Assembly (NCBI GenBank): GCA_002437665.1
Contig: DJQW01000001.1
Location: 297,492 to 361,491 of the forward strand
Source of the DNA: Alphaproteobacteria bacterium UBA6376
Lineage (GTDB): Bacteria; Pseudomonadota; Alphaproteobacteria; Rs-D84
Direction of reading: 5' to 3'
DNA: 64,000 nt
Below are positions 1-64,000 of this stretch, piece after piece (positions within the stretch are counted from its first letter, which is position 1; each line of letters starts with the position of its first letter). Both the position numbers and the translations under genes were made by a program. The notes beneath the pieces are model-generated. The model had not been told where the DNA came from. It ran no database searches and saw only the letters and a program-made list of their open reading frames with translations.

Positions 1-1
1 T

Positions 2-1798
2 GCGGACGTTGTACTGAATCATTTGTTCCAGTACACAGAAATGCAGACGAATTTCCCAGTGAACATGATGGCACTGAACCGTGGTCGTCCAATGTTGTTC
101 AATATTCGTGGCGTTCTGGACGCGTTCATTGATTTCCGATGCGAGGTTATTCGTCGCCGCACGATTTTCGATTTGAACAAGGCACGTGCCCGTGCACATA
201 CATTGCTGGGCTTGTCTGTTGCGGTTGGTAATTTGGACGAAGTTATTGAATTGATTAAATCCAGTCCAAACCCAGATGCCGCGCGTGATGCGTTGGTATC
301 GCGTGGTTGGCGTGCGTCGGACATCGAATCATACATCCAACTGATTGATGATCCAAACACAGAATACAAAGACGGCATGTTCTATATGTCCGAAGATCAG
401 GCGCGTGCAATTCTGGAATTACAGTTGCATCGTTTGACCGGTTTGGAACGCGACAAGATTCACGAAGATTTGACCGAACTGGGCGCGTTGATAAAAGACC
501 TGTTGGACATTTTGGGCAGTCACGAACGTATCGTTCAAATCATTCGCGACGAAACCGCGTCTGTGCGTGATAACTGGTCATCACCACGTCGCACAGAAAT
601 TTCCGATGCCGAAATCGACATTGATATCGAAGATTTGATTGCCCGCGAAGATATGGTTGTCACCGTGTCGAACACTGGTTACATCAAACGTGTTGCGCTG
701 GATACATATCGTGCCCAGAAACGTGGGGGCAAGGGGCGCAATGCCATGACGACCAAGGATGACGATTACGTGGTTCAGGTGTTCGTTGCAAACACGCACA
801 CACCACTGTTGTTCTTCAGTTCCAAGGGGCTGTGCTATAAACTGAAAACGTATAAATTGCCAGAGGCAGCAGCCGCGGCCAAGGGACGCCCATTGGTCAA
901 CCTGTTGCCACTGGAAAATGGCGAAACAATTACAGCAATCTTGCCAGTACCCGAAGAAGAGGTTGAACGCGTTCGCGCATCTGGCAAGGAACATTTCCTG
1001 ATGTTTGCAACCGCGTCCGGTACGGTGCGTCGTAATCGTATGTCTGACTTTGACCAGATTCGTGCAAACGGTAAAATTGCAATGAAACTGGATGACGGTG
1101 ACAGTTTGATTTCTGTCCTGCCATGTAACGAAGATCAGGACGTATTTTTGGCAACATATCGTGGTCGCTGCATACGATTCCCAGTGGACGAAATCCGCGT
1201 ATTTGCCGGCCGTAATTCAACCGGTGTGCGTGGTATGAATCTGGGCGCAGATGACCGCATTATTGGTATGGCGATGCTGAACCACGGTGAATCTGATGCG
1301 GCGGTTCGCGCGGCATATATCAAACAATCACGCGCGGCACGTCGTGCGGCAACCGGTGTTGACGAAGAGGCATCTGACGAAGATGAAGAAGCAACATCAT
1401 TGGTTCTGACCGATGACCAGATGGCGCAAATGGCTGCAAACGAACAGTTTATTTTGACCATATCTGAAAACGGTTTTGGTAAACGCACCAGTGCGTATGA
1501 ATATCGTACGACACACCGTGGCGGAAATGGTTTCGCAAACATCAAACTGGGCGGCAAGAACACAGCGGTTGCGGGTTCATTCCCAGTGGAAAATGGTCAT
1601 GACGTTATGATGGTAACCGATGGCGGTAAAATCATCCGTACGCCGGTTGACGATGTCCGTATTGCGGGTCGCGCAACGGCGGGTGTAACGTTGTTCCGCA
1701 CGGGCGAAAACGAACGCGTGGTGTCCGCTATCTCTATCGTCAGTGACGAAGCCGAAGAGGCAGAAGTCGAAGCCGACGCAGCACAAATCGCAGAATAA
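2..1798 (+). CDS. gyrA: DNA gyrase subunit A, C-terminal part (5' end outside window)
   Basis: Frame open from the window edge (ADVVLNHLFQYTEMQTNFPVNMMAL...). GyrA C-terminal repeat blades (GYIKR, GKGR) and acidic tail. Track ORF 23..1798. Confidence 0.93.
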   Translation, partial: ADVVLNHLFQYTEMQTNFPVNMMALNRGRPMLFNIRGVLDAFIDFRCEVIRRRTIFDLNKARARAHTLLGLSVAVGNLDEVIELIKSSPNPDAARDALVSRGWRASDIESYIQLIDDPNTEYKDGMFYMSEDQARAILELQLHRLTGLERDKIHEDLTELGALIKDLLDILGSHERIVQIIRDETASVRDNWSSPRRTEISDAEIDIDIEDLIAREDMVVTVSNTGYIKRVALDTYRAQKRGGKGRNAMTTKDDDYVVQVFVANTHTPLLFFSSKGLCYKLKTYKLPEAAAAAKGRPLVNLLPLENGETITAILPVPEEEVERVRASGKEHFLMFATASGTVRRNRMSDFDQIRANGKIAMKLDDGDSLISVLPCNEDQDVFLATYRGRCIRFPVDEIRVFAGRNSTGVRGMNLGADDRIIGMAMLNHGESDAAVRAAYIKQSRAARRAATGVDEEASDEDEEATSLVLTDDQMAQMAANEQFILTISENGFGKRTSAYEYRTTHRGGNGFANIKLGGKNTAVAGSFPVENGHDVMMVTDGGKIIRTPVDDVRIAGRATAGVTLFRTGENERVVSAISIVSDEAEEAEVEADAAQIAE

Positions 1799-1812
1799 TC
1801 ACGGGGGCGCGT

Positions 1813-2202
1813 ATGCAAAACACTGAATACTTTGCGTCAATAAACGAAGTGTCCAAACAGTTGGGCATACCCGCGCATACCCTGCGTTATTGGGAACGCC
1901 AGTTTCCCGTTGCCATAAAGCCGACAACGGGGGCGGGCGGTCGCCGTTACTATCGCGTTGAGACGGTTGCACGCCTGACGGTGATACGTGATTTGCTCTA
2001 CACGCGCGGTATGACAATCGCGGGGGTAAAAAAACTGTTGCGTGATGGCACATTCCCAGACACCGCGTCCGCGTTAAATATTGCGCCGACGGCTGCCACC
2101 ACCGCACCCAGTGCGCCCACGCCGCAGAATCACGCCGATGAAATTGACACCGCGATTGATTTGTTATTGACCGCCAAACAGTTGTTGACGGTGGCGCAAT
2201 GA
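1813..2202 (+). CDS. MerR-family HTH transcriptional regulator
   Basis: N-terminal MerR HTH string SINEVSKQLGIPAHTLRYWERQFP. ATG lies 14 nt after the gyrA stop. Confidence 0.8.
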   Translation: MQNTEYFASINEVSKQLGIPAHTLRYWERQFPVAIKPTTGAGGRRYYRVETVARLTVIRDLLYTRGMTIAGVKKLLRDGTFPDTASALNIAPTAATTAPSAPTPQNHADEIDTAIDLLLTAKQLLTVAQ

Positions 2203-2969
2203 TATTCACATCAATGCCACATTTTTTAACAAACCTGTTGTGCACGTTTGTTTGGAATAAACGTGAACGCAATCGTGTGCGTGCGGTTCTAAATTCACCG
2301 GTTGCGCGTGAAATTCGTTTTATTCGTCGCGATTTGGGAACTAAGATTTTCAAAATAAAAACATTCGTTGGTTATCAGGGGCGCAGTTTGCTGATTGCCG
2401 TCAACGACCAATGGATATACAAGTTTCCATTGTATCGCAGTAATTTTCGCAAATTGGCGGAAAATGAAAAACGCATTGTCGATGCGCTGCAACCGATTTC
2501 ACCGATACATATTCCATCGGTTGAATTGCTGTATATGGGGCGCGATAAAATCCCCGTTCGTAAATACGAATTTGTGCACGGTTGTGGTGTGCGCCAGTTA
2601 AATCCAAATATGGTCTTGAAACACAAAACAAAATTGGCGCGCCAACTGGCAAACTTTTTATATCAGGTGGCGTGTGCCGACCCCGCTGAAATTCGCGATT
2701 TGAAACCGACGCCCGATGATGCGCCACGCTATATGTACGGCTGGTCACAGGGTGATTTGTGTGATAACTTTTTCGCAGATCCCAAAACGATGCAGGTCAT
2801 TGCAATTATTGATTGGGAAGATGCGCGTTTCGGTGACCTGTCGCCCCAGATGGGGTATAACAAAAATTCACCCCAGCGTGAATTGATGGACGCGGTGCGT
2901 CACGAATATGACGTGCTGTATAAATCCGGTTGCAAACGCGCCCGTCGCACGACAGCATCCGCCAAATAA
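2199..2969 (+). CDS. APH/choline-kinase-like phosphotransferase-fold protein
   Basis: ATGA start/stop overlap with the MerR gene. Kinase-like core motifs SQGDLCDNFF (HGDLxxxN-type loop with Q for H) and IIDWEDARFGD. Confidence 0.6.
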   Translation: MIFTSMPHFLTNLLCTFVWNKRERNRVRAVLNSPVAREIRFIRRDLGTKIFKIKTFVGYQGRSLLIAVNDQWIYKFPLYRSNFRKLAENEKRIVDALQPISPIHIPSVELLYMGRDKIPVRKYEFVHGCGVRQLNPNMVLKHKTKLARQLANFLYQVACADPAEIRDLKPTPDDAPRYMYGWSQGDLCDNFFADPKTMQVIAIIDWEDARFGDLSPQMGYNKNSPQRELMDAVRHEYDVLYKSGCKRARRTTASAK

Positions 2970-2990
2970 ATTCATTAGAGCCCCCCCATT

Positions 2991-3055
2991 GTCATTGCGA
3001 GCAAGCGTAGCGATGCGTGGCAATCCAGTAAATAGATGCCGCGCGTAGCGCACTA
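2991..3055. repeat. Copy of mosaic-repeat module (gtcattgcgagc...tggcaatccagtaaata plus GC hairpin)
   Basis: Same unit, in either orientation, at 27941..27982, 48035..48088, 48155..48200, 49588..49640, 49750..49806, 60140..60177 and 60246..60300. Confidence 0.85.
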
Positions 3056-3067
3056 AAAATTGACATA

Positions 3068-3292
3068 CAACAAAATAAAAAATCGCCGAACAAGTCGACG
3101 CTTTTTATTTTGGCAGTCCCGTGCGGGGCTTGGCTGCCGCCACCCTTGCAAAATTTGCTGACGCAAACCGGCGTGCCGCCGCCCGCCTTTTTGCCACGGG
3201 TCGAACCCCAATCACGTGGTTCGATTCCCCATGTGACGTGCAACAAAATAAAAATCGCCGAACAAGTCGACGCTTTTTATTTTGGCAGTCCC
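3068..3292. repeat. About 52-bp direct repeat pair (3068..3120 and 3240..3292) duplicating the last 10 nt of tRNA-Glu plus downstream flank, around a 119-bp insert
   Basis: Read directly: caacaaaataaaaa(a)tcgccgaacaagtcgacgctttttattttggcagtccc occurs twice with one 1-nt indel. Confidence 0.9.
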
Positions 3293-3357
3293 AAGGGGAA
3301 TCGAACCCCTGTTCCCAGAATGAGAATCTGGTGTCCTGACCGCTAGACGATGGGACC
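3283..3357 (-). tRNA. tRNA-Glu (anticodon CUC)
   Basis: Reverse complement GGTCCCATCGTCTAGCGGTCAGGACACCAGATTCTCATTCTGGGAACAGGGGTTCGATTCCCCTTGGGACTGCCA folds as a cloverleaf. Anticodon stem is CCAGA/TCTGG with loop TTCTCAT. T-arm is AGGGG-TTCGATT-CCCCT. CCA is encoded. Confidence 0.85.
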
Positions 3358-3410
3358 AAACGGCACAATCATATCAGGATTTTTTGCGCTTTGCAAATAA
3401 TTCAGCGCGA

Positions 3411-3438
3411 TTGACAAAATTTTGCGGTGTATTATATT
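3411..3438 (+). promoter_or_regulatory. Sigma70-like promoter upstream of the lyase-fold gene
   Basis: TTGACA (3411..3416), 16-nt spacer, TATATT (3433..3438). Confidence 0.4.
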
Positions 3439-4038
3439 AAACGTGGGGTGGTGGTGGTGTCTGCATACGGCGATTTTTTCAAACCTTACTTTGCGTCTGG
3501 CACGTTGCGGCCATGTGATGGTTCGGTGTGGGTAATTCACAATGGCGCAAACTCAGACACCGATTACGAATGGAAAATGCACGTCGCCGCGTATGATGTT
3601 GCCGATTGGTTACGTGTCGCGGGTACGATTATGCCGTGGATGATTCAAAACGGCGTCACGTTCAAGACAATAAGCCCCGACGATTTTTCGGTTGAACGCA
3701 TTTTATCACCGACATGTTGCCAGTATGCCAAGGCATTTACAATTTACCCGACGTCCGCGCCCGAATTTGCAAAAATCGCGTGTGGTCTGGACGCATTGAT
3801 GTGCGGGGCGAAATTGTCAGCGGGCACAAAATTGACCGCGGGTTATAATATGTCATATGAACATACGTTGGGTCACAGTGGTCGTATATTCTATCGCATG
3901 GAACGCGACAATATGGGCCGCTATATGTCGACCGAACGTGCGTACCGTCTGAATCCCGTGTGCCCGTATAACCCGCTGAACGTGCCCGATCCATTTGCGA
4001 ATTTGTTCGCGTGCGCCGTCCCTGCGCATACCAGATAA
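3427..4038 (+). CDS. HopA1-family / LanKC N-terminal lyase-like (phospho-Ser/Thr lyase fold) protein
   Basis: EWKMHVAA...VTFKTI...AKAFTIYP...GHSGRIFYRMERD resembles the remembered family signature GWK[IL]HVS...FKF...GKF[IV]T[IV]YP. Start is uncertain: the track start is GTG at 3427, but the promoter reading favours one of the GTGs at 3448..3457. Confidence 0.5.
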   Translation: MYYIKRGVVVVSAYGDFFKPYFASGTLRPCDGSVWVIHNGANSDTDYEWKMHVAAYDVADWLRVAGTIMPWMIQNGVTFKTISPDDFSVERILSPTCCQYAKAFTIYPTSAPEFAKIACGLDALMCGAKLSAGTKLTAGYNMSYEHTLGHSGRIFYRMERDNMGRYMSTERAYRLNPVCPYNPLNVPDPFANLFACAVPAHTR

Positions 4039-4059
4039 TTATAGGGGATAAGTCCCGCC

Positions 4060-4516
4060 TCGCAGACGCGAAGGGTGGTTGGGGCGCACTCAATTCCCTC
4101 GGCTGTCGCATAGATGCGACATGCCTGCGGGGCAACGTATCTAATTCCAGAAATGTCTGTTCGCGAATGCCTGACCTGAACCAGTTTTCAGATATTTTTC
4201 AAATTCGGCGGCGGCATGACGACCAGAAAAGGCGAAATAATTCACCAATTTCCATGGAGTATATTTTGCTGTATGAAAGGAGTAGCCAGAATTATGTTGT
4301 TTCAAACGGGTGGGCAAATCATCGGTCATGCCAATGTACCGTTGTTCTGGATTTGAAATACTTCTGATCAAATATACGTAAAACATATTTATTAAAAACA
4401 CGCGACACTAATTCGCCACACTTCGTTAAAACTACGTGTGGCACTCCTTCTTGTAACTATGCCGCTTGGGCTTGCCGCCCGAAGCGTCGCAGACGCGAAG
4501 GGTGGTTGGGGCGCAC
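4060..4516 (-). mobile_element. GIY-YIG gene cassette: 397-bp insert (4090..4486) bounded by perfect 30-bp direct repeats 4060..4089 and 4487..4516
   Basis: tcgcagacgcgaagggtggttggggcgcac occurs twice. It comprises the last 14 nt of tRNA-Gln plus 16 nt of downstream flank. Confidence 0.75.
4141..4386 (-). CDS. GIY-YIG nuclease family protein (UPF0213/YhbQ-like)
   Basis: MFYVYLIRS...RYIGMTDDLPTRLKQHN matches the GIY-(x10)-YIG and R..H/N core. Start moved to the internal ATG at 4386. Confidence 0.85.
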   Translation of the reverse strand: MFYVYLIRSISNPEQRYIGMTDDLPTRLKQHNSGYSFHTAKYTPWKLVNYFAFSGRHAAAEFEKYLKTGSGQAFANRHFWN

Positions 4517-4576
4517 GGATTCGAACCATGATAAAGAGAACCAAAATCTCTTGTCCTACCATTAGACGACACCCCA
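4503..4576 (-). tRNA. tRNA-Gln (anticodon UUG)
   Basis: Reverse complement TGGGGTGTCGTCTAATGGTAGGACAAGAGATTTTGGTTCTCTTTATCATGGTTCGAATCCGTGCGCCCCAACCA. It has the U1:A72 pair typical of tRNA-Gln. Anticodon stem is AGAGA/TCTCT with loop TTTTGGT. Confidence 0.9.
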
Positions 4577-4678
4577 AAGGTGTCTATGATTATAAATATC
4601 TTTTGATTTTTTGCAATAATAAAAATGCGCGTGCCGTAAAATAACACCAAAAAATTTCATTTTTTTACGTTTTTGTAC

Positions 4679-4706
4679 TTGCTTTTAATTGTTTTGTAAA
4701 TATAAT
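4679..4706 (+). promoter_or_regulatory. Sigma70-like promoter of the marR-efflux operon
   Basis: TTGCTT (4679..4684), 16-nt spacer, TATAAT (4701..4706). Confidence 0.5.
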
Positions 4707-4715
4707 CATTCAAGT

Positions 4716-4748
4716 TTTTAATAATTAAAAGTGTTTTAATCATTAAAA
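4716..4748. promoter_or_regulatory. Two tandem 15-bp perfect palindromes TTTTAATnATTAAAA (4716..4730, 4734..4748): candidate MarR operator
   Basis: Read directly. They lie between the -10 box and the marR start codon. Confidence 0.5.
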
Positions 4749-4785
4749 GAGAATAAATCACACCATCTGCCAAAAGGGGGCAAAA

Positions 4786-5235
4786 ATGGCTCGCAAAGAA
4801 TTTATTCGTTTGCTGGAATCAAACATACTGGCCTTGGACAAGTTGGCGGAACGCCTGCGCAAAGAACCGCTGGAATCCGGTATTTATCCAAAGAATCAGA
4901 TGACTGTTCTGGTGCGTCTGCATATGGGCGGTCGCGCGCGGTTAAAGGAAATTGCACGTCGCGAACTGGTTCCAACACCTAATTTGTGTGCGACATTTCG
5001 CAAACTGGAACGCGATGGTATGGTTACGCGCACTATTGATGAAAACGATCGTCGTAACACGTGGTACGAATGCACGGCGGCGGGGGCCAAGGTGGCAGAA
5101 AAAGCATTGGATGGTTTTCGTAATGCGTTGACCCGCATGTTTGAAAGCGTTACCCCAGAAGACGAAGTGGCATTGACTGGTGCGTTAAAAACAATGAACA
5201 ACATTTTAGTAAAGATGGAGTTAAAAAATGCGTAA
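4786..5235 (+). CDS. MarR-family transcriptional regulator
   Basis: Winged-helix MarR pattern (LVRLHMGGRARLKEIARRELVPTPNLCATFRKLERDGMVTR...DRRN). SD GGGGG upstream. Confidence 0.85.
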   Translation: MARKEFIRLLESNILALDKLAERLRKEPLESGIYPKNQMTVLVRLHMGGRARLKEIARRELVPTPNLCATFRKLERDGMVTRTIDENDRRNTWYECTAAGAKVAEKALDGFRNALTRMFESVTPEDEVALTGALKTMNNILVKMELKNA

Positions 5236-6559
5236 AATCGGACGTGCTATGGCGATTTTCTGTGGCACGGTTGCGGCCATGACGGCAAATGCGAATGCAA
5301 TGGATTTGTCGTTGGACGCGGCTGTGGACAAGATTTTGGCCGAATCCCAAGACCTGAAAAAGGCAGATGCAAATATAAAGAAGGCGCAGGCGTCATTAGA
5401 CGTTGCCAATTCCAATCGTTGGTTCAAGATTGATGGCAGTGTATCATACATGAATCTGATAAATGTCAAAGAGCCGTTCAAATCATACGGCGTGAACCTG
5501 ACACCAGAAATGGGGGGGATTTTGGCGGATACATTGGGTGTTGATGTAAAGCGTATAGATGTGCCTGATAATATCTTTATGGCAGGCGTGAATGTCAGCC
5601 AGCCGATTTACACATTTGGCAAAATTGGCAATGCTGTTGACGGCGTGCGCAGTGCGATAAAGATGGCGGAATCCGGACGCGAGGCCACCCGTCGTGAAAT
5701 CAAATATAGCGCGGTCGATATTTATTGGACGGCAAAAATGACGGACGAAATCGTCAAGATTTCCAGACAGGATTTGGAATCTGCGCGTCGTGCAAAGCAG
5801 AGTTTGACGTCCGCCGGTCGTGCAAACCGCAGCAATTTGGTAAAAATTGAATCTGATATTGCGACCAAGGAAATCAACCTGTCGGATGCCGAATTTAATC
5901 GTGACACCGCATACAGAATGTTAAAGATTCTGGCGGGTATCGATATGAACGAAGAAATCATATTGACCGATGAATTTCCAACCGCATTTGATGATTTGAA
6001 TGCGCCACAATTCAAGAACACACCAAAATTGCAGGCGATGGCGGATCAGGTTGCCATGTATGAAAAGCAGGCACGTTCGAAACGCGCGGGTGCATACCCA
6101 ACATTGGCGGCGATTGGTTCGTACAGTTATATGGCATTGGACAAAGATTTTAACAACATGTTCAATCGTAACAACAGCCAGTCCGCATATTGGGGCCTGT
6201 CTCTGCAAGTTCCTATTTTCAGCGGCGGCCTAAATCGCGCCAACGCCACGGTCGAGGCCATGAATGCCGAGGCCGCACATCAGGACTTGGACAAGGCAAA
6301 GAAAATGACATCCGAAGAATACACACGTGCGGTTGATAAATACAACCACCTGCGTGGTAATTTGAAGACATTGGAAAACGCACGTAATTTGGCGGCCAAG
6401 GCATACGGTATTTCCAGCGATCGTTTCGCCGCGGGGCAAACATCTGCGGTTGAATTGGCCGAAGTGTCCGCGGGCCTGTACCAGTTGGATATGGCACTGC
6501 TGAATGCAAAGTACAATATTCTGATGTCGGCAGAATCAGTTGAAAAGTTAGGTGAATAA
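5228..6559 (+). CDS. TolC-family outer membrane efflux protein
   Basis: Signal peptide and duplicated TolC/OEP repeat architecture. 8-nt overlap with marR. Confidence 0.85.
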   Translation: MRKIGRAMAIFCGTVAAMTANANAMDLSLDAAVDKILAESQDLKKADANIKKAQASLDVANSNRWFKIDGSVSYMNLINVKEPFKSYGVNLTPEMGGILADTLGVDVKRIDVPDNIFMAGVNVSQPIYTFGKIGNAVDGVRSAIKMAESGREATRREIKYSAVDIYWTAKMTDEIVKISRQDLESARRAKQSLTSAGRANRSNLVKIESDIATKEINLSDAEFNRDTAYRMLKILAGIDMNEEIILTDEFPTAFDDLNAPQFKNTPKLQAMADQVAMYEKQARSKRAGAYPTLAAIGSYSYMALDKDFNNMFNRNNSQSAYWGLSLQVPIFSGGLNRANATVEAMNAEAAHQDLDKAKKMTSEEYTRAVDKYNHLRGNLKTLENARNLAAKAYGISSDRFAAGQTSAVELAEVSAGLYQLDMALLNAKYNILMSAESVEKLGE

Positions 6560-6561
6560 AA

Positions 6562-7170
6562 ATGGAAAAGTTACAACATTTGATGGAACAGTTAAAGCAG
6601 CCCCGTGCGCGCAAAATCATGTCTATTGGATTGGTTGTTGCGCTGGTCTTGTGGGTGGTATTTCGCTTTACAATGATTGGTATTGAAAATGCGCGTTCGG
6701 TCTATAATGCATCGCGCGTCGCACAAACAGATGGTGTGCCGGTTGTCGTTCAGCAAATTGAACGTACGGCCGGTGTATTGCGTGAACCGATTGCGGTTAA
6801 AAGCAATCGCGCATATGTTGCGTCGGGGCGCGCGCATAAATTCGGTGCGGGCCAGCATGTTGCAGGTGGCGTGATTGTATCTGTGTCGCCTGATATTGAT
6901 TTGGATTCTGGTATGCACATTGTGCGCACACGTGGTGTCGCGGACGGTTTGCAGTATGCGGAATTTCGTGCAACGGGGCATTTCGTGCCGGTATATGCCG
7001 TGAACAACGGTGTTGTCATGGTGGCCGATGGCGATATTGCACGTGCCCGCGACGTTGTCGTTGCACGCCAAGATGCCGAAAACGCACTGATTTCGTCCGG
7101 TCTGAACGATGGCGACGTCGTCATTCTGACGCACGTGTCAGACGGTGAAAAAATTCAAGTAAAGGAATAA
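6562..7170 (+). CDS. Short periplasmic adaptor (membrane-fusion-protein-like, apparently lacking the alpha-hairpin)
   Basis: Single N-terminal TM, beta-rich remainder, and position between the tolC-like and RND genes. Only 202 aa. Confidence 0.5.
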   Translation: MEKLQHLMEQLKQPRARKIMSIGLVVALVLWVVFRFTMIGIENARSVYNASRVAQTDGVPVVVQQIERTAGVLREPIAVKSNRAYVASGRAHKFGAGQHVAGGVIVSVSPDIDLDSGMHIVRTRGVADGLQYAEFRATGHFVPVYAVNNGVVMVADGDIARARDVVVARQDAENALISSGLNDGDVVILTHVSDGEKIQVKE

Positions 7171-7180
7171 GGGGAAAGAA

Positions 7181-10100
7181 ATGTTAAAGTTTTTCGTTCG
7201 CAGACCCGTAACAACCGTTATGTTTGTTTTGATGTGGGTCGTATTGGGTTTGGTTTCATTTCCAAAGATGAACATTGAACGTACACCGTCGTTGGACTTT
7301 CCAATGGTAACGGCATCGTTCGTGTATCCTGGGGCATCGCCTGCGGAAATTGAATCACAGGTTATTAAAAAGGCCGAAGACGCCATGTCAGAGGTTGCAG
7401 GATTAAAAAAACTGACATCACAGGCGTATGAAAACGGTGGTTACGTTATGGCCGAATTTAACTTGGGCGTAAACGTAAACGATAAATCCAGCGAGGTTAA
7501 ATCAAAAATCGACGCACTGTCATCTGAATTTCCAGACGCGTTGAAACAACCCGTTGTTGAAAAATTGAACCCATTGCAGGAATCGGTCGTTGATATCGTT
7601 CTGCGCGGGGCGTCTGCGCGTGATTTGCAAGAATATGTTGATAACATCTTGGCAAATAAAATCACCGCAACCAAGGGCGTTGCCAGTGTGTCTGTATTCG
7701 GTGGAGAAGACAGAGCTGTTCGTGTTGAAATGAACCCAGAATTGATGGCGGCGCGTGGTGCGACGGTTATGGACGTTGTGTCTGCATTGGCGGCGCGTAA
7801 CCTGAATGTTCCAGGGGGGAAAATTGAAACATCGGCAAATTCATCAAACGTTCGTTTTATTGGCGAATTTGCATCTGTTGATGAAATTGCAAACCTGCAC
7901 CTGACCACGGTCGAAGGCGCGCGTTTCAAACTGTCTGATGTTGCGACGATTACCGATGCCGCGCGTGATATTGAAACAGGTGCGCGTTACAACGGTGAAC
8001 CGGTCGTGATTGCATCTGTGGTCAAGGCATCTGATGGTAACGCAATTAAAATTTCACAGGCACTGCGTAAAAAAATGCCGGAATTACAGGCGGACATGCA
8101 ATCGCGTTTCCCAAATGCCACAATGGAAATTATTTCGGATTCGTCAACCGCGGTTGCCGACGAAACAAACAGCACCATTGATGGTATCGTTTTGGGTATT
8201 ATCTTTACAGTATTGGTTCTGTTGGCATTCACACGTAACTGGCGTTCAACAATTATCGCGGGTGTTGTGATTCCTGCGTCATTGGTTGCTGGTTTCTTCT
8301 TTATGGACGGCAGTGGATTCACAATCAATGCAATGACACTGTTGGCGTATTCGTCAGCATTGGGTACATTGGTGTCAAACGCGATTATTATGATTGAATC
8401 CGCATTGCAGGAAATGCGTGCCGGCAAAGACCCAGAAAACGCCGCAATCGATGGTACGAAAAAGGTCGCAGTATCTGTTCTGGCGGGTGTTGGAACAAAC
8501 GTCGTGGTGTTCTTGCCATTGGCATTTATGGGCGGTATCGTTGGCCAGTTCATGGTTCAATTTGGTATGACCGTTGTGTACCTGACACTGTTGTCGTTGC
8601 TGTTCAGTTTCACGCTGACCCCAATGATGATTGCAAAAATTTTGCGTCTGACGTCATCTGACGCCGCCCCGAAAAAGGTTAAAAAGGCGGCTGCCTCTAC
8701 CACGGCGGAATCACCGGCGGTTGCACGTCTGCACAAATGGTTTGATGTACAATTTAATCACCCATGGCGCGTTGTTGGTTTGGCTGTTGCAATCTTTATT
8801 GCGTCTATGTCGTTGATGAAATTCGTTGGTAATGAATTTTCACCAGCAACCGACAACAATGAAATCAACATCACGGCGCGTGCACCAATGGGCGCAACGT
8901 TTGAAAAGTCCCGTGATATTGCATCGCAAATCGAAGAACAGTTGCGCGATTTCAAGGAGGTTAAATCAATATCTGTGAAAATCGGCGAACGTGGTCTGCA
9001 AAATATCAAGGTCAAGATTGAATTGGTTGATCGCGCAGATCGCAGATTGTCTGACAAGGAATTGTCACGTCGTATGTTGCCACGTCTGGCGACAATCCCA
9101 GATGTCGAAATCCAGATTCGTGCGGGCGCGTCTATGTCGTCGTCTATATCGTCTGATATGGTTTTGAACATCACCGGCGAAGATGATGCAAAACGCGAAG
9201 CGTACGCCACGCGCGCAATCGAATTGATAAACCAGATACCAGAGGTTCAGAGTGCCGTTCGCGCCCAGCAAACCCCAGGTAACGAAATCAAATTCATACC
9301 TGATGAAAACAAGATGGATTTCTGGGGTGTGAAAAATTCGTATGCTGGTTCAACATTGCGTACGGCGTTGTTTGGTAACGACGATTACAAGTACAAGGAA
9401 GCGGGCGAAGAATATCCAATCGTTTTGGAATTTGCAAAACCGTTCAAGACCGCTGAAATGTTTGACAATGTGTACGTGAACTCGCAAAAGGGTATGGTTG
9501 CGTTGTCGTCGCTGGGTAAAATTGAAAACACCACCGCGACGCCAAACATCAGCCGTCTGGACAAGAACAGAATTACCGAAATCGATATCAATATCGGTAA
9601 ATCCACAATGGGCCCTGTTCAGGCCAAGATTCAGTCCGCACTGAATACCATTGATTGGGACGCGGGGTATGGTGCTGAATTCGGTGGTATGTCTGAAATT
9701 CAAGACGAAACAACCGGCGAAATCGGTCAGGCGTTCTTCTTGGCGACTGTGCTGACATTTATGTTGCTGGCGGCCATTATGAACTCGCTGGCGCACCCAT
9801 TCACAATCGCGACGTCAATTCTGACATCATTCGCGGGCGTGTTTGTGATGCTGTTCCTGTCGGGGGCGTCAATGAACGTTGGTGCTATGTTGGCATTCGT
9901 TATGTTGGTCGGTCTGGTGGTGAATAACAACATTCTGGTGCTGGAACCAACAATCGCACGTGTTAAAAACGGCGAAGATGCCAAATCCGCCCTGTGGACA
10001 GAACTGAACGACAAGCGTTACATGGTGTTGATGACATCAATCGCGGTTATCACCGGTATGGTGCCCCAGTTGTGGTCGGCCGACGGTATGAAGGTCGCAA

Positions 10101-10216
10101 TGGCTGCGGTTATGATTGGTGGTATGTTGGCCAGTTTGATATTCACATTCACACTGACGCCTGCATTGTTCTTTATCATTGAACATGCACGTCGTCGTCT
10201 GGCGCGTAACAAATAA
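7181..10216 (+). CDS. RND-family efflux transporter (AcrB/HAE-type)
   Basis: 1011 aa with a 12-TM, two-large-loop RND layout. N-terminus is FFVRRPVTTVMFVLMWVVLG. Confidence 0.9.
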   Translation: MLKFFVRRPVTTVMFVLMWVVLGLVSFPKMNIERTPSLDFPMVTASFVYPGASPAEIESQVIKKAEDAMSEVAGLKKLTSQAYENGGYVMAEFNLGVNVNDKSSEVKSKIDALSSEFPDALKQPVVEKLNPLQESVVDIVLRGASARDLQEYVDNILANKITATKGVASVSVFGGEDRAVRVEMNPELMAARGATVMDVVSALAARNLNVPGGKIETSANSSNVRFIGEFASVDEIANLHLTTVEGARFKLSDVATITDAARDIETGARYNGEPVVIASVVKASDGNAIKISQALRKKMPELQADMQSRFPNATMEIISDSSTAVADETNSTIDGIVLGIIFTVLVLLAFTRNWRSTIIAGVVIPASLVAGFFFMDGSGFTINAMTLLAYSSALGTLVSNAIIMIESALQEMRAGKDPENAAIDGTKKVAVSVLAGVGTNVVVFLPLAFMGGIVGQFMVQFGMTVVYLTLLSLLFSFTLTPMMIAKILRLTSSDAAPKKVKKAAASTTAESPAVARLHKWFDVQFNHPWRVVGLAVAIFIASMSLMKFVGNEFSPATDNNEINITARAPMGATFEKSRDIASQIEEQLRDFKEVKSISVKIGERGLQNIKVKIELVDRADRRLSDKELSRRMLPRLATIPDVEIQIRAGASMSSSISSDMVLNITGEDDAKREAYATRAIELINQIPEVQSAVRAQQTPGNEIKFIPDENKMDFWGVKNSYAGSTLRTALFGNDDYKYKEAGEEYPIVLEFAKPFKTAEMFDNVYVNSQKGMVALSSLGKIENTTATPNISRLDKNRITEIDINIGKSTMGPVQAKIQSALNTIDWDAGYGAEFGGMSEIQDETTGEIGQAFFLATVLTFMLLAAIMNSLAHPFTIATSILTSFAGVFVMLFLSGASMNVGAMLAFVMLVGLVVNNNILVLEPTIARVKNGEDAKSALWTELNDKRYMVLMTSIAVITGMVPQLWSADGMKVAMAAVMIGGMLASLIFTFTLTPALFFIIEHARRRLARNK

Positions 10217-10241
10217 AAAACGGGGCATCGCCCCGTTTTTT
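10216..10241. terminator. Bidirectional rho-independent terminator (acggggcatcgccccgt)
   Basis: GC hairpin flanked by an A-run and a T-run, shared by the convergent genes 7181..10216 and 10240..10680. The same hairpin recurs at 47753..47769 and 59898..59914. Confidence 0.8.
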
Positions 10242-10680
10242 ATTCGCCATAGTGGCAGGGCTGTGTATAACTAAAATCCCCCGTGCTGTCAGAACCATAG
10301 GTTACATAACATTTGGTGACAGTTGTTGCACCTGTGCCGGTGGTGCTTCCCCCCGATGGGCATCTTGTACAAGTCGGGTCTAATGAATTTGGATTTCCAT
10401 AATAACCGGAGTCACATATGTATCTATCTGACGTGTGGCACGTGACCATGTTTTTATCGGCTGCGGTGATTCCACATTCCACATCTGTTCTGAAAGTTTG
10501 CACGTGTATTACACCATTGCCCAGATCTGTTTTGTATGTTCCATCAACGCGTTTGCAACAATTTTTGGTACATTCTGTTTGGCTTGTGTTATACGGACAC
10601 GCACCACAACAGTTGTTGGCCCCATATGATGGTGCCGTGCCCAGCAATATAGATATGCTGGCTAATATTAGTTTTTTCAT
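10240..10680 (-). CDS. Secreted 13-Cys protein with furin/VSP/GCC2-GCC3-like CxxC...GYY motif
   Basis: Strong SD (AAGGAGG, 5 nt from the ATG) and a signal peptide MKKLILASISILLGTAPSYGA. Motif ICDSGYYGNPNSLDPTCTRCPSGGSTTGTGATTVTKCY. Confidence 0.6.
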   Translation of the reverse strand: MKKLILASISILLGTAPSYGANNCCGACPYNTSQTECTKNCCKRVDGTYKTDLGNGVIHVQTFRTDVECGITAADKNMVTCHTSDRYICDSGYYGNPNSLDPTCTRCPSGGSTTGTGATTVTKCYVTYGSDSTGDFSYTQPCHYGE

Positions 10681-10974
10681 TCTAACCTCCTTGTTTTTTC
10701 ATGAACGAAAAACCGCCAACAAAACAAAGGCGGTTGGAGGTTAGCGACTATCTTGTAAATAGTGGTGGTATTCAAAATATTTCCACACCCTCCAACCCAA
10801 TGGCTGGAGATAGAAACGCATACCAACACGCATGTATGCCTGCGTACAAGAAAGGGTCGCTAAACCCCGCTGTCAGCTGCTTGTGACAACAATCCAATAA
10901 TAACAATATAAAATTTGCGGTGCAAGCAAAAGATTGTTATAATAACGCCCGAAAAACACAAAAGGATTTGTAAT

Positions 10975-11577
10975 ATGTTGATGAAACAAGATGTCGTTGT
11001 TTTTGATTTTGATGGCACGCTGTCGGCGCGTGATTCCAATGTGGAATTTGGTCGGTATTGTTTTCGCCACTCGCTGCGCCCATGGTTGTTTTTGCCATTG
11101 ATGGGTGTTGCGGCGATTGTACGTATGTTTAACCCGTCTGGCATTTGGTGGCGCGAAAAAATGCGTCGGTTTTTAACGGCGGATATGGTTAAACGTTTTG
11201 CGCCTGATTTTATTAAACAGCATAAAATGGAACGCTTTGGCTGGGCCCGCGAACAGGTTGCGTCCGAACGCGCGGCGGGTCGCCGTGTGGTTTTGATTTC
11301 GGCCAGTGCGGATTACCTGGTGCCACAACTGGTGCGTGATATTAAATTTGATGCGGTTTTGACATCGCAAATGGACGCGGCGCGGCCGTGGAAATATAAA
11401 TTCTTGTGCTGGGGCGCGAACAAGGTTGTTGCACTGGACACATGGGCGTCAAAAAATAAAATTATACCGCGCGTCGTGCGCAGTTATTCTGACAGTCCAT
11501 CTGATATGCCACTGATGGAAATCGCCGCCGAACAGGTATGGGTTGATGCCAAAACGGGCCTGCGAAAACATGCCTAG
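10975..11577 (+). CDS. HAD-IB family hydrolase/phosphatase
   Basis: VVFDFDGTLS motif I and SASADYLV motif II. Internal ATG at 10975 is preceded by AAGGA. Confidence 0.7.
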   Translation: MLMKQDVVVFDFDGTLSARDSNVEFGRYCFRHSLRPWLFLPLMGVAAIVRMFNPSGIWWREKMRRFLTADMVKRFAPDFIKQHKMERFGWAREQVASERAAGRRVVLISASADYLVPQLVRDIKFDAVLTSQMDAARPWKYKFLCWGANKVVALDTWASKNKIIPRVVRSYSDSPSDMPLMEIAAEQVWVDAKTGLRKHA

Positions 11578-11591
11578 GGCGCAATGCAAAT

Positions 11592-11631
11592 AAATCCGTT
11601 ATAATCATCGCATGGTTATAACGGATTTTTT
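11592..11631 (+). terminator. Rho-independent terminator after the HAD-IB gene
   Basis: Perfect 13-bp inverted repeat aaatccgttataa / ttataacggattt with an 11-nt loop, followed by a T-run. Confidence 0.6.
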
Positions 11632-11878
11632 ATATGATTTTTCGGTCGGCATTGCGTGCGCATTGGTTGGTGCGTTGATCAGTACGATGTTTTCGCGTCG
11701 TAAAACGCGTCGCCTGACCAGTGAAATTGTCCTGCGTCGTCGCGATTTGGACGCATTGCGATTGGAAAATAACCGATTGCTGGAAACAATTAAAAACCGT
11801 GAAACCCAAATCTTGGAATTACAAAAGAAAATCTTGGACGCGCATTCCCCCACAAAAGCCAAACGCCGCGGTAAATAG
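11612..11878 (+). CDS. 88-aa TM plus coiled-coil protein, paralogous to the RmuC N-terminus
   Basis: DFLYDFSVGIACALVGALISTMF aligns with RmuC DFIAFFVGTAVGCILGALVTALF, and a coiled coil follows in both. The ATG sits in the terminator loop just after a TATAAT (11600..11605), so expression is uncertain. Confidence 0.4.
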   Translation: MVITDFLYDFSVGIACALVGALISTMFSRRKTRRLTSEIVLRRRDLDALRLENNRLLETIKNRETQILELQKKILDAHSPTKAKRRGK

Positions 11879-11936
11879 TGCGGTCGGCTTGCTATTTAGT
11901 TTTTTTATTGTATAATCCCCGAAAAGAGGTTTGCGC

Positions 11937-13172
11937 ATGGATTTTATTGCTTTTTTCGTTGGGACTGCGGTCGGGTGCATACTGGGCGCATTGGTCACGG
12001 CACTGTTTGCCAAACATCCCGATGACAGCCGTATAGAGGTTGCACAGTTAAAGGCACTGTTACAGCAACAGCGTGGCGAAATCGAACGCATGCGCACCGA
12101 AAACAGTGCATTGCAACAGAGTGCCGCCGAAAAAAAGCAAGAGGTTGAAACCCTGACGCGTGTCCGCGAAAAAATGCTGAATGATTTCAAGGCGATTTCC
12201 AGTGAACTGATTGAAAAACAAAAAGAATCCGTCCAAGAAACCCAGAAAATCGTGCTGACCCCCGTCCAGAACGAAATGAAGGCATTGAAAGAGGGGTTTG
12301 AACAGAAAGTCACCGAAATGTTAAAAACCACGACGGAAAACAAAACCAGCATAGATGAACAAATCAAAAATATGCTGAGTAAAAGTGAGTCGTTACAGCA
12401 AGAGGCAACCAATCTGGCCAATGCGTTGAAAAATAAAAAGAGTCAGGGTTGCTGGGGCGAAATGTATCTGGAAAACATTCTGGAAATGTTGGGCTTTGTC
12501 GAAGGGGTTGATTACACCAAGGAAGAATTTACCCGCGTCGATGATGGCAAAAACATTCGTCCTGATTTTATCGTGAACCTGCCGGGGAATCGTCGTATCA
12601 TTATTGATTCCAAGGTTTCTATGGAAAGTTACCTGCAATACGAAAACGCCGAAACCGACGAAGAACGCGAAAAATATGCCAAGGATTTTGTCGCCGCGAC
12701 CGAGGCGCACATAAACGAACTGTCCGACAAAGATTACCAGAAAAAGGTCAAAGATTCTGGTCTGGATTACGTGTTTATGTTTATGCCATTGGAATCCGCG
12801 TATGTTTTGGCAATGCGCAGAAAGCCGGAATTGTATTCCAGTGCGCAAAATAAAAACGTCGCGATTATCACATCGTCGCTGCTGTTCCCGATGCTGAAAA
12901 CCGTGGAATTATTGTTAAAGATGGACAAACAAAACAAGAACGTGACAGAGGTTATTGCGCTGGTCAACGATTTGTATGAAAAATATTCTGGTTTTGTTGA
13001 TAACTTTAATGCGGTCGGCAAAAGCATAGAATCCGCAATGAAGACGTACAATAATGCACGCGGACAACTGACCGATGGACGCGGAAATATGTCCAGATTG
13101 TTCGACAGAATCAAAGAAAAAAGTGGAATAACAACTAATAAAAAAATCGCATTGGAATATAAAGATGAGTAA
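11937..13172 (+). CDS. rmuC: DNA recombination protein RmuC
   Basis: N-terminal TM, long coiled coil, and the RmuC nuclease core RPDFIVNLPGNRRIIIDSK. SD AAGAGG before the ATG at 11937. Confidence 0.85.
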   Translation: MDFIAFFVGTAVGCILGALVTALFAKHPDDSRIEVAQLKALLQQQRGEIERMRTENSALQQSAAEKKQEVETLTRVREKMLNDFKAISSELIEKQKESVQETQKIVLTPVQNEMKALKEGFEQKVTEMLKTTTENKTSIDEQIKNMLSKSESLQQEATNLANALKNKKSQGCWGEMYLENILEMLGFVEGVDYTKEEFTRVDDGKNIRPDFIVNLPGNRRIIIDSKVSMESYLQYENAETDEEREKYAKDFVAATEAHINELSDKDYQKKVKDSGLDYVFMFMPLESAYVLAMRRKPELYSSAQNKNVAIITSSLLFPMLKTVELLLKMDKQNKNVTEVIALVNDLYEKYSGFVDNFNAVGKSIESAMKTYNNARGQLTDGRGNMSRLFDRIKEKSGITTNKKIALEYKDE

Positions 13173-13674
13173 ATTGCAAATGAAACTTTGTGGTGATTTG
13201 GTTCTGCGTGAAAAGTGCGCGCCAATTACCGAAATCACACCGGAAATATTGTCCACTATGGACGAAATGATTGGTATGATGCGTGATCAATCGGGCGTTG
13301 GCTTGGCCGCGCCACAGGTTGGTATGTTACAGCGTTTCTTGGTCATGATGAATCCTGACACCGAACAGGTATTCAAAATGATAAATCCAAAAATCATTTC
13401 GCGCAGTGCCGATACCTGTACGATGGAAGAGGGCTGCCTGTCCGTATTGGGGCCTGACAACCTGCCGGTGTACGCAAATGTTACGCGTCCCGCGTCCGTT
13501 GTTGTTGAATGGACGGATGAAAATGGCACGCCCCAAGGGGCGGAAATGTCCGGTCTGCCGGCGCGTATTGTTCAGCATGAAACCGACCATCTGGATGGAA
13601 TTTTGTTTATCGATTATCTGACGCCGGTGCGTCGTGAAATGGTTATGCGCAAGGTAAGGAAACACAAAGCATGA
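13165..13674 (+). CDS. def: Peptide deformylase
   Basis: Motifs GVGLAAPQ, EGCLS and QHETDHL. Confidence 0.92.
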   Translation: MSKLQMKLCGDLVLREKCAPITEITPEILSTMDEMIGMMRDQSGVGLAAPQVGMLQRFLVMMNPDTEQVFKMINPKIISRSADTCTMEEGCLSVLGPDNLPVYANVTRPASVVVEWTDENGTPQGAEMSGLPARIVQHETDHLDGILFIDYLTPVRREMVMRKVRKHKA

Positions 13675-14480
13675 AACTGGTACTGATGGGAACGCCCGCG
13701 TTCGTTGTTCCGATGTTTGACGCAATTTATAATGTGGGTCATGAAATATTGGCGGTATTTACGCGCGGCCCCAAACCCGTTGGTCGTAAACAGGTGTTGA
13801 CCAAATCACCGGTGCACGTGTGGGCAGAATCAAAAAATATTCCCGTGTTTAACCGTGCGTCTGAATATAATTTTTCGCCTGATATGGTTGTGGTGGTGTC
13901 ATATGGTGTGATATTGCGCGACAATGTTTTGTCGTCCGCACCATGCATCAATATTCACCCCAGTGACCTGCCAAAATATCGTGGGGCATCGCCAATAAAG
14001 ACCGCAATTTACAATGGCGATGCGCACAGTGCGGTTTGCCTGATGCAAATCACCGCGGAAATGGATGCTGGTGATGTGTACATGCGTCGCGCATTTGATA
14101 TTGGCGACGACGATACCAACGATGATATTGAAAATCGTGTGTCAAAAATCGGTACTGAAATGTTGACCGAATATCTGGCAAATCCCGCGGCATATCCGCC
14201 CGTGGCGCAAACAGGCACGCCCACGTTCACACGTAAATGGACGGGCGCGGACGAAATTATCGATTGGTCGCGTGGCGCGCGCGCGGTACATAACCAGATT
14301 CGTGCGCTTGGTGCGGGACGCACAAAAATCAATGGCACAGATGTCAAGATTCTGCGTACGCGCATTGCGCAAAACGGTGAATTGGAAATCTTGCAAATTC
14401 AACCGGCGGGTAAAAAGCCAATGGATTGGAAAAGTTTTACAAACGGCCTGCGTGGTGCAGAAATAAAAATAGGGGAATAA
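13671..14480 (+). CDS. fmt: Methionyl-tRNA formyltransferase (short form)
   Basis: VVVSYGVIL...NIHPSDLPKYRGASPI motif. ATGA overlap with def. Confidence 0.9.
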   Translation: MKLVLMGTPAFVVPMFDAIYNVGHEILAVFTRGPKPVGRKQVLTKSPVHVWAESKNIPVFNRASEYNFSPDMVVVVSYGVILRDNVLSSAPCINIHPSDLPKYRGASPIKTAIYNGDAHSAVCLMQITAEMDAGDVYMRRAFDIGDDDTNDDIENRVSKIGTEMLTEYLANPAAYPPVAQTGTPTFTRKWTGADEIIDWSRGARAVHNQIRALGAGRTKINGTDVKILRTRIAQNGELEILQIQPAGKKPMDWKSFTNGLRGAEIKIGE

Positions 14481-14481
14481 T

Positions 14482-14727
14482 ATGGAATTTGGCGAAGACG
14501 ATAAACCATGTTCATGCAGCACCAATTATCAAGGATTTCAGGGTACTGATTTCCCGCGCTGGTGTCAGTTCTGTAAACATTTTGGTTCAATGTATGTGTG
14601 GCACGCATGCTATCATTCATTGTTTGCCCGTTTGGGGTGGAAGAATCCAAAATTAGTGAACTATGACGATTGCTGTCGTCATTTCAAATATGCAAAAATA
14701 TATGCCGATCAACAGAAAACAAAATAA
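14482..14727 (+). CDS. Small Cys/aromatic-rich hypothetical protein (81 aa)
   Basis: ATG is 1 nt after the fmt stop, with AGGGGA 5 nt upstream. It fills the fmt-truA gap. No recognisable family. Confidence 0.35.
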   Translation: MEFGEDDKPCSCSTNYQGFQGTDFPRWCQFCKHFGSMYVWHACYHSLFARLGWKNPKLVNYDDCCRHFKYAKIYADQQKTK

Positions 14728-14733
14728 CACGAA

Positions 14734-15492
14734 ATGACACGATTCCGCATAACACTTGAATACGATGGCACAGATTTAATTGGCTGGCAAGAAAACCGCC
14801 AAGGCCCATCTGTGCAGTCAATTTTGCGCGATGCGATTTTTGCATTTTGCGCCGTGCGTCCTGACGTTGTCGCGGCTGGACGTACCGATGCGGGCGTGCA
14901 TGCGTTGGGTATGGTTGCGCATTTTGATTTGGACGGCACATTTGATGCAAATACCGTTATGCGTGCGGTGAATTTTTATTTGACCGATAAACCGGTGGTC
15001 ATATTGTCATGTGACGCGGTGGCGGATGATTTTAACGCGCGCTTTGATTGCACGGCGCGCCATTATCGCTATGTCGTGCTGAACCGTCGCGCCGCGCCGG
15101 TGCTGAACAAGAATCGTGTATGGTGGGTTCCGCGCGAACTGAATATTGATGCAATGCGCGCCGCGGCCACGCGTCTGATTGGACATCATGATTTTACCAG
15201 TTTTCGCGCCACCCAGTGTCAGGCAAAAAGCCCAATAAAAACATTGGACACTTGCAATATTATCACAGATGGCGATAATGTGATTTTTGAATTTTCCGCG
15301 CGTTCATTTTTGCATCATCAGGTACGCAATATGGTCGGCACATTGGTGGAAATTGGTCTGGGCAAACCATACGATATTGATGAAATTTTTGCCGCACGTA
15401 ATCGCAGTGCCGCGGGCCCAACCGCACCGGCGTCTGGTCTGTATTTTATCTCTGCGGATTATTCCACGGACGCATCGCATTCAGATATTTAA
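14734..15492 (+). CDS. truA: tRNA pseudouridine(38-40) synthase
   Basis: YDGTDLIGWQ and catalytic GRTDAGVHA motifs. Confidence 0.92.
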   Translation: MTRFRITLEYDGTDLIGWQENRQGPSVQSILRDAIFAFCAVRPDVVAAGRTDAGVHALGMVAHFDLDGTFDANTVMRAVNFYLTDKPVVILSCDAVADDFNARFDCTARHYRYVVLNRRAAPVLNKNRVWWVPRELNIDAMRAAATRLIGHHDFTSFRATQCQAKSPIKTLDTCNIITDGDNVIFEFSARSFLHHQVRNMVGTLVEIGLGKPYDIDEIFAARNRSAAGPTAPASGLYFISADYSTDASHSDI

Positions 15493-17380
15493 CCCGTCCC
15501 GATGGGTACAACATAATTCCGCCTTCGTGCAAAATTTTGTTCGCGCATTTTGGCGCATCAATATGAAAATACGACACAATATAATCAACACCGTCATCAT
15601 TGCACAGTGAAACAATATTGTTCATCAGTGGCACAAATTTCTGAATGTATACCAATGTGAATTTTTGCGCGCGATACGTGTAAACGCCGCCTGCGTGCAC
15701 ATAGCGTGGATTTGGTGTGTCTGCGTCCTCGCCATTTATTTGCTTCCACGTGTTAAATGCAAAGTAATGATTTGATGCGCGCGATTTATTGAATTTCAGT
15801 TTTCCATTTTCAACAAATCCAACCAATTCATGATCTGGCGTTGCATAGAATACGGGGCGTGGTGTGACAACAACAACTGTCGCGCCAATGATTGCAATTA
15901 TGGTTGCGGTTACGTAATTCATGCGCCGACGTACGCCGCGAATAAACATTAGCGCGCACCCAGCCACAATAAATATAATCAACGCGGCATTCGGCATATT
16001 GGGCATCGGTAAACTGGCATACGGTAAATCCGTAATTACATGCGCAATGCGCAGACCCGCATCATAAATCGTCGCCGCCAGTGCCAATGGCGCATGCCAC
16101 CCCAGCATCGCGGTAAACGTCCCCAAAATAACCAGTGGCATAATCGCAACCGAAAATATCGGCAACAGCACCAGATTGCCAACCAAACTGTACAGCGGAA
16201 ACGCCCCAAAGTGCGCAATTACAAACGGTGCGGTAAATACGGTTGCAACTATGGATGTCAGTGCCGCCGTGCATAAAACTTTCAGAATTTTATTTTCTGG
16301 CATTTTGGGCTTTATTACGCCCCAGAACCAAATCAGCCCAAATATCGCCGCGAATGATAATTGAAATCCGGCCTGCATAACATAGTGCGGATTTATTAAA
16401 ATGATAATCCACATTGCCACGCAAACGTTGCGCAGTGATATCGCGCTGCGTCCAAATACCACGGCGGCAAATATCAGCGTTGTCATCAGAAGCGCGCGCA
16501 TTGTCGCCACATCGCACCCCGACAGGAACAGATATAATATCAGCCCCATCCACGCGCAAATCGTTGCCGGCACCCGCGCGGGCACACGTCGCGTAATTGG
16601 CGCAATCAATCGAAATATGGAATAGAATAAAGCAAACAGCCACCCGCCAACCAATGTCATATGAAATCCACTGATTGACCATACGTGCCCAACGCCGGTC
16701 GATGTCCATATCGGACTGTCGTCGCGCGGAACGGCATTCTTGTACCCCAACACCAAACTGTCGACCAAGAACGAATTTGATTTATTATGAATCGCATCAC
16801 GCACAGTGTTCATATTGTGTGGCGGGTCATGCGATACAATTTCATAATCCTTGATATAGCCCGTTGCTGTCAAATGATTAAAGTATGCCCATCGGGCATA
16901 GTTAAACGCGCCATCGGCATACGGCGCATTTGGACGATACAGATTTACCACCGCGCGAACCGTGTCACCAATGTTTATCGTGCCCGCATCTGATATTGAT
17001 ACCCGTACGATGGGCGCGCCGGTGGTATCAATATACTTGCCATCGATCTGGATGCTCAGGCGGGTTTTGCTGTCGGTGTAATCTATGTTTTTAACCACGC
17101 CAATAATCGTTCGGTCGCGAATGTCACGCGTGATTTGCGGTGTTGCCAGAATGTGGGTGTACGCCGCCGCATACAGCGCGCCAAATGTAAATAACGCCGC
17201 CGCCCGTGCCACAATATGTTTGCGCAAAAACAATTCTGCGATAAATGCCGCGCACAGTGCCCCGATTACAAATTTGCTGGGTTCGGAATCCAACGAAAAA
17301 TACAACGCACAACCCATCGCCACCAAAAATGGCGTCCATAAAAATATGTTCTGGGATTGATTTTCAATAAACCGTTGCAT
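15446..17380 (-). CDS. comEC: ComEC/Rec2-family DNA internalisation channel protein
   Basis: Polytopic membrane protein with a ComEC competence-domain pattern. Start trimmed to the ATG at 17380 to avoid running into pyrG. Confidence 0.8.
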   Translation of the reverse strand: MQRFIENQSQNIFLWTPFLVAMGCALYFSLDSEPSKFVIGALCAAFIAELFLRKHIVARAAALFTFGALYAAAYTHILATPQITRDIRDRTIIGVVKNIDYTDSKTRLSIQIDGKYIDTTGAPIVRVSISDAGTINIGDTVRAVVNLYRPNAPYADGAFNYARWAYFNHLTATGYIKDYEIVSHDPPHNMNTVRDAIHNKSNSFLVDSLVLGYKNAVPRDDSPIWTSTGVGHVWSISGFHMTLVGGWLFALFYSIFRLIAPITRRVPARVPATICAWMGLILYLFLSGCDVATMRALLMTTLIFAAVVFGRSAISLRNVCVAMWIIILINPHYVMQAGFQLSFAAIFGLIWFWGVIKPKMPENKILKVLCTAALTSIVATVFTAPFVIAHFGAFPLYSLVGNLVLLPIFSVAIMPLVILGTFTAMLGWHAPLALAATIYDAGLRIAHVITDLPYASLPMPNMPNAALIIFIVAGCALMFIRGVRRRMNYVTATIIAIIGATVVVVTPRPVFYATPDHELVGFVENGKLKFNKSRASNHYFAFNTWKQINGEDADTPNPRYVHAGGVYTYRAQKFTLVYIQKFVPLMNNIVSLCNDDGVDYIVSYFHIDAPKCANKILHEGGIMLYPSGRVKYLNAMRPWNNPQR

Positions 17381-17459
17381 AACCAAATTATAGGAATTTA
17401 TTTCGTTGCGTCGCAATGATAAATTTCGTATGATAAAAGCCCATAAGGGGGCAAATCTT

Positions 17460-19031
17460 ATGGCGAAATATATATTCATCACCGGTGGTGTTGTATCCAG
17501 TTTAGGCAAGGGCGTCGCAGCGGCAGGTTGCGGCGCTCTTCTTCAATCGCGCGGGTATTCCGTGCATGCACGCAAATTTGATCCGTATCTGAATGTTGAC
17601 CCAGGGACTATGTCGCCGTTCCAGCATGGCGAAGTGTACGTCACCCACGACGGATTCGAAACAGATTTGGATTTGGGTTATTACGAACGATTCTTGGGCG
17701 TGCAACTGTCGCGCAATGATTCTGTGTCGGGTGGCCGTATTTATTGGGACGTGCTGAATGCCGAACGTCGTGGTGACTATTTGGGCGCAACGGTGCAAAT
17801 GATTCCGCACGTCAGTAATCGAATCAAAGAATACATTGCCGCCCCAACAGACACTGATTTTGTCGTATGCGAAATTGGTGGCACGGTCGGCGATATAGAG
17901 GGAAAAATATTCTTGGAATCCATTCGCCAGTTTGCAAATGATGTCGGTCGCCGCAATGTTATGTTTGTGCACCTGACACTGGCCCCGTATTTGGAACAGA
18001 GTGGTGAATTAAAAACCAAGCCAACCCAGATGTCTGTACGCCGCCTGTTGGAAAACGGGATTCAGGCGGACATGCTGATTGTGCGCACGCCGCGTATGTT
18101 GACCGCAGACGAACGCGCAAAAATCGGTATGTTCTGTAATATGCCGGCCAAAAATGTAATCAGTGGTATTGATGTTGATAATATTTACAAGATTCCATTG
18201 GCATACGATGCCCAGAATGTCTTTGACATAATTGCTGAACATTTCGGTTTGGAAAATCGTGCCGGCGATATGACGAAATTTGAACGCATATCAAATTATC
18301 TGGCGGCGGATTTGCCAACCGTGCGAATTGGCATTGTTGGTAAATATTTTGATGTGCCCGATGCATATAAATCATTGAATGCCGCATTGTTCCACGCGGG
18401 GATTCAGAATAATGTACACGTCGCATTAAAGAAAATAAATGCCGAAACATTTTCTCCATCCGATTGCGCGGACGTTGATGGCGTCCTTGTCCCTGGGGGA
18501 TTTGGTGCGCGCGGGGTTGACGGTAAAATCGCCGCCGCACATTATGCCAGAACAACGGGCACGCCATACATGGGAATCTGTCTGGGGATGCAGGTCGCGG
18601 TAATTGAATTTGCGCGCAACGTGCTGGGGATTAAAAATGCCAATTCCACAGAATTTGATGCGAATTGCACGCCCGTCATAAATATTATGCCAGACCACAC
18701 CGGCGACATGGGCGGAACATTGCGTCTGGGCGCATACCCGTGCATGATTACGCCAAATACACGCGTCGCCGAAATCTATGGCACGAATAAAATATCAGAA
18801 CGTCATCGTCACCGCTATGAAATGGACATATCGCGTGAAAAACAATTTGCCGATGCGGGTATGGTTATCTCTGGGCGCAGTCCGGACGGCCGCCTGCCTG
18901 AAATTGTGGAATTGCCAAATCATCCATTCTTTGTCGCGGGGCAATTCCATCCGGAATTTCAGTCCAGTCCATTTACCGGCCACCCAATGTTTAACGCATT
19001 CGTGGCCGCCGCCCAGAAATGTAAAAAATAA
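17460..19031 (+). CDS. pyrG: CTP synthase
   Basis: MAKYIFITGGVVSSLGKG N-terminus. GATase domain GICLGMQ...HRHRYE. Confidence 0.96.
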   Translation: MAKYIFITGGVVSSLGKGVAAAGCGALLQSRGYSVHARKFDPYLNVDPGTMSPFQHGEVYVTHDGFETDLDLGYYERFLGVQLSRNDSVSGGRIYWDVLNAERRGDYLGATVQMIPHVSNRIKEYIAAPTDTDFVVCEIGGTVGDIEGKIFLESIRQFANDVGRRNVMFVHLTLAPYLEQSGELKTKPTQMSVRRLLENGIQADMLIVRTPRMLTADERAKIGMFCNMPAKNVISGIDVDNIYKIPLAYDAQNVFDIIAEHFGLENRAGDMTKFERISNYLAADLPTVRIGIVGKYFDVPDAYKSLNAALFHAGIQNNVHVALKKINAETFSPSDCADVDGVLVPGGFGARGVDGKIAAAHYARTTGTPYMGICLGMQVAVIEFARNVLGIKNANSTEFDANCTPVINIMPDHTGDMGGTLRLGAYPCMITPNTRVAEIYGTNKISERHRHRYEMDISREKQFADAGMVISGRSPDGRLPEIVELPNHPFFVAGQFHPEFQSSPFTGHPMFNAFVAAAQKCKK

Positions 19032-19032
19032 G

Positions 19033-19058
19033 AAATCCCCCATTCAGGGGGATTTTTA
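19033..19058. terminator. Bidirectional terminator (atccccc-attca-gggggat)
   Basis: Hairpin with flanking A and T runs between the convergent pyrG and RNHCP genes. Confidence 0.7.
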
Positions 19059-19373
19059 TGTACCGAAAATAAAACTGTTATCTGCACTCAATCGTATTAT
19101 TTCGTCCATGCTGTCATCATCGGTCGTATGCTGGCGTATTGTCTTGCCACATTTTTCGCACCGGTGCGTAATTACAAATCGTGCGCCGTCGGGTTGCACC
19201 GATATCGGTCGCATCATCCCGCCACAGGTTGCCGCGCGATCGCCCGGGGTGTTGTCCACATGGCGCGACCACAAACATGCGGGGCAATGATTTGTATAAC
19301 CATTGCCCCGAACATGCGCGCCACAGTGGGCGCATACAAAATCTTCAACCGTTTTGGTAAAGCGTTTCATCAC
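19056..19373 (-). CDS. RNHCP domain-containing zinc-ribbon protein
   Basis: FVCAHCG...GYTNHCPACLWSRHVD...RCEKCG. Confidence 0.7.
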   Translation of the reverse strand: MMKRFTKTVEDFVCAHCGAHVRGNGYTNHCPACLWSRHVDNTPGDRAATCGGMMRPISVQPDGARFVITHRCEKCGKTIRQHTTDDDSMDEIIRLSADNSFIFGT

Positions 19374-19618
19374 AATCCCAACGCGCTGCGGTACATTTGG
19401 GTCAATTCGTCCGCTTCGTCCAATTCATCTGGGTCAAGTTTGCGCAGACGTATCATCTGGCGAATATATTTCGGATCGAATCCGGCGGATTTCGCCTCGC
19501 TAAAAATCTCTTTGATATCAGCCGCGATTGCTGCGGAATCTTCGTTTAATTTTTCGATACGTTGAATAATGCTCAGCAACTGCTGGTTATCAATCGCCCC
19601 GTGATTTGCGTTTTTCAT
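19370..19618 (-). CDS. gapR: GapR-like nucleoid-associated protein (DUF2312)
   Basis: LLSIIQRIEKLNEDSAAIAADIKEIFSEAKSAGFDPKYIRQMIRLRK is typical of DUF2312. 4-nt overlap with the downstream gene. Confidence 0.8.
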   Translation of the reverse strand: MKNANHGAIDNQQLLSIIQRIEKLNEDSAAIAADIKEIFSEAKSAGFDPKYIRQMIRLRKLDPDELDEADELTQMYRSALGL

Positions 19619-19710
19619 GCTTGTTTTCCCCTTGTCTCTTTATAGTTTTTATGATATAGCATAATTCGTAAAAATCAAGAAAAACGAAAGAAAACAAAAA
19701 GCGGAAAAAT

Positions 19711-21081
19711 ATGAATAAATTTACAAAAATTACAGCATCAATCGGCCCAAAGTGTGAGGATGCTGAAACACTGCGCCGTATGTTCTTGGCGGGTGTGAAC
19801 GTTTGCCGTATCAATTTCAGTCATGATACCGGCGATGTTCAGGGTGAAAAAATCGATTTAATTCGTCGCACGGCACGGGCGGCCGGCGTTCAGGTTGCGG
19901 TCTTGGTTGACTTGCAGGGGCCAAAACATCGTATCGGCAACTTTGCCACCGAAGATAAATATCCATTGAAAATTGGCCAAACATTTACATTTGATAATGA
20001 TCCGACCCCTGGGAACAGTACCCGTGTTCAATTACCACACGATGACGTGATGAAATCATTGAATGTTGGCGACAGAATCTTGTTAAACGATGGCAAAATT
20101 GAAATGCGTGTAACGGGCGTTGAAACCGGTAAAATCATCGCAACGGTTGTGCGTGGTGACGAAATCTGGTCACGTCGCGGATTTAATTTGCCGGACACCG
20201 ATGTTGCAACATCTGTCTTGACGCCCAAGGACAAGAATGATTTGGAATACGCAATTACCAAGAATCCTGATTGGGTTGCAATATCGTTTGTCCAACGTCC
20301 CGAAGACGTGGCAGAGGTTCGCGATTTCATCACCGCGCGTACATCGCACCCGATAAAGATTATTGCAAAAATTGAACGTCCAAACGCGGTTGACCGCATT
20401 GCGGAAATTGCATCGGTCGCCGATGGCATTATGATTGCACGTGGCGATTTGGCGGTCGAAGTGCCATTTGAAACCGTACCTGCGATTTCGCGCCATATCA
20501 TTCGCACATGTCGCACATTGAATCGTCCGGTTATTATGGCAACACAAATGTTGGGTACAATGGTGAACAGTGAATTTCCAACCCGTGCCGAAATCAGCGA
20601 CGTTGCCAATGCGGCATACCTGCGCGCGGATTCAACCATGACATCCGAAGAAACGACAATCGGCATCAATCCGGTTGGTGTAATTGAAACAATGGCCAAG
20701 ATTGTGACATATGCGGACTATGATGCGATTGCAAATTCGTATGACTGGTCACGCATTGAAAATGTTCCTGAAAACGATTGGTCGCGATCGGTCGCGTCAA
20801 TGGCGTATTTGAATCGCGCATCGGCAATCGTTGTGTTTGCGTGCGATACCGTCGCCACAACCCAGATTTCTTGCCGCAAGCCCGACATTCCAATCATCGC
20901 CGTATGCCGCGAAGATGTAATTGCAAACCAATTATGCCTGTCACGTGGGGTATGCCCAATCTGTGACGAGGTATTGTTTGGCCAGCGTGATGCGTTTAAC
21001 GCCGCACGTGGATTTGGCATAACATCGGGGCATCTGGTTATCGTTGATGGCGATAAAATCAGTTTGCGCACATTGGATTAA
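19711..21081 (+). CDS. pyk: Pyruvate kinase
   Basis: TKITASIGP, NFSHD and MIARGDLAVEVP motifs. Confidence 0.92.
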   Translation: MNKFTKITASIGPKCEDAETLRRMFLAGVNVCRINFSHDTGDVQGEKIDLIRRTARAAGVQVAVLVDLQGPKHRIGNFATEDKYPLKIGQTFTFDNDPTPGNSTRVQLPHDDVMKSLNVGDRILLNDGKIEMRVTGVETGKIIATVVRGDEIWSRRGFNLPDTDVATSVLTPKDKNDLEYAITKNPDWVAISFVQRPEDVAEVRDFITARTSHPIKIIAKIERPNAVDRIAEIASVADGIMIARGDLAVEVPFETVPAISRHIIRTCRTLNRPVIMATQMLGTMVNSEFPTRAEISDVANAAYLRADSTMTSEETTIGINPVGVIETMAKIVTYADYDAIANSYDWSRIENVPENDWSRSVASMAYLNRASAIVVFACDTVATTQISCRKPDIPIIAVCREDVIANQLCLSRGVCPICDEVLFGQRDAFNAARGFGITSGHLVIVDGDKISLRTLD

Positions 21082-21083
21082 AA

Positions 21084-21107
21084 AACGCCCGTTTGGGCGT
21101 TTTTTTA
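21084..21107 (+). terminator. Rho-independent terminator after pyk
   Basis: aacgccc-gttt-gggcgtt followed by T7. Confidence 0.75.
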
Positions 21108-21156
21108 TGCTTATTATTGTTGACCTGTACCTGCGATTTTTACTAACATTCATGTT

Positions 21157-22329
21157 ATGAGAAGAATGGCACTATCCATATTTTTCATGTGCATAATGAT
21201 GTGTGACGCATCCCATGCGGCACAGTATCGTGCGGCATTGGTTGCGAATATGGACACGGGTCAGGTTTTAATTCGTGAAAACGCGAACCAGCCGAATTAC
21301 CCCGCATCATTGACCAAGATTATGACGGTATATTTAACGTTTGATGCGCTGGAACACGGTCGTCTGCATTTGGATGATTATCTGATTGTGTCGAATTATG
21401 CGGCGGCGGCATCCCCTGTGAAATTGGGCCTGACTGCGGGCAGCAAGATTACCGTCGAAGATGCGATAAAGGCCGTAACGGTAATGAGTGCGAACGACGT
21501 CGCCCGCGTATTGGCCGAAAATTTGAAGGGCGGCAAAGAAGGTAATTTTGCCGACATGATGACGCGTGTCGCAAATGAAATCGGTCTGAAAAATACGAAT
21601 TTTGAAAACTCGTCCGGCCTGCCAAATGATGACCATATGTCAACCGCGCGCGATATTGCACTGTTGTCCATGGCGGTATATAAACATTTCCCGCAATATT
21701 GGAAATACTTTGGAATCAAGACATGGACATACAACGGCAAAACATATACAAATGGTAATCGATTGCTGGGCACATATGCGGGCTGTGATGGTATGAAAAC
21801 CGGATTTACGAATAAATCGCGCTATTCATTGGTGGCGACGGCAAATCGTGGCGGTACGCATTTGATGGCTGTCGTCTTGGGCGCAGAAAACAAGGATGTC
21901 CGTGCCGCGGTTGCAACGCAACTGTTAAACCGTGGTTTTGAAATGACCAAAAATAATTCCGCGCCGATTGAACGTACAACGCCTGTACAACCGATCGCCA
22001 CGGCGCAGCCGACATATTCTGCACCGACCGCCGCCGCACCAACATTTACGGCGGCATACAACGCGGCAACGGCAAACGCCGCCCCCACATACAACGCGCC
22101 ATCGGTCGCGCGGGGTGGGGCGGGTGTTCAGTTTGGTGCGTTTTCATCACGCGATGCCGCCGCGCAACAGGTTACAAATGTTAAAAATAAACTGGGCGTT
22201 GTTGCCACGATTGAACAGGCGTCAAACGGCATGTTCCGTGTGCGCGCAAATGGCATCACGGACGCCGCTGCAACCGAATTGCGCAATCGCGCAACAAACG
22301 CGGGCATTGACAGTTACGTATTTCATTGA
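21157..22329 (+). CDS. D-alanyl-D-alanine carboxypeptidase (S11, PBP5-like) with C-terminal SPOR domain
   Basis: Motifs SLTK (SxxK), SGL and KTG. C-terminal VQFGAFSSRDAAAQ...FRVRANGI... is a SPOR pattern. Confidence 0.85.
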   Translation: MRRMALSIFFMCIMMCDASHAAQYRAALVANMDTGQVLIRENANQPNYPASLTKIMTVYLTFDALEHGRLHLDDYLIVSNYAAAASPVKLGLTAGSKITVEDAIKAVTVMSANDVARVLAENLKGGKEGNFADMMTRVANEIGLKNTNFENSSGLPNDDHMSTARDIALLSMAVYKHFPQYWKYFGIKTWTYNGKTYTNGNRLLGTYAGCDGMKTGFTNKSRYSLVATANRGGTHLMAVVLGAENKDVRAAVATQLLNRGFEMTKNNSAPIERTTPVQPIATAQPTYSAPTAAAPTFTAAYNAATANAAPTYNAPSVARGGAGVQFGAFSSRDAAAQQVTNVKNKLGVVATIEQASNGMFRVRANGITDAAATELRNRATNAGIDSYVFH

Positions 22330-22347
22330 TTAAATTGGTCGGGTATC

Positions 22348-22947
22348 ATGAATCAGAAAATTGAAAAGTTGATTAAACAGTTCGCGCGTTTGCCACGTGT
22401 TGGTGCACGTGGTGGCCAGCGTATTGCGTTGGCACTGTTACAGGACAAAACCGGTCGTGCAGAAATGTTGGCGGCGGCAATTCGTGACGCGGTGGAAAAC
22501 ATCGCGCCGTGCCCAAATTGTGGTGTGTTGACCGACCGTGGCGCGGGCAAGTGCGAATATTGCCGCGACGCATCGCGCGCAAATGGTGCACTGTGCTTGG
22601 TGCGTGATTTGTCAGACGTTTGGACACTTGAAAAATCTGCGGTGTTTCATGGCCGCTATCACATAATTGGTGGATTGCTGTCGGGTGCAAACGGTACAAC
22701 ACCGGATGATTTGAATATTGCAAATCTGCCCGCGCGCATTCGCGATGAAAATATAACCGAAATTATTTTCGCATTGCCTAATACGGTCGAGGGGAAAACA
22801 ACCCAACACTATGTCATGTCTGTTTTGACAGACGTATCAAACGTACAATTCACAGAATTGGCGTCGGGCGTGCCATTGGGCGGTGATTTGGATTACTTGG
22901 ATGACGGCACATTGTCGTTGGCGTTCGGGGGGCGCAAGGCGATATGA
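22348..22947 (+). CDS. recR: Recombination protein RecR
   Basis: HhH N-terminus, CPNCG...CEYC zinc finger, Toprim region. Confidence 0.92.
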   Translation: MNQKIEKLIKQFARLPRVGARGGQRIALALLQDKTGRAEMLAAAIRDAVENIAPCPNCGVLTDRGAGKCEYCRDASRANGALCLVRDLSDVWTLEKSAVFHGRYHIIGGLLSGANGTTPDDLNIANLPARIRDENITEIIFALPNTVEGKTTQHYVMSVLTDVSNVQFTELASGVPLGGDLDYLDDGTLSLAFGGRKAI

Positions 22948-23765
22948 TGACTGTTGAAAATTTGCCACCTGTGGCCGAAATGATGCGTGCGGCGGGCCTT
23001 GAACCTAAAAAGCAATTTGGCCAGAATTTTTTATTTGATTTGAATTTGACGGGACGTATCGCACGCAGTGTGCCCGATATCAAAAATACCGACGTTATGG
23101 AAATTGGCCCAGGGCCGGCTGGATTGACGCGCGCATTGCTGATGGCGGGGGCGCGTCGTGTTGTCGCGATTGAGAAAGATACCGCAACCAAACCAATCCT
23201 TGATGAAATTGTTGCGGTGGCGGCTGGCCGTTTGACGGTCGTGTATGGTGATGCATTGCGTGTTGATACGTCGCATTTGGGATTGGGTGAATATGCGATA
23301 TGCGCAAACCTGCCGTATAATGTTGGAACGGAATTATTTACGCGTTGGCTGATTGCGGCGGCATCAGGTGCGCCGATAAAATCCATGACATTGATGTTCC
23401 AGCGCGAGGTGGCCCAGCGTATCACCGCCCGCACGGGCGATGCGCAGTATGGACGTTTGGCGGTGTTGACATCACTGGTGGCGGATGCGCGTATATTGTT
23501 TGATGTTCCAAATACCGCGTTTGTTCCGCGTCCACGTGTGCAGTCGGCGGTTGTGTCGGTTATTCCAAATGCGGACAAAATCCGCGCGGTTGGCGATATA
23601 AAGAAACTGGAACAAATCACGGCGAAATTATTTGGCCAGCGTCGCAAGATGATACGTGGCATCATACCAAACGTTGATTGGGCGCGATATGATTTAACCG
23701 GTACAGAACGCGCCGAAGAATTATCGCCCGAAAAATTTTTACAACTGGCCCACGATTTGATATAA
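22944..23765 (+). CDS. rsmA: 16S rRNA (adenine1518/1519-N6)-dimethyltransferase
   Basis: KKQFGQNFL and MEIGPGPAGLT SAM motifs. ATGA overlap with recR. Confidence 0.92.
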   Translation: MMTVENLPPVAEMMRAAGLEPKKQFGQNFLFDLNLTGRIARSVPDIKNTDVMEIGPGPAGLTRALLMAGARRVVAIEKDTATKPILDEIVAVAAGRLTVVYGDALRVDTSHLGLGEYAICANLPYNVGTELFTRWLIAAASGAPIKSMTLMFQREVAQRITARTGDAQYGRLAVLTSLVADARILFDVPNTAFVPRPRVQSAVVSVIPNADKIRAVGDIKKLEQITAKLFGQRRKMIRGIIPNVDWARYDLTGTERAEELSPEKFLQLAHDLI

Positions 23766-23795
23766 TTTACGTGAGGATAGAGGAGAGAGAATAAC

Positions 23796-25502
23796 ATGAC
23801 AATGTCCCTGACATTATTGGCGTTTGTTGCGGTGGTTTTTGCGCTGGTATCATTCCTGCGCGTGGCGCGTATTGGCGCACTGGTTGCATTTTTATTTGCG
23901 GGCGTGCTGTCCGGCCCATATGTTTTTAATCTGTTTCATTTAACAGAAACGTGGACGCTGTTGGGCGATTTGGGCATTATGTTTTTGTGGTTCACGATGG
24001 GACTGAACATCAATATGAAACGCCTGTGGACATTGCGCCATTCGATTTTTGGTTTTGGCGCGGCCCAGGTTTTGATGGTTGCAACAATGCTGTTCCCATT
24101 GCTGTTTGGTCTGACCGGTTGGTCAATAATCGGTTGCGTAATGGTGGCATTGATGCTGTCGATGTCCAGCACATCCGAAGATATGCAGATGCTGGCGGAT
24201 CGTAACCAGATAAACACCGATATGGGTCGCCAGACATTTTCGATTTTACTGTTCCAAGATTTACTGGCGATTCCATTGCTGGCCATGATGCCGGTGCTGG
24301 CGGGGCGAACGTTTAACTTTGGCGCGGCGGCGATTGACGTATTTGTATGGTCGGTTGCGCTGGTGCTGGGCGTGGTAATTGTCGGCCGATTTGTGCTGAA
24401 TCCATTGATGCGATTGGTTTCGCGTCTAAAATCCAAAGAGGCATTCTTGCTGGCCATCATGTTGAACATTGTCGCATGGGCGGCGGTTGCAAATGCGGCG
24501 GGCGTGCCGGCGGGATTGGGCGCGTTCTTGGCGGGTATGTTGCTGTCTGAAACAATTTACAGTCATCAGGTCAGTGCGGAAATCAGCCCGTACGCAATGT
24601 TGTTCTTGGCATTCTTTTTCATTTCATTGGGTATGGGATTGAATTTGCCAGTACTGGGGCAATATTGGTATGTTGTTCTGTTTGGTGTAATTGGTTTGAT
24701 TGCGGCAAAATTTGTTGCGATATTTATGGTCGCGCGCGTCCGCCACGTGAATGTCCCAGATGCTGCAATGATTGCATTGGTTTTATCACAGGCGGGCGAA
24801 TTTGGTCTGTTGATGTTACAGACCATGCGCACATCGGGCATTGATGCATTGCCGCCGATACATCAGGAAATCTTGACCGCGATTATCATACTGTCCATCA
24901 TGATGACACCATTATTGATGATGGTATATGATTGGTTAAAGCGTTCGGGCCGTTTGTTTTCGCAATCTATTGCCCAAGGGGTGATGGGCCGTCCCGCGCA
25001 AGTGCCATCGGTAATCATTTGTGGTTTTGGTCGTGTGGGCCAAATCGTCGCACAAATGTTAGACGCCCAGAATATTCCATACGTCGCGATTGATATGGAC
25101 GTCGATACGGTGCTGTTGGGGCGCGAACACGGGTTTAACGTTGTCTATGGTAATTCCACCAATGCGGACGTCTTGCGCGATATGGGCCTGCAACCACGTA
25201 AAACGCGTGCGGTTGTAATTGCACTGGACAACGCGGCAACGGCGCACGACGCGGCAATCACGGTGCGTGAAATTGCGCCACGTGTGAAAATCTTTGCCCG
25301 CGCGCGTAACCTGACGGAATCCAAGTTACTGATGGCGGACGGTGCAAACGTCGCATTGCCTGAAACGATTGAAAGTTCATTGTTCTTGGGCTATGGCGTG
25401 TTGGAACATTTGGGCGTGTCTGAACGCAGTGTGGCGGGCCTGTTGGCGCGAATGCGGGCGGACAATTACAGCAGTGTTGCCGAACCCGTATCAGATAAAT
25501 AA
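23796..25502 (+). CDS. CPA2-family monovalent cation:proton antiporter with C-terminal RCK/TrkA-N domain (KefB-like)
   Basis: Polytopic N-terminal domain, then the Rossmann motif VIICGFGRVGQIV. Confidence 0.85.
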   Translation: MTMSLTLLAFVAVVFALVSFLRVARIGALVAFLFAGVLSGPYVFNLFHLTETWTLLGDLGIMFLWFTMGLNINMKRLWTLRHSIFGFGAAQVLMVATMLFPLLFGLTGWSIIGCVMVALMLSMSSTSEDMQMLADRNQINTDMGRQTFSILLFQDLLAIPLLAMMPVLAGRTFNFGAAAIDVFVWSVALVLGVVIVGRFVLNPLMRLVSRLKSKEAFLLAIMLNIVAWAAVANAAGVPAGLGAFLAGMLLSETIYSHQVSAEISPYAMLFLAFFFISLGMGLNLPVLGQYWYVVLFGVIGLIAAKFVAIFMVARVRHVNVPDAAMIALVLSQAGEFGLLMLQTMRTSGIDALPPIHQEILTAIIILSIMMTPLLMMVYDWLKRSGRLFSQSIAQGVMGRPAQVPSVIICGFGRVGQIVAQMLDAQNIPYVAIDMDVDTVLLGREHGFNVVYGNSTNADVLRDMGLQPRKTRAVVIALDNAATAHDAAITVREIAPRVKIFARARNLTESKLLMADGANVALPETIESSLFLGYGVLEHLGVSERSVAGLLARMRADNYSSVAEPVSDK

Positions 25503-25597
25503 TATTGAATTAAATGTCCCCCGCGCAGGGACATTTATATTTGCAATTATGCGCCCCGCTTGGTATATTTTACCTGAATATATGGGAAAGGGGTAAA

Positions 25598-26143
25598 ATG
25601 AAAAAGAAACTGTTGGTTTATGTTCCAATCATTCTGGCAATTATCTTGGCCGATATGCTGACCAAGGGGGCATTGCTGTACGCAATAACGGGCACTGTGC
25701 CGGTGTATGGTGCGGCGTGGGAAATTGTTCCTGTGCCGTATTTGATGTGGCACGTGTTTGATTGGTTTAATATTGTATTCACGTGGAATCCGGGCGCATC
25801 GTTTTCAATGTTGCGCAGTGTCGGCGAATTTGCGCCAATTCTGATTGTTATCGCAACGGGATTTATTATCGGATTTATCGGGTACTATTTATTCATGCGT
25901 GCAGAAAAATATGAACGCATGCCATTGGCACTGATTATGGGCGGTGCGATTGGTAATTTGATTGACCGCGTGCGCTTTGGTGCGGTGGTGGATTTCTTGG
26001 ACTTTCATATTGGTGGGGCGCATTGGCCGGCATTTAACGTGGCGGACATTTGTATTTGCGTTGGTGTCGCACTATATATATTGAACTGGTACATGGCGCG
26101 TCGTCGTTGTTTGGCGTCGGTCAGAACGAAAAAGGTAAAATAA
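25598..26143 (+). CDS. lspA: Lipoprotein signal peptidase II
   Basis: WNPGASFS and FNVADICI motifs. Start trimmed to the ATG at 25598. Confidence 0.9.
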   Translation: MKKKLLVYVPIILAIILADMLTKGALLYAITGTVPVYGAAWEIVPVPYLMWHVFDWFNIVFTWNPGASFSMLRSVGEFAPILIVIATGFIIGFIGYYLFMRAEKYERMPLALIMGGAIGNLIDRVRFGAVVDFLDFHIGGAHWPAFNVADICICVGVALYILNWYMARRRCLASVRTKKVK

Positions 26144-26145
26144 CA

Positions 26146-27696
26146 ATGGTAAAATATCTGGATAATAATTCGGGCTTTGCCCAGTGGAGTGCAAACAAAA
26201 ACGCCACGGCCAAGAAATCAACATTCGGCGGTTTCTTGTGGTGGTTCATTCTGTTCTTTGCGGCAATGTGGGCATTTGGCGCATTCAAAGCACCAAAAAC
26301 AGACGTGCCTGCAACAACGGAAACGACCGCGGTGGTTGACCTGTCCGCCGTGCCAACGCGCGATGTCACATCTGAAAAATTAAACGCAACGGTTCAGGGC
26401 CTGCGCATATCAAACATCAAATTAAATGATTTCGCGGCCGACGCGGCACTGTTGTCGGGCACAAATGATTTTGCAGAGGTTGGCGTCTTGGCCACCGGCA
26501 CATCTGCGCCAACACCAACAACGGTGTGGAAATCGTCGGGCGATGCATACACATGGCGTAATTCAGACGGCGTTGATTTTCGTCGCACGATTACTGTTGA
26601 TAACTATGTAATCACCATCAACGATGAAATTAAAAATAACACCAAACGTGATATCGCGGTTGCACCATACGCACGCATCACACGCGCCGCGGGCGCGAAA
26701 AAATCCGCCGGTGTTTATACAGGCGCGGTTATGCGCGTAAATTCGGATATTGAGCACGCCGATTGGTACAAACTGGACAGAAAATCATACGCGTATTCCA
26801 CAACAAATGGTTTCGCGGGATTCGCAGACCAATATTCTGAAACGGTCGCACAAATCGATGCCGCCGACCAAACAATTCGTGCAAAGCAAATCGGCACAGA
26901 CGCATATCAAACCGATATTGCCGCCGCCGCAATCAGCATTGCGCCCGCTAGTTCAAAAACAATCACAACAAAAATCTTTGCTGGCCCACGTGACCAGACG
27001 GTTTTGAACGCCGCCGCCACCACGATTGCAGGCATTGATGATACGGTTGACTATGGTTGGTTCTGGTTTTTGGCACGTCCAATGTTGTGGGCATTAAACG
27101 GCCTGTACGCGATTGTCGGCAACTATGGCATTGCGATTATCATGTTCACGTTACTGTTGCGCTTTGCAATATGGCCATTGACACGCAAATCATATACATC
27201 AATGATTGCAATGCAGAAAATGCAACCAGAATTGGCGCGCATTCAAAAACTGTACGCCAATGACAAGGTTCGCCTGCAAATGGAAATGATGCGCCTGTAT
27301 CAAACGCATAAGACGTCGCCAATGTCGGGTTGCCTGCCGATGCTGATTCAGATTCCAATCTTTTTTGCATTGTACAAGGCGTTATTGGTATCAGTCCAAA
27401 TGCGCAGTGCTGGATTCTTGTGGATTTCTGATTTGGCGGCGATGGATCCATACTTTATTCTGCCGATATTGATGGGCGCAACAATGTGGTGGCAAACAAA
27501 ATTGCAGACCGCATCACAGCGGAACGCCACAACAAATAATGACGCCATTGCCCAGACCCAGCGGGTTATGAAATGGATGCCGGTAATGTTCACGGTTTTG
27601 TTCGCATGGATGCCGGCGGGATTGGTGCTGTATTGGACGGTTTCAAACCTGTTTGGTATCGCCCAAATGCAAATCATAAAACGCACATCTAAATAA
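26146..27696 (+). CDS. yidC: Membrane protein insertase YidC
   Basis: Large periplasmic domain, then a 60-kDa IMP core (MQKMQPELARIQKLY...GCLPMLIQIPIFFALY). ATG lies 2 nt after the lspA stop. Confidence 0.92.
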   Translation: MVKYLDNNSGFAQWSANKNATAKKSTFGGFLWWFILFFAAMWAFGAFKAPKTDVPATTETTAVVDLSAVPTRDVTSEKLNATVQGLRISNIKLNDFAADAALLSGTNDFAEVGVLATGTSAPTPTTVWKSSGDAYTWRNSDGVDFRRTITVDNYVITINDEIKNNTKRDIAVAPYARITRAAGAKKSAGVYTGAVMRVNSDIEHADWYKLDRKSYAYSTTNGFAGFADQYSETVAQIDAADQTIRAKQIGTDAYQTDIAAAAISIAPASSKTITTKIFAGPRDQTVLNAAATTIAGIDDTVDYGWFWFLARPMLWALNGLYAIVGNYGIAIIMFTLLLRFAIWPLTRKSYTSMIAMQKMQPELARIQKLYANDKVRLQMEMMRLYQTHKTSPMSGCLPMLIQIPIFFALYKALLVSVQMRSAGFLWISDLAAMDPYFILPILMGATMWWQTKLQTASQRNATTNNDAIAQTQRVMKWMPVMFTVLFAWMPAGLVLYWTVSNLFGIAQMQIIKRTSK

Positions 27697-27720
27697 AAAT
27701 GCCCCATCGGGGCATTTTTA
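27697..27720 (+). terminator. Rho-independent terminator after yidC (atgcccc-atc-ggggcat)
   Basis: Hairpin followed by a T-run. Confidence 0.75.
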
Positions 27721-28000
27721 TTAGTGATAAAGTGACAAAGTGATTCAGTGATATAGTTTAAGAATACAAAACTTAAAAACTCTGTCATTCCGTGGCTTGA
27801 CCACGGAATCTAGGTAATAAGAGCTGCGCCGAATGGCGCGCTTTTTATTTACTGGATTGCTACGCTACGCTCGCAATGAAACCGAGCAGTATGCGAAGGT
27901 TGCGGCAAGGACGTCAGTCCGCAGGCGACACACGAGCTAGAATTTTTGTCATTGCGAGGAATGAAATGACGAAGCAATCCAGTTGATAATGTTGCGTAGC
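27721..28000. repeat. Mosaic intergenic repeat cluster, site A
   Basis: Contains an 8-nt-periodic agtga(t/c) module, hairpin ttccgtgg-cttga-ccacggaa, gcgcc-gaat-ggcgc, ttactggattgc...ctcgcaatga, the tgcggcaaggacgtcagtccgcaggcgacac arm, and gtcattgcgagg...gcaatccagt. All recur elsewhere in the window. Confidence 0.9.
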
Positions 28001-28005
28001 ACAAA

Positions 28006-28368
28006 TTAAACACCGTTTAATTGCCGCAGATATTTATACAGTGCATCTGGCGTCTGAATCCGTGCACGGCGCAGGCCACATGCGCGCTTGGTAAATGCGA
28101 CACAGGTTGGCGCGCCCGCGCGTACTAAATCGGGTGGGGGCGTCGCGCCTGCCACGCATACCACCGACCAACCATGCGCACGCAGTGCGCGCAACCCGCG
28201 CGCCGTTATCGGTATTGGAATAATTTTATTTCGGTGTACAAATTGATACATGACCATTGGCGTGCCCGCGTCACCCGATGGCACAATCGGCGCACAGTGT
28301 TTGAAATGACGGCAAACAATGCGTGGCAATAATTTTGATGTTTTTGTACAAAATGCAACAATTATCAT
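28006..28368 (-). CDS. Hypothetical 120-aa protein (possible His...Cys thiol-hydrolase-like layout)
   Basis: RBS context GGGGGAAAACACAA-ATG. No signal peptide. FKHCAPIV...PTCVAFTKRACG pattern. No family recognised with confidence. Confidence 0.45.
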   Translation of the reverse strand: MIIVAFCTKTSKLLPRIVCRHFKHCAPIVPSGDAGTPMVMYQFVHRNKIIPIPITARGLRALRAHGWSVVCVAGATPPPDLVRAGAPTCVAFTKRACGLRRARIQTPDALYKYLRQLNGV

Positions 28369-28394
28369 TTGTGTTTTCCCCCGAATAAAAAAGG

Positions 28395-28751
28395 TTATTC
28401 ATGCACAATCCAACCGCGCGCAAATGCCGCCGCGTCCAGTGTTTCCATCGCCCGCCGCCACAGGTCGGCCGCACGATTTTCCGCCCAGATATATTGATGT
28501 GGCGCGCGACGACGATCGCCAAATTCTTTCATCACGCCCAGTTGTTCTGCACTCAGTTTCCCCGACAAATACAGTTTTGTAATCAGCGTTTCCACATCCA
28601 GCAATTCAGCGCAACGACGCGTTGCATGCGATGCGCCATGCATAAATCCGTTTTGCACGGATTTAGAATACAAAAACCAAAACCACATTTGTTCTGCGCT
28701 GTGAAATTTTTCAGGTGCATATTCGTATTGCGTATTTTGTTGTGCTGTCAT
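28395..28751 (-). CDS. Hypothetical 118-aa protein
   Basis: RBS AAGGGAGAAAACAA-ATG. Lies 26 nt upstream of 28006..28368, with a similar RBS context. No family recognised. Confidence 0.5.
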   Translation of the reverse strand: MTAQQNTQYEYAPEKFHSAEQMWFWFLYSKSVQNGFMHGASHATRRCAELLDVETLITKLYLSGKLSAEQLGVMKEFGDRRRAPHQYIWAENRAADLWRRAMETLDAAAFARGWIVHE

Positions 28752-28936
28752 TTGTTTTCTCCCTTTTTGTTGTTTTGTTTTCCCCCGAACGCACGCGCGT
28801 TCATGTGATTTGATATATAACCGAATAAATGAAAGTGGTGAAATATTACAACCAACGGTTGAACATTGATTCGGTTTTCTGATTCGTTGCGGAATTTTTT
28901 CCTGTTGCGCGCGAATCGAAAAAATGTGCTAAAAAA

Positions 28937-28960
28937 ACGCGCATCATTCGTGCGCGTTTT
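28937..28960. terminator. Bidirectional hairpin terminator (acgcgca-tcattcg-tgcgcgt)
   Basis: Flanked by A7 and T5. Second terminator downstream of virB10-like. Confidence 0.6.
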
Positions 28961-29010
28961 TATGCATCGCTATATAGTTTATTACATTTTCATATTCAAC
29001 CCCCGTGGTA

Positions 29011-29040
29011 TAAAAATAAACCCGCCATTCGGCGGGATTT
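29011..29040 (-). terminator. Rho-independent terminator of the virB8-10-like operon
   Basis: cccgcc-attc-ggcggg hairpin followed by a T-rich run on the minus strand, right after the stop at 29043. Confidence 0.7.
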
Positions 29041-29042
29041 TA

Positions 29043-31457
29043 TTACAAGATTGGCGGGAAACAATCACCACCCGATGATGGACAGCAATTAAACCCTTGG
29101 TCGCCCATATCGGTAAATACCTCGCCTGTGCAGCAACCATTGGCATCTGGATTCGTGCCATCTTCGCATGTGATAACGGCGGTTGCCTGTTCTTCTTCTT
29201 TCTTGACCGTTTGGAACGGATTCTGAATCGAACCATCGGCATTATATTTCAGACCCAAAACATTTTCGTTGTATGTTTTCTCGTCCATGCTGGCAATACT
29301 GTTTGTATTGTCCTTGTCCTGTTGATTTTTGTACAGCGCATCTTGCTTTGCATTATTGATGGCCTGATAATTCAGCGATTTGCAATATGCCGCAACGGTA
29401 CGATAATCATAGTCCGCCTCATACAAATCTTCTGTTTTACTCTCATTAATGTCCCACAGTCCGGTCTTGTCTTGGGTACAATAGTCCTGCAAATTAAACG
29501 AGCGTACCTGACCAATCCATGAACCATCGGTATAATCGGCAATGCCACTGTGTTTCCAATTCGCGCGCTGGTTACGCGATGCAGCATTCTCATACACCCT
29601 TTTGTTTTTGTCGGTCAAACCTGTTTCGCCCATAACCTGTTGTACAGAACATTTCTTGCTTTTGTCGCTGCCGCATGTCAGCACCAAATCGGTTGGTGGA
29701 AATACGGTAATGCGTGTACCCGCCGCAATGGAAAATGGTGGTACGGTATTGTCCATCATATCGACAATAAACTTTTGTGCGACCTGATTCCATGCGGTGA
29801 TAATTTCATTCTTGGCCAATTCAGATGAACGCACCGTCCCCGATTGAACAACCGTGTTATTGTCCAAATCAATCTGGTTCACAAATTTATCGGTGATTGG
29901 TGCAATCATATTCACCGCCGCCGGTACAACCGCCGTCAGCAATGGCATAACCATCTGTTCGATATAATCGGTGCTGCCATACCCCGGAACACCAACGCGC
30001 CCCTGTGAATCGCCCGAAAACGGACTGGTGTCGTCGCCATTGAAATTAAATTCAACACCATTTGGTAATACAAATTGATACCAGCGAATGTCCATACGGC
30101 CAACGGTTTTGTAAGGCCCCGGAATATCGCCCGTCACATACCCCAACAACAATGTTCCCGTTGGAATAATGACTGTACGTCCATCATCAGAATACACATT
30201 ACGGTCAACCGTCGCGCGCACCGGCAGGCCTTTTTCTTGGCCGTCATACAATTCTGGATCGGCGCGAACCTCTGATACGATTGTGGCTGGAATTGGTTTA
30301 TACTGGCGCAACACAAACGTGCGGTCAAACGGATCGGACGAGAATATGGCATCCTGACCACTTGTTCCAACAATCACATCGTCTTGTTTTTCTTTCAATG
30401 AAATCCCGCCGCGAAATGCATTGTGAATTGCTTCTGCACCGGTATAGTCGGGCGTAGGCATCGCGGTCGATGCATCAGACGAAATCAGTTCTTCGGTGGA
30501 CAACTGGTACGCGCGGTTTGCAACCTTTTTCACCGGATTTGACAACTGGGGCAGGTTACCCCCTGAAATCGTTGTATACCCGATGTGTTCGGCATCTGTA
30601 CCAATCTTTTTACCGTTGTTTTTGATGTCGGTAATCAGACCACTGTCGGGGTTATAGATACCCGTCGGATTGTTGCATTTTTTATCAGAAAATGGGTGGA
30701 AATAATACGCACCGTGCTCTGGACGAATCCATCCAATCTGGTTGCCGGTTGAATCATACCCCGGAAATGCAAATTCAGAACACACAACGCTGGGCGTCGG
30801 GTCGGGCTCTGCATTTGCAAACGGATCAGACGGTGCGATTGTTTCAATATCTTTTTTGATTTCGGTCTGAACCGGTTTTACAGGTTCAATTTCTGGCTCT
30901 GGTTCTGGTTTCGTTTCGACAATTTTTACAGGCTCTGGTTTCGCCACCGGTGCTGGTGCGGTCGCGCCCATAACCAAAACAATCTTGTCTGTCTTTTTCA
31001 TGCCGTCTGGCTGCGTTGCACCACGCCAATCAATAAACAGCGATGTTGTTTCCGTGTCCATTGCGGTTGTCGGCACATATTCCAATACCAATGTGCATGG
31101 AATCTGTGCATCAATATAGCCCATACCACGACACGTATCGGTTGATGTAAAACCGGCAATATCTTTGTGACGACGTACGTCCATAATTTTTACAGGTGCG
31201 GTTGCAGAAACCTTTAACGTTGTCTTTTGCTTTTCACCAACCTTGGTATTGGCCCAGTTGATGGATTCTGTCGCCGGCGTAATAATCAGGTTGATTGGCG
31301 CATCTTCGGTCTGTATATCTTTGGATTTGCCGCGCCCACCAATCAGCATGGTCATTAAAATCAGCACCACAACAAACGCCACCCCCAGCAGCAACCACTG
31401 AACCGACTTTGGCGTAGATTTGCGCATTTGTGAAATTTGTTGTTTGATACCACTCAT
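29043..31457 (-). CDS. VirB10/TrbI-family protein, enlarged (804 aa)
   Basis: N-terminal TM (aa 20-40) and a Pro/Glu-rich linker (aa 165-200). The core RATVDRNVYSDDGRTVIIPTGTLLLGYV...RMDIRWYQFVLPNGVEFNF...D..G..G parallels Agrobacterium VirB10 RDVYSDNGKVVLLEKGSKVVGEY...RIFVLWTRAKTPNGVVVNL. A 211-aa C-terminal extension follows. Confidence 0.75.
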   Translation of the reverse strand: MSGIKQQISQMRKSTPKSVQWLLLGVAFVVVLILMTMLIGGRGKSKDIQTEDAPINLIITPATESINWANTKVGEKQKTTLKVSATAPVKIMDVRRHKDIAGFTSTDTCRGMGYIDAQIPCTLVLEYVPTTAMDTETTSLFIDWRGATQPDGMKKTDKIVLVMGATAPAPVAKPEPVKIVETKPEPEPEIEPVKPVQTEIKKDIETIAPSDPFANAEPDPTPSVVCSEFAFPGYDSTGNQIGWIRPEHGAYYFHPFSDKKCNNPTGIYNPDSGLITDIKNNGKKIGTDAEHIGYTTISGGNLPQLSNPVKKVANRAYQLSTEELISSDASTAMPTPDYTGAEAIHNAFRGGISLKEKQDDVIVGTSGQDAIFSSDPFDRTFVLRQYKPIPATIVSEVRADPELYDGQEKGLPVRATVDRNVYSDDGRTVIIPTGTLLLGYVTGDIPGPYKTVGRMDIRWYQFVLPNGVEFNFNGDDTSPFSGDSQGRVGVPGYGSTDYIEQMVMPLLTAVVPAAVNMIAPITDKFVNQIDLDNNTVVQSGTVRSSELAKNEIITAWNQVAQKFIVDMMDNTVPPFSIAAGTRITVFPPTDLVLTCGSDKSKKCSVQQVMGETGLTDKNKRVYENAASRNQRANWKHSGIADYTDGSWIGQVRSFNLQDYCTQDKTGLWDINESKTEDLYEADYDYRTVAAYCKSLNYQAINNAKQDALYKNQQDKDNTNSIASMDEKTYNENVLGLKYNADGSIQNPFQTVKKEEEQATAVITCEDGTNPDANGCCTGEVFTDMGDQGFNCCPSSGGDCFPPIL

Positions 31458-31481
31458 ATTATACCGCCACCACTAGCATGA

Positions 31482-33029
31482 TTATTGAATACGAACAACA
31501 CTGCAACTGGAACCACTGAATTTCAACAACTGGTCGCATAGTTTTTGCGCCGTCTCGATATCAGACATTGGCCCAATGCGCAGACGATACAGACGTGCCG
31601 TATGCGATGTTGAACCCAAATCACCAACACCTTGTTCGTCAACCGCAAAGAATACCTTGTCCTTGTACGGGGTCAACAAACCAACGCCATCATCGCCGCT
31701 GAATTTCGCCAACAGACCCGTCCAATAATCATCCAATGCCTTGACCGATGTGTCGGATTTCAGTTCGACCGCCACGCCCGATTGGTTGCTGGTAATGAGT
31801 GGAATATTCGTCTGGGGCAGGTACGAACCCGCGGTCAAACGTTCGGTTGGCATCATTGTCACGCCCGATGTGCCCGATGACACAACCGGCATTGTAACAT
31901 TTGTTGTAACCGTGCCCGCCGGCATATAATAACCAGACGTTGCAACTGAATTAGTGTTCGAAACATATGTCGGCGAGCCAGTATAGTTCAGCCCCGCCGC
32001 ATTGATTGCATTCTGATCCATTGTGTACGCAATGGTGTTCAGTGATTGACCCGACATCATGGACTGCGCAACGTTTGCCTCTGCCAATGCCATGACGGAC
32101 GCCGTATCGGCAATCAAGAATGGCTTTTCACGCTTTTTAATGCAAACGATACGTTGACCACTGCGCAATACCATGTCGCCAACGGCCTCTACAATCAACA
32201 GACGACCATCTTCGCCATCCGTGCGGAAACTGACAGGGGATTCGCCGCCTTCGACCAGCAACGACACAACCGGACGTTGGGTCATTGCAATAACCTTGTC
32301 GCCAAAGTCAATGTATGTGAATATGCGGTCGCGCCATACGCGTTCTGGTGCAATTACGTAATCGTCAGGATTTGGAACAAAGATGTCCAAATCAAAACGA
32401 AATTCCGATGGGTCAATCTTCATAGATTTAATCCAACCGTAATCTTCGCCATCAACGCCAACGGTACTGCTGGTGGCGGCGGCCTTTTTGAAAATTGACG
32501 ATGCACCACCCGTTGTGGTGGTTGCCGCGGTTGCGTTTGGCAATGTCGCATTGCCGTCCAAAACAACGTCAACCTGTGAATACGTAATCTCGCTGGAATT
32601 TGATGGTTCACTGCGCAGATAGAAAATATACTTGTTACCAGATTTGCCCGTCACAATCAAATTAGTGTCCGAACCCTGATTGCTGGCGGTTGGGCTGATA
32701 ACCATTGTGCGGTCACCCTGATTGGCCTCAATCGTGAACAGACCCTGATTGCCAATAACGGCATCGGCAATTTGTTCGCCGTTCGGCAGGGACACCATCG
32801 TTACCATACCGTTGCGTAATTTGATTGGCAACACACTGCCTGATTCCCATGACAGTTGTGCGTACCCCGGTTTAATACTGCCCGCAGCCATATTTGCGGT
32901 TGGGTTGTCCCATGCATCTTGGACACCGTAATTGATACCAGTGGCCGCACCATGCGCAGATGCACACAATGCCATAACGCAGAAAACAGAAATGTTTAAT
33001 TTAATCGCAGTTCTAAAACTCATGCCCAT
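31482..33029 (-). CDS. VirB9/TrbG/CagX-family protein with C-terminal SPOR-like domain
   Basis: Signal peptide. N-domain is VTMVSLPNGEQIADAVIGNQGLFTI...TNLIVTGKSGNKYIFYL. C-domain is APERVWRDRIFTYIDFGD...RPVVSLLVEGGESPVSFRTDG..LIVEAVGDMVLRSGQRIVCI. The tail ...YWTGLLAKF...LYRLRIGPMSDIETAQKLCDQLLKFSGSSCSVV is SPOR-like. Confidence 0.72.
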   Translation of the reverse strand: MGMSFRTAIKLNISVFCVMALCASAHGAATGINYGVQDAWDNPTANMAAGSIKPGYAQLSWESGSVLPIKLRNGMVTMVSLPNGEQIADAVIGNQGLFTIEANQGDRTMVISPTASNQGSDTNLIVTGKSGNKYIFYLRSEPSNSSEITYSQVDVVLDGNATLPNATAATTTTGGASSIFKKAAATSSTVGVDGEDYGWIKSMKIDPSEFRFDLDIFVPNPDDYVIAPERVWRDRIFTYIDFGDKVIAMTQRPVVSLLVEGGESPVSFRTDGEDGRLLIVEAVGDMVLRSGQRIVCIKKREKPFLIADTASVMALAEANVAQSMMSGQSLNTIAYTMDQNAINAAGLNYTGSPTYVSNTNSVATSGYYMPAGTVTTNVTMPVVSSGTSGVTMMPTERLTAGSYLPQTNIPLITSNQSGVAVELKSDTSVKALDDYWTGLLAKFSGDDGVGLLTPYKDKVFFAVDEQGVGDLGSTSHTARLYRLRIGPMSDIETAQKLCDQLLKFSGSSCSVVRIQ

Positions 33030-33056
33030 GTTCCTTACCTTTCTGTGGCGCGGTGT

Positions 33057-33740
33057 TTAATTACCGCTGGCCAGATAGCCCGTATCCAGTGGATCGCCAT
33101 TACCAGATTCAACGGTGTATTCGGCAACGCGAATCCCCAACGGGTTGTCCAGACGATCCGACCATTTTAATGTCGCATTATCGTCCATCTCTAATTTCAC
33201 TATGATTGTATAATCTTTTTTATCGGTCTGTCCACCACTATCTTCACAGAAATACTTAAAATTTACAGCCCATGTTTTATAGTCCGATGTTCTGGGTTGA
33301 ACCGCACCGTTTTCAAATTCCACACTGCAACTAAATTCAAAGTCCGGCGTGTTGTTCATCAGTGCCGTCCACATGTTGGTCTGGGTAAATGCGGCATACA
33401 CCGCCGGTGTTGACCAAGTATGCACAACGCCATCTTCGGTATTATTCCATTTGCGCAGCATCACGCGCCCATCAGGCACAATTTCATTACGTGCCTTGAT
33501 ATATTCGCGAATAAACGCGCGTGTATACCATTTGAAATTGTCGTCGGTCGGTGGCAATTCAGACAGCGTGATTTCCAGATTTTCACGCGGCTGGGTCATC
33601 AAAAAGAACACCTGTGGCCGATTTAACGGAAACATTTTGTACAGGGTAATGCCCAGCACCCCCAGCACGACAATCGCGCCGGCGAACACAAACGTCATCA
33701 ATCTGGACAGCAAAATTGGCGGTTCTATGCGGTCTTGCAA
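33057..33740 (-). CDS. VirB8/TrbF-family protein
   Basis: Short N-terminus plus one TM and an NTF2-like periplasmic part (FIREYIKARNEI...; C-terminal NPLGIRVAEYTVE vs the VirB8 NPLGFQV motif). TTG start is preceded by GGAGAGGA. Confidence 0.7.
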   Translation of the reverse strand: MQDRIEPPILLSRLMTFVFAGAIVVLGVLGITLYKMFPLNRPQVFFLMTQPRENLEITLSELPPTDDNFKWYTRAFIREYIKARNEIVPDGRVMLRKWNNTEDGVVHTWSTPAVYAAFTQTNMWTALMNNTPDFEFSCSVEFENGAVQPRTSDYKTWAVNFKYFCEDSGGQTDKKDYTIIVKLEMDDNATLKWSDRLDNPLGIRVAEYTVESGNGDPLDTGYLASGN

Positions 33741-33977
33741 GTAAATCCTCTCCCTGTATATGGTCGATTGTAGACAAAAAATGGCCGGTGGTGCAAGCGA
33801 AAATTACGAAAAATCATATTTTATATGTATGGTTCTTCAGATTTTACTTGCGCCATCGCGATTAAAAACATATAATATTTCAGTTTTTCCACTTGCTTTT
33901 TCGTTCAGGTGTGCTACTCTGGCGACGACTGTCGGGGTTCGCGGGGCGTAAAAGTCAGGTGCGATTGCGACCAAAAC

Positions 33978-34051
33978 AGGGGCATAGTTCAACGGTAGAA
34001 TATCGGTCTCCAAAACCGCGGATAAGGGTTCGATTCCTTTTGCCCCTGCCA
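33978..34051 (+). tRNA. tRNA-Trp (anticodon CCA)
   Basis: AGGGGCATAGTTCAACGGTAGAATATCGGTCTCCAAAACCGCGGATAAGGGTTCGATTCCTTTTGCCCCTGCCA. Full cloverleaf checked by hand. Canonical position upstream of secE. Confidence 0.92.
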
Positions 34052-34271
34052 GAAATTCCCCAAAACATGGCTCGTCCATGTTTTTGGGAATTTGGGTTTA
34101 GTGGTGGTAAAGGGAAGCGAACCCGAATGGGTAAAATGGTGTTCGCTTACGAGTTGGATTTTGCAAGCGCAGCGCGGCGAAATCCGTACGAGTGGTGAGG
34201 CGTCAGTCCGAACATTCCTTTTGCCCCTGCCAGAAAATCCCCAAAACATGGCTTGTTCATGTTTTTGGAAA
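34033..34271. repeat. 58-bp direct repeat pair (34033..34090 and 34214..34271, offset 181 bp)
   Basis: The repeat duplicates the last 19 nt of tRNA-Trp plus its terminator hairpin, around a 123-bp insert. attccttttgcccctgccagaaa[t/a]tccccaaaacatggct[c/t]gt[c/t]catgtttttgg occurs twice. Confidence 0.9.
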
Positions 34272-34319
34272 AGTGGCGGATTTCTGGGGATTTGATGGTC
34301 AAATATAGTGGGCGAATTT

Positions 34320-34502
34320 ATGAAAAAAATTATTGATTATGTTAAATCGGTTCGCAGTGAATGGTTCAAGATTGTATGGCCATCACGCGACACTGTTATT
34401 CGTGCAACTATCATGATTCTGACGTTTTCTGCGTTGGCGGCACTGTTCTTCTTTTTGGTGGATGGTGCGCTGAATGTCATCGTGGGCTGGATTTTCAAGT
34501 AA
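34320..34502 (+). CDS. secE: Preprotein translocase subunit SecE
   Basis: MKKIIDYVKSVRSEWFKIVWPSRDTVIRATIMILTFSAL... Single TM. Position between tRNA-Trp and nusG. Confidence 0.88.
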   Translation: MKKIIDYVKSVRSEWFKIVWPSRDTVIRATIMILTFSALAALFFFLVDGALNVIVGWIFK

Positions 34503-34527
34503 TACAAACGGGCAAGGGGAATGCATC

Positions 34528-35061
34528 ATGGAAGAAAAAATGCAATGGTTTGTTGTAAACGTTCATACTGGCTGTGAAGACAAGGTTGCCCGCGGCCTGC
34601 GTGAACAGATTGACAAGCGTCGCTTGAATGCGTTGTTTGGCGAAATCTTGGTGCCAACGCGTGAGGTTACAGAAATCAAGGGCGGCAAGCGTGTTAAATC
34701 TGAAAAGAAGTTTTTCCCAGGGTACATTGTTGTTCAGATGGTTTTGAACAATGAAACATTTTCCTTGGTGAAATTGATGCCCCAGGTTGTTATGTTCTTG
34801 GGTGCAAAGAATAAGCCAATCGCCGTCAGCGAAGAGGAAGCGCGTCGCCTGCAAAAACAGGTCGAAGAGGGTGCTGTTTCTGTCGAAGATGTTGAATATG
34901 AGGTTGGTCAAGAAGTGCATGTTATCGATGGCCCATTCAATGGTTTTAATGGCATCGTGGCAGAGGTTGACAATCTGAAACAAAAAATGACCGCGACGAT
35001 TTTGGTATTTGGCCGTGAAACCAGCGTTGAATTGAACTTTAACGAAGTTGAACGCGTCTAA
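34528..35061 (+). CDS. nusG: Transcription termination/antitermination factor NusG
   Basis: WFVVNVHTGCEDKV NGN domain and a KOW motif (VHVIDGPFNGFNGIVAEV). SD AAGGGGA is 7 nt upstream. Confidence 0.93.
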   Translation: MEEKMQWFVVNVHTGCEDKVARGLREQIDKRRLNALFGEILVPTREVTEIKGGKRVKSEKKFFPGYIVVQMVLNNETFSLVKLMPQVVMFLGAKNKPIAVSEEEARRLQKQVEEGAVSVEDVEYEVGQEVHVIDGPFNGFNGIVAEVDNLKQKMTATILVFGRETSVELNFNEVERV

Positions 35062-35166
35062 GTAAAAAAAGAGTTTTTTGGATTTTTGCGGGCGACCGCT
35101 AAAAATTCGGGTGGGAGATGCGCCACATCGTACCGCCGCACTAACCAAAACAAATGGAGTGAACAA

Positions 35167-35598
35167 ATGGCAAAAAAAGAACTGAAAGGGATTGTCAAAC
35201 TGGTCGTCCCTGCAAAACAAGCGAATCCTGCGCCACCTATTGGGCCAGCGTTGGGTGCTGCTGGTGTGAACATCGCAGAATTCTGCAAACAATTTAACGA
35301 CAAAACAGCTGACAAAGAACCGGGTATGCCGATTCCTTGCATTATCACTGTTTATACTGACCGCAGTTTCGAATTTATCATGAAATTGCCACCAGTGTCG
35401 TACTACATCAAGAAAGCGTTGAAATTGAAATCTGGTTCGAAAAAGCCAGGTCGCGATTTTGTCGGCACTATCTCGAAAGAACAGGTAAAGCAGATTGCAG
35501 AAAGCAAAATGCCGGACTTGAATTGCTCTACCATTGAATCCGCTATGAACATCGTTGCGGGTCAATGCCGTTCTATGGGCGTAAAGGTGGAGGAATAA
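35167..35598 (+). CDS. rplK: 50S ribosomal protein L11
   Basis: [30 protein letters not shown]. Confidence 0.96.
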
Positions 35599-35601
35599 GA
35601 C

Positions 35602-36276
35602 ATGAAACTGACAAAAAGACAAAAGACATGGGCGAACTTGGACACAGACAAAGTGTATTCTTTGGCTGATGCAATCGAAACCTTGCGTGGTTATACGTCC
35701 AAGAAATTCGACGAAAGCTTGGAAATCGCAATCAAATTGGGTATCGATATTACCAAGGCCGATCAGAACATTCGTGGTATGCTGTCCTTGCCAAATGGTA
35801 CGGGTAAAACAGTCCGCGTTGCAGTTTTTACTGTAAACAGCGCAGACGAAGCAACCAAAGCGGGTGCTGACATCGTTGGCGGCGAAGACCTGATTGAAAA
35901 GGTTGCCGGTGGCGAAATCAATTTCGACCGCGTTATCGCGACGCCTGATATGATGCCAAAAATGTCAAAGATTGCACGTATCTTGGGGCCAAAGGGTTTG
36001 ATGCCGAATCCAAAATTGGGTACGGTTACAAACAACGTTGCCGAAGCTGTTAAAACAGCCAAAGCAGGCCAGATTGAATACCGTGCAGAAAAGAAGGGTA
36101 TCATTCACGCCGGTATCGGTAAAATGTCATTTACCACAGATCAGTTGGTTGAAAATGCGAATGCATTGATTGACCAGTTGAAAAAGATAAAACCATCTTC
36201 TTCCAAAGGCCAGTATATCTTGGGCGCGTCCGTTGCGACAACCCAGGGCCCAGGTCTGAAAGTTGATGTAAAATAA
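35602..36276 (+). CDS. rplA: 50S ribosomal protein L1
   Basis: Conserved L1 sequence and operon position. Confidence 0.96.
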   Translation: MKLTKRQKTWANLDTDKVYSLADAIETLRGYTSKKFDESLEIAIKLGIDITKADQNIRGMLSLPNGTGKTVRVAVFTVNSADEATKAGADIVGGEDLIEKVAGGEINFDRVIATPDMMPKMSKIARILGPKGLMPNPKLGTVTNNVAEAVKTAKAGQIEYRAEKKGIIHAGIGKMSFTTDQLVENANALIDQLKKIKPSSSKGQYILGASVATTQGPGLKVDVK

Positions 36277-36310
36277 GTTGTGTTCTGGTGTGGCACACGC
36301 CGCCCCAGAA

Positions 36311-36391
36311 CAAAGTTCAAATACCAAAGTGCAAAGTTCAAAAATTAGAAATACAATAATTTGAACTTTGAACTCTGAACTTTGAACTTTT
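36311..36391. repeat. Heptad-periodic repeat pair forming an imperfect long hairpin in the rplA-rplJ spacer
   Basis: The left arm 36311..36342 is a 32/32 reverse-complement match to 60493..60524. The right arm is (tttgaac)n at 36360..36391. Confidence 0.85.
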
Positions 36392-36399
36392 AATAGAGA

Positions 36400-36567
36400 T
36401 TTCTGTCCGTGACTGATGGTGTTGGCGACAACTTAATTTCCATCATAGACAAAGAAAAAATTCTTTGGGGCAGGAACGAAGCCCCATCTCAGAGAAATCT
36501 GGGTGGAAAGTTTAACAAAGCAGGGATTTTAGGGGTGACCCTGAAATCTGGAAGTAAAGGATAAAAT
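36400..36567 (+). promoter_or_regulatory. Probable L10 (rplJ) leader region
   Basis: Assigned by position upstream of rplJ, where L10(L12)4 autoregulation usually acts. Structure not verified. Confidence 0.3.
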
Positions 36568-37044
36568 ATGAGACGCGAAGAAAAATCAGATTTGATTTCA
36601 GCGTTGCAGTCGTCCTTGAAAGATGCAAACGGTGTTTTCGTTGTTGAAAACCACGGCTTGACTGTGAAAGAATTGGAAGGCCTGCGTAATGAATTGCGCC
36701 CATTGGTCTCTGTTTTCAAAGTTGTTAAAAACCGTTTGATGAAATTGGCGTTGAAAGACACCAATTTTGAACCTGTGTCCGAAATGATGAAACGTCCAAC
36801 CGCGGTTGCTGTTGCAACAGACGGTTTGGCGGTTACCAAGGTTTTGGCAAAGTTCGCCGAAGAACATCCAAACCTGACCATCGTTGGTGGTAAAATGGAC
36901 GCAGATGTCTTGGACAAAGACGGCATTGTGCAATTATCCAAACTGCCATCCCTGTTGGAAATCCGTGGCACTATCGCGCGTATCTTGGTCGAACCAGCGT
37001 CGCGCTTGGCACGTGTTTCAGCAGAGTATGGAAAGAAAAATTAA
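36568..37044 (+). CDS. rplJ: 50S ribosomal protein L10
   Basis: Conserved L10 sequence and operon position. Confidence 0.93.
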   Translation: MRREEKSDLISALQSSLKDANGVFVVENHGLTVKELEGLRNELRPLVSVFKVVKNRLMKLALKDTNFEPVSEMMKRPTAVAVATDGLAVTKVLAKFAEEHPNLTIVGGKMDADVLDKDGIVQLSKLPSLLEIRGTIARILVEPASRLARVSAEYGKKN

Positions 37045-37094
37045 TATCAAAATGGCAACATTTTGATTTAGCTAAACTAAATAGGAGCTAAAAA

Positions 37095-37460
37095 ATGGCA
37101 GACATTCAAAAATTAGTTGAAGAATTGTCAAAATTGACCGTTTTGGAAGCAGTTGAACTGTCCAAAGCGTTGGAAGAAACATGGGGCGTTTCCGCCGCCG
37201 CTGCAGTTGCAGTAGCCGCTGGCCCAGCCGCCGCAGCAGCCGAAGAAAAGACAGAATTTGACGTCGTCTTGGCTGAAATCGGTGCAAACAAATTGGCTGT
37301 TATCAAGGCAGTTAAAGAAATGACTGGTTTGGGCTTGGGCGAAGCGAAAGCTTTGGTCGAATCTGCACCAAAGGCAGTCAAAGAAGCCGTTGCAAAAGAT
37401 GAAGCTGAAAAAATGAAAGCGACATTGGAAGCAGCCGGTGCCAAGGTTGAATTGAAGTAA
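37095..37460 (+). CDS. rplL: 50S ribosomal protein L7/L12
   Basis: Ala-rich hinge and the C-terminal [19 protein letters not shown] motif. Confidence 0.96.
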
Positions 37461-37621
37461 TTCAGCCCGCCGGATTAAATTCTGGCAAAATATAAAAAGT
37501 CGCGGTTTTCCGCGCAACGTTCTGGGCCCACCAGTGGATTTTTCCACGGTGGGCGCACAGGCGTAAAAAGAGTTTGAAATAGTTTCGTTTGCAAAACGCA
37601 CAAAAAAAAGGATTGATACCC

Positions 37622-40600
37622 ATGGCAGTTATCCAGAAATTTAGAAAATCTTTTGGAAAAAGTTTTTTGCAAACTCCGCTTCCTGATCTGGTTGAAATTC
37701 AATATAATTCTTACAAAGATTTCTTGCAGGCCGATGTAGATCCACAAAATCGTAAAAACATGGGGCTGCAAAATGTTTTTTCGTCTATGTTCCCTATCAA
37801 GGACTATGCCGGTATTGCTGATTTGGAATTTGTTGAATATACACTGGACAAACCGGTTTATAACGTCAAAGAATGCATGCTGCGCAATATGACATATTCC
37901 AGCAAGCTGAAATTGAAGCTGAGATTGATTTTGTGGGACATCGCCGAAGACGGTAAAAAAACGTTGCGCGATATCAAAGAACAAGAAATATTTATGGGCG
38001 AAGTGCCGTTGATGACAGAACGCGGCAGCTTTATTGCGTCCGGTGTGGAACGTGTTATCGTTTCACAGATGCATCGTGCCCAAGGTGTTGTTTTCGCAAC
38101 AACCAAAGAAGCCAAAATCGCTGGCAACCCAATCACATATACCGCACGTATTATCCCAGAACACGGCAGTTGGATTGACTTTGAAGAATCCAAGGGTGTC
38201 ATCTATGTTCGTATCGACCGTCGCCGCAAAGTCCCTGCAACCGTGCTGTTGCGTTGCCTGCCGGCCGCCGAAGATGAAAAGAAATTCGCCGCCGACCCAC
38301 GCAAGCCGACAATCCGTGGCATGAGCGATACTGAAATCTTGTCCGCGTTCTATAACCGCATTCCATTGAAATTCGATGGCAAAATGTGGGCGGGCAGCGT
38401 TGACGCGTTCGCGGGTCTGGATAAATACCGTTTGAATTATGATTTAATCAATCCAAAAGATAAAAAGGCATTGGCGTCCAAGGGTGATCGTCTGAACGCG
38501 AAACGTATGGCGAAAATCACCGCCGCGTCCAAAGAATTTGGTATCTTGCCTGAATCTTTGATTGGCGAATATCTGTTTGACCCAATTATGTCTGGCGACG
38601 AAGTCGTATTTCAGGCGGGTACTGAAATCACAGACGAAGTTTTGTCTGATTTGGACAAGATGGGTGTCAAAGAAATCTCGCTGATTGCGATTGATAACAC
38701 AACAGTCACAGCGCACATGCGCAATACATTGGTTGCCGACAAAACAACCAACCGCGAAGAAGCGTTGATTGAAATCTATAACATTATCCGTCCGGGTGAA
38801 CGTCCAACACTGGAAGCAGCAATCAACTTGTTCCTGCGTCAGGGCTTTGATGCGGCGTTCTATGACCTGTCTGCTGTTGGTCGTTTCAAGATGAACAAGC
38901 GTTTGAAGATTGATTCTGGCAAGAAACCAGAAGATGAACGCCTGTTGACCAAGTCCGATTTCTTGGCGGTTTTGAAGACATTGACAAACATCATCGATCA
39001 CAAAGATACAGTTGATGATATTGATAACCTGTCAAATCGTCGTGTACGCGCGGTTGGCGAATTGTTGGAACAGAATTTCCGTACCGGTATGGTTCGTATC
39101 GAACGTCTGGTTCGCGAAAGTTTGTCATCGCCAAACATCGCAAATATGCAGCCACAGGATGTTATCAACGTCAAACCTTTGATGTCGTTGGTATCTGAAT
39201 TTTTGGGTACGTCCCAGTTGTCACAGTTTATGGATGCGTACAATCCATTGTCTGAATTGGAACACAAGCGTCGTATTTCTGCATTGGGCCCAGGGGGACT
39301 GAACCGTGACCGTGCCGGCATCGACGTCCGCGACGTTCACCCAACACACTATGGTCGTTTGTGCCCAATTCACACCCCCGAAGGTGCGAACATTGGTCTG
39401 ATCAACCACTTGGCAACATATGCCCGTGTCAACCCGTATGGCTTTATCGAAACACCATACTATGTTGTTGAAAACGGTCGTGTTACAGACAAGATGGTAT
39501 ACCTGACCGCGGACGAAGAACTGGGTCACAAGATTGCACAGGGTAACACCCCAACAGCAAAAGATGGCACATTGGCCGAAGACACCGTTACCGCGCGTGT
39601 TGATGGCGAATTTACAATGGTGCCAAAAGAAGAAATCGATTTAATCGACGTTGCCCCACGTCAGGTGGTGTCCATCGCAACCGGTTTGATTCCGTTCGTT
39701 GAAAACGACGACGCGAACCGTGCTTTGATGGGTTCAAACATGCAGCGTCAGGCCGTTCCATTGTTGCGCGTTCAGGCCCCATTGGTGGGTACTGGTATCG
39801 AACGCGAAGTGGCGCGCGATTCCCGTACGGGCAAGGTTGCAAAGCACAGCGGTATTGTTGAATCCGTTGATGCGAACCGTATCGTGGTAAAGTGCATGAA
39901 CAGCCGCAACGTCGTAACCGGTGTTGATATTTACAATCTGGAAAAATTTGAACGCAGCAACAGTGAAACATTGATTCACCAGAAGCCATTGGTCAAGGTT
40001 GGCGATCGCATTTCTGCGGGCGACATCATTGCCGACGGTTCATCTATGAACTATGGTGAATTGGCACTGGGGCGCAACGTTCTGGTCGCATTCGTGCCAT
40101 GGCGTGGTTATAACTACGAAGACGCGATTGTTATTTCCGAACGTATTTCCCGCGAAGATATCTTTACATCGGTCAAAATCGTTGAAAAAGAATTCAAGGT
40201 TCGTGATACCCAGTTGGGCCCAGAAAGTTTCACACGCGACATTCCAAACGTCAGCGAAGAAGCACTGAAAAATCTGGACGAATCCGGTATCATTTATGTC
40301 GGTGCACGCGTGAAACAGGGCGACATCTTGGTCGGTCGTGTTTCGCCAAAATCCGAAACGTTGCTGACCCCCGAAGAAGCGTTGCTGCGCAACATCTTTG
40401 GTGAAAAGGCATTGAACGTCAAGGATACATCACTGCGCGTTGGCCCGAACGAAGAAGGTACAGTTATCGGTGTGAACGTCTTGACCCGTCATGGGGTAAA
40501 GAAAGACGAACGTACCCAGATGATTGAATTGCAAAAGATTGAAAAAATCAACAAAGACCGCGATGAAGAAACATCTATCATCGAAAAGGGCTTTGCAGAC

Positions 40601-41758
40601 CAGATTTTCCAAATCGCCGAAGGTGAAACGATTGATTCTGGCACGGGCAGTTTGAAACCATTCGTCGGCAAGAAATTGACCGCCGAAGTATTCGAAGGTA
40701 TCAAACCAGCTGACATCAAGAAATTGGTTGTCCGCAACAAAGAAGCCCAGGCCAAGATTGATGAATTGCGTGAACAGCATATTGCAAAACTGAAAGCGTT
40801 GAACGAAAAAGCCGACGCCGAAGTTGCCAAGACCACAGAAAGCAATTCGCTGAATGCGGGTGTCTTGAAAGAGGTCAAGGTTTATATCGCACACAAGATG
40901 AAATTGCAGCCGGGTGATAAAATGGCAGGTCGTCACGGGAACAAGGGTATTGTATCCAAGGTTGTTCCAATCGAAGACATGCCATACATGGAAGACGGTA
41001 CACCAGTTGATATCGTTTTGAACCCGCTGGGTGTGCCATCACGTATGAACATCGGTCAGATTTTGGAAACCCACCTTGGTATGGCGGGCCGCACATTGGG
41101 CCAGCAGATTGGCGATGTCTTGGAAGAAGTCAAGGCAAAGCGTGCTGTGACCGATGACCTGCGCACCATCATGGGCAAGGTTTATGGCAAAGAAACCGCT
41201 GAAAAGTTGGAAAAGATGACGGACACAGATGTCCGCGCCGAAGCAGCCCTGTTGCGCGACGGTGTGCCAATGGCAACCCCAACATTCGACGGTGCAACGC
41301 CCGAAGACATTCGCAGTATGCTGAAATTGGCAAAACTGCCAGAATCTGGTCAGTTCACAATGTACGATGGTATGACAGGCGAAAAATTCGCACGTCCAGT
41401 TACCGTTGGTGTTATGTACATGATGAAACTGCATCACTTTGTTGATGAAAAGATTCACGCGCGTTCGATTGGCAATTACTCGTTGGTAACACAACAGCCA
41501 TTGTCAGGTAAGGCGCACATGGGTGGCCAGCGTTTGGGTGAAATGGAAGTGTGGGCATTGGAAGCACACGGTGCTGCGCACTTGCTGCGCGAAATGCTGA
41601 CTGTCAAGTCGGACGATATCGTCGGCCGTAACAAGATGTACGAAGCCATCATATCCGGCAGCAACGATATCCAGACCGGCACACCAGAAGCATTCAACGT
41701 ATTCGTTCGCGAATTGCGTGGTTTGGGTCTGGCGATGACACCAAAGAAAATTGACTAA
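37622..41758 (+). CDS. rpoB: DNA-directed RNA polymerase subunit beta
   Basis: Full-length conserved RpoB. ATG at 37622 is preceded by AAGGA. Confidence 0.97.
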
Positions 41759-41832
41759 AAATCGACCGTGGCGGCGGAAACGCCGTCACGGACAAAGGCA
41801 TTTTGAACAGCGACTTGAAAGGAGCAAAATTT

Positions 41833-44800
41833 ATGACCAATATGTTGCAGAAGATTTTCGGACAAATTGAAACCAAGGAACAGTTTGACGCCCTGCGCAT
41901 CACCATCGCGTCACCAGAAGAAATTCTGTCCTGGTCCCATGGCGAAGTAAAAAAGCCCGAAACTATCAACTATCATTCTTTGAAACCAGAGGCAGAAGGT
42001 TTGTTCTGCCAGCAGATTTTTGGTCCAGTCAAAGATTACGAATGCGCCTGCGGAAAATATAAAAGAATCAAGTTCCGTGGCGTCGTTTGCGAACGTTGCG
42101 GTGTCGAAGTTGGTTCTTCGTCCGTTCGTCGTGAACGTATGGGACACATTAAATTGGCAATGCCTGTTGCGCACACATGGTTCTTGCGCGAAGGTAAAAT
42201 TGCCACATTGTTGAACAATCTGCCCCAGAAAAAATTGGAACAGGTTATTTCGTACGATGCGTATATCGTTATTGAACCAGGTTTGACCAACCTGAAACAG
42301 TACGACGTCATCAGCGAAGATGAATATCAAAGCGCGGTCGAAGAATTTGGCGCAGACGCATTCCGCGTTGGCATCGGTGCCGAAGGTGTCCGCAGCATTA
42401 TCGCCAATCTGGACATGGGCGACGAACGTACACGCCTGCGTGCCGAATTGGCCGAAACAAAATCCGAAGCAAAACGCAAAGGTTTGATTAAACAGTTGAA
42501 ACTGGTCGAAGCATTCTTGGATTCCAAAACAGATCCAGCATGGATGTTGCCAGATATCATTCCTGTTATCCCACCAGATATGCGTCCATTGGTAACATTG
42601 GATGCGGGTCACGTTGCTGCATCTGACCTGAACGATTTGTATCGTCGTGTTATTATTCGTAACAACCGTCTGAAACGTTTTCAGGAAATGCACGCACCAG
42701 ACATCATTGTCCGCAATGAAAAACGTATGTTGCAAGAAGCCGTTGATTCCTTGTTCGATAACGGACACAAGGCACGCCCAATGGTTTCCCAGAACCGTCG
42801 TCCATTGAAATCACTGTCTGATTCATTGCGTGGTAAATCCGGTCGTTTCCGTATGAACATGTTGGGTAAACGTGTGGACTATTCCGGCCGTTCGGTTATT
42901 GTGTCTGGACCATCACTGAAATTGCATCAGGTTGGTTTGCCAAAGACAATGGCACTGGAATTGTTCAAACCATTCGTTTATGCACGTCTGTTGGCGGGTG
43001 ATTATGCAAACACATTGAAAACCGCGCGCAAGATGGTTGAAAACGGCGAAGATGTCGTTTGGGAAATCTTGGAAAAGGTTATTTACCAACACCCAGTTCT
43101 GTTGAACCGTGCGCCATCATTGCACCGTTTGTCACTGTTGGCATTTGAACCAGTTTTGATTGAAGGCAAGGCAATTCGTCTGCACCCACTGGTCTGCAAG
43201 GGCTTTAACGCTGACTTCGACGGTGACCAGATGTCCGTGCACGTTCCAATTTCATTGGAAGCACAACTGGAAGCGCGCACATTGATGTTGTCGTCTAACA
43301 ACGTTTTGTCACCTGCGAACGGTGAACCAATGATTGTACCGGCCCAGGACATGGTTTTGGGTGTGTACTACATCTCGTTGATTGATGGCGAACACACAGA
43401 TAAATCACCACGTTTTGCAAACATGGACGAAGTGAAAATGGCGTTGGAAAATCATTCCATCACATTGCACACACCAATCGTTGCACGTATCAATGGCAAG
43501 ATTTATAAAACAACAGCCGGCCGCATGATTTTGGGCGAACTGTTGCCAAAATCTGAAAAGATGCCATTTGATTTGGTGAACAAGGTTATGCCAGTAAAAG
43601 AAATCAAGGCACTGTTGGCGACAACATACGAACGTTGCGGCGACAAGGCGATGATTAAACTGGCCGACGATTTGAAGAATACCGGCTTTGAACAGGCGGC
43701 GCGCAGTGGTATTTCCATCGGGTTTGATGATATTATCATTCCAGAAGAAAAGAAAACCATGATTGCCGACGCTGAAAAGGCGGCCGAAGAAATTGAATCA
43801 CAGTATCAGAACGGTTTGCTGTCTGGCGGTGAACGTCACAACAAACTGATTGACCTGTGGCAGAAAACAACCGATAAACTGGGTGATTTGGCGTATGCCG
43901 CACTGGGCAAGACAACGGGCGAAAATTGGAACTCGGTTCTGATGATGGCTCTGTCTGGCGCGCGTGGTTCAAAACGTCAGATTCAGCAGTTGGCGGGTAT
44001 GCGTGGTATGATGCAGAAACCAGACGGTTCTATTATCGAAGTTCCTATTATTTCGAACTTCAAGGAAGGTCTGACCATGTCTGAATACTTTACGTCCACC
44101 CACGGTGCGCGTAAAGGTATGTCGGATACCGCGTTGAAAACCGCTGACGCTGGTTACTTGACTCGTCGTCTGGTTGAATTGGCCCAGAATACTGTTATTA
44201 CAGAACATGATTGCGGTACGACAGAATACATCACAGCAAAGCCAGTATATCAGGGTTCAACCCTGTCGGTTGCGCTGGGCGACGTTGTTCTGGGACGTAC
44301 GGCGGCACACGACATCATTCACCCAATTACCAAGGAAGTTATCGTTCCTGCCGGTGAATTGATTACCAAGACCGCTGCGAAACAAATCAATGAATCAGGC
44401 CTGCCATCTGTTGATGTGCGCAGTGTTCTGACATGTTGCAGTGACGGTCTGTGTGCAAAATGCTATGGTATGGATTTGTCGCGTAATGCGCTGGTTCATG
44501 TCGGCGAAGCGGTCGGCGTTATCGCTGGTCAATCCATTGGTGAACCTGGTACACAGTTGACGTTGCGTACCTTCCACATCGGTGGTGTTGCGGCCGGTGG
44601 CGCAGAAAGCCACTTTATCGAAGTCCCAGTTGCTGGTACAATCAAACTGACGGGTGTGAACACAATTAAAAACACCGCGGGTCGTGTGGTTGTCCTGTCG
44701 CGTAATGGCGAATTGGCGGTTGTTGATGCCAAGGGCGAAACATTGTTCTCGTGCGCATTGCCATACGCTGCTATGTTGATTGTCAACGATGGCGACACGG

Positions 44801-45942
44801 TTGAAAAGGGTGCAAAGGTTGCCGAATGGGATCCATATTCGAACACAATCATTGCTGAAAAAGACGGTGTCGTCAGCTTTAACGACTTGGTCGAAAACGT
44901 ATCGTACCAAGAAGAAGTTGATTCTATGACTGGTATCGTTTCGCGCAAGGTTATCAACTGGAAAGCCAACACGAAAAAGGCATTGCAACCTGCAATCCGC
45001 TTGGTTGATGCAAACGGCAATGTAATTTCGTTGGGTGGTAAAAAGATTGCAGAATACATGCTGCCTATGTATTCGGTGCTGAACGTTTCGAACGGTGCAT
45101 CGGTTGTGGCTGGTGATATTCTGGCACGTATTCCAGTTCAGGCGAAAAAGACGGGCGATATTACCGGCGGTCTGCCACGAGTCAATGAATTGTTGGAAGT
45201 GCGCCGTCCTGCAAACCCAGCATTGCTGGCGGAAATCGATGGTACGGTTGAATTGGAAGATGCAAAATCCAAAATCATCATTCGTATCGATCCCGAAGAT
45301 GGCACAGCCCCAGTTGAATACGCCGTGCCAAAGGGTACAAATCTGATGGTGCGCAGCGGCGACGTTGTGCGCAAGGCCGATAAACTGGTCGACGGCGATC
45401 CAGTGCCACAGGATATTTTGCGTATCTTGGGCCAGAAAGCGTTGGCGACATTTATGGTCGAACAGATTCAGCAGGTTTACCGCTTGCAGGGTGTGGTCAT
45501 CAACGACAAGCACATTGAAATTTTGATTCGCGAAATGACACGCCGCGTTGAAATCACAAACCCAGGTGACACCGGATTCTTGATGGGTCAGGTTGTTGAC
45601 CGCGTTGATTTCGAAGAAGAAAACGCCCGCGTTGCCCACGATGGCGGCAAAGTGGCCGAGGCCTCTCAGGTCTTGGTTGGTTTGACCCGTGCGTCGTTGA
45701 CATCACGTTCATTTATCTCGAACGCATCGTTCCAGCAGACAACCAAGGTATTGGTTGACGCTGCAATCAGCGGTGCAACAGATAAATTGGTCGGTATCAA
45801 TGAAAACTTGATTGTCGGCCGTCTGATTCCAATCGGCACTGGTGCGTACGTACGTCGCGTCCGCGAAATTGCCAAGGAAGAAGAACGCGAAGAACGTTTG
45901 GCCCGCGAAGGCAATACCCAGCAACAGTTGTTGGATATCTAA
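41833..45942 (+). CDS. rpoC: DNA-directed RNA polymerase subunit beta'
   Basis: Zinc motif CACGKY...CERCGVEV and catalytic NADFDGDQM. ATG at 41833 is preceded by GAAAGGAG. Confidence 0.97.
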   Translation: MTNMLQKIFGQIETKEQFDALRITIASPEEILSWSHGEVKKPETINYHSLKPEAEGLFCQQIFGPVKDYECACGKYKRIKFRGVVCERCGVEVGSSSVRRERMGHIKLAMPVAHTWFLREGKIATLLNNLPQKKLEQVISYDAYIVIEPGLTNLKQYDVISEDEYQSAVEEFGADAFRVGIGAEGVRSIIANLDMGDERTRLRAELAETKSEAKRKGLIKQLKLVEAFLDSKTDPAWMLPDIIPVIPPDMRPLVTLDAGHVAASDLNDLYRRVIIRNNRLKRFQEMHAPDIIVRNEKRMLQEAVDSLFDNGHKARPMVSQNRRPLKSLSDSLRGKSGRFRMNMLGKRVDYSGRSVIVSGPSLKLHQVGLPKTMALELFKPFVYARLLAGDYANTLKTARKMVENGEDVVWEILEKVIYQHPVLLNRAPSLHRLSLLAFEPVLIEGKAIRLHPLVCKGFNADFDGDQMSVHVPISLEAQLEARTLMLSSNNVLSPANGEPMIVPAQDMVLGVYYISLIDGEHTDKSPRFANMDEVKMALENHSITLHTPIVARINGKIYKTTAGRMILGELLPKSEKMPFDLVNKVMPVKEIKALLATTYERCGDKAMIKLADDLKNTGFEQAARSGISIGFDDIIIPEEKKTMIADAEKAAEEIESQYQNGLLSGGERHNKLIDLWQKTTDKLGDLAYAALGKTTGENWNSVLMMALSGARGSKRQIQQLAGMRGMMQKPDGSIIEVPIISNFKEGLTMSEYFTSTHGARKGMSDTALKTADAGYLTRRLVELAQNTVITEHDCGTTEYITAKPVYQGSTLSVALGDVVLGRTAAHDIIHPITKEVIVPAGELITKTAAKQINESGLPSVDVRSVLTCCSDGLCAKCYGMDLSRNALVHVGEAVGVIAGQSIGEPGTQLTLRTFHIGGVAAGGAESHFIEVPVAGTIKLTGVNTIKNTAGRVVVLSRNGELAVVDAKGETLFSCALPYAAMLIVNDGDTVEKGAKVAEWDPYSNTIIAEKDGVVSFNDLVENVSYQEEVDSMTGIVSRKVINWKANTKKALQPAIRLVDANGNVISLGGKKIAEYMLPMYSVLNVSNGASVVAGDILARIPVQAKKTGDITGGLPRVNELLEVRRPANPALLAEIDGTVELEDAKSKIIIRIDPEDGTAPVEYAVPKGTNLMVRSGDVVRKADKLVDGDPVPQDILRILGQKALATFMVEQIQQVYRLQGVVINDKHIEILIREMTRRVEITNPGDTGFLMGQVVDRVDFEEENARVAHDGGKVAEASQVLVGLTRASLTSRSFISNASFQQTTKVLVDAAISGATDKLVGINENLIVGRLIPIGTGAYVRRVREIAKEEEREERLAREGNTQQQLLDI

Positions 45943-46392
45943 ATGGGAAAAACAGGCAATGGGGCGCGCATGCGCCCCGTTGCAACCAATGCAATGACAG
46001 AAATACCCGCAATCTTTTGTGATATCGATGGCGTTGTGAATAAGAAGTTTGCAATCGCCAACTATGACCGTTTTGGTGAACCGAATGAAAATATGATACG
46101 CATTCTGGAAACACTGGGGCGCGATTTCACGATTGTGTTTATTACTGGTCGTTGGGCCATGGGTCAGGACAAGGTTCAGCGTCATATTGATGCCTTGCTG
46201 CCAAATATTAAAAAACGTGTTTTCTGCAAGCCGCATGACTATGCCGGCACAACCGCAGAGTTCAAATTGGCAACGATTGTCGCATTGGAAAAACAGGGGT
46301 ACAAATTCTATATGGGCTTGGACGATCACAGTGCGGTTATCGGTCTGATGCACAATCACGGTATGTTTGTCGCCCAGGTAATATCGGATTAA
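45943..46392 (+). CDS. Small HAD-superfamily phosphatase (PNK-phosphatase/NT5C-like)
   Basis: DIDGV motif I, FITGR motif II and GLDDH motif IV. The ATG abuts the rpoC stop codon. Confidence 0.6.
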   Translation: MGKTGNGARMRPVATNAMTEIPAIFCDIDGVVNKKFAIANYDRFGEPNENMIRILETLGRDFTIVFITGRWAMGQDKVQRHIDALLPNIKKRVFCKPHDYAGTTAEFKLATIVALEKQGYKFYMGLDDHSAVIGLMHNHGMFVAQVISD

Positions 46393-46458
46393 AGTTTTCC
46401 TTGCATTTGCACAGGATTTTTATAGAATATCAAACTGTAAATTAAAAAGGATAGTAAA

Positions 46459-46608
46459 ATGGCAACGCCAAAAAGCAAAACAAGTAAAGCACGCACAGCA
46501 CAACGTCGTTCTCACGATGCACTGTCTATCATGCCATGCACAGTATGCAAGGCCTGTGGTGAAAAGAAACGTCCGCATCACGTTTGTCCTGCATGCGGCG
46601 CAAAATAA
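46459..46608 (+). CDS. rpmF: 50S ribosomal protein L32 (49 aa; below the ORF-track size cutoff)
   Basis: Hand translation: MATPKSKTSKARTAQRRSHDALSIMPCTVCKACGEKKRPHHVCPACGAK. Canonical position upstream of plsX. Confidence 0.88.
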   Translation: MATPKSKTSKARTAQRRSHDALSIMPCTVCKACGEKKRPHHVCPACGAK

Positions 46609-46680
46609 TTTCAACCAAGGAATTATAGAAAGGCAGATTTGGCGCATCGCGTGCATATCTGCTTTTTTATTGTAAAAAAT

Positions 46681-47748
46681 ATGTCAGACAAGAAAATCAT
46701 TTCTGTTGATGCAATGGGTGGTGACAAAGGGCCCAAGGCCGTCTTGGGCGGTATGAACCAGTTCTTGTATCAAAATGGCGAGGGCAAGGTGTTCTTTCGC
46801 CTGTTTGGAAACGAGGCATTATTGCGTCGTATGTTGGCGAAATACCCACGTGTCGCGCGTAATTGTGATGTCATTGATGCACCAAATGTAATTCGTGGCA
46901 CGGACAAGGTTCGCGATGTCATTCGTCATGCACAGGACACGTCCATGTACATGGCAATCAAGGATGTCCGCGAAGGGAAATCTGCCGCGGTGGTCAGCGC
47001 GGGTAACACCGGTATATTTATGTCGCTGTCCAAATTGATGCTGAAAACAACGGCGGGTATCGCGCGTCCGGCAATTACAACAATGTTGCCATCGGGTGGT
47101 GGTGATTCCCGCGTGGTGGTTTTGGACTTGGGTGCAAATGTCCAGTGCGACGAAACAATCCTGTTTGACTTCTCGGTCTTGGGTACAGTTTATGCAGAGG
47201 TTATCGGTAAAATGCCGCGCCCCAGATTGGGTGTCTTGAATATCGGTGCCGAAGAAACCAAGGGGAACGACACACTGGTTCATTTGAACCATGTCTTGAC
47301 CGAACACAAGGATGAATTGCCATACGAATACATCGGTTTTGTGGAGGGGAACGACATCAGCGGTGGTCATGTTCAGGTTGTTGTTACCGACGGATTTACC
47401 GGCAATATCGTTTTGAAAACGGTCGAGGGGACAGCCAAACTGATTAAACGCGTACTGGTTGATAACCTGAAAAAATCTATTCTGGCAATGGTCGGCGCGT
47501 TTTTCTTGGTGCACGTGTTCAAACGCTTGAAGCACAAGATTGATCCACGTTCGTATGCGGGCGCGGTGTTCTTGGGCCTGCAAGGGTTCGCAGTCAAGAC
47601 CCACGGTAACAGTGATGCGCTGGCATTTGCGAACGCACTGAAATACGCAACGGATTTAACGAATGCGAATCTGAATGATTTGATTGCCCAGCGGGCCGCA
47701 TCGGTTTCAAAAATCCGTGACGAGTTCAAGATAGAAGCAGAACAATAA
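46681..47748 (+). CDS. plsX: Phosphate acyltransferase PlsX
   Basis: ISVDAMGGDKGP N-terminus. Start trimmed to the ATG at 46681. Confidence 0.92.
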   Translation: MSDKKIISVDAMGGDKGPKAVLGGMNQFLYQNGEGKVFFRLFGNEALLRRMLAKYPRVARNCDVIDAPNVIRGTDKVRDVIRHAQDTSMYMAIKDVREGKSAAVVSAGNTGIFMSLSKLMLKTTAGIARPAITTMLPSGGGDSRVVVLDLGANVQCDETILFDFSVLGTVYAEVIGKMPRPRLGVLNIGAEETKGNDTLVHLNHVLTEHKDELPYEYIGFVEGNDISGGHVQVVVTDGFTGNIVLKTVEGTAKLIKRVLVDNLKKSILAMVGAFFLVHVFKRLKHKIDPRSYAGAVFLGLQGFAVKTHGNSDALAFANALKYATDLTNANLNDLIAQRAASVSKIRDEFKIEAEQ

Positions 47749-47775
47749 AAAAACGGGGCATCGCCCCGTTTTTAA
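47749..47775 (+). terminator. Rho-independent terminator after plsX (acggggcatcgccccgt)
   Basis: Hairpin plus T-run. Identical stem-loop to 10220..10236. Confidence 0.8.
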
Positions 47776-48250
47776 TTCCCCTCCATCGGGAGGGGTGTCG
47801 CACGCAAGTGCGACGGGGAGGGTTACTAGTTAGTGACAAAGTGAATAAGTGATAGAGTGATATAGTTTTAGAATATAAAACTAAAAAAACGTGTCGCCTG
47901 CGGACTGACGTCCTTGCCGCATCCTGCGCTTCGCTTGGATTCATTCCGTGGCTTGTCCGGGCCCCGCAAAATTGATAAATTTTGTGGGTGGTGTCCACCG
48001 GAATCTAGGTAAATAAAGTTGCGCCATCCGGCGCACTTTATTATTTCTACTGGATTGCCACGCGTCGCTGCGCTTGCTCGCAATGACAGAGATTCTAGCG
48101 CGTGTGTCGCCTGCGGGCTTGCGCCCTTGCCGCATCCTGCGCTTCGCTTGGATTCATTGCGAGCGTAGCGTGGCAATCCAGTGAATGATGACGCGCCATC
48201 GGCGTACAAAATCTATTATCTATTCTCTATTATCTATGCTCTAATCGGGG
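47776..48250. repeat. Mosaic intergenic repeat cluster, site B
   Basis: 47830..48086 matches 59921..60177 over 257 nt, with a few substitutions and small compensating indels. Additional modules follow at 48103..48157 and 48155..48200. Confidence 0.92.
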
Positions 48251-48255
48251 CGTTT

Positions 48256-48705
48256 TTATTCGCAAATCTTCAAATTCGGGCGGGCGGCGCGCAGGTTGTT
48301 CAGCGATTGTGTCTGTGCGGCGCGGAATGCGTCCGGATTCCATATCTGAAAACTGTTGCCACGACCAACAAAAACGGCGCGGTCTGTGATACCGGCGTGT
48401 TGTAATAAATCGGCGGGAATAACAATGCGGCCCGTTACATCAAATGCCAATGGGCGCGCGTCCGCAAACAGCATCGCCGACAAATCGTCCAACGCGTCAT
48501 CAAAAACACCCATCTTGTCTGTTGCCGACGCCAACTGTTCCATACGGGACATGGACAGCCCCTCTATACAATTATGGGTAAAAGAACGATATAAAACAAC
48601 GCCCGCGAATTTTTCATTGGACACCGAAGACCGGAAAGAGGCCGGTACTGAAATACGCCCCTTGGTATCCAAACGATTTTCATAAGATGAGAGAAACAAT
48701 GACAT
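48256..48705 (-). CDS. mraZ: Transcriptional regulator MraZ
   Basis: MSLFLSSYENRLDTKGRISVPASFR and a second SpoVT/AbrB-like repeat (GRIVIPADLL). Start trimmed to the ATG at 48705. Confidence 0.88.
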   Translation of the reverse strand: MSLFLSSYENRLDTKGRISVPASFRSSVSNEKFAGVVLYRSFTHNCIEGLSMSRMEQLASATDKMGVFDDALDDLSAMLFADARPLAFDVTGRIVIPADLLQHAGITDRAVFVGRGNSFQIWNPDAFRAAQTQSLNNLRAARPNLKICE

Positions 48706-48760
48706 TTTCAGGTCTTTGTTTGTTAGGTGTATTCGCCGTTCCCTTTCCGTCTTCACACGG

Positions 48761-48824
48761 AATGTAGCACGGGGATTTTTGGTTGTCAATGACAATTTGT
48801 AATTATTTTATGGTATTTTATGGT
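48761..48824 (-). promoter_or_regulatory. mraZ promoter with adjacent tandem 10-bp repeats
   Basis: On the minus strand: TTGACA (48784..48789), 17-nt spacer, TACATT (48761..48766). A perfect tandem attttatggt x2 lies at 48805..48824, just upstream of the -35 box. Confidence 0.45.
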
Positions 48825-48880
48825 CTGAAAAGTAAAATCAAACTTTTTTCAAATAAAATTAAAATAAATGAATTTTCCCC

Positions 48881-48910
48881 TTGACCTGCGATTCGTTTTT
48901 GTTCTAAGAT
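48881..48910 (+). promoter_or_regulatory. Sigma70-like promoter for 49085..49420
   Basis: TTGACC (48881..48886), 18-nt spacer, TAAGAT (48905..48910). This would give a leader of about 165 nt. Confidence 0.35.
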
Positions 48911-49084
48911 GTTTGTATAGACAAGGAGAAAAGGTTTCGAAAGTCCCAGAAAACCGCCAAAAACCGGATTTCTGGCGAAAACAAAAAACAAATGAAAATT
49001 TAATTGGCAAAAATGTAAATACGTGTGTAAATACATTCCAAGATTAGATTTTCGACAAACCCAAAGCGAAAGGAGGGCCCCGCA

Positions 49085-49420
49085 ATGCCAAAAAATATAA
49101 AAGAAATTATGATTGCCTTGAACAAAGTTTTAACAACAACAGTTTGGGTGAACGAAGATCGCCAGATTATATCGCTGGCCGACGAACTGAAAATCGGTCA
49201 CAACAACGCACCACGCAGTATCGAAGATTTGCCACGTGCGTCATTGGTTGGTGCATATGTTTCATTGCAAATTCGTACAGATAATTTCGAAGTAGCCGCC
49301 GAAAGCATGGACACAAAGACATTGGCGTTGCGTGTCAAAGGCATGGTCTTTGCCGAAGCGAAAAAGATTATGGACGCCGCCGACATCGAAGAAAAGTCGT
49401 CTGTTGCGCGCGCTGCATAA
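49085..49420 (+). CDS. Hypothetical 111-aa protein
   Basis: Strong SD AAGGAGGG 7 nt upstream of the ATG. Terminator hairpin ccaccg...cggtgg plus T-run at 49491..49523. No family recognised. Confidence 0.5.
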   Translation: MPKNIKEIMIALNKVLTTTVWVNEDRQIISLADELKIGHNNAPRSIEDLPRASLVGAYVSLQIRTDNFEVAAESMDTKTLALRVKGMVFAEAKKIMDAADIEEKSSVARAA

Positions 49421-49523
49421 TGCGTGGGCAACCGCGGGTCTGAATCAAGGCGTCAAAACAGTTTCTGGGAATACCAGAAGGAAGGGAGTAGCCACCGTCG
49501 AGCAATCGCCGGTGGTTATTTTT

Positions 49524-49806
49524 ATTAGTGAGAGAGTGAATAAGTGATAGAGTGATAAAGTTCAAAAATATAGAACTTAAAAACAACGTCATTGCGAGCG
49601 TAGCGCGGCAATCCAGTGAGTAATGTCGCGCCATCGGCGCGCTTTTATATTTACTGGATTGCTTCGTCATTTCATTCCTCGCAATGACAGAGATTCTAGC
49701 GCGTGTGTGTGTCGCCCGTGGACTGTGTATTTTTGTTACTAAGCACCTTTGTCATTGCGAACGTAGTGAAGCAATCCAGTGAATCATAGTCGCGCCGAAT
49801 GGCGCG
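49524..49806. repeat. Mosaic intergenic repeat cluster, site C
   Basis: Contains the agtga-periodic module, gtcattgcgagcgtagcgcggcaatccagtg, the gcgccatcggcgc hairpin, ttactggattgcttcgtcat...ctcgcaatgac, and gtcattgcgaacgtagtgaagcaatccagtg. Confidence 0.9.
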
Positions 49807-49810
49807 TGCC

Positions 49811-50224
49811 TTATTCATCAAAGAATGATGGCAGTTTGGATTTTTTGCCGTTGTATATCGCCAATGTTCCCGCTTTGCGCGCGCGGTCGTAATATTTGAT
49901 TTTATAGTCGATGATTTTTAGCATCTTTTGAATCTCGGCCATTTGGGCCATTACCGCGGCGCGACGATTGATAAACATGTCGTAACGCTGTTGTATCGTT
50001 TTGTCGCCCATTGCGCACCAGTCGATAAATGTTTTAATGTCCGTCAAACTCATGCCCGTCTTTTTCAGACATTCAATAATGCCCAATCGGTCAATGTCGC
50101 GATCGCAATAGTCGCGAATGCCACCACCACGCTTTGCAACATCGGGCATCAAGCCCATTTTTTCATAGAACCGCAACGTGTGTTCTGACAATCCTGTGAT
50201 TTTTGAAATTTCACCAATACGCAT
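49811..50224 (-). CDS. MerR-family transcriptional regulator
   Basis: MRIGEISKITGLSEHTLRFYEKMGL. Divergent from the flavodoxin-like gene. Confidence 0.88.
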   Translation of the reverse strand: MRIGEISKITGLSEHTLRFYEKMGLMPDVAKRGGGIRDYCDRDIDRLGIIECLKKTGMSLTDIKTFIDWCAMGDKTIQQRYDMFINRRAAVMAQMAEIQKMLKIIDYKIKYYDRARKAGTLAIYNGKKSKLPSFFDE

Positions 50225-50290
50225 AATTTTCCTCTTGACCTAGAGTTAAATCTAGGATTTATACTGTAAAAAGTCAAGGGAGGAATTGCA

Positions 50291-50821
50291 ATGAAAAAAA
50301 TTACTTTTTCACTTTGTGCGGCATTGGCACTGTGCGGTGCCGCCGACGCGCGCGATTTGGTCGCATACTATTCACGCAGTGGTAACACCGAAATTGTCGC
50401 GAAAAAGATTGCCGAAATCACCGGCGCAGATTTATACAGAATCGAAACCGCCGACGCGAATCATTATCCAGCGGACTATACCGAAACAACGGTTGTGGCA
50501 AAGCAAGAAATCACAGACGGCACATTGCCCGCGATAAATGCTACGCCCGACATGTCACAGTACGACACGATATACGTCGGTACGCCGTGTTGGTGGGGCA
50601 CGATGGCATCGCCAGTGCGCACATTTTTGACCAACAATAATTTTGATGGTAAAACGATTGCGCCATTTGATACACATGGGGGCAGTGGTGCCGGCAATGT
50701 ATTCACAGACATTGAAAAACTGACGCCAAACGCCACGCATCGTGATGGTGTGGCAATCTATGGCGCGTCCGCGTCATCGTCTGATGATACACTGAAAGCG
50801 TGGATTGATAACAATAAATAA
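50291..50821 (+). CDS. Flavodoxin-like protein with N-terminal signal peptide
   Basis: LVAYYSRSGNTEIVAKKIAEITGADLY FMN-binding N-terminus, then YVGTPCWWG. Confidence 0.75.
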   Translation: MKKITFSLCAALALCGAADARDLVAYYSRSGNTEIVAKKIAEITGADLYRIETADANHYPADYTETTVVAKQEITDGTLPAINATPDMSQYDTIYVGTPCWWGTMASPVRTFLTNNNFDGKTIAPFDTHGGSGAGNVFTDIEKLTPNATHRDGVAIYGASASSSDDTLKAWIDNNK

Positions 50822-50848
50822 AAATGCCCCATTTGGGGCATTTTTTAT
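50822..50848. terminator. Bidirectional terminator (atgcccc-attt-ggggcat)
   Basis: Hairpin with an A-run and T-run between convergent genes. Confidence 0.75.
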
Positions 50849-52842
50849 TACCACAGTTTGATTCTGTTTTCTGGGGCGACGTATAACGCGTCGTCGGGCG
50901 TGATTTTGAACGCGTCGTACCACGCCGTAATGTGGGGCAGTATTCCATTGACGCGATTTTTTGCCAATGAATGTTCGTCAATCTTGGTCAGGCGTAATTC
51001 TTCGTCGCTGCGAATATTCTGTGCCCAAGATGTCGCGTATGCGATAAAGAAACGCTGGTCGGCGGTGAACCCATCAACATCACCCGATGGCACGCCAAAG
51101 TTTTTATACGCGGTGAACGATACTGTTATGCCACCATAGTCCGCCAGATTTTCACCCAGCGTGAATGTTCCATTTGCGTGTACGTCACCCGCAATCACAA
51201 TTTTATCAAAGTGCGCACGCAACACATCCGCGCGTTTTTCAAATCCCGCGGCATCGTCCGGTGTCCACCAATCGGTCATATTACCATCGCGGTCAAAATG
51301 ACGGCCGGAATCATCAAATCCATGTGTCATTTCGTGACCGATAATGCTGCCGATTGCGCCATAGTTAAACGCATCGTCTGCCCCCATATCAAAGAACGGG
51401 TATTGCAAAATTCCCGCAGGAAAGCAAACCTCGTTCGTTGATGGGTCATAGTAAGCGTTGATTTCATGCGCATTCATGTACCACAGTGTCGGGTCTTTTT
51501 CTGCACCGATTTTATTCAACCAAAATTCATCTTCGAATGCTGACACCGCCAACATGTTTTCCCACAGTGACGCATTCGCATCAATATGCAATTTGGAATA
51601 GTCGCGCCATTTATCAGGGTAACCAATTTTCGCATGGAACGTGTTCAGTTTTTTCAGTGCCTGTGCCTTGGTCACATCGGACATCCATTCCAGATTTTCA
51701 ATGCGCATTCCCAACGCACGCTGCAAATTTTTAACCAGTGTTTGCATACGCGCTTTGGCTTCGGCGGGGAAATATTTCTGGACATACAGGTGGCCAATTT
51801 CTTCGCCCAATGTGCCGTCCAACAATGACACTGCGCGTTTCCAACGTGGCTTGGGTTCTTTCTGGCCCGCCATGGTGCGGTTATAGAAATCAAATGCAAT
51901 TTCATATGTAGTATCGTCCAACAGTGTGTCGGCGTCGCCCACAATTTGATATTTCAAATATGTTTTTATCAGGTTCAAATCCGTGTCATTCATAATGGCA
52001 ATGGATTCGGCAATGGCCTCGGGCTGGGCAATATTGATTTGCTTTGCGTGCGCCGCGCCACGTGCCGCCAGATATGCGTCCCAATCAAAATTCGGGAAAC
52101 GTTCTTTGACCTCTGCAATCGTCATTTTGTGATAGTTCGCGTGTGGATCACGCAATTTTTCCTTTGGGTAAAATGACCCCGCCATACGCAGTTCCAGATT
52201 GTATAATTCTTGGGCATTGACTGGTACACCAAAGTTTTTCATCTGGCGTGTTATAAATTCCAGATACTTTTTGCGAACCTGAACTGTTTTCGGATCATTA
52301 TCAAAATAGTAATCACGTGCCAGCCCCAGTCCCCCTTGGCCAATATTATACAGGTAATGCGTGCTGTCTGTTTCGTCCAGACCAACCCCATCGCCCCAGA
52401 ACGCCGTTGTCATGCGGTGCATGCGACCCAAAAAAGCGGGCAATTCCGCGGCGGATTTTATTGCGTCAATTTCCGCCAACTGGGCGGCAACAGGCGTGGT
52501 CTTGTCGGCATTCAGACGTTCGGCATTCATTGCGATTTTATACAACGTGCCGATTTTGCCATCATCGTTTTCGGCGATTTCACGTACGCGTTTCAGGTTT
52601 GTATCACGCAGAACCTCAAACACGCCATAACGCGTATAGTCGTCTGGAATAGGGTGCGATTTGCGCCAACCGCCGGTTGCAAAATCATAAAAATCATCGC
52701 CTGCGCGAACAGTTGTGTCCATGTTTGCCATTTGTATTCCAGAGTTCATAATAACCTTCCTTTGCTTTGTAAAATGGTGTGCGGCCCCGCACGCGACGAT
52801 AACCGCAACAATCCCAATTATGTTTAATAATTTGTTTTTCAT
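50848..52842 (-). CDS. M13-family zinc metalloendopeptidase (PepO/neprilysin-like)
   Basis: HEMTHGFD (HExxH) and ENLADYGG motifs. N-terminal membrane anchor. Confidence 0.88.
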   Translation of the reverse strand: MKNKLLNIIGIVAVIVACGAAHHFTKQRKVIMNSGIQMANMDTTVRAGDDFYDFATGGWRKSHPIPDDYTRYGVFEVLRDTNLKRVREIAENDDGKIGTLYKIAMNAERLNADKTTPVAAQLAEIDAIKSAAELPAFLGRMHRMTTAFWGDGVGLDETDSTHYLYNIGQGGLGLARDYYFDNDPKTVQVRKKYLEFITRQMKNFGVPVNAQELYNLELRMAGSFYPKEKLRDPHANYHKMTIAEVKERFPNFDWDAYLAARGAAHAKQINIAQPEAIAESIAIMNDTDLNLIKTYLKYQIVGDADTLLDDTTYEIAFDFYNRTMAGQKEPKPRWKRAVSLLDGTLGEEIGHLYVQKYFPAEAKARMQTLVKNLQRALGMRIENLEWMSDVTKAQALKKLNTFHAKIGYPDKWRDYSKLHIDANASLWENMLAVSAFEDEFWLNKIGAEKDPTLWYMNAHEINAYYDPSTNEVCFPAGILQYPFFDMGADDAFNYGAIGSIIGHEMTHGFDDSGRHFDRDGNMTDWWTPDDAAGFEKRADVLRAHFDKIVIAGDVHANGTFTLGENLADYGGITVSFTAYKNFGVPSGDVDGFTADQRFFIAYATSWAQNIRSDEELRLTKIDEHSLAKNRVNGILPHITAWYDAFKITPDDALYVAPENRIKLW

Positions 52843-52850
52843 GTCTTTCC

Positions 52851-53906
52851 TTACCTGCACAAGTGTACCAGTAAATCGTCCAGAATTAAAATACCTTTTT
52901 CAGTGGCGCGAATGCGGTCACCACAATCGGTAACTAATTCTGGATGCGCGCGCACATATTCGGTGTCAATCATTTGCAGCACGTCGTCGGCCTTAGCCGC
53001 GCCACGCATGGTGCGCATGCCGGTTATGATTTTTTCGGTTGCGCGCGCCGCACGCGACAACGGGCGCATCTGAATGTCACCGCCGGTTTGTTCGTACCAC
53101 GTGCCATTGGTGTAGACGCGGCCCGCCGCGCCGCGCCCAATTCCAATGTATGGCGCGCCGTCCCACACGTTTTGATTGTGCCGGCATTCGTCGCCAGTGG
53201 CGGCATAGTTTGAAACCTCGTACCGCGGGATGGACAAATGTTCGCCGATGGCGGTGTACATGTCAGCCATCATATCGTTTGATGGCATATCCAGATTCAT
53301 ATGACCAAACACGGTGTCTGGTTCAATGGTCAGTTCGTACATCGACACGTGGCGCAGGCCAATCGCATTTATCGCATTGCACATTTTTATTACGGTGTCC
53401 GGCGTGTCGTGTGGTAATCCATAAATAAAGTCCGCATTCACGCGCAGTCCATATTGGTGCGCCGTGTCCAATAATTCCATCGCGTCACGCACACTGTGGC
53501 GTCGCCCCAGAAATTGCAACGTTTCGTCGTCCAATCCTTGCACGCCGACCGATAACCGATTGACGCCGGCATCCATAAATTCACGCAGACGCACCGCGTC
53601 CAGCGTTTTTGGATTGGATTCCAATGTGATCTCGGCCGACGGTGCGATATCAAAGTTTGCGCGCACCGCATCTATAATTTGGCTAAACGTCTTTGTGGGC
53701 ATCAGCGATGGTGTTCCGCCACCAAAAAACACGGTGGGAACGGAAATTCGTCCCATCTTTTGCGCCCAAAATTCAATTTCGCGCACGATGCCGACCGCAA
53801 ACGCGTCCCAGTCGGGCGCACTGCATGCGCGGGAAAAGAACGCACAATATTTGCACTTTGACATGCAAAACGGGGTGTGAATGTAAATATTGTGCGGATT
53901 ATTCAT
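52851..53906 (-). CDS. hemW: Radical SAM heme chaperone HemW (HemN-like)
   Basis: IYIHTPFCMSKCKYCAF CxxxCxxC motif. Start chosen at the ATG at 53906; 53915 is also possible. Confidence 0.85.
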   Translation of the reverse strand: MNNPHNIYIHTPFCMSKCKYCAFFSRACSAPDWDAFAVGIVREIEFWAQKMGRISVPTVFFGGGTPSLMPTKTFSQIIDAVRANFDIAPSAEITLESNPKTLDAVRLREFMDAGVNRLSVGVQGLDDETLQFLGRRHSVRDAMELLDTAHQYGLRVNADFIYGLPHDTPDTVIKMCNAINAIGLRHVSMYELTIEPDTVFGHMNLDMPSNDMMADMYTAIGEHLSIPRYEVSNYAATGDECRHNQNVWDGAPYIGIGRGAAGRVYTNGTWYEQTGGDIQMRPLSRAARATEKIITGMRTMRGAAKADDVLQMIDTEYVRAHPELVTDCGDRIRATEKGILILDDLLVHLCR

Positions 53907-54004
53907 GTCGTGCATTGTACCGCGCATCGCGCGTGGCGCAAGTGATAAATGAAAACTCTTTTTTGTATGCAAAAATTATGATATAATAACCCCAAGAAAA
54001 AGAA

Positions 54005-55477
54005 ATGAAGTCAGGAATTATACCATTTTTAGGTGGCGTTTTCGCGTCTGTTGCGGCATATGCCGCGACCGAGGGTGCGCCGTCATACTATCAGACCGCG
54101 TCTGCGCCCAACGCGAACCAGATTGGTTACAGCCAGTATCAATCCCAAGGGTACACGAAATATGTTGGTCAGTCGGGCAATAAACAAATTGTCGGCAGTC
54201 GTTCTTATTCATACCAAGTACCACGCCAGACCGCCGAAAAACCAAAGTATTCCGGCACAATCACCGCAAATGGTATCGCGATTGTGGACGAGCCGGCAAC
54301 GACACTGACGGCGAAATATACACGTCGTTTTGCGGACTTTGAATTTGAAACGGGCGTCAATTCCATATTGGAATGGGACGACATGGTGTTCAATGAAATC
54401 GGTGTCGCGGCCCAGCATAATTTCAGTTTGCGCAACTTTGACATGTTTGCGTTTGCGGAATATTCACATGGTTCGTTGTCACATGGCGGGCTGTCCATGG
54501 ACTATGACCTGAAACCATACGATGAATCCCGCCCGACCGAAGGGATATTTACCATTTCCGTGGGTGATCAATCGGGTCGCACGGATCATTTCCGTTTTGG
54601 TATTGGCGCGCATCATATTTGGGACATTGGCGGGTGGAAACTGTCGCCATCATTTGGTTATGAAATTTTCAAGCATAACTTGGAAATGTCCAATCACTAT
54701 TACCCGAACCCAGGGGTATATCTGCCCCTGATGACGGACAAGGGTGACTATGTCTATGGCGATGCCCAAGGGAACTATTATTCCCGCCCTCAGGATTTTG
54801 ATGCCCCCGACGATTGGTATCAGGTATGCATGTCGCCCGAAGATTTGAAGGTGGTCAGTGCCGCTGCCAGCAATATTGATTTGGGTACGTCATTTACAAC
54901 AATCGACTATGACGCGGCGTGGGGTGAAACCCCATGGGGCGTTGCAGCGGGCGAGTGTGTAATTATCGGTGGCGATGGCCCAATTTTGGTGTCGGGCACA
55001 ACGCATATCTATAACACAACATGGTCTGGATTCTATGTCGGACTCGAGGCGGAAAAGCAAATGACCCTGACGGACAAGTTGCGTTTTTATGTCCAGTTGG
55101 GTATGCCCAAATATTCGTCAGAGGGGATTTGGCCAAATCGTGACGATTGGCAACAGAACCCCAGTTTCTTGGACGAGGGGTCAAACGGCGCATATTCATA
55201 CACCGCCGAAATGGAATACAATATGAAATTGTCCGACCGTGTCCAGTTGGCATTAAAGGTTGATACAAATTGTTTCCACGTTGGCAAAATCGGTGGCGAA
55301 TTGTACGTTGCATCGTATTCCCAATTCTTGATTGAAAACGGTCAATATGTTCTGGACGATAACGGCAACCCGATTATTGAAACCGTTCCGGCGCATACTG
55401 AAAAAATCAGTGACCAGTTAAAGCACGCAACATGGCAATCATTTGGGTTGCATCTGGGTATTAAATACGCATTCTAA
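54005..55477 (+). CDS. Outer-membrane beta-barrel protein (unknown family)
   Basis: Signal peptide, alternating beta-strand pattern, and a C-terminal ...LHLGIKYAF aromatic terminus. Confidence 0.6.
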   Translation: MKSGIIPFLGGVFASVAAYAATEGAPSYYQTASAPNANQIGYSQYQSQGYTKYVGQSGNKQIVGSRSYSYQVPRQTAEKPKYSGTITANGIAIVDEPATTLTAKYTRRFADFEFETGVNSILEWDDMVFNEIGVAAQHNFSLRNFDMFAFAEYSHGSLSHGGLSMDYDLKPYDESRPTEGIFTISVGDQSGRTDHFRFGIGAHHIWDIGGWKLSPSFGYEIFKHNLEMSNHYYPNPGVYLPLMTDKGDYVYGDAQGNYYSRPQDFDAPDDWYQVCMSPEDLKVVSAAASNIDLGTSFTTIDYDAAWGETPWGVAAGECVIIGGDGPILVSGTTHIYNTTWSGFYVGLEAEKQMTLTDKLRFYVQLGMPKYSSEGIWPNRDDWQQNPSFLDEGSNGAYSYTAEMEYNMKLSDRVQLALKVDTNCFHVGKIGGELYVASYSQFLIENGQYVLDDNGNPIIETVPAHTEKISDQLKHATWQSFGLHLGIKYAF

Positions 55478-55491
55478 GGGGTATATGTCTG

Positions 55492-56730
55492 ATGACATGG
55501 GACAATCGTTTTGCATGCATCACGTGTGCGGCGTTGCTGTGCACCGCTGCGGCGCGCGCCGATGTTGCACCGACGTCGATTGCGCCTGCGCCCGCAGCCG
55601 CATCCGTGGTTGCCGCGTCGCCAGTTGTGGTTGCCGCGCCTGTGCCTGTCGCCACCACGGTTGCCACCCCCGCACCCACCACCCCCATTGTTATTGTTGA
55701 AACCGCGCCTGCGCCCGACACGCCACCAATCGCCGAACGTGGTGCGTTTGATATGGCCCGCTGGGAAAGTGTGCTGGACACGGTTCGTACGCGCGCGACG
55801 GCGGAAAAGATTTCCAAGAAAACCATAGATACCACACTGAAAAATCCGGCGTTTATTCCAAATATTGTAAAGCGCGACCAGAATCAGTCAGAGTTCAAAT
55901 TGACGCTGGACGGGTACTTGAACCGTACCGTCAATCCAACGCGTATCGCGTCTGGTCGCAAAATGGCGAATAAATACCCAACATTGTTAAAACGTGTGCA
56001 TGCGCGCTATGGCGTTCAACCACATGTAATTTTGGCATTCTGGGGTATGGAATCAAACTATGGCGCGCGTATGGCGGATCACCCCCTGCGTGATGCATTC
56101 GTTACATTGATATACGAGGGGCGTCGTCAAACATTCTTTACCAATCAACTGATTGCGTTGATGAAAATCGCCGATAAAAATGGCGATGATATCAGTGACT
56201 ATGGTGGCAGTTGGGCCGGCGCAATGGGACATTTCCAGTTTATACCGACAACACTGGCGGCATATGGCGTTGATGGCAATGGCGATGGCAAGATTGACAT
56301 CAGTGGCAGTATTGGTGACGCAATGATGTCCGCGGGCAATTACCTGAACCGATTGGGCTGGAATGAAAACGAACGCATTGTGCGTCGCGTTGTCTTGCCG
56401 GCGGACTTCGATGTGTCACTGTTGGACGGCAAAACGAAAAAGACATTATCCGAATGGATGGCATTGGGGGCAACGTTGCCCGATGGACGTGCGTTGCCGG
56501 TGACTGATATGATGGCGGGCATGGTTGCGGACACCGTCGCAATCAATGATGCGCGTATGAATGCGGCAATTGCGCCAACCGACCCAAATGCGGTTGATAC
56601 GGATGTTGCGCCAATGCCGGCAATAACCGCGTATTTGACATACCCGAATTTCTACCGTATCAAGAAATGGAACAATTCAAATTGGTACGCAATCGCGATT
56701 GCAGAATTGGCGGACGCACTGCATCAGTAA
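55492..56730 (+). CDS. Lytic murein transglycosylase (MltB-like) with Ala/Pro-rich N-terminal linker
   Basis: FWGMESNYG (catalytic Glu), GHFQFIP and YNNSNWY-type motifs. Confidence 0.82.
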   Translation: MTWDNRFACITCAALLCTAAARADVAPTSIAPAPAAASVVAASPVVVAAPVPVATTVATPAPTTPIVIVETAPAPDTPPIAERGAFDMARWESVLDTVRTRATAEKISKKTIDTTLKNPAFIPNIVKRDQNQSEFKLTLDGYLNRTVNPTRIASGRKMANKYPTLLKRVHARYGVQPHVILAFWGMESNYGARMADHPLRDAFVTLIYEGRRQTFFTNQLIALMKIADKNGDDISDYGGSWAGAMGHFQFIPTTLAAYGVDGNGDGKIDISGSIGDAMMSAGNYLNRLGWNENERIVRRVVLPADFDVSLLDGKTKKTLSEWMALGATLPDGRALPVTDMMAGMVADTVAINDARMNAAIAPTDPNAVDTDVAPMPAITAYLTYPNFYRIKKWNNSNWYAIAIAELADALHQ

Positions 56731-56813
56731 ATTCGTTAAAAATAAAAATAATTGCTAATATATACGTTCTTTGATAATCTTCCTGTTATAGATTGATATA
56801 AAAGGATTGATTT

Positions 56814-57788
56814 ATGACTATCAAGGTGCGTGATTATGAAGTCCGTTTGACTCGTAACAAAGAAGAACGCAAACAGGTTCGCCAACTGCGCTATGCCGCA
56901 TTTGTAGAGGAAGAGGGCGCATCCGCCACCGAAGAACAGCACGCCTTGCGCGAAGAATATGATTCTTTCGACCGTTTTGCTGATTACATGGCGGTTTTTC
57001 ATAATGGACGCGTTGTTGGTACATACCGCATTATTGACCGCGCCGCGGCTGAAAAAATGGGCGGTTTTTATACCGAGAGCGAATATAATATTTCCAAGAT
57101 TAAAAAGGTCAATGGCAACATTGCCGAAATGTCACGTGCATGCGTTGACAAGGAATATCGTGAAAATGCGCTGGTTATGCGTATGCTGTGGGCGGGTCTG
57201 TCCGAATACGTTTTCCGTCGCAAGATTTTGGTCTTGTTCGGTGTTGCGTCGTGGGTTGGCAATAAACCGGTAAAATCCGCACAGGCAATATCATATTTGT
57301 ACTATCACCACCTGTCGCCATCAAAATTGCGCGCGACGGTTCTGACTGAAAAGATAGACCCCAGTATTGACCCTGCAATGACCCAGATGCGCATTTTGCC
57401 ACGCGCGTTTGTCGATGATGCCGACGCACGCGCCGAAATGACACCGTTGATAAAGGGCTATCTGCGTTTGGGTGCGACATTTGGCAAGGGGGTGTTTATC
57501 GATAAAACATTTAACTCTTATGACGTGTTCGTTATGTTGCAGACCAAAGATATAGATCGCACGTATCAGAAACATTTCTTGGGGCGCGAAGACGCACTGG
57601 ACGGTTTCGCCGTCAAAGATGGCGCAATGAAAACACTGGGCAAAATTATGCTGTTGCCGGTGACCGCACCACTGAAAGTTATCGGTGCATTCGTGGAATT
57701 TTTATTACGCGAAGATGCGGCGGACGTCGAATTTATCGAAGATAACGACAAAGAAACCCAAAAGGACGACGAAGATGGCGCGCAGTAA
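56814..57788 (+). CDS. olsB: GNAT-family ornithine/lyso-ornithine lipid N-acyltransferase (OlsB-like)
   Basis: Hemolysin-like GNAT pattern (VRQLRYAAFVEEEGA...AEMSRACVDKEYR). Followed by an acyltransferase gene. Confidence 0.7.
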   Translation: MTIKVRDYEVRLTRNKEERKQVRQLRYAAFVEEEGASATEEQHALREEYDSFDRFADYMAVFHNGRVVGTYRIIDRAAAEKMGGFYTESEYNISKIKKVNGNIAEMSRACVDKEYRENALVMRMLWAGLSEYVFRRKILVLFGVASWVGNKPVKSAQAISYLYYHHLSPSKLRATVLTEKIDPSIDPAMTQMRILPRAFVDDADARAEMTPLIKGYLRLGATFGKGVFIDKTFNSYDVFVMLQTKDIDRTYQKHFLGREDALDGFAVKDGAMKTLGKIMLLPVTAPLKVIGAFVEFLLREDAADVEFIEDNDKETQKDDEDGAQ

Positions 57789-58620
57789 ATCACAGCGCAT
57801 CGCGCACCCGAACATTTTCCAAATCGCATTTGGGACGTTGAAATTTATCGCGTTCTGGATTGGTGTCGTAATCCAAGTGCCGATTGTATTTTTATTGCCA
57901 CGTGGTCGCGTATCGGTTTGGTACATGCGTGTGTTTATGAAAATATTGCTGTTATTGGCGGGCATCCGCGTACGCACCCACGGCACATTGTCGACGCATC
58001 GCCCATTATTGGTGGTCTGCAATCATTTGTCGTTGTTTGAAATCGCAACATTCCCTGTTGCATTCGGGGGCAGTTTTGTTGCCAAGGCGGACGTTCGCCG
58101 TTGGCCATTGGTTGGTTGGATGTCTGAAAAATTTGGCGTCGTCTTTGTTGACCGTCGCCCATCGCATGCGTTAGAGGCCCTGCGCACCGTCCAAGAACGT
58201 GTAAAGCATGTCGATTACCCAATGTTCTTGTTTCCAGAGGGGACAACCACCAACGGTGCATATGTAAAGCCATTCAAAAGTACGTTGTTTAATTTTGTTG
58301 AAAATTCTGACGTTGCGGTGCAACCTATGGTGGTAAATTATCGCTTTCGTGATGGTACGCCGATTTCAGATGATGATTTGGCAAACCACTATGCGTATTT
58401 TGATAATAAAAAGATTGATATGGGCCCACGCGCCGCGCGCGAACGCAGTGCATTTATGCAGGTGTTTCATATCATGATTATTGGCGGTTTCCGTGTGGAA
58501 ATTACCGTGATGCCGACATTGGCGACCGCGGGATTGGATCGCAAGCAAATCGCAGAACAACTGCAAAAGACAGTTGCGACCAAGTACATGGAATTAAAAG
58601 ACAAGAAGACAGAAAAATGA
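57775..58620 (+). CDS. olsA: Lysophospholipid/1-acyl-glycerol-3-phosphate-type acyltransferase (OlsA-like)
   Basis: CNHLSLFE (HxxxxD-family variant) and FPEGTTTNG motifs. 14-nt overlap with olsB. Confidence 0.7.
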   Translation: MARSKSQRIAHPNIFQIAFGTLKFIAFWIGVVIQVPIVFLLPRGRVSVWYMRVFMKILLLLAGIRVRTHGTLSTHRPLLVVCNHLSLFEIATFPVAFGGSFVAKADVRRWPLVGWMSEKFGVVFVDRRPSHALEALRTVQERVKHVDYPMFLFPEGTTTNGAYVKPFKSTLFNFVENSDVAVQPMVVNYRFRDGTPISDDDLANHYAYFDNKKIDMGPRAARERSAFMQVFHIMIIGGFRVEITVMPTLATAGLDRKQIAEQLQKTVATKYMELKDKKTEK

Positions 58621-59894
58621 AAATTGAAAATTTATGTGTAAAACGTTTGTACGGTGATGTCGCCGGTGCAACAACCGCGGGCCACAAAATGGCGGTCAAG
58701 GCGGGCTATATTTACCAGACATTCCAAGGGGGGTATACATTGACCCCATTGGGCTGGCGCGTGGTGCGTAATATCGAAAAAATCATCCGCGAAGAAATGG
58801 ATGCCGTCGATGGTCAGGAAATCTTGATGCCGGTGGTCAGTGGTGCGGAAATCTGGCGTGAATCCGGTCGTTATGATACGGTTGACGTCCTTGCAAAATT
58901 CAAGGGCCGTGGTGGCGCAGAATATGTTTTGAATCCCACGCATGAAGAGGTTGTAACCGACTTCGTCAAATCTGTTTTGACAACATATCGCCAGTTGCCA
59001 TTTATGGTGTACCAGATTCAGACGAAATTCCGTGATGAATTGCGCGTGCGCGCGGGTTTGATTCGTACCCGTGAATTTATTATGAAAGATGCGTATTCTT
59101 TCCACACATCACAATCGGATTTGGAAAAATATTACTATCGCGTTTTGGATGCATACAAACGCGTGTTTGCACGTTGCGGCCTGCGTAACGTTGTGGACGT
59201 GTTGTCGTCAACCGGTGACATGGGGGGCAGCATCGCACACGAATTTCAGCTGATAAATGAAATGGGCGAAGATACCATTTACCTGTGCGATTGCGGTTTC
59301 CGTGCAAACAAAGAAATGGTGACCGAGGGGAACGAGGTCTGCCCAAAATGTGGCGCACCAATGCACAAGGTTCGCGGTATTGAAATCGGTAATATTTTCC
59401 AGTTGGGAACAAAATATTCCGCATCTATGCACCTGACATATACCGCCGCCGACGGCACAGAACAGAATCCAATTATGGGTTGCTATGGTATCGGTGTTGG
59501 CCGCACCATGGCCGCCATTTTGGAAGAGAGCGCGGATGAATACGGGCCACGTTGGAATATGGCAACCGCCCCGTTCGCGGTTCAGGTTATTGCCCTGACG
59601 GACAAAGAAGGCAAAACAAATGCAACCGCCGAAAAAATCTATAATGATTTGCGCGCAGCGGGCATTGAAACCTTGTTGGATACGCGTGATGCGCGCGCCG
59701 GCGAAAAATTCGCAGATGCCGACCTGATTGCTGCACCAATTCGTTTGGTCATTTCAACCAAGAATTTGGCCAATAATGTGGCAGAGGTTAAATATCGTGT
59801 CAACGATATGGACACATCAGGTATGCCAACGTTATTTGCGCTGGACACGGTTGTTGCCGACACGCAAAACGCAATAAAGCAATTATCAAAATAA
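58617..59894 (+). CDS. proS: Proline--tRNA ligase (short form without insertion editing domain)
   Basis: Class II motifs (FRDELRVRAGLIRTREFIMKDAYSF; GIEIGNIFQLGTKYS) and a C-terminal anticodon-binding domain. Confidence 0.9.
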   Translation: MKIENLCVKRLYGDVAGATTAGHKMAVKAGYIYQTFQGGYTLTPLGWRVVRNIEKIIREEMDAVDGQEILMPVVSGAEIWRESGRYDTVDVLAKFKGRGGAEYVLNPTHEEVVTDFVKSVLTTYRQLPFMVYQIQTKFRDELRVRAGLIRTREFIMKDAYSFHTSQSDLEKYYYRVLDAYKRVFARCGLRNVVDVLSSTGDMGGSIAHEFQLINEMGEDTIYLCDCGFRANKEMVTEGNEVCPKCGAPMHKVRGIEIGNIFQLGTKYSASMHLTYTAADGTEQNPIMGCYGIGVGRTMAAILEESADEYGPRWNMATAPFAVQVIALTDKEGKTNATAEKIYNDLRAAGIETLLDTRDARAGEKFADADLIAAPIRLVISTKNLANNVAEVKYRVNDMDTSGMPTLFALDTVVADTQNAIKQLSK

Positions 59895-59915
59895 CAAACG
59901 GGGCATCGCCCCGTT

Positions 59916-60524
59916 TGTTATTAGTGATAGAGTGAGTAAGTGATACAGTGATATAGTTTAAGAATATAAAACTTAAAAAACGTGTCGCCTGCGGACTGCG
60001 TCCTTGCCGCATCCTGCGCTTCGCTTGGATTCATTCCGTGGCTTGTCCGGGCCCCGCAAAATTGATAAATTTTGTGGGTGGTGTGTCCACCGGAATCTAG
60101 GTAAATAGAGTTGCGCCATCGGCGCACTTTATTATTTTTACTGGATTGCCACGCGTCGCTACGCTTGCTCGCAATGAAACCGAGCGGTACGCGAAGGTTG
60201 CGGCAAGGACGCTAGTCCGCAGGCGACACACCAGCTAGCACCCTTGTCATTGCGAACGTAGTGAAGCAATCCAGTAAATAATGTTGCGCGCAGCGCACAT
60301 AATAGTGCGAGCACCGCGAGCCAAATAAAAGACCACCTCCCCGCTACGCGGTACTCCTCCACAGGAGGAGAACTTGCTACGTTCTTGTTGCAGACCAAGT
60401 TCCCCTCCATCGGGCCCCGCAAAATTGATAAATTTTGTGGGTGGTGTCCACCGGAATCTAGGTAAATAAAGTTGCGCCATCGGCGCACAAAATTTGAACT
60501 TTGCACTTTGGTATTTGAACTTTG
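59916..60524. repeat. Mosaic intergenic repeat cluster, site D (largest)
   Basis: 257-nt composite shared with site B. About 55-bp inverted arms at 59981..60034 and 60174..60231. Second copy of the ccccgcaaaattgataaattttgtggg...gcgccatcggcgc block at 60413..60487. Heptad module at 60493..60524. Confidence 0.92.
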
Positions 60525-60550
60525 AAAAACCGCCCCAACGGGGCGGTTTT
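60522..60550. terminator. Terminator of the PLD-like gene (ccgcccc-aac-ggggcgg)
   Basis: GC hairpin flanked by an A-run and a T-run. Confidence 0.7.
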
Positions 60551-62139
60551 TATACAAACTTTTCTGGAATCAGACGTAACATAATTTTCCACCCGCGGCG
60601 GAATATACTGGTGTCTGGGTTGTGGTGATATTCGCGCGGTGTCTTGTCTGTTGCGCGCGCCCCCGACCATACCGGATTATTATGCGCGTCCAATGTTACG
60701 TGCCACGATGTCTTGGTATCATCCAGAATCATCTGGCGCAACTTGGTCGCAAATTCGCGGCTTTCAAAAATCGCAACGTTCTCAGTATTGAAATACGCAC
60801 TGCGCGGATCCAAATTAAAACTGCCAATCCAAGAAATTCGGTCGTCAAACACCATTGTCTTGCTGTGCAGAACCGAGAAATTAGAATGCTTGCGCTCGCG
60901 GTCATTGTATTTTGCGCGCAGGTTTTCGGCCGACAGCATAAATTCATACACGTCCGCGCCCGATTGAATCAGTTTCTTGCGATACTTTTCCCATTTTGCA
61001 TACACGGTTGGCGCGTTTGTTGATGCCAGCGAATTTGTCACAATCGTCATGTGGACGCCCGATTTTTCTTCGCGCATCATGTGTTCCAATCCGCCCTGAC
61101 CGGGGACAAAATACGCCGCCGAAATATAGACCGATGTGTCTGTTTCGTCCCACAGGTGTTGCAGCGCGCGCACAATTTCGCCGCGATATTCCTGTTTTTC
61201 GTCCATGGTCATTTCAACCTTGGACGGTGGGTCGGCCAAGAATTTACCGTGCCCCCAACTGAAATCGAAATTCTTTTGCTTGTACTTGCGCATCGCCATT
61301 TGAATCACGGTGTTGTACATGCGGGCATCGGCGGCACTGCGTTCCTGAATATCAATAAACTTTTGTTCCAGTTTTCGCATCGCCTTTTTTGACTTTGCCT
61401 TTGGGAATACGTCGGCGGGTATTGCCAAGTGGTGATTCCAGTACTTGTCAAAACTGGCGGTGGCATATCGTGTCATATCGCCCAAGAACAGAACGTCGGT
61501 ATCTGAAAAGTTTGCCGATGTTTCCGGATAGAAATAGTTACTGCCCACATTGCGGCCGCCGGTAATATACGCAACGTTGTCCACAATAAACAGTTTATTG
61601 TGCATGCGCGAATTTAACCGGTTAAAGTCCATCAAGAACTGTGGGTAATACAATAATTTTGAACGGTTGGCAACGGTGTTAAAAACCTTGACCTCTATAT
61701 TCGGGTGCTGGTTCAACAACATCACGTCCACAATATCAGAATCCGTACCATAGTCGTCAACCAGAATGCGAATCTTGACCCCACGGTCGGCGGCGTTTTT
61801 CAGTTCGCCAATCAAAACCTTGGACGAAAAATCGTTGCTGTAAATATATGTTTGCAAATCGATTGTCTTGGTTGCCATGCGTGCAAATGCCGCGCGAATA
61901 ACAAACGCGGACAGACCGTCGTCAATCAACGTTGCGCCCGAAATTTCGTCGCCCGCCGCCAATTCGTCGGCATAGCATTGCGCGATTGGTGTCTGCATCG
62001 GGTCATAGTCAAAGTCAGCAGTTGTGATTTTAGGTACGTAATTGTCCAAGCGTTTGTCCGCGGTTGTTGTTGGCACGGTTGTGCACCCCAACAACGGCAG
62101 GGTAATTAAAAACATAAAACCTTTCTTGAACACGGACAA
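60550..62139 (-). CDS. Phospholipase D / cardiolipin-synthase-family lipoprotein (two HKD motifs)
   Basis: Lipobox LPLLGC. HKD motifs MHNKLFIVDNVAYITGGRN and LHSKTMVFDDRISWIGSFN. Confidence 0.82.
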   Translation of the reverse strand: MSVFKKGFMFLITLPLLGCTTVPTTTADKRLDNYVPKITTADFDYDPMQTPIAQCYADELAAGDEISGATLIDDGLSAFVIRAAFARMATKTIDLQTYIYSNDFSSKVLIGELKNAADRGVKIRILVDDYGTDSDIVDVMLLNQHPNIEVKVFNTVANRSKLLYYPQFLMDFNRLNSRMHNKLFIVDNVAYITGGRNVGSNYFYPETSANFSDTDVLFLGDMTRYATASFDKYWNHHLAIPADVFPKAKSKKAMRKLEQKFIDIQERSAADARMYNTVIQMAMRKYKQKNFDFSWGHGKFLADPPSKVEMTMDEKQEYRGEIVRALQHLWDETDTSVYISAAYFVPGQGGLEHMMREEKSGVHMTIVTNSLASTNAPTVYAKWEKYRKKLIQSGADVYEFMLSAENLRAKYNDRERKHSNFSVLHSKTMVFDDRISWIGSFNLDPRSAYFNTENVAIFESREFATKLRQMILDDTKTSWHVTLDAHNNPVWSGARATDKTPREYHHNPDTSIFRRGWKIMLRLIPEKFV

Positions 62140-62319
62140 ATTTTAACCTTTGGCGTGGATTATAGTACAATAAAAGCAAACAAGACAAGGAATTTCATTA
62201 AAAAAGATAATAATCTTTGCTATAAAAATATTTGGAATGTGTACGAAAATTCGTTTTTTTGTTTGCGCGATTGTCCCTATTATGATAAAATCTTGGTAAT
62301 TAGGAAGGAATTTTTCGCT

Positions 62320-64000
62320 ATGAAGAGATTGATTGCTGTATTGAGTGGACTGCTGGTATTGCCCGCATTTGCTGAGGTTGCGCCATCATACTATTACGAA
62401 GATGTGATGGAATATGCCGACGCGGACATTGTCGCCGATGACGCCGCTGATGACACCATCGCGGACGAAATTGTCGATATTGAACCGGCCACACCTGTGA
62501 AAAATACTGTGGTCAGCCCACGAAACGCCGGTGCGCGCGTTGCGTCATCGCGTGGCGTGTCAAACAGTGCGTCTTCAACGCGGACAATTTCTGCACGCAA
62601 TAATAATACGGGGCGTGTCGTTGCGGCGCGTACGTCAACCACGGCAACCCGTGCGGCGGCATCGCGCACCGCGCAAACAAATAACGCAACACGTGCAACC
62701 GCGGCTGACAATGCGGCCAAGACGGTTTCTGCACGACGCAGTGTGCCAACAACGGGTACGGCGGCACGTGCATCTATTGTTCAGACGGACACGGTAAATA
62801 CGCCATTGTACACGGGCCGTGTCGGTGTGCGCGTGAATAACGCGACAACCCGCGTGCCAACAATTCGTATGACGACGGCATCAACCACCGCATCGACCAC
62901 GGCTGTGGCGACATCCGCGACCGATACCAGCAGTATCGAAGAATTGGCGGAAATGACCGATTTTTGCAAGGCACAGTACCAAACATGTATGGATAATTTC
63001 TGTAACGTTCTGGACGACAATCAGGGCCGTTGCAGTTGCAGTGCCAATTTGAAGAATTATGAAAAAACCGAAAACGCGTTGAAACAGGCAACCGAAGACC
63101 TGCAAGATGTCGCGCAAAAGATTCAGTATATTGGTCTGTCCTCGGACGAGGTGGAAACCCTGTTCACACAAACTGCGGCGGAACTGGAAATGCAAAAGAC
63201 CAGTGATAATACCCAGTTGAAAAACGATTTGGACAAGATTAAAAACGCGATTATCAGTGTAAAGTCGGGCAGTGCGACATCAACCGATTCTGGCATCAGC
63301 ATGGATTTGTCGGGTCTGTTGGATTTCAGTATCAGCAGCACTGGTTTCGACCTCAGTTCTTTCTTGAACACAACGTCCAGCACCAGCAGCATCAGCAACC
63401 AGCGTGGCGAACAGTTGTACAAAACCGCCAGTGCACGTTGCAAGGCATCTGTCTTGAACAGTTGCACGACACAAGGGGTTGATGCATCGGTTGTGACAAA
63501 TGCATACGATTTGGAAATTGATAAACAGTGTATCGCGTATGAACGCAGTTTGACGGATTCCAACGACCAAATGGCATCGACCGTCCGCAATGCCAAGAGC
63601 GTTTTGCAAAAGGCACGTCTGTTGGTTGCACAACAGAAAAATTCATATGATCTGCGCGGCTGCATCAATGCATTGGATACATGTATGCAGGACGACTTTG
63701 TGTGCGGTTCCGATTATGAAAACTGCCTTGATCCATCGGGTAAATACATCGTTGATGGTAAAATTGTCGTCGGCAGCACCCCTGGTAAATCTGGCGATAA
63801 CGCTGGTGCGCTGTATACCACTTGGAAATATGGTGGCAGCAACGACAAAGATAAAAAAGATGCATGGGGTGCAAGCGCAGAGACGGGCACATTGAGTGAA
63901 TATATTGAAAAGACCGTAACAGAAACATCGGCGCAGAAACCGTCGACCAGTATGTCGGAATTCTTGCAGTACAAAATTGGTTATCACAAGGATAACGATG
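62320..64000 (+). CDS. Large secreted protein, N-terminal 560 aa (3' end outside window; not in the ORF track)
   Basis: Hand translation from the ATG at 62320 shows no stop to the window end. Signal peptide is MKRLIAVLSGLLVLPAFA. An acidic stretch is followed by an Arg/Thr/Ala low-complexity region, then Cys-patterned segments (CKAQYQTCMDNFCNVLDDNQGRCSC; CINALDTCMQDDFVCGSDYENC). SD AGGAAGGA lies upstream. Confidence 0.65.
   Translation, partial: MKRLIAVLSGLLVLPAFAEVAPSYYYEDVMEYADADIVADDAADDTIADEIVDIEPATPVKNTVVSPRNAGARVASSRGVSNSASSTRTISARNNNTGRVVAARTSTTATRAAASRTAQTNNATRATAADNAAKTVSARRSVPTTGTAARASIVQTDTVNTPLYTGRVGVRVNNATTRVPTIRMTTASTTASTTAVATSATDTSSIEELAEMTDFCKAQYQTCMDNFCNVLDDNQGRCSCSANLKNYEKTENALKQATEDLQDVAQKIQYIGLSSDEVETLFTQTAAELEMQKTSDNTQLKNDLDKIKNAIISVKSGSATSTDSGISMDLSGLLDFSISSTGFDLSSFLNTTSSTSSISNQRGEQLYKTASARCKASVLNSCTTQGVDASVVTNAYDLEIDKQCIAYERSLTDSNDQMASTVRNAKSVLQKARLLVAQQKNSYDLRGCINALDTCMQDDFVCGSDYENCLDPSGKYIVDGKIVVGSTPGKSGDNAGALYTTWKYGGSNDKDKKDAWGASAETGTLSEYIEKTVTETSAQKPSTSMSEFLQYKIGYHKDND

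What the first reader, a model, noticed from the sequence alone, without database searches (positions are those of the whole stretch)
29043..33740. Orphan VirB8-VirB9-VirB10-like module in a core housekeeping neighbourhood
Seen: three co-oriented, tightly spaced genes (27-nt and 24-nt gaps) have recognisable VirB8 (NPLGIRVAEY), VirB9 and VirB10 (RNVYSDDGRTVIIPTGTLLLGY) cores in the canonical B8-B9-B10 order. They are bounded by tRNA-Trp/secE on one side and terminators on the other. The window contains no VirB4, VirB11 or VirD4 ATPases, no VirB2/B3/B6, no relaxase and no integrase. Established: B8-B9-B10 (with B7) build the envelope-spanning core of type IV secretion systems. Split T4SS loci exist in Rickettsiales (rvh). 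Helicobacter ComB8-10 serve DNA uptake together with ComEC, and a comEC gene is present at 15446..17380. Inference: this is one of three things. It may be one locus of a scattered T4SS, a ComB-like uptake conduit, or a repurposed stand-alone trans-envelope scaffold. The domain fusions reported separately below argue that it is not a standard conjugation remnant.
Basis: partly seen in the sequence, partly recalled or inferred. Interest (0 to 1): 0.8.

Follow-up and report, generated by a model that had tools for sequence, protein, structure and literature searches.

The report
Detached VirB8-VirB9-VirB10 core operon, Enterousia
A tiny-genome gut alphaproteobacterium (Candidatus Enterousia group) keeps, next to its ribosomal-protein genes, a strongly conserved three-gene operon for the envelope-spanning core of a type IV secretion machine, with unusual added domains and none of the usual motor genes nearby; whether the motors lie elsewhere in the genome could not be checked here.

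Summary
Three co-oriented minus-strand genes hit VirB8, VirB9/CagX and VirB10/TrbI above Pfam cut-offs, separated by 27- and 24-nt gaps. A Shine-Dalgarno/TTG start opens the unit and two terminators close it.

- **Organism:** a gut Candidatus Enterousia/Rs-D84 alphaproteobacterium with a genome under 1 Mb.
- **Conservation:** the block rplA-rplK-nusG / B8-B9-B10 / yidC-lspA recurs in 80 of 80 species-level genomes. All copies are intact, B9 dN/dS is about 0.02-0.06, and base composition is native. It is not a conjugation remnant.
- **Added domains:** B9 ends in a SPOR peptidoglycan-binding domain. B10 has an ASH/Ig-like domain, a conserved middle domain and a 210-residue C-terminal extension, made of a recombining hypervariable part and an invariant cysteine-rich tail.
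- **Relatives:** B9 relatives at 33-46% identity sit in complete clusters with VirB2/3/4/6/7/11. Several are chromosomal and also carry SPOR. The detached loci form one clade.
- **Missing partners:** none was found in 1.57 Mb of Enterousia DNA, but over 90% of each genome was unreadable here.

The best reading is the core-complex locus of a split chromosomal T4SS (about 0.5). The rival is an ATPase-less stand-alone conduit or tether (about 0.3). I rate it a new variant of a known kind.

The parts
33057..33740 (-). VirB8-like gene (227 aa). It has a very short cytoplasmic N-terminus, one TM helix (about residues 12-36) and a periplasmic NTF2-like domain with the NPxG motif.
   Evidence: PF04335 E 6e-10 over residues 4-210. 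TTG start with GGGAGAGG 6 nt upstream. Intact in 80/80 related loci. dN/dS 0-0.1.
33741..33977 (-). 5' non-coding region of the operon, divergent from tRNA-Trp. It contains the Shine-Dalgarno sequence at 33754-33747 and presumably the promoter.
   Evidence: Sequence read. No conserved small ORF or VirB7-like lipoprotein here. The promoter itself was not identified with confidence.
31482..33029 (-). VirB9-like gene (515 aa): signal peptide, VirB9/CagX N- and C-domains, conserved helix, variable linker, C-terminal SPOR domain.
   Evidence: PF03524 E 1.6e-21 over residues 58-299, and PF05036 SPOR. 75-99% identical across 80 species. dN/dS 0.015-0.06.
32133..32858 (-). VirB9/CagX core of B9 (residues 58-299).
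   Evidence: TIGR02781 VirB9, E 5e-14, below the equivalog cut-off. The C-terminal half, residues 191-335, is almost invariant in 40 homologues.
31485..31787 (-). SPOR (peptidoglycan-binding) domain of B9 (about residues 415-515), with two invariant cysteines (C498, C509).
   Evidence: PF05036 25.1 bits against a cut-off of 21. Found in 23/40 Enterousia homologues at E<=1e-3. The same C-terminal domain is shared with relatives L083, L084, L086, L088, L091, L092 and L093.
29043..31457 (-). VirB10-like gene (804 aa), roughly twice the canonical length.
   Evidence: PF03743 E 5.8e-16 over residues 384-593. NF038091 VirB10 and NF038092 ComB10 both hit below cut-off. Homologues are full-length at 56-95% identity. 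Intact in 77/77 loci where the gene is complete.
31338..31397 (-). B10 inner-membrane anchor (TM helix, residues about 21-40), preceded by a conserved 20-residue cytoplasmic tail.
   Evidence: Hydrophobic stretch and invariant residues in alignment A1. Helix in the AF2 model.
30954..31295 (-). B10 periplasmic ASH/PapD-like Ig domain (residues about 55-168).
   Evidence: The only confidently modelled part of B10, pLDDT about 80. Foldseek hits to ASH/PapD-like domains at E about 1e-6. Weak choice-of-anchor-D hit.
30513..30785 (-). B10 conserved middle domain (residues about 225-315, two invariant Cys), fold unknown.
   Evidence: Near-invariant block in A1. Shared with B10 of L084, L086 and L088. 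No Pfam or PHROG match.
29679..30308 (-). VirB10/TrbI core (residues 384-593), including a hydrophobic helix-loop-helix (about 496-569) at the position of the outer-membrane antenna.
   Evidence: Almost invariant in 42 sequences. Weak PDB sequence hits to CagY and ComB10. Helices are predicted only at low confidence, so the antenna assignment is an inference.
29178..29666 (-). B10 C-terminal extension, hypervariable part (residues 598-760).
   Evidence: In close genome pairs both dN (0.1-0.96) and dS (0.7 to >4) are several-fold above the rest of the same gene, giving a mosaic, recombining pattern. No family match. AF2 confidence is low.
29046..29177 (-). B10 invariant cysteine-rich tail (residues 761-804; C764, CC775-776, CC791-792, C799; ends ...DCFPPIL).
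   Evidence: Invariant in 42-57 homologues. dN = 0 in 7 of 9 close pairs.
29021..29036 (-). Intrinsic terminator immediately after B10. A second one lies at 28938-28954.
28006..28751 (-). Two conserved genes of unknown function (orf118 at 28395-28751 and orf120 at 28006-28368), always downstream of B10. They form a separate transcription unit, and membership in the system is unproven.
   Evidence: Present in 72 and 69 of 80 loci, in the same order. dN/dS 0-0.39. No Pfam, NCBIfam or PHROG match. Absent from distant relatives.

Best explanation
The three genes form one operon. It encodes the periplasm- and outer-membrane-spanning core of a chromosomal, vertically inherited type IV secretion system in a Candidatus Enterousia/Rs-D84 gut alphaproteobacterium.

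**Proposed architecture (inferred from domain content):**
- B10 is anchored in the inner membrane by its N-terminal helix. It crosses the periplasm through an ASH/Ig domain and a conserved middle domain. Its VirB10 barrel and antenna helices form the outer-membrane pore.
- B9 builds the outer ring with B10. Its C-terminal SPOR domain pins the complex to peptidoglycan. No VirB7-like lipoprotein, which helps build the outer-membrane core in canonical systems, was found at this locus.
- B8 forms the inner-membrane-proximal periplasmic ring.
- The 210-residue extension after the B10 barrel presents a recombining, hypervariable module plus an invariant disulfide-rich tail. This is most plausibly at the cell surface, where it would meet a partner cell or ligand.

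**Proposed completion (inferred, not shown):** the motor and inner-membrane parts (VirB4, VirB6, VirB3/B2, possibly VirB11) are encoded elsewhere in the roughly 0.9 Mb genome, as in the scattered rvh system of Rickettsiales.

**Proposed function (inferred):** the organism lacks biosynthetic pathways and standard transporters but has ComEC and ComFC. The most likely job is therefore contact-dependent acquisition. One option is two-step DNA import in the manner of Helicobacter ComB. The other is exchange with a host or prey cell.
For: **Shown:**
- Pfam identity of the three proteins.
- Operon anatomy.
- Identical synteny and intact genes in 80 species.
- Strong purifying selection: B9 dN/dS 0.015-0.06 and B8 0-0.1.
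- Native GC content.
- SPOR domain above the Pfam cut-off, found in 23/40 homologues.
- B10 domain map and its hypervariable mosaic C-terminal extension.

**Supporting the split-system reading:**
- Every B9 relative at 33-46% identity whose context could be read lies in a T4SS cluster. The clusters carry VirB4 (L081, L082, L083, L093, L094), VirB11 (L081, L082, L083, L091, L094) and VirB7-like ORFs or large unannotated proteins that may be VirB6-like.
- Several of these clusters are chromosomal, abut housekeeping genes and already carry the B9-SPOR fusion (L083, L084, L091, L092, L093). So this protein family works inside full machines.
- Within the detached clade, gene linkage is already loose. 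L088 has B9-B10 with no adjacent B8. L086 has the triple next to rpsB-tsf.
- B8, an inner-membrane-complex component, is retained under selection.
- VirB4 is the only ubiquitous T4SS protein (PMC4027160).
- Scattered T4SS loci are established in Rickettsiales (PMC2653234).

**Lifestyle context:**
- Genome under 1 Mb, no standard transporters, predicted partner-dependent (PMC12306168).
- comEC is in the window and ComFC is just beyond its left end.
- ComB works in two steps with ComEC and lacks VirD4 and VirB11 (PMC12857230).
Against: - No VirB2, B3, B4, B6-like, B7, B11 or D4 homologue was found in 1.57 Mb of Enterousia DNA. That total comprises the 64 kb window, about 8 kb beyond it, and +/-10 kb in 80 species. 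The existence of the missing parts is therefore pure inference.
- B11 directly follows B10 in the nearest full systems but not here. No VirB7-like ORF is present.
- The detached arrangement appears ancient and monophyletic (Enterousia + L086 + L088). That fits a single loss event equally well.
- The published genome survey of Enterousia does not mention a T4SS. This is weak evidence, because it also does not mention these three genes.
- Surface exposure of the B10 extension, the antenna helices and the functional direction (import or export) are all inferred. The AF2 models were poor, with mean pLDDT of 46 and 60.
Confidence: 0.5

Rival explanations
1. The module is an ATPase-less, stand-alone trans-envelope assembly. 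The Enterousia/L086/L088 ancestor lost VirB4, VirB6, VirB7 and VirB11 and kept only B8-B9-B10. The module would then act in one of two ways. It could be a passive outer-membrane/periplasmic conduit, for example feeding DNA to a periplasmic ratchet and the ComEC/ComFC inner-membrane channel. Or it could be a structural tether linking inner membrane (B8 and B10 anchors), peptidoglycan (B9-SPOR) and outer membrane (B10 pore).
For: - No partner gene was found in any Enterousia DNA available.
- The operon is a closed unit with its own Shine-Dalgarno sequence and two terminators.
- B11 and B7, which flank B8-B10 in the nearest full systems, are missing.
- The detached loci form one clade.
- Extra domains (SPOR, ASH/Ig, middle domain, Cys tail) give the three proteins anchoring and contact functions of their own.
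- Strong selection acts in a genome that discards dispensable genes.
- comEC and comFC are present, and no type IV pili were reported for Rs-D84.
Against: - No T4SS-derived system without VirB4 came up in my literature searches. VirB4 is the only ubiquitous T4SS protein (PMC4027160).
- SPOR and the middle domain predate the detachment and occur in full systems. They are therefore not adaptations to a stand-alone role.
- Retention of B8, which in solved systems belongs with the VirB4/VirB6 inner-membrane complex (my recollection of the R388 structure, not checked here), is more easily explained if those partners exist.
- More than 90% of each genome was not examined.
Confidence: 0.3
2. The module is a decaying or domesticated leftover of an integrated conjugative element that inserted near tRNA-Trp.
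For: - The closest cultured-organism relatives of B9 are in conjugative VirB/D4 clusters: Microvirga (L081) and Camelimonas. Other relatives in such clusters (L082, L094) come from uncultured assemblies.
- A tRNA gene is adjacent.
- A 63-nt direct repeat of the tRNA-Trp 3' end lies nearby.
Against: - The genes are intact in 80/80 species, with B9 dN/dS of about 0.02-0.06.
- Synteny is identical across the genus and GC content is native.
- There is no integrase, relaxase or coupling protein.
- The tRNA 3'-end repeat lies on the secE side, not around the module.
- B9 is better conserved than YidC.
Confidence: 0.02
3. The module is the core of a complete effector-translocating T4SS of the rvh type, used by an intracellular or epibiotic parasite to inject proteins into a eukaryotic or bacterial host. 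It would have no role in DNA uptake.
For: - The nearest full systems look rvh-like: duplicated VirB8, giant unannotated (possibly VirB6-like) proteins of 1089-1918 aa, and chromosomal location next to housekeeping genes.
- The genome is reduced and the lifestyle is predicted to be partner-dependent.
- The hypervariable B10 module resembles antigenically variable surface parts of host-interacting T4SSs. The comparison with Helicobacter CagY and the Bartonella Trw pili is from my own knowledge and from PMC12857230.
Against: - No VirD4 coupling protein or VirB11 follows B10, as they do in Rickettsiales operons.
- No effector candidates were identified.
- No VirB8 or VirB9 duplicates were seen in the Enterousia DNA at hand.
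- This is a functional sub-case of the best explanation and cannot be separated from DNA uptake with these data.
Confidence: 0.15

Closest known systems
VirB/D4-type (MPF-T) type IV secretion systems: outer-membrane core complex VirB7/B9/B10 plus VirB8 (A. tumefaciens VirB, pKM101 Tra, R388 Trw)
   Same: All three Pfam domains are present, in the canonical B8-B9-B10 order, tightly spaced. B10 has an N-terminal TM helix, a Pro/Glu-rich linker and a C-terminal TrbI barrel. B9 has a signal peptide and a two-domain core. Relatives at 33-46% identity are ordinary members of VirB2-B11/D4 clusters.
   Different: No VirB7, VirB4, VirB6, VirB11, VirD4 or relaxase was found within the DNA available. B9 carries a SPOR domain. 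B10 has an ASH/Ig domain, a middle domain and a 210-residue extension after the barrel, whereas in relatives the TrbI domain is C-terminal (L091). The sequences are very divergent from solved structures, with best PDB E-values of 1e-4 to 2e-3. The module is core-genome and vertically inherited rather than mobile.
Chromosomal B9-SPOR T4SS clusters of uncultured Alphaproteobacteria (loci L083, L084, L091, L092, L093; undescribed in the literature searched)
   Same: They share the B9-SPOR fusion and the B10 middle domain (L084). They are chromosomal and lie next to housekeeping genes such as lspA and rplS-trmD. They are the closest sister group in the B9 tree.
   Different: Those loci keep VirB2-B3-B4 (L093), VirB4 (L083), VirB11 (L083, L091), a VirB7-like small ORF and a second VirB8 (L083, L091, L092). 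They also have giant B10s (2274-2653 aa) whose extensions lie N-terminal of the barrel. Enterousia has none of these at the locus.
Rickettsiales vir homolog (rvh) T4SS
   Same: An alphaproteobacterium with a reduced genome and chromosomal, vertically inherited T4SS genes placed among housekeeping genes and split from the rest of the system (PMC2653234).
   Different: In rvh, B8-B9-B10 is followed by B11-D4, and B4/B6/B8/B9 are duplicated. Here B10 is followed by terminators, and no duplicates were seen. No rvh sequences were compared directly, because no tool gave access to them.
Helicobacter pylori ComB DNA-uptake T4SS (ComB2-4, ComB6-10, working with ComEC)
   Same: A B8-B9-B10 block without VirD4, VirB11 or VirB5. 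comEC is present in the same genome. B10 hits NF038092 ComB10 (E 1e-12) and PDB ComB10 2bhv. The two-step import logic is described in PMC12857230.
   Different: The ComB10 score of 47.8 bits is far below the equivalog cut-off of 300 and lower than the generic VirB10 score. No ComB4/6/7 was found locally. The relationship is by analogy, not specific descent, because the nearest relatives are alphaproteobacterial VirB systems.
SPOR-domain proteins (FtsN, DamX, DedD, RlpA)
   Same: The C-terminal roughly 100 residues of B9 match PF05036 above the cut-off. The domain carries two invariant cysteines. The same genome also fuses SPOR to a DacA-type carboxypeptidase.
   Different: Here SPOR is fused to a secretion-system ring protein rather than to a divisome or cell-wall protein. 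Binding to denuded glycan strands was not tested.

Membership tests
Type IV secretion system (any class) | A VirB4-family ATPase, the only ubiquitous T4SS protein (PMC4027160) | not testable with these tools
   Absent from the window, from about 8 kb beyond its left end and from +/-10 kb in 80 related genomes. tblastn with five VirB4 sequences that are 43-46% identical to one another found no hit. The remaining >90% of the genome could not be read. The one metagenome scan failed with an internal error.
Type IV secretion system, VirB/D4 (MPF-T) architecture | VirB8 domain protein (PF04335) | tested here: met
   39.7 bits against a cut-off of 23.2, residues 4-210.
Type IV secretion system, VirB/D4 (MPF-T) architecture | VirB9 domain protein (PF03524) with a signal peptide | tested here: met
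   77.5 bits against a cut-off of 34.2. 40/40 homologues match. NCBIfam VirB9 equivalog scores 52.5 against 217.7, so it is not an equivalog-level match.
Type IV secretion system, VirB/D4 (MPF-T) architecture | VirB10 domain protein (PF03743) with an N-terminal TM anchor and a proline-rich linker | tested here: met
   59.3 bits against a cut-off of 35. The TM helix and Pro/Glu-rich region are visible in A1. NCBIfam VirB10 scores 57.3 against 220, below cut-off.
Type IV secretion system, VirB/D4 (MPF-T) architecture | VirB7 lipoprotein partner of VirB9 in the outer-membrane core complex | tested here: not met
   No ORF fits in the 27- and 24-nt gaps or upstream of B8. The 54-62-aa B7-like ORFs of L081, L083, L084, L091, L092 and L094 have no tblastn hit in 1.57 Mb of Enterousia DNA. 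Such small, fast-evolving proteins could be missed or encoded elsewhere.
Conjugative element (plasmid/ICE) | Relaxase, type IV coupling protein (VirD4), integrase or att sites, patchy distribution, foreign composition | tested here: not met
   None of these genes is in the window. Synteny is identical in 80 species. GC is 0.47-0.49, like the flanks.
Rickettsiales rvh T4SS | B8-B9-B10-B11-D4 operon plus duplicated B4/B6/B8/B9 at other loci | tested here: not met
   B10 is followed by two terminators and two unrelated small genes. No B11 or D4 hit. Duplicates elsewhere in the genome could not be tested.
Helicobacter ComB competence T4SS | ComB10/ComB9/ComB8 equivalogs together with ComB4 and ComB6, acting with ComEC | tested here: inconclusive
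   ComB10 model scores 47.8 bits against a cut-off of 300. comEC is present and ComFC lies nearby. ComB4 and ComB6 were not found locally. Function was not tested.
SPOR domain family (PF05036) | Match to the SPOR profile above the gathering score | tested here: met
   25.1 bits against a cut-off of 21, although only profile positions 37-76 aligned. 23/40 homologues match at E<=1e-3, best 8.8e-7. No structure model was made of this domain.

The most novel reading that the evidence does not exclude
Enterousia and its sister lineages (L086, L088) may have discarded VirB4 and all other T4SS parts. They would then run B8-B9(SPOR)-B10 as an autonomous, ATPase-less trans-envelope device: a peptidoglycan-pinned outer-membrane channel with a variable surface module. 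This device would feed DNA or other macromolecules to ComEC/ComFC, or would double as an envelope tether. It would be the first T4SS-derived machine that works without the family's only universal component.
Probability: 0.27. Interest if true: 0.85.

Novelty: new variant of a known kind. Interest (0 to 1): 0.55.

Why it matters
Enterousia and the wider Rs-D84 order are widespread, uncultured gut bacteria. Their genomes are under 1 Mb, they have no respiratory chain, few biosynthetic pathways and no recognisable nutrient transporters. How they feed is an open question (PMC12306168).

A three-gene envelope-spanning T4SS core is one of their best-conserved non-housekeeping features. It is better conserved than YidC. 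It is therefore a concrete candidate for the organelle that connects them to a partner cell or to environmental DNA.

For T4SS biology, the locus offers three things:
- A VirB9-SPOR fusion, which suggests a way to pin the core complex to peptidoglycan at a locus where no VirB7 was found. It was not found in the literature searched.
- A VirB10 with a recombining post-barrel module.
- A natural test of whether the B8-B10 core can exist apart from VirB4.

One HMM scan of an available circular genome would settle the last point.

Tried and rejected
**Searches that failed or could not reach the target:**
- Whole-genome search for VirB4. A viral-contig scan with the same alignment found nothing.
- Walking along long contigs with the look-up of encoding contigs extended the view only about 8 kb to the left. 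The right-end protein was not on record.

**Structure prediction:**
- AlphaFold2 of full-length B10 gave mean pLDDT 46. Only the ASH/Ig domain is usable.
- AlphaFold2 of the C-terminal extension gave pLDDT 60 and is not interpretable. No fold search was run on it.
- Foldseek on the B10 model identified only the generic ASH/PapD-like Ig fold.

**Family searches with no result:**
- Pfam at E<=10, and PHROGs, gave nothing on the B10 middle domain, the B10 C-terminal extension, orf118 or orf120. Pfam also gave nothing on the B10 Ig region.

**Literature:**
- No paper links Rs-D84 or Enterousia to type IV secretion, or VirB9 to SPOR.
- The 2023 Enterousia genome paper is not held.
- The 2025 paper has no supplements held as text.

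**Ideas considered and rejected:**
- A conjugative-element remnant at tRNA-Trp. The genes are intact, conserved and natively composed, and the att-like repeat lies on the other side of the tRNA.
- B9 as a lipoprotein. There is no proper lipobox.
- Homology between the B10 Cys-rich tail and the small Cys-rich secreted protein at 10240-10680. BLASTP E = 1.4, not significant.

Full report
**1. Observation.**

The window has three co-oriented minus-strand ORFs at 33740..33057 (227 aa), 33029..31482 (515 aa) and 31457..29043 (804 aa), with gaps of 27 and 24 nt. Each passes the Pfam gathering threshold:
- PF04335 VirB8: 39.7 bits against a cut-off of 23.2.
- PF03524 CagX/VirB9: 77.5 bits against 34.2.
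- PF03743 TrbI/VirB10: 59.3 bits against 35.

NCBIfam models for VirB8, VirB9, VirB10 and ComB10 also hit, but far below their equivalog cut-offs. These are therefore divergent members. PDB sequence searches agree, giving only weak matches:
- CagY at E 1e-4 and ComB10 at 1e-3.
- TrwF at 2e-3.
- Bartonella VirB8 at 0.03.

The first gene starts with TTG, six bases after a GGGAGAGG Shine-Dalgarno sequence. The last gene is followed within six bases by a GC hairpin plus T-run, and then by a second terminator. The three genes thus look like one self-contained operon, divergent from tRNA-Trp (33978-34051) and secE (34308-34502).

All larger ORFs of the window are housekeeping genes:
- gyrA, TolC/AcrB, rmuC, comEC, pyrG, pyk and a DacA-SPOR fusion.
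- recR, ksgA, kefB, lspA, yidC, nusG and rplKAJL.
- rpoBC, plsX, mraZ, an M13 peptidase, a Pom-type porin and an MltB-like transglycosylase.

No T4SS ATPase, pilin, VirB3, VirB6, relaxase or integrase domain is present.

**2. Whose genome it is.**

A scan of one genome per GTDB species with the B9 protein returned 210 relatives. The best 80 are 75-99% identical. They come from gut MAGs labelled Candidatus Enterousia, uncultured Alphaproteobacteria or 'uncultured Rickettsiales' (UMGS860, 99%). One is a circular 958,618-bp chromosome.

The one genome study of this group places Enterousia in order Rs-D84 (PMC12306168). It reports:
- Genomes of 0.75-1.0 Mb.
- No respiratory chain and incomplete glycolysis.
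- No amino-acid, nucleotide or lipid biosynthesis.
- No standard transporters.
- A predicted obligate symbiont or parasite lifestyle.

The study does not mention type IV secretion.

**3. A core, vertically inherited module.**

In all 80 loci the order is rplA-rplK-nusG / B8-B9-B10 / (orf118-orf120) / yidC-lspA.
- B8 and B9 are intact in 80/80 loci. B10 is intact in all 77 loci where it is not cut by a contig end.
- B9 is 75-99% identical across species, against 58-93% for YidC and 71-100% for NusG.
- In close genome pairs, Nei-Gojobori dN/dS is 0.015-0.06 for B9, 0-0.1 for B8 and 0.03-0.34 for B10.
- GC content (0.47-0.49) equals that of the flanks.

This excludes a pseudogenised or recently acquired conjugative remnant.

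**4. Protein anatomy.**

*B8.* It has an unusually short cytoplasmic N-terminus, one TM helix and the periplasmic VirB8 domain.

*B9.* It has these parts, in order:
- A signal peptide.
- The two-domain VirB9 core, with residues 191-335 nearly invariant.
- A variable Ser/Thr/Gly-rich linker.
- A conserved C-terminal domain of about 100 residues that matches SPOR (PF05036).

The SPOR match scores 25.1 bits against a cut-off of 21 and is found in 23/40 homologues, best E 8.8e-7. The domain has two invariant cysteines.

*B10 (alignment A1).* It has these parts:
- A conserved 20-residue cytoplasmic tail and a TM helix.
- A domain at residues about 55-168, modelled with pLDDT about 80. It is an ASH/PapD-like Ig fold by Foldseek, E about 1e-6.
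- A Pro/Glu-rich variable linker.
- A near-invariant middle domain (225-315) with no family match.
- A second variable linker.
- The almost invariant VirB10 core (373-597). It includes a hydrophobic helix-loop-helix (about 496-569) where the outer-membrane antenna is expected. This assignment is an inference, because the model confidence there is low.
- A 210-residue extension after the barrel.

*The B10 extension.* It has two parts. In close genome pairs, residues 598-760 show dN of 0.1-0.96 together with dS of 0.7 to more than 4. That is several-fold above the rest of the same gene. In the pair L033/L040, for example, dS is 0.034 in the middle domain and 4.3 in residues 656-715. This is the signature of a mosaic, recombining cassette.

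The last 44 residues (CEDG..GCC..NCC..DCFPPIL) are invariant, with dN = 0 in 7 of 9 pairs. A hypervariable exchangeable module on an invariant disulfide-rich stalk suggests exposure to an outside partner. That topology is inferred. AlphaFold2 gave no usable model of this region.

**5. Relatives and their contexts.**

A profile-free scan of 1.84 billion representative proteins found only 481 relatives of B9 at E<=1e-3. This is a small, distinct subfamily. I read the genomic contexts of eleven relatives:

| Locus | B9 protein | Gene content around B9 |
|---|---|---|
| L081 (Microvirga yunnanensis), L082, L094 | P0284, P0406, P0260 | Complete VirB2-B3-B4-...-B8-B9-B10-B11-D4 clusters with helicase or relaxase-like genes, so conjugative elements. 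B9 has no SPOR. |
| L093 | P0255 | B2-B3-B4-(four unknown genes)-B8-B9(SPOR)-B10 |
| L083 | P0250 | B4-...-1109 aa-B8-B7-B8-B9(SPOR)-B10 (2653 aa)-B11 |
| L091 | P0253 | B8-B7-B8-B9(SPOR)-B10 (2274 aa)-B11, then rplS-trmD-rimM |
| L092 | P0257 | 1918 aa-B8-B7-B8-B9(SPOR)-B10 |
| L084 | P0248 | 1089 aa-B7-...-B8-B9(SPOR)-283 aa-B10, then lspA and housekeeping genes |
| L086 and L087 (closest outgroup) | P0243 | rpsB-tsf-B8-B9(SPOR)-B10-135 aa |
| L088 | P0244 | hpf / B9(SPOR)-B10, with no adjacent B8 |

A neighbour-joining tree of the B9 core puts Enterousia, L086 and L088 in one clade. Its sister group is dominated by the SPOR-bearing chromosomal clusters and also includes L094. L084 and the conjugative clusters L081 and L082 lie further out (a rough tree without support values).

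Three conclusions follow:
- The SPOR fusion arose in a chromosomal T4SS lineage and functions within complete machines.
- That lineage is embedded among housekeeping genes, which resembles rvh of Rickettsiales (PMC2653234).
- Detachment of B8-B9-B10 from B4, B6, B7 and B11 happened once, in the ancestor of Enterousia, L086 and L088.

**6. The unresolved point.**

I ran tblastn with 44 T4SS proteins from these relatives against all Enterousia DNA in hand, 1.57 Mb in total. The query set included five VirB4s that are 43-46% identical to each other. Only B8 and B10 were hit.

This DNA covers the same roughly 20-70 kb region in many genomes, not whole genomes. I could not scan a complete genome, because the relevant scans were exhausted or failed. 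'Orphan' is therefore established locally, at 30 kb or more on either side, but not genome-wide.

**7. Interpretation.**

I commit to the split-system reading at about 0.5. On this reading the operon encodes the core complex of a chromosomal T4SS whose motor and inner-membrane parts lie elsewhere. The reasons are:
- VirB4 is universal in T4SSs (PMC4027160).
- All relatives outside the detached clade (Enterousia, L086, L088) sit within T4SS gene clusters.
- B8 is retained.
- Linkage within the detached clade is already loose (L088).
- Scattered T4SS loci are typical of reduced alphaproteobacterial genomes.

Mechanistically, B10 would span the envelope from inner-membrane anchor to outer-membrane pore. 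B9 would ring it and, through SPOR, fix it to peptidoglycan. No VirB7-like lipoprotein, which helps build the outer-membrane core in canonical systems, was found here. B8 would form the inner periplasmic ring. The variable B10 tip would contact a partner.

The organism has ComEC and ComFC. The genome study reports type IV pili only for another lineage (UBA9783), not for Rs-D84, and finds no nucleotide biosynthesis. ComB-like two-step DNA import (PMC12857230) is therefore an attractive function. Contact-dependent exchange with, or secretion into, a host cell is about equally plausible.

The main rival, at about 0.3, is a truly ATPase-less stand-alone conduit or tether. That would be without precedent.

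**8. Novelty and score.**

The genes are already auto-annotated in public MAGs as 'TrbG/VirB9 family'. Their family membership is therefore not new. Three things appear undescribed:
- The genus-wide, core-genome, detached B8-B9-B10 operon.
- The VirB9-SPOR fusion and the chromosomal clade it marks.
- The VirB10 post-barrel hypervariable module.

I rate it a new variant of a known kind, with interest 0.55. One inexpensive whole-genome HMM scan could raise that sharply or lower it.

Noticed in passing
window 34033-34095 and 34214-34276: A 63-nt direct repeat (90% identical, 181 nt apart). It comprises the last 19 nt of tRNA-Trp plus a downstream hairpin, and lies between tRNA-Trp and secE. It looks like an att-type scar or a duplicated terminator. 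It is on the secE side and does not bracket the VirB module.
   Followed up: partly
window 29178-29666 (B10 residues 598-760): In otherwise near-identical genome pairs this segment has both dN and dS several-fold above the rest of the gene, giving a recombining, mosaic cassette. The following 44-residue Cys-rich tail is invariant.
   Followed up: partly
window 28006-28751 (-): Two small genes of unknown function (118 and 120 aa) always follow the operon in Enterousia (72 and 69 of 80 loci). They have no match in Pfam, NCBIfam or PHROGs and are absent from distant relatives. They have their own Shine-Dalgarno sequence and lie behind two terminators.
   Followed up: partly
window 21157-22329 (+): A D-Ala-D-Ala carboxypeptidase (Peptidase_S11) with a C-terminal SPOR domain. 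This is a second SPOR fusion in the same 64 kb, which suggests this lineage uses SPOR as a general peptidoglycan anchor.
   Followed up: no
window 10240-10680 (-): A small secreted cysteine-rich protein (146 aa) with an Ephrin_rec_like hit at E 3e-5. Its N-terminal 'NNCC...NCC' pattern resembles the B10 tail 'NGCC...NCC', but the similarity is not significant (BLASTP E 1.4).
   Followed up: partly
L019 15073-17328 (-) and 17460-18026 (+): In the circular MAG, a 751-aa Thr/Ser-rich, cysteine-rich secreted protein and a 188-aa protein that may be an outer-membrane barrel (my reading of the sequence, not tested) are inserted between orf120 and yidC. Several other Enterousia loci have 1-3 kb insertions at the same spot.
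   Followed up: no
L089 1473-2207 (about 8 kb left of the window start) and window 15446-17509: A ComFC-like gene (DZR_2 + Pribosyltran) lies near comEC. Inner-membrane DNA-uptake genes are thus retained in a genome under 1 Mb.
   Followed up: no
L083 11608-19569 and L091 4115-10939: Giant VirB10 homologues (2653 and 2274 aa) with the TrbI domain at the extreme C-terminus, in chromosomal B9-SPOR T4SS clusters of unidentified Alphaproteobacteria. These clusters also have duplicated VirB8.
   Followed up: no
window 54005-56730 (+): A Protochlamydia-type outer-membrane porin (PF17251 Pom) lies next to an MltB-like lytic transglycosylase (SLT_2). It is unusual to see this porin family in an alphaproteobacterium.
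   Followed up: no

What the first reader, a model, noticed from the sequence alone, without database searches (positions are those of the whole stretch)
31485..32129. VirB9-like protein fused to a Ser/Thr/Asn-rich linker and a C-terminal SPOR-like peptidoglycan-binding domain
Seen: after the VirB9 C-domain (ending about aa 300) come about 115 low-complexity residues. These are followed by ...VAVELKSDTSVKALDDYWTGLLAKF...ARLYRLRIGPMSDIETAQKLCDQLLKFSGSSCSVVRIQ. Established: the pattern A..W..L...(~30 aa)...YRLR.GP....A..LC..L...G..C.VV is the alphaproteobacterial flavour of the SPOR domain, which binds denuded glycan strands at division septa. The PBP5-like protein at 21157..22329 carries a classical SPOR for comparison. 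I am not aware of VirB9 proteins with SPOR domains. Inference: the outer-membrane core would be tethered to peptidoglycan, possibly at septal or polar sites, perhaps replacing a VirB7-type lipoprotein anchor.
Basis: partly seen in the sequence, partly recalled or inferred. Interest (0 to 1): 0.7.

Follow-up and report, generated by a model that had tools for sequence, protein, structure and literature searches.

The report
VirB9 secretion protein with SPOR-like tail
A core outer-membrane protein of a type IV secretion machine in a tiny-genome gut bacterium carries a cell-wall-binding (SPOR-type) domain on a flexible tether; this probably pins the machine to the cell wall, and it is a family-wide feature that does not seem to have been described.

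Summary
ORF 31482..33029 (-), 515 aa, is a VirB9 (Pfam CagX, E 1.6e-21). Its two beta-sandwich domains match solved VirB9, TrwF and TraO structures. It lies between virB8 and virB10 on the chromosome of a Candidatus Enterousia (order Rs-D84) gut bacterium. After the VirB9 C-domain come a conserved 36-aa segment, a variable disordered linker of about 60 aa, a conserved 21-aa peptide and a 98-aa domain. That domain passes the Pfam SPOR threshold and folds beta-alpha-beta-beta-alpha-beta. Its best PDB fold matches are the RlpA and DedD SPOR domains.

The fusion is not a one-off:
- at least 120 protein clusters and all 80 genome loci kept carry it;
- 30 of the 145 listed VirB9 representatives (50% identity clusters) carry it;
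- a more divergent form sits on plasmids of cultured Sphingosinicella and Erythrobacter, inside full T4SS operons.

The key SPOR glutamine is replaced by Glu or Asp almost everywhere in the family, so the ligand may differ. The Arg pair is kept, and a Cys pair is invariant. Relatives keep a VirB7-like lipoprotein, so the "VirB7 replacement" idea is not supported. No paper found mentions it.

Verdict: a real, conserved new variant of a known system. Peptidoglycan tethering is plausible but untested.

The parts
31482..33029 (-). Whole gene: VirB9 with SPOR-like tail, 515 aa plus TAA stop. An AAGGAA Shine-Dalgarno-like motif lies just upstream.
   Evidence: Pfam CagX + SPOR
32946..33029 (-). Aa 1-28: N-terminal signal peptide (hydrophobic core, ...SAHG/AA). 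No canonical lipobox.
   Evidence: Read from the sequence. Predicted helix 13-20 with low pLDDT. Inference, no signal-peptide predictor was run.
32550..32924 (-). Aa 36-160: VirB9 N-terminal beta-sandwich (I-layer domain).
   Evidence: pLDDT about 90. Foldseek match to the R388 TrwF/VirB9 N-domain 7o3t_B, TM 0.77.
32430..32549 (-). Aa 161-200: inter-domain linker. Thr/Ala/Gly-rich, variable, disordered.
   Evidence: pLDDT below 50 for 165-196; 68% identity with indels.
32130..32429 (-). Aa 201-300: VirB9 C-terminal beta-sandwich (O-layer, VirB7-binding domain). Contains Cys296, invariant in the 35-sequence alignment A5.
   Evidence: 98% conserved in the genus. Foldseek matches 2ofq (TM 0.80), 7o3j_B, 2n01, 3jqo_B. 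C296 invariant.
32022..32129 (-). Aa 301-336: conserved segment (EKPFLIADTASVMALAEANVAQSMMSGQSLNTIAYT). Low-confidence helix, function unknown.
   Evidence: 94% identity in 118 Enterousia homologues. Helix 309-325 predicted, but pLDDT below 50. Not conserved in distant relatives.
31842..32021 (-). Aa 337-396: variable, Thr/Ser/Gly/Asn/Pro/Tyr-rich disordered linker.
   Evidence: About 50% identity, indels at several positions; pLDDT below 50; composition.
31779..31841 (-). Aa 397-417: conserved pre-SPOR peptide (RLTAGSYLPQTNIPLITSNQS).
   Evidence: Nearly invariant in alignment A1; 87% identity for aa 405-417; recognisable in distant relatives.
31485..31778 (-). Aa 418-515: SPOR-family domain. 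Strand 418-426, helix 429-443, strand 459-465, disordered insertion about 466-478, strand 479-488, helix 491-505, strand 510-514.
   Evidence: Pfam SPOR above its cut-off. AF2 topology. Foldseek top three hits are RlpA and DedD SPOR.
31764..31766 (-). Glu422 codon (GAA): the position of the conserved SPOR glutamine (RlpA Q270 / FtsN Q251).
   Evidence: Position from the secondary-structure register and family alignment. Pfam aligns Asp365 of relative P0213 to about profile position 8. Census: E 175/175 in Enterousia-like sequences; E20, D7, Q1, V1 in representatives.
31578..31586 (-). Arg482-Leu483-Arg484 on strand 3: equivalents of RlpA R309 and R311 (basic patch).
   Evidence: Aligned through the conserved ...YRLRIGP / ...R-V-R-V-G-P motif (Pfam match; PMC6895207). 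R482 185/185 and R484 185/185 in Enterousia-like sequences.
31503..31538 (-). Span from the Cys498 codon (31536..31538, helix 2) to the Cys509 codon (31503..31505, strand 4): an invariant cysteine pair, probably a disulfide.
   Evidence: Invariant in all 218 sequences with a residue at these positions (one fragment is gapped). The disulfide itself is inference.
33057..33740 (-). virB8, 227 aa, immediately upstream.
   Evidence: Pfam VirB8, E 6.1e-10; present in 80/80 Enterousia loci.
29043..31457 (-). virB10/trbI, 804 aa, immediately downstream. Has long N- and C-terminal extensions.
   Evidence: Pfam TrbI aa 384-593, NCBIfam VirB10/ComB10 domain; present in 80/80 loci.

Best explanation
The gene encodes the VirB9 subunit of the outer-membrane core complex of a P-type (VirB-like) type IV secretion system (T4SS). 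Its C-terminus is extended by a linker of about 115 residues, largely disordered, that ends in a SPOR-family domain.

Shown:
- the domain architecture;
- the fold;
- the virB8-virB9-virB10 context;
- conservation across a whole VirB9 subfamily, including complete T4SS operons.

Inferred:
- VirB9 is present in about 14 copies per core complex in solved systems. The machine would therefore hang a ring of about 14 tethered SPOR domains from just under the outer membrane into the periplasm.
- There they would bind peptidoglycan glycan strands and pin the core complex to the wall with high avidity.
- Characterised SPOR domains read peptide-free glycans made at division sites. The tail may therefore also bias assembly to the septum or new pole. 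This would be 'pre-installation', as shown for the AMIN domains of the PilQ secretin.
- The family-wide Gln-to-Glu/Asp change in the binding site suggests that the preferred glycan differs from the canonical denuded strand.
For: - VirB9 identity: Pfam CagX 77.5 bits. Foldseek hits to X. citri VirB9, R388 TrwF, pKM101 TraO, DotH and CagX. Flanked by VirB8 and VirB10.
- SPOR identity: Pfam SPOR above the gathering score, and 11 of 15 diverse full-length members hit SPOR. The fold is beta-alpha-beta-beta-alpha-beta, with pLDDT 80-93 in the full-length run apart from the insertion loop. The top three PDB fold matches are SPOR domains, with TM 0.71 to RlpA SPOR.
- Binding site: the RlpA R309/R311 equivalents are conserved.
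- Selection: the tail is 84% conserved while the linker is 50%.
- Spread: at least 120 clusters at 90% identity are full length. All 80 kept genome loci match through residue 515. 30 of 145 representatives at 50% identity carry the tail, and they cluster together in a VirB9-domain tree.
- T4SS context of relatives: L083 has VirB2-VirB3-VirB4-...-VirB8-VirB9(SPOR)-VirB10. L081 adds VirB11. The Sphingosinicella plasmid has MobA, a VirB4-sized gene, VirB8-11 and VirD4.
- Architecture parallel: FtsN, DamX and DedD also carry a C-terminal SPOR on a long flexible linker (established knowledge).
- Functional precedents: PilQ AMIN domains recruit the type IVa pilus machine to septal and polar peptidoglycan (PMC5285504, PMC10653833). 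DotK and Dis1 are OmpA-like peptidoglycan-binding subunits of the Dot/Icm outer-membrane core (PMC9302130).
- No VirB1-type transglycosylase was seen in the T4SS stretches examined. This fits pre-installation, but it is an argument from absence.
Against: - No binding or localisation data exist.
- The Gln whose side-chain amide hydrogen-bonds the MurNAc lactyl carboxylate and the GlcNAc acetyl group in RlpA (PMC6895207) is Glu422 here. It is Glu or Asp in 204 of 206 family members with a residue there. A carboxylate cannot donate those bonds and would repel the lactyl carboxylate.
- The RlpA F274 (CH/pi) equivalent is Asp426.
- Pfam aligns only the second half of the domain.
- Profile searches of PDB sequences and a comparison with the genome's own classical SPOR gave nothing significant.
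- The rest of the T4SS was not found in this window. I could not link it to an Enterousia genome.
Confidence: 0.55

Rival explanations
1. The tail is a SPOR-derived domain that no longer binds glycan. It would instead act as a protein-protein or ring-building module decorating the periplasmic face of the core complex. This is comparable to the N0 domain of Xanthomonas VirB7, or to the alpha/beta ring-building motifs of secretins and type III secretion basal bodies.
For: - The canonical Gln and the aromatic residue of the SPOR binding site are replaced (E422, D426).
- The family has its own signature: Trp436, the Cys498/Cys509 pair and a conserved pre-SPOR peptide.
- Below the three SPOR hits, Foldseek lists generic ferredoxin-like folds with similar scores.
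- Divergent members fall below the Pfam SPOR threshold.
Against: - The Arg pair that forms the glycan-carboxylate pocket is kept.
- A disordered tether of about 115 residues fits reaching a distant layer better than packing against the complex.
- Most SPOR-glycan contacts are main-chain contacts of strand 1, which do not depend on side chains (PMC6895207).
Confidence: 0.22
2. The tail is displayed outside the cell on its Ser/Thr-rich stalk. It would bind the cell wall of a partner or prey bacterium, making it a contact adhesin for a host-dependent organism with a reduced genome.
For: - Enterousia genomes are under 1 Mb, and the organisms are proposed to be obligate symbionts or parasites that take metabolites from other cells (PMC12306168).
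- The long low-complexity stalk and the conserved cysteine pair suit an oxidising extracytoplasmic location.
- VirB9 surface exposure has been reported for some systems (my recollection, not checked here).
Against: - In solved core complexes the VirB9 C-domain lies under the inner leaflet of the outer membrane (structures matched; placement from established knowledge).
- The same tail occurs on ordinary conjugative-type plasmid T4SSs of free-living Sphingomonadales.
- No transmembrane or beta-barrel segment follows the C-domain.
Confidence: 0.06
3. The SPOR tail replaces the VirB7 lipoprotein as the anchor of the outer layer.
For: No VirB7-like small lipoprotein lies next to virB8 in the window or in the 80 Enterousia loci.
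Against: - Distant VirB9-SPOR loci L081, L082 and L083 all encode a conserved small lipoprotein (lipobox AGC, SPCAC motif) upstream of virB8, directly adjacent in L081 and L083.
- VirB9 Cys296, a candidate partner for a VirB7 disulfide, is invariant.
- VirB7 anchors to the outer membrane, not to peptidoglycan, so the two roles differ.
- The T4SS genes are scattered in this lineage, so a virB7 could be elsewhere.
Confidence: 0.1
4. The fusion is an artefact of assembly, a frameshift or read-through joining two genes.
For: None.
Against: - The single uninterrupted ORF recurs in at least 120 independent protein clusters from many assemblies.
- It recurs in all 80 species-representative genomes kept.
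- It recurs in finished plasmids of cultured strains.
Confidence: 0.01

Closest known systems
Canonical VirB9/TrbG proteins of P-type T4SS core complexes (pKM101 TraO, R388 TrwF, X. citri VirB9, A. tumefaciens VirB9)
   Same: - Signal peptide, then N- and C-terminal beta-sandwich domains (Foldseek).
- Pfam CagX match.
- Gene order virB8-virB9-virB10.
- A conserved Cys in the C-domain.
   Different: - The solved chains matched are 95-258 residues long and contain no peptidoglycan-binding module. This protein adds about 215 residues.
- It scores far below the NCBIfam VirB9 equivalog cut-off (52.5 against 217.7), so it is a divergent subfamily.
SPOR-domain proteins FtsN, DamX, DedD and RlpA (Pfam PF05036)
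   Same: - C-terminal beta-alpha-beta-beta-alpha-beta domain at the end of a long flexible linker.
- Pfam match above the threshold.
- Best structural matches are RlpA and DedD SPOR.
- The Arg pair equivalent to RlpA R309/R311 is kept.
   Different: - It is anchored to an outer-membrane secretion complex, not to an inner-membrane divisome protein or a lytic transglycosylase.
- The conserved Gln is Glu/Asp, and F274 is Asp or a variable residue.
- The Cys pair joins helix 2 and strand 4, whereas in FtsN it joins strand 1 and strand 4 (C252-C312).
- There is a 13-residue insertion between strands 2 and 3.
AMIN domains of the type IVa pilus secretin PilQ
   Same: A peptidoglycan-binding module fused to the outer-membrane channel subunit of an envelope-spanning machine. 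It recruits the machine to septal and polar peptidoglycan, giving pre-installation at new poles (PMC5285504, PMC10653833). This is the best functional analogue for the proposed mechanism.
   Different: Different fold (AMIN, not SPOR), N-terminal rather than C-terminal, and a different machine (secretin, not VirB7/9/10). For PilQ the function is shown experimentally; here it is inferred.
DotK and Dis1, OmpA-like subunits of the Legionella Dot/Icm outer-membrane core
   Same: Peptidoglycan-binding domains that are structural parts of a T4SS outer-membrane complex (PMC9302130).
   Different: They are separate auxiliary proteins, of the OmpA-like family, in a type IVB system. Here the module is SPOR-type and covalently fused to VirB9 in a type IVA-like system.
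Xanthomonas citri VirB7 with C-terminal N0 domain
   Same: An extra alpha/beta domain added to a core-complex subunit (structure 6gyb, matched; the N0 domain is from my own knowledge).
   Different: The added domain is on VirB7, is ordered in the complex and makes protein-protein contacts. No peptidoglycan role is known.

Membership tests
VirB9/TrbG/CagX (T4SS outer-membrane core subunit) | Pfam PF03524 match above the gathering score | tested here: met
   77.5 bits against 34.2, aa 58-299
VirB9/TrbG/CagX (T4SS outer-membrane core subunit) | Two beta-sandwich domains superposable on solved VirB9 N- and C-domains | tested here: met
   Foldseek: 6gyb_B E 1.9e-16; 7o3t_B TM 0.77 (N-domain); 2ofq TM 0.80 and 7o3j_B (C-domain); pLDDT about 90
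VirB9/TrbG/CagX (T4SS outer-membrane core subunit) | Encoded between virB8 and virB10 | tested here: met
   VirB8 at 33057..33740 and TrbI/VirB10 at 29043..31457, same strand; conserved in 80/80 loci
VirB9/TrbG/CagX (T4SS outer-membrane core subunit) | NCBIfam TIGR02781 'P-type VirB9' equivalog cut-off | tested here: not met
   52.5 bits against 217.7. It is a divergent subfamily, not an equivalog of the model's seed set.
VirB9/TrbG/CagX (T4SS outer-membrane core subunit) | The rest of a T4SS (VirB2-6, VirB4 ATPase, VirB11/VirD4) in the same genome | tested here: inconclusive
   - None in the 64-kb window.
- Present in operons of distant tail-bearing relatives.
- Split VirB2-3-4 clusters exist in gut alphaproteobacterial contigs, but I could not tie them to Enterousia.
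SPOR domain (PF05036) | Pfam match above the gathering score | tested here: met
   25.1 bits (whole protein) and 28.2 bits (tail) against 21. Only profile positions 37-76 of 76 align. 11 of 15 diverse family members match.
SPOR domain (PF05036) | RNP-like beta-alpha-beta-beta-alpha-beta fold with a four-stranded sheet | tested here: met
   AF2 elements E418-426, H429-443, E459-465, E479-488, H491-505, E510-514. Top Foldseek hits are 6i09_A, 6i05 and 6ztg.
SPOR domain (PF05036) | Conserved Gln in strand 1 (RlpA Q270, FtsN Q251, DamX Q351) that contacts MurNAc and GlcNAc | tested here: not met
   Glu422 here. In the family: E 195, D 9, Q 1, V 1. The role of the Gln is from PMC6895207. The same genome's PBP5-SPOR keeps 'VQFGAF'.
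SPOR domain (PF05036) | Basic patch on the sheet that binds the MurNAc lactyl carboxylate (RlpA R302/R309/R311; FtsN R285) | tested here: met
   R482 and R484 in the YRLRIGP motif. 185/185 in Enterousia-like sequences; R21/H6 and R25 among 30 representatives.
SPOR domain (PF05036) | Binds denuded (peptide-free) glycan strands and localises to the septum | not testable with these tools
   Needs sacculus pull-down, ITC and localisation experiments.

The most novel reading that the evidence does not exclude
The acid-for-glutamine SPOR variant is a cell-wall reader dedicated to T4SSs, with a new ligand specificity. Candidate ligands are glycan ends or N-deacetylated, positively charged sugars left by wall remodelling, rather than the canonical denuded strand. 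It would position or pre-install the secretion machine at a defined wall site, without a VirB1-type transglycosylase. In Enterousia that machine would be the organism's interface with the partner cells it depends on.
Probability: 0.15. Interest if true: 0.7.

Novelty: new variant of a known kind. Interest (0 to 1): 0.45.

Why it matters
- How type IVA secretion machines are fixed in, and positioned relative to, the peptidoglycan layer is poorly understood. Known wall-related parts are lytic transglycosylases (VirB1) and, in Dot/Icm, separate OmpA-like subunits.
- A SPOR-type module fused to the roughly 14-copy VirB9 subunit would be a built-in wall anchor. It may also be a septum or pole targeting signal, analogous to the AMIN domains of PilQ.
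- The feature is family-wide and occurs on plasmids of cultured Sphingomonadales, so it can be tested genetically.
- In Candidatus Enterousia (genomes under 1 Mb, proposed obligate partner-dependent gut bacteria; PMC12306168) the VirB8-9-10 genes are highly conserved. This points to a T4SS as part of the organism's lifestyle, which the published genome analysis I read does not mention.
- The consistent Gln-to-Glu/Asp change also gives a natural test of SPOR ligand specificity.

Tried and rejected
- **PDB sequence searches.** Profile searches of PDB sequences with the tail alignments (A1, A3) found only chance hits such as antibody chains, and no SPOR entry. A whole-protein phmmer search of PDB found nothing. 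The fold comparison was needed.
- **Comparison with the genome's own SPOR.** hhalign of the tail profile against the classical SPOR of the PBP5-like protein gave no significant match (E 0.08, probability 0.7%).
- **Undercounting of the tail.** My first tail HMM and a Pfam scan of 83 'tail-less' representatives both undercounted. Reading their C-termini and an iterated HMM showed that 8 of them carry a more divergent tail that Pfam misses.
- **tblastn against plasmids.** The whole protein matched only aa 36-300, which at first suggested no plasmid had the fusion. Translating the best hits showed the tail in Sphingosinicella and Erythrobacter.
- **Looking for the rest of the T4SS in Enterousia.** A VirB4 search found many gut alphaproteobacterial VirB2-3-4 clusters. 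No contig, sample or sequence overlap tied them to Enterousia VirB9 contigs, and GC content was uninformative because Enterousia loci span 37-55%.
- **Search for VirB7.** tblastn and motif searches found the SPCAC lipoprotein only in L081-L083, and not in the window, the 80 Enterousia loci or L087-L090.
- **Duncan et al. 2013 (FtsN mutagenesis).** The paper is not held, so I could not check what a Q251E substitution does.
- **Artefact or gene-fusion error.** Rejected on recurrence.
Full report
**What is there.** The finding's coordinates (31485..32129, minus strand) are the last 215 codons of a 515-codon ORF, 31482..33029.
- Pfam places a CagX/VirB9 domain at aa 58-299 (77.5 bits, cut-off 34.2).
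- Pfam places a SPOR domain at aa 474-513 (25.1 bits for the whole protein, 28.2 bits for the tail alone, cut-off 21). The SPOR match covers only the second half of the profile.
- The gene lies between a VirB8 gene (33057..33740) and a VirB10/TrbI gene (29043..31457, 804 aa) on the same strand.
- The quoted peptides are present verbatim.

**The organism and its genome.** The window is chromosomal. tRNA-Trp, the ORFs in the position of the secE-nusG-ribosomal-protein genes and two ORFs of rpoB/rpoC size (assigned by position and size, not tested) follow on one side. yidC (by position and sequence, not tested) and lspA (Pfam Peptidase_A8) lie on the other.
- A scan of species-representative genomes found a 99% identical copy in 'uncultured Rickettsiales bacterium UMGS860'.
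- It also found 74-98% identical copies in 79 further representative genomes. Those with informative labels are mostly Candidatus Enterousia or gut alphaproteobacterial MAGs from humans, horses, ruminants, chickens and mice.
- Enterousia (order Rs-D84) has genomes under 1 Mb and is proposed to be an obligate symbiont or parasite (PMC12306168).

**Anatomy of the protein.** The full-length AlphaFold2 model (35-sequence alignment) shows:
- A signal peptide.
- Two confident beta-sandwiches (aa about 50-160 and 210-300, pLDDT about 90). Foldseek matches them to X. citri VirB9, R388 TrwF, pKM101 TraO, DotH and CagX.
- A stretch (aa 304-415) with pLDDT below 50.
- A confident C-terminal domain (pLDDT 80-93 outside one loop) with the order strand 418-426, helix 429-443, strand 459-465, strand 479-488, helix 491-505, strand 510-514.

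A separate model of aa 401-515 (pLDDT 70) has the same topology. Its three best PDB matches are the RlpA SPOR domain with and without bound denuded glycan (6i09_A, TM 0.71; 6i05) and the DedD SPOR domain (6ztg). Generic ferredoxin-like folds follow.

The 'linker' is not uniform. Across 118 Enterousia homologues:
- aa 301-336 are 94% identical to the window;
- aa 337-404 are about 50% identical, with indels;
- the SPOR domain is 84% identical, similar to the VirB9 N-domain at 81%.

A conserved peptide (RLTAGSYLPQTNIPLITSNQS, aa 397-417) precedes the domain.

**Is it a canonical SPOR?** Partly. Alcorlo et al. (PMC6895207) show the following for RlpA:
- The Q270 side chain, together with R302, R309 and R311, contacts the MurNAc lactyl carboxylate and the GlcNAc acetyl group.
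- F274 stacks on the sugar.
- Most other contacts are main-chain contacts of strand 1.
- Only the Gln is highly conserved among SPOR domains of known structure.

In the VirB9 tail:
- The YRLRIGP motif keeps the R309/R311 equivalents (R482, R484).
- The Gln position is Glu422 and the F274 position is Asp426.

A census of the 219 aligned family sequences other than the window's own gives:
- Glu in all 175 Enterousia-like sequences that cover the position.
- E20, D7, Q1, V1 among 30 representatives at 50% identity.
- Asp in the two plasmid copies.

The register rests on three things: the distance to helix 1, the family alignment, and a sub-threshold but full-length Pfam alignment of relative P0213 that puts its Asp365 at about profile position 8.

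Two cysteines (C498 in helix 2, C509 in strand 4) are invariant wherever those positions are covered. The same genome's PBP5-like carboxypeptidase carries a classical 'VQFGAF' SPOR. That architecture is known from A. tumefaciens DacA (PMC10838918). The tail is therefore a SPOR-family domain with its own signature and possibly a changed ligand.

**How widespread is it?**
- The word-indexed protein search returned at least 120 clusters at 90% identity. They are 75-97% identical to the query, 486-537 aa long, and cover 93-100% of it. Fourteen already carry precomputed PF05036+PF03524.
- Fragments are named 'SPOR domain-containing protein, partial' by NCBI.
- The exhaustive search of representatives at 50% identity found 481 VirB9 relatives.
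- Among the 145 listed representatives new to this search, an iterated HMM of the tail finds it in 30. That is 25 of the 100 that are at least 330 aa long.
- In a neighbour-joining tree of the VirB9 domain, the tail-bearing sequences fall in one clade of 17.
- Pfam alone misses the more divergent ones.
- The two best plasmid matches are Sphingosinicella sp. BN140058 p1 and an Erythrobacter aureus plasmid. Both carry a divergent copy (...YMVDLGAG...VRLRVGPF...VCKAM...GRSCSVV). tblastn and Pfam had not flagged it. They are the only two of 72,556 plasmids found at tblastn sensitivity.

**Context in relatives.**
- L083 (36% identical VirB9) has TrbC/VirB2, a 96-aa gene in the VirB3 position (no family hit on record), VirB4, four unassigned genes, a small lipoprotein, VirB8, VirB9-SPOR and VirB10.
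- L081 has a lipoprotein, VirB8, VirB9-SPOR, a 1507-aa VirB10 and VirB11.
- The Sphingosinicella plasmid has MobA/MobL, an 806-aa gene of VirB4 size (annotated hypothetical), VirB8-11 and a VirD4-type coupling protein.
- So the tail belongs to otherwise ordinary T4SSs.
- The small lipoprotein (lipobox AGC, SPCAC motif) is conserved in L081, L082 and L083. This argues against the idea that SPOR replaces VirB7.
- In Enterousia and two closer relatives (L084, L085/86) only virB8-10, or virB9-10, sit together among housekeeping genes.
- No other T4SS gene lies in the window.
- Gut alphaproteobacterial contigs carry split VirB2-3-4 clusters, consistent with a scattered system. I could not prove that they are Enterousia.

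**Mechanism.** The best-supported reading is that each VirB9 in the outer-membrane core hangs a SPOR-type domain on a flexible tether of about 115 residues. The domains would bind glycan strands of the sacculus, anchoring the machine and possibly positioning it.
- The architecture mirrors FtsN-type proteins (SPOR at the end of a long linker).
- The logic mirrors PilQ, whose AMIN domains recruit the pilus machine to septal and polar peptidoglycan.
- It also mirrors Dot/Icm, whose core contains the OmpA-like subunits DotK and Dis1.
- The absence of a recognisable VirB1 in the operons examined fits pre-installation at the septum, but this is weak evidence.

Against it:
- There is no experimental evidence.
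- The Gln-to-Glu/Asp change removes a hydrogen-bond donor and adds negative charge next to the carboxylate pocket.

The main rival is that the domain has become a protein-interaction or ring-forming module. A low-probability alternative is external display as an adhesin.

**Novelty and score.**
- No paper in the library contains both 'VirB9' and 'SPOR domain'.
- Papers that mention SPOR together with type IV secretion, or VirB9 together with peptidoglycan-binding domains, do not appear from their titles and abstracts to describe this fusion; I read only three of them.
- The Enterousia genome paper does not mention secretion.
- Pipelines partly annotate the architecture, so the databases 'know' it.
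- This is a new variant of a known kind: an undescribed wall-binding extension of a well-known T4SS subunit. It is family-wide and testable.
- Interest is moderate (0.45). It is a neat and conserved architecture with a clear hypothesis, but peptidoglycan-binding modules on envelope machines are a familiar theme and nothing about function is shown yet.

Noticed in passing
window 29043..31457 (-): The VirB10 is unusually long at 804 aa. It has a 380-aa N-terminal region with a Pro/Glu/Lys-rich repeat stretch. After the TrbI domain it has a C-terminal extension of about 210 aa that ends in a Cys-rich motif (CEDGTNPDANGCCTGEVFTDMGDQGFNCCPSSGGDCFPPIL). Both extensions are conserved in 77-80 of 80 Enterousia loci. 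VirB10 partners of tail-bearing VirB9s range from 549 to 1507 aa.
   Followed up: partly
window 32022..32129 (-), aa 301-336 of VirB9: A segment right after the VirB9 C-domain is 94% conserved within the genus, more than the SPOR domain. It is not conserved in distant relatives and is predicted only as a low-confidence helix. Its function is unknown.
   Followed up: partly
window 28395..28751 (-) and 28006..28368 (-): Two small ORFs (118 and 120 aa) lie just downstream of virB10 and have no Pfam match. They are conserved in 71 and 68 of 80 Enterousia loci (69% and 46% median identity). They may belong to the same operon.
   Followed up: partly
L081 9028..9219; L083 about 9128..9286; L082 about 4038..4154: A small lipoprotein family (lipobox AGC, conserved SPCAC[LI] motif) lies upstream of virB8 in distant VirB9-SPOR loci, directly adjacent in L081 and L083. 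It is a likely VirB7 analogue. Its cysteines could pair with the invariant VirB9 Cys296. It was not found in the window or in the Enterousia loci.
   Followed up: partly
window 15446..17509 (-); L081 18865..21015: A ComEC competence-channel gene lies about 12 kb from the virB8-10 cluster in the window, and about 1.7 kb from the VirB8-11 cluster in a distant relative. The VirB10 also gives a weak ComB10-domain hit. It is unclear whether the T4SS is linked to DNA uptake.
   Followed up: no
L087-L090 (gut metagenome contigs): VirB2-VirB3-VirB4 clusters without VirB8-10 sit next to a type IVb (Tcp-like) pilus cluster (TcpQ, secretin, PilO, two T2SS-type genes). The contigs are gut alphaproteobacterial and about 51% GC. 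I could not determine whether they are from Enterousia.
   Followed up: partly
window 21157..22329 (+): The D,D-carboxypeptidase (Peptidase_S11) has a classical C-terminal SPOR ('VQFGAF'). The same architecture is known as A. tumefaciens DacA (Atu1505), so it is ordinary. It is useful as the in-genome contrast to the VirB9 tail.
   Followed up: yes
window 54005..55477 (+) and 55492..56730 (+): A Pom-family (Protochlamydia outer-membrane protein) porin-like gene sits next to an MltB-type lytic transglycosylase (SLT_2). The Pom family is mostly known from chlamydial symbionts.
   Followed up: no
L107 8848..10140; L108 2354..3652; L109 2234..3886: RefSeq names the plasmid VirB9s of cultured Sphingosinicella and Erythrobacter only 'TrbG/VirB9 family'. 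They carry a divergent version of the same C-terminal domain, which Pfam SPOR does not detect. The Microvirga VirB9 (550 aa) has a still more divergent C-terminus with a similar Cys pair; it did not pass the family HMM.
   Followed up: partly
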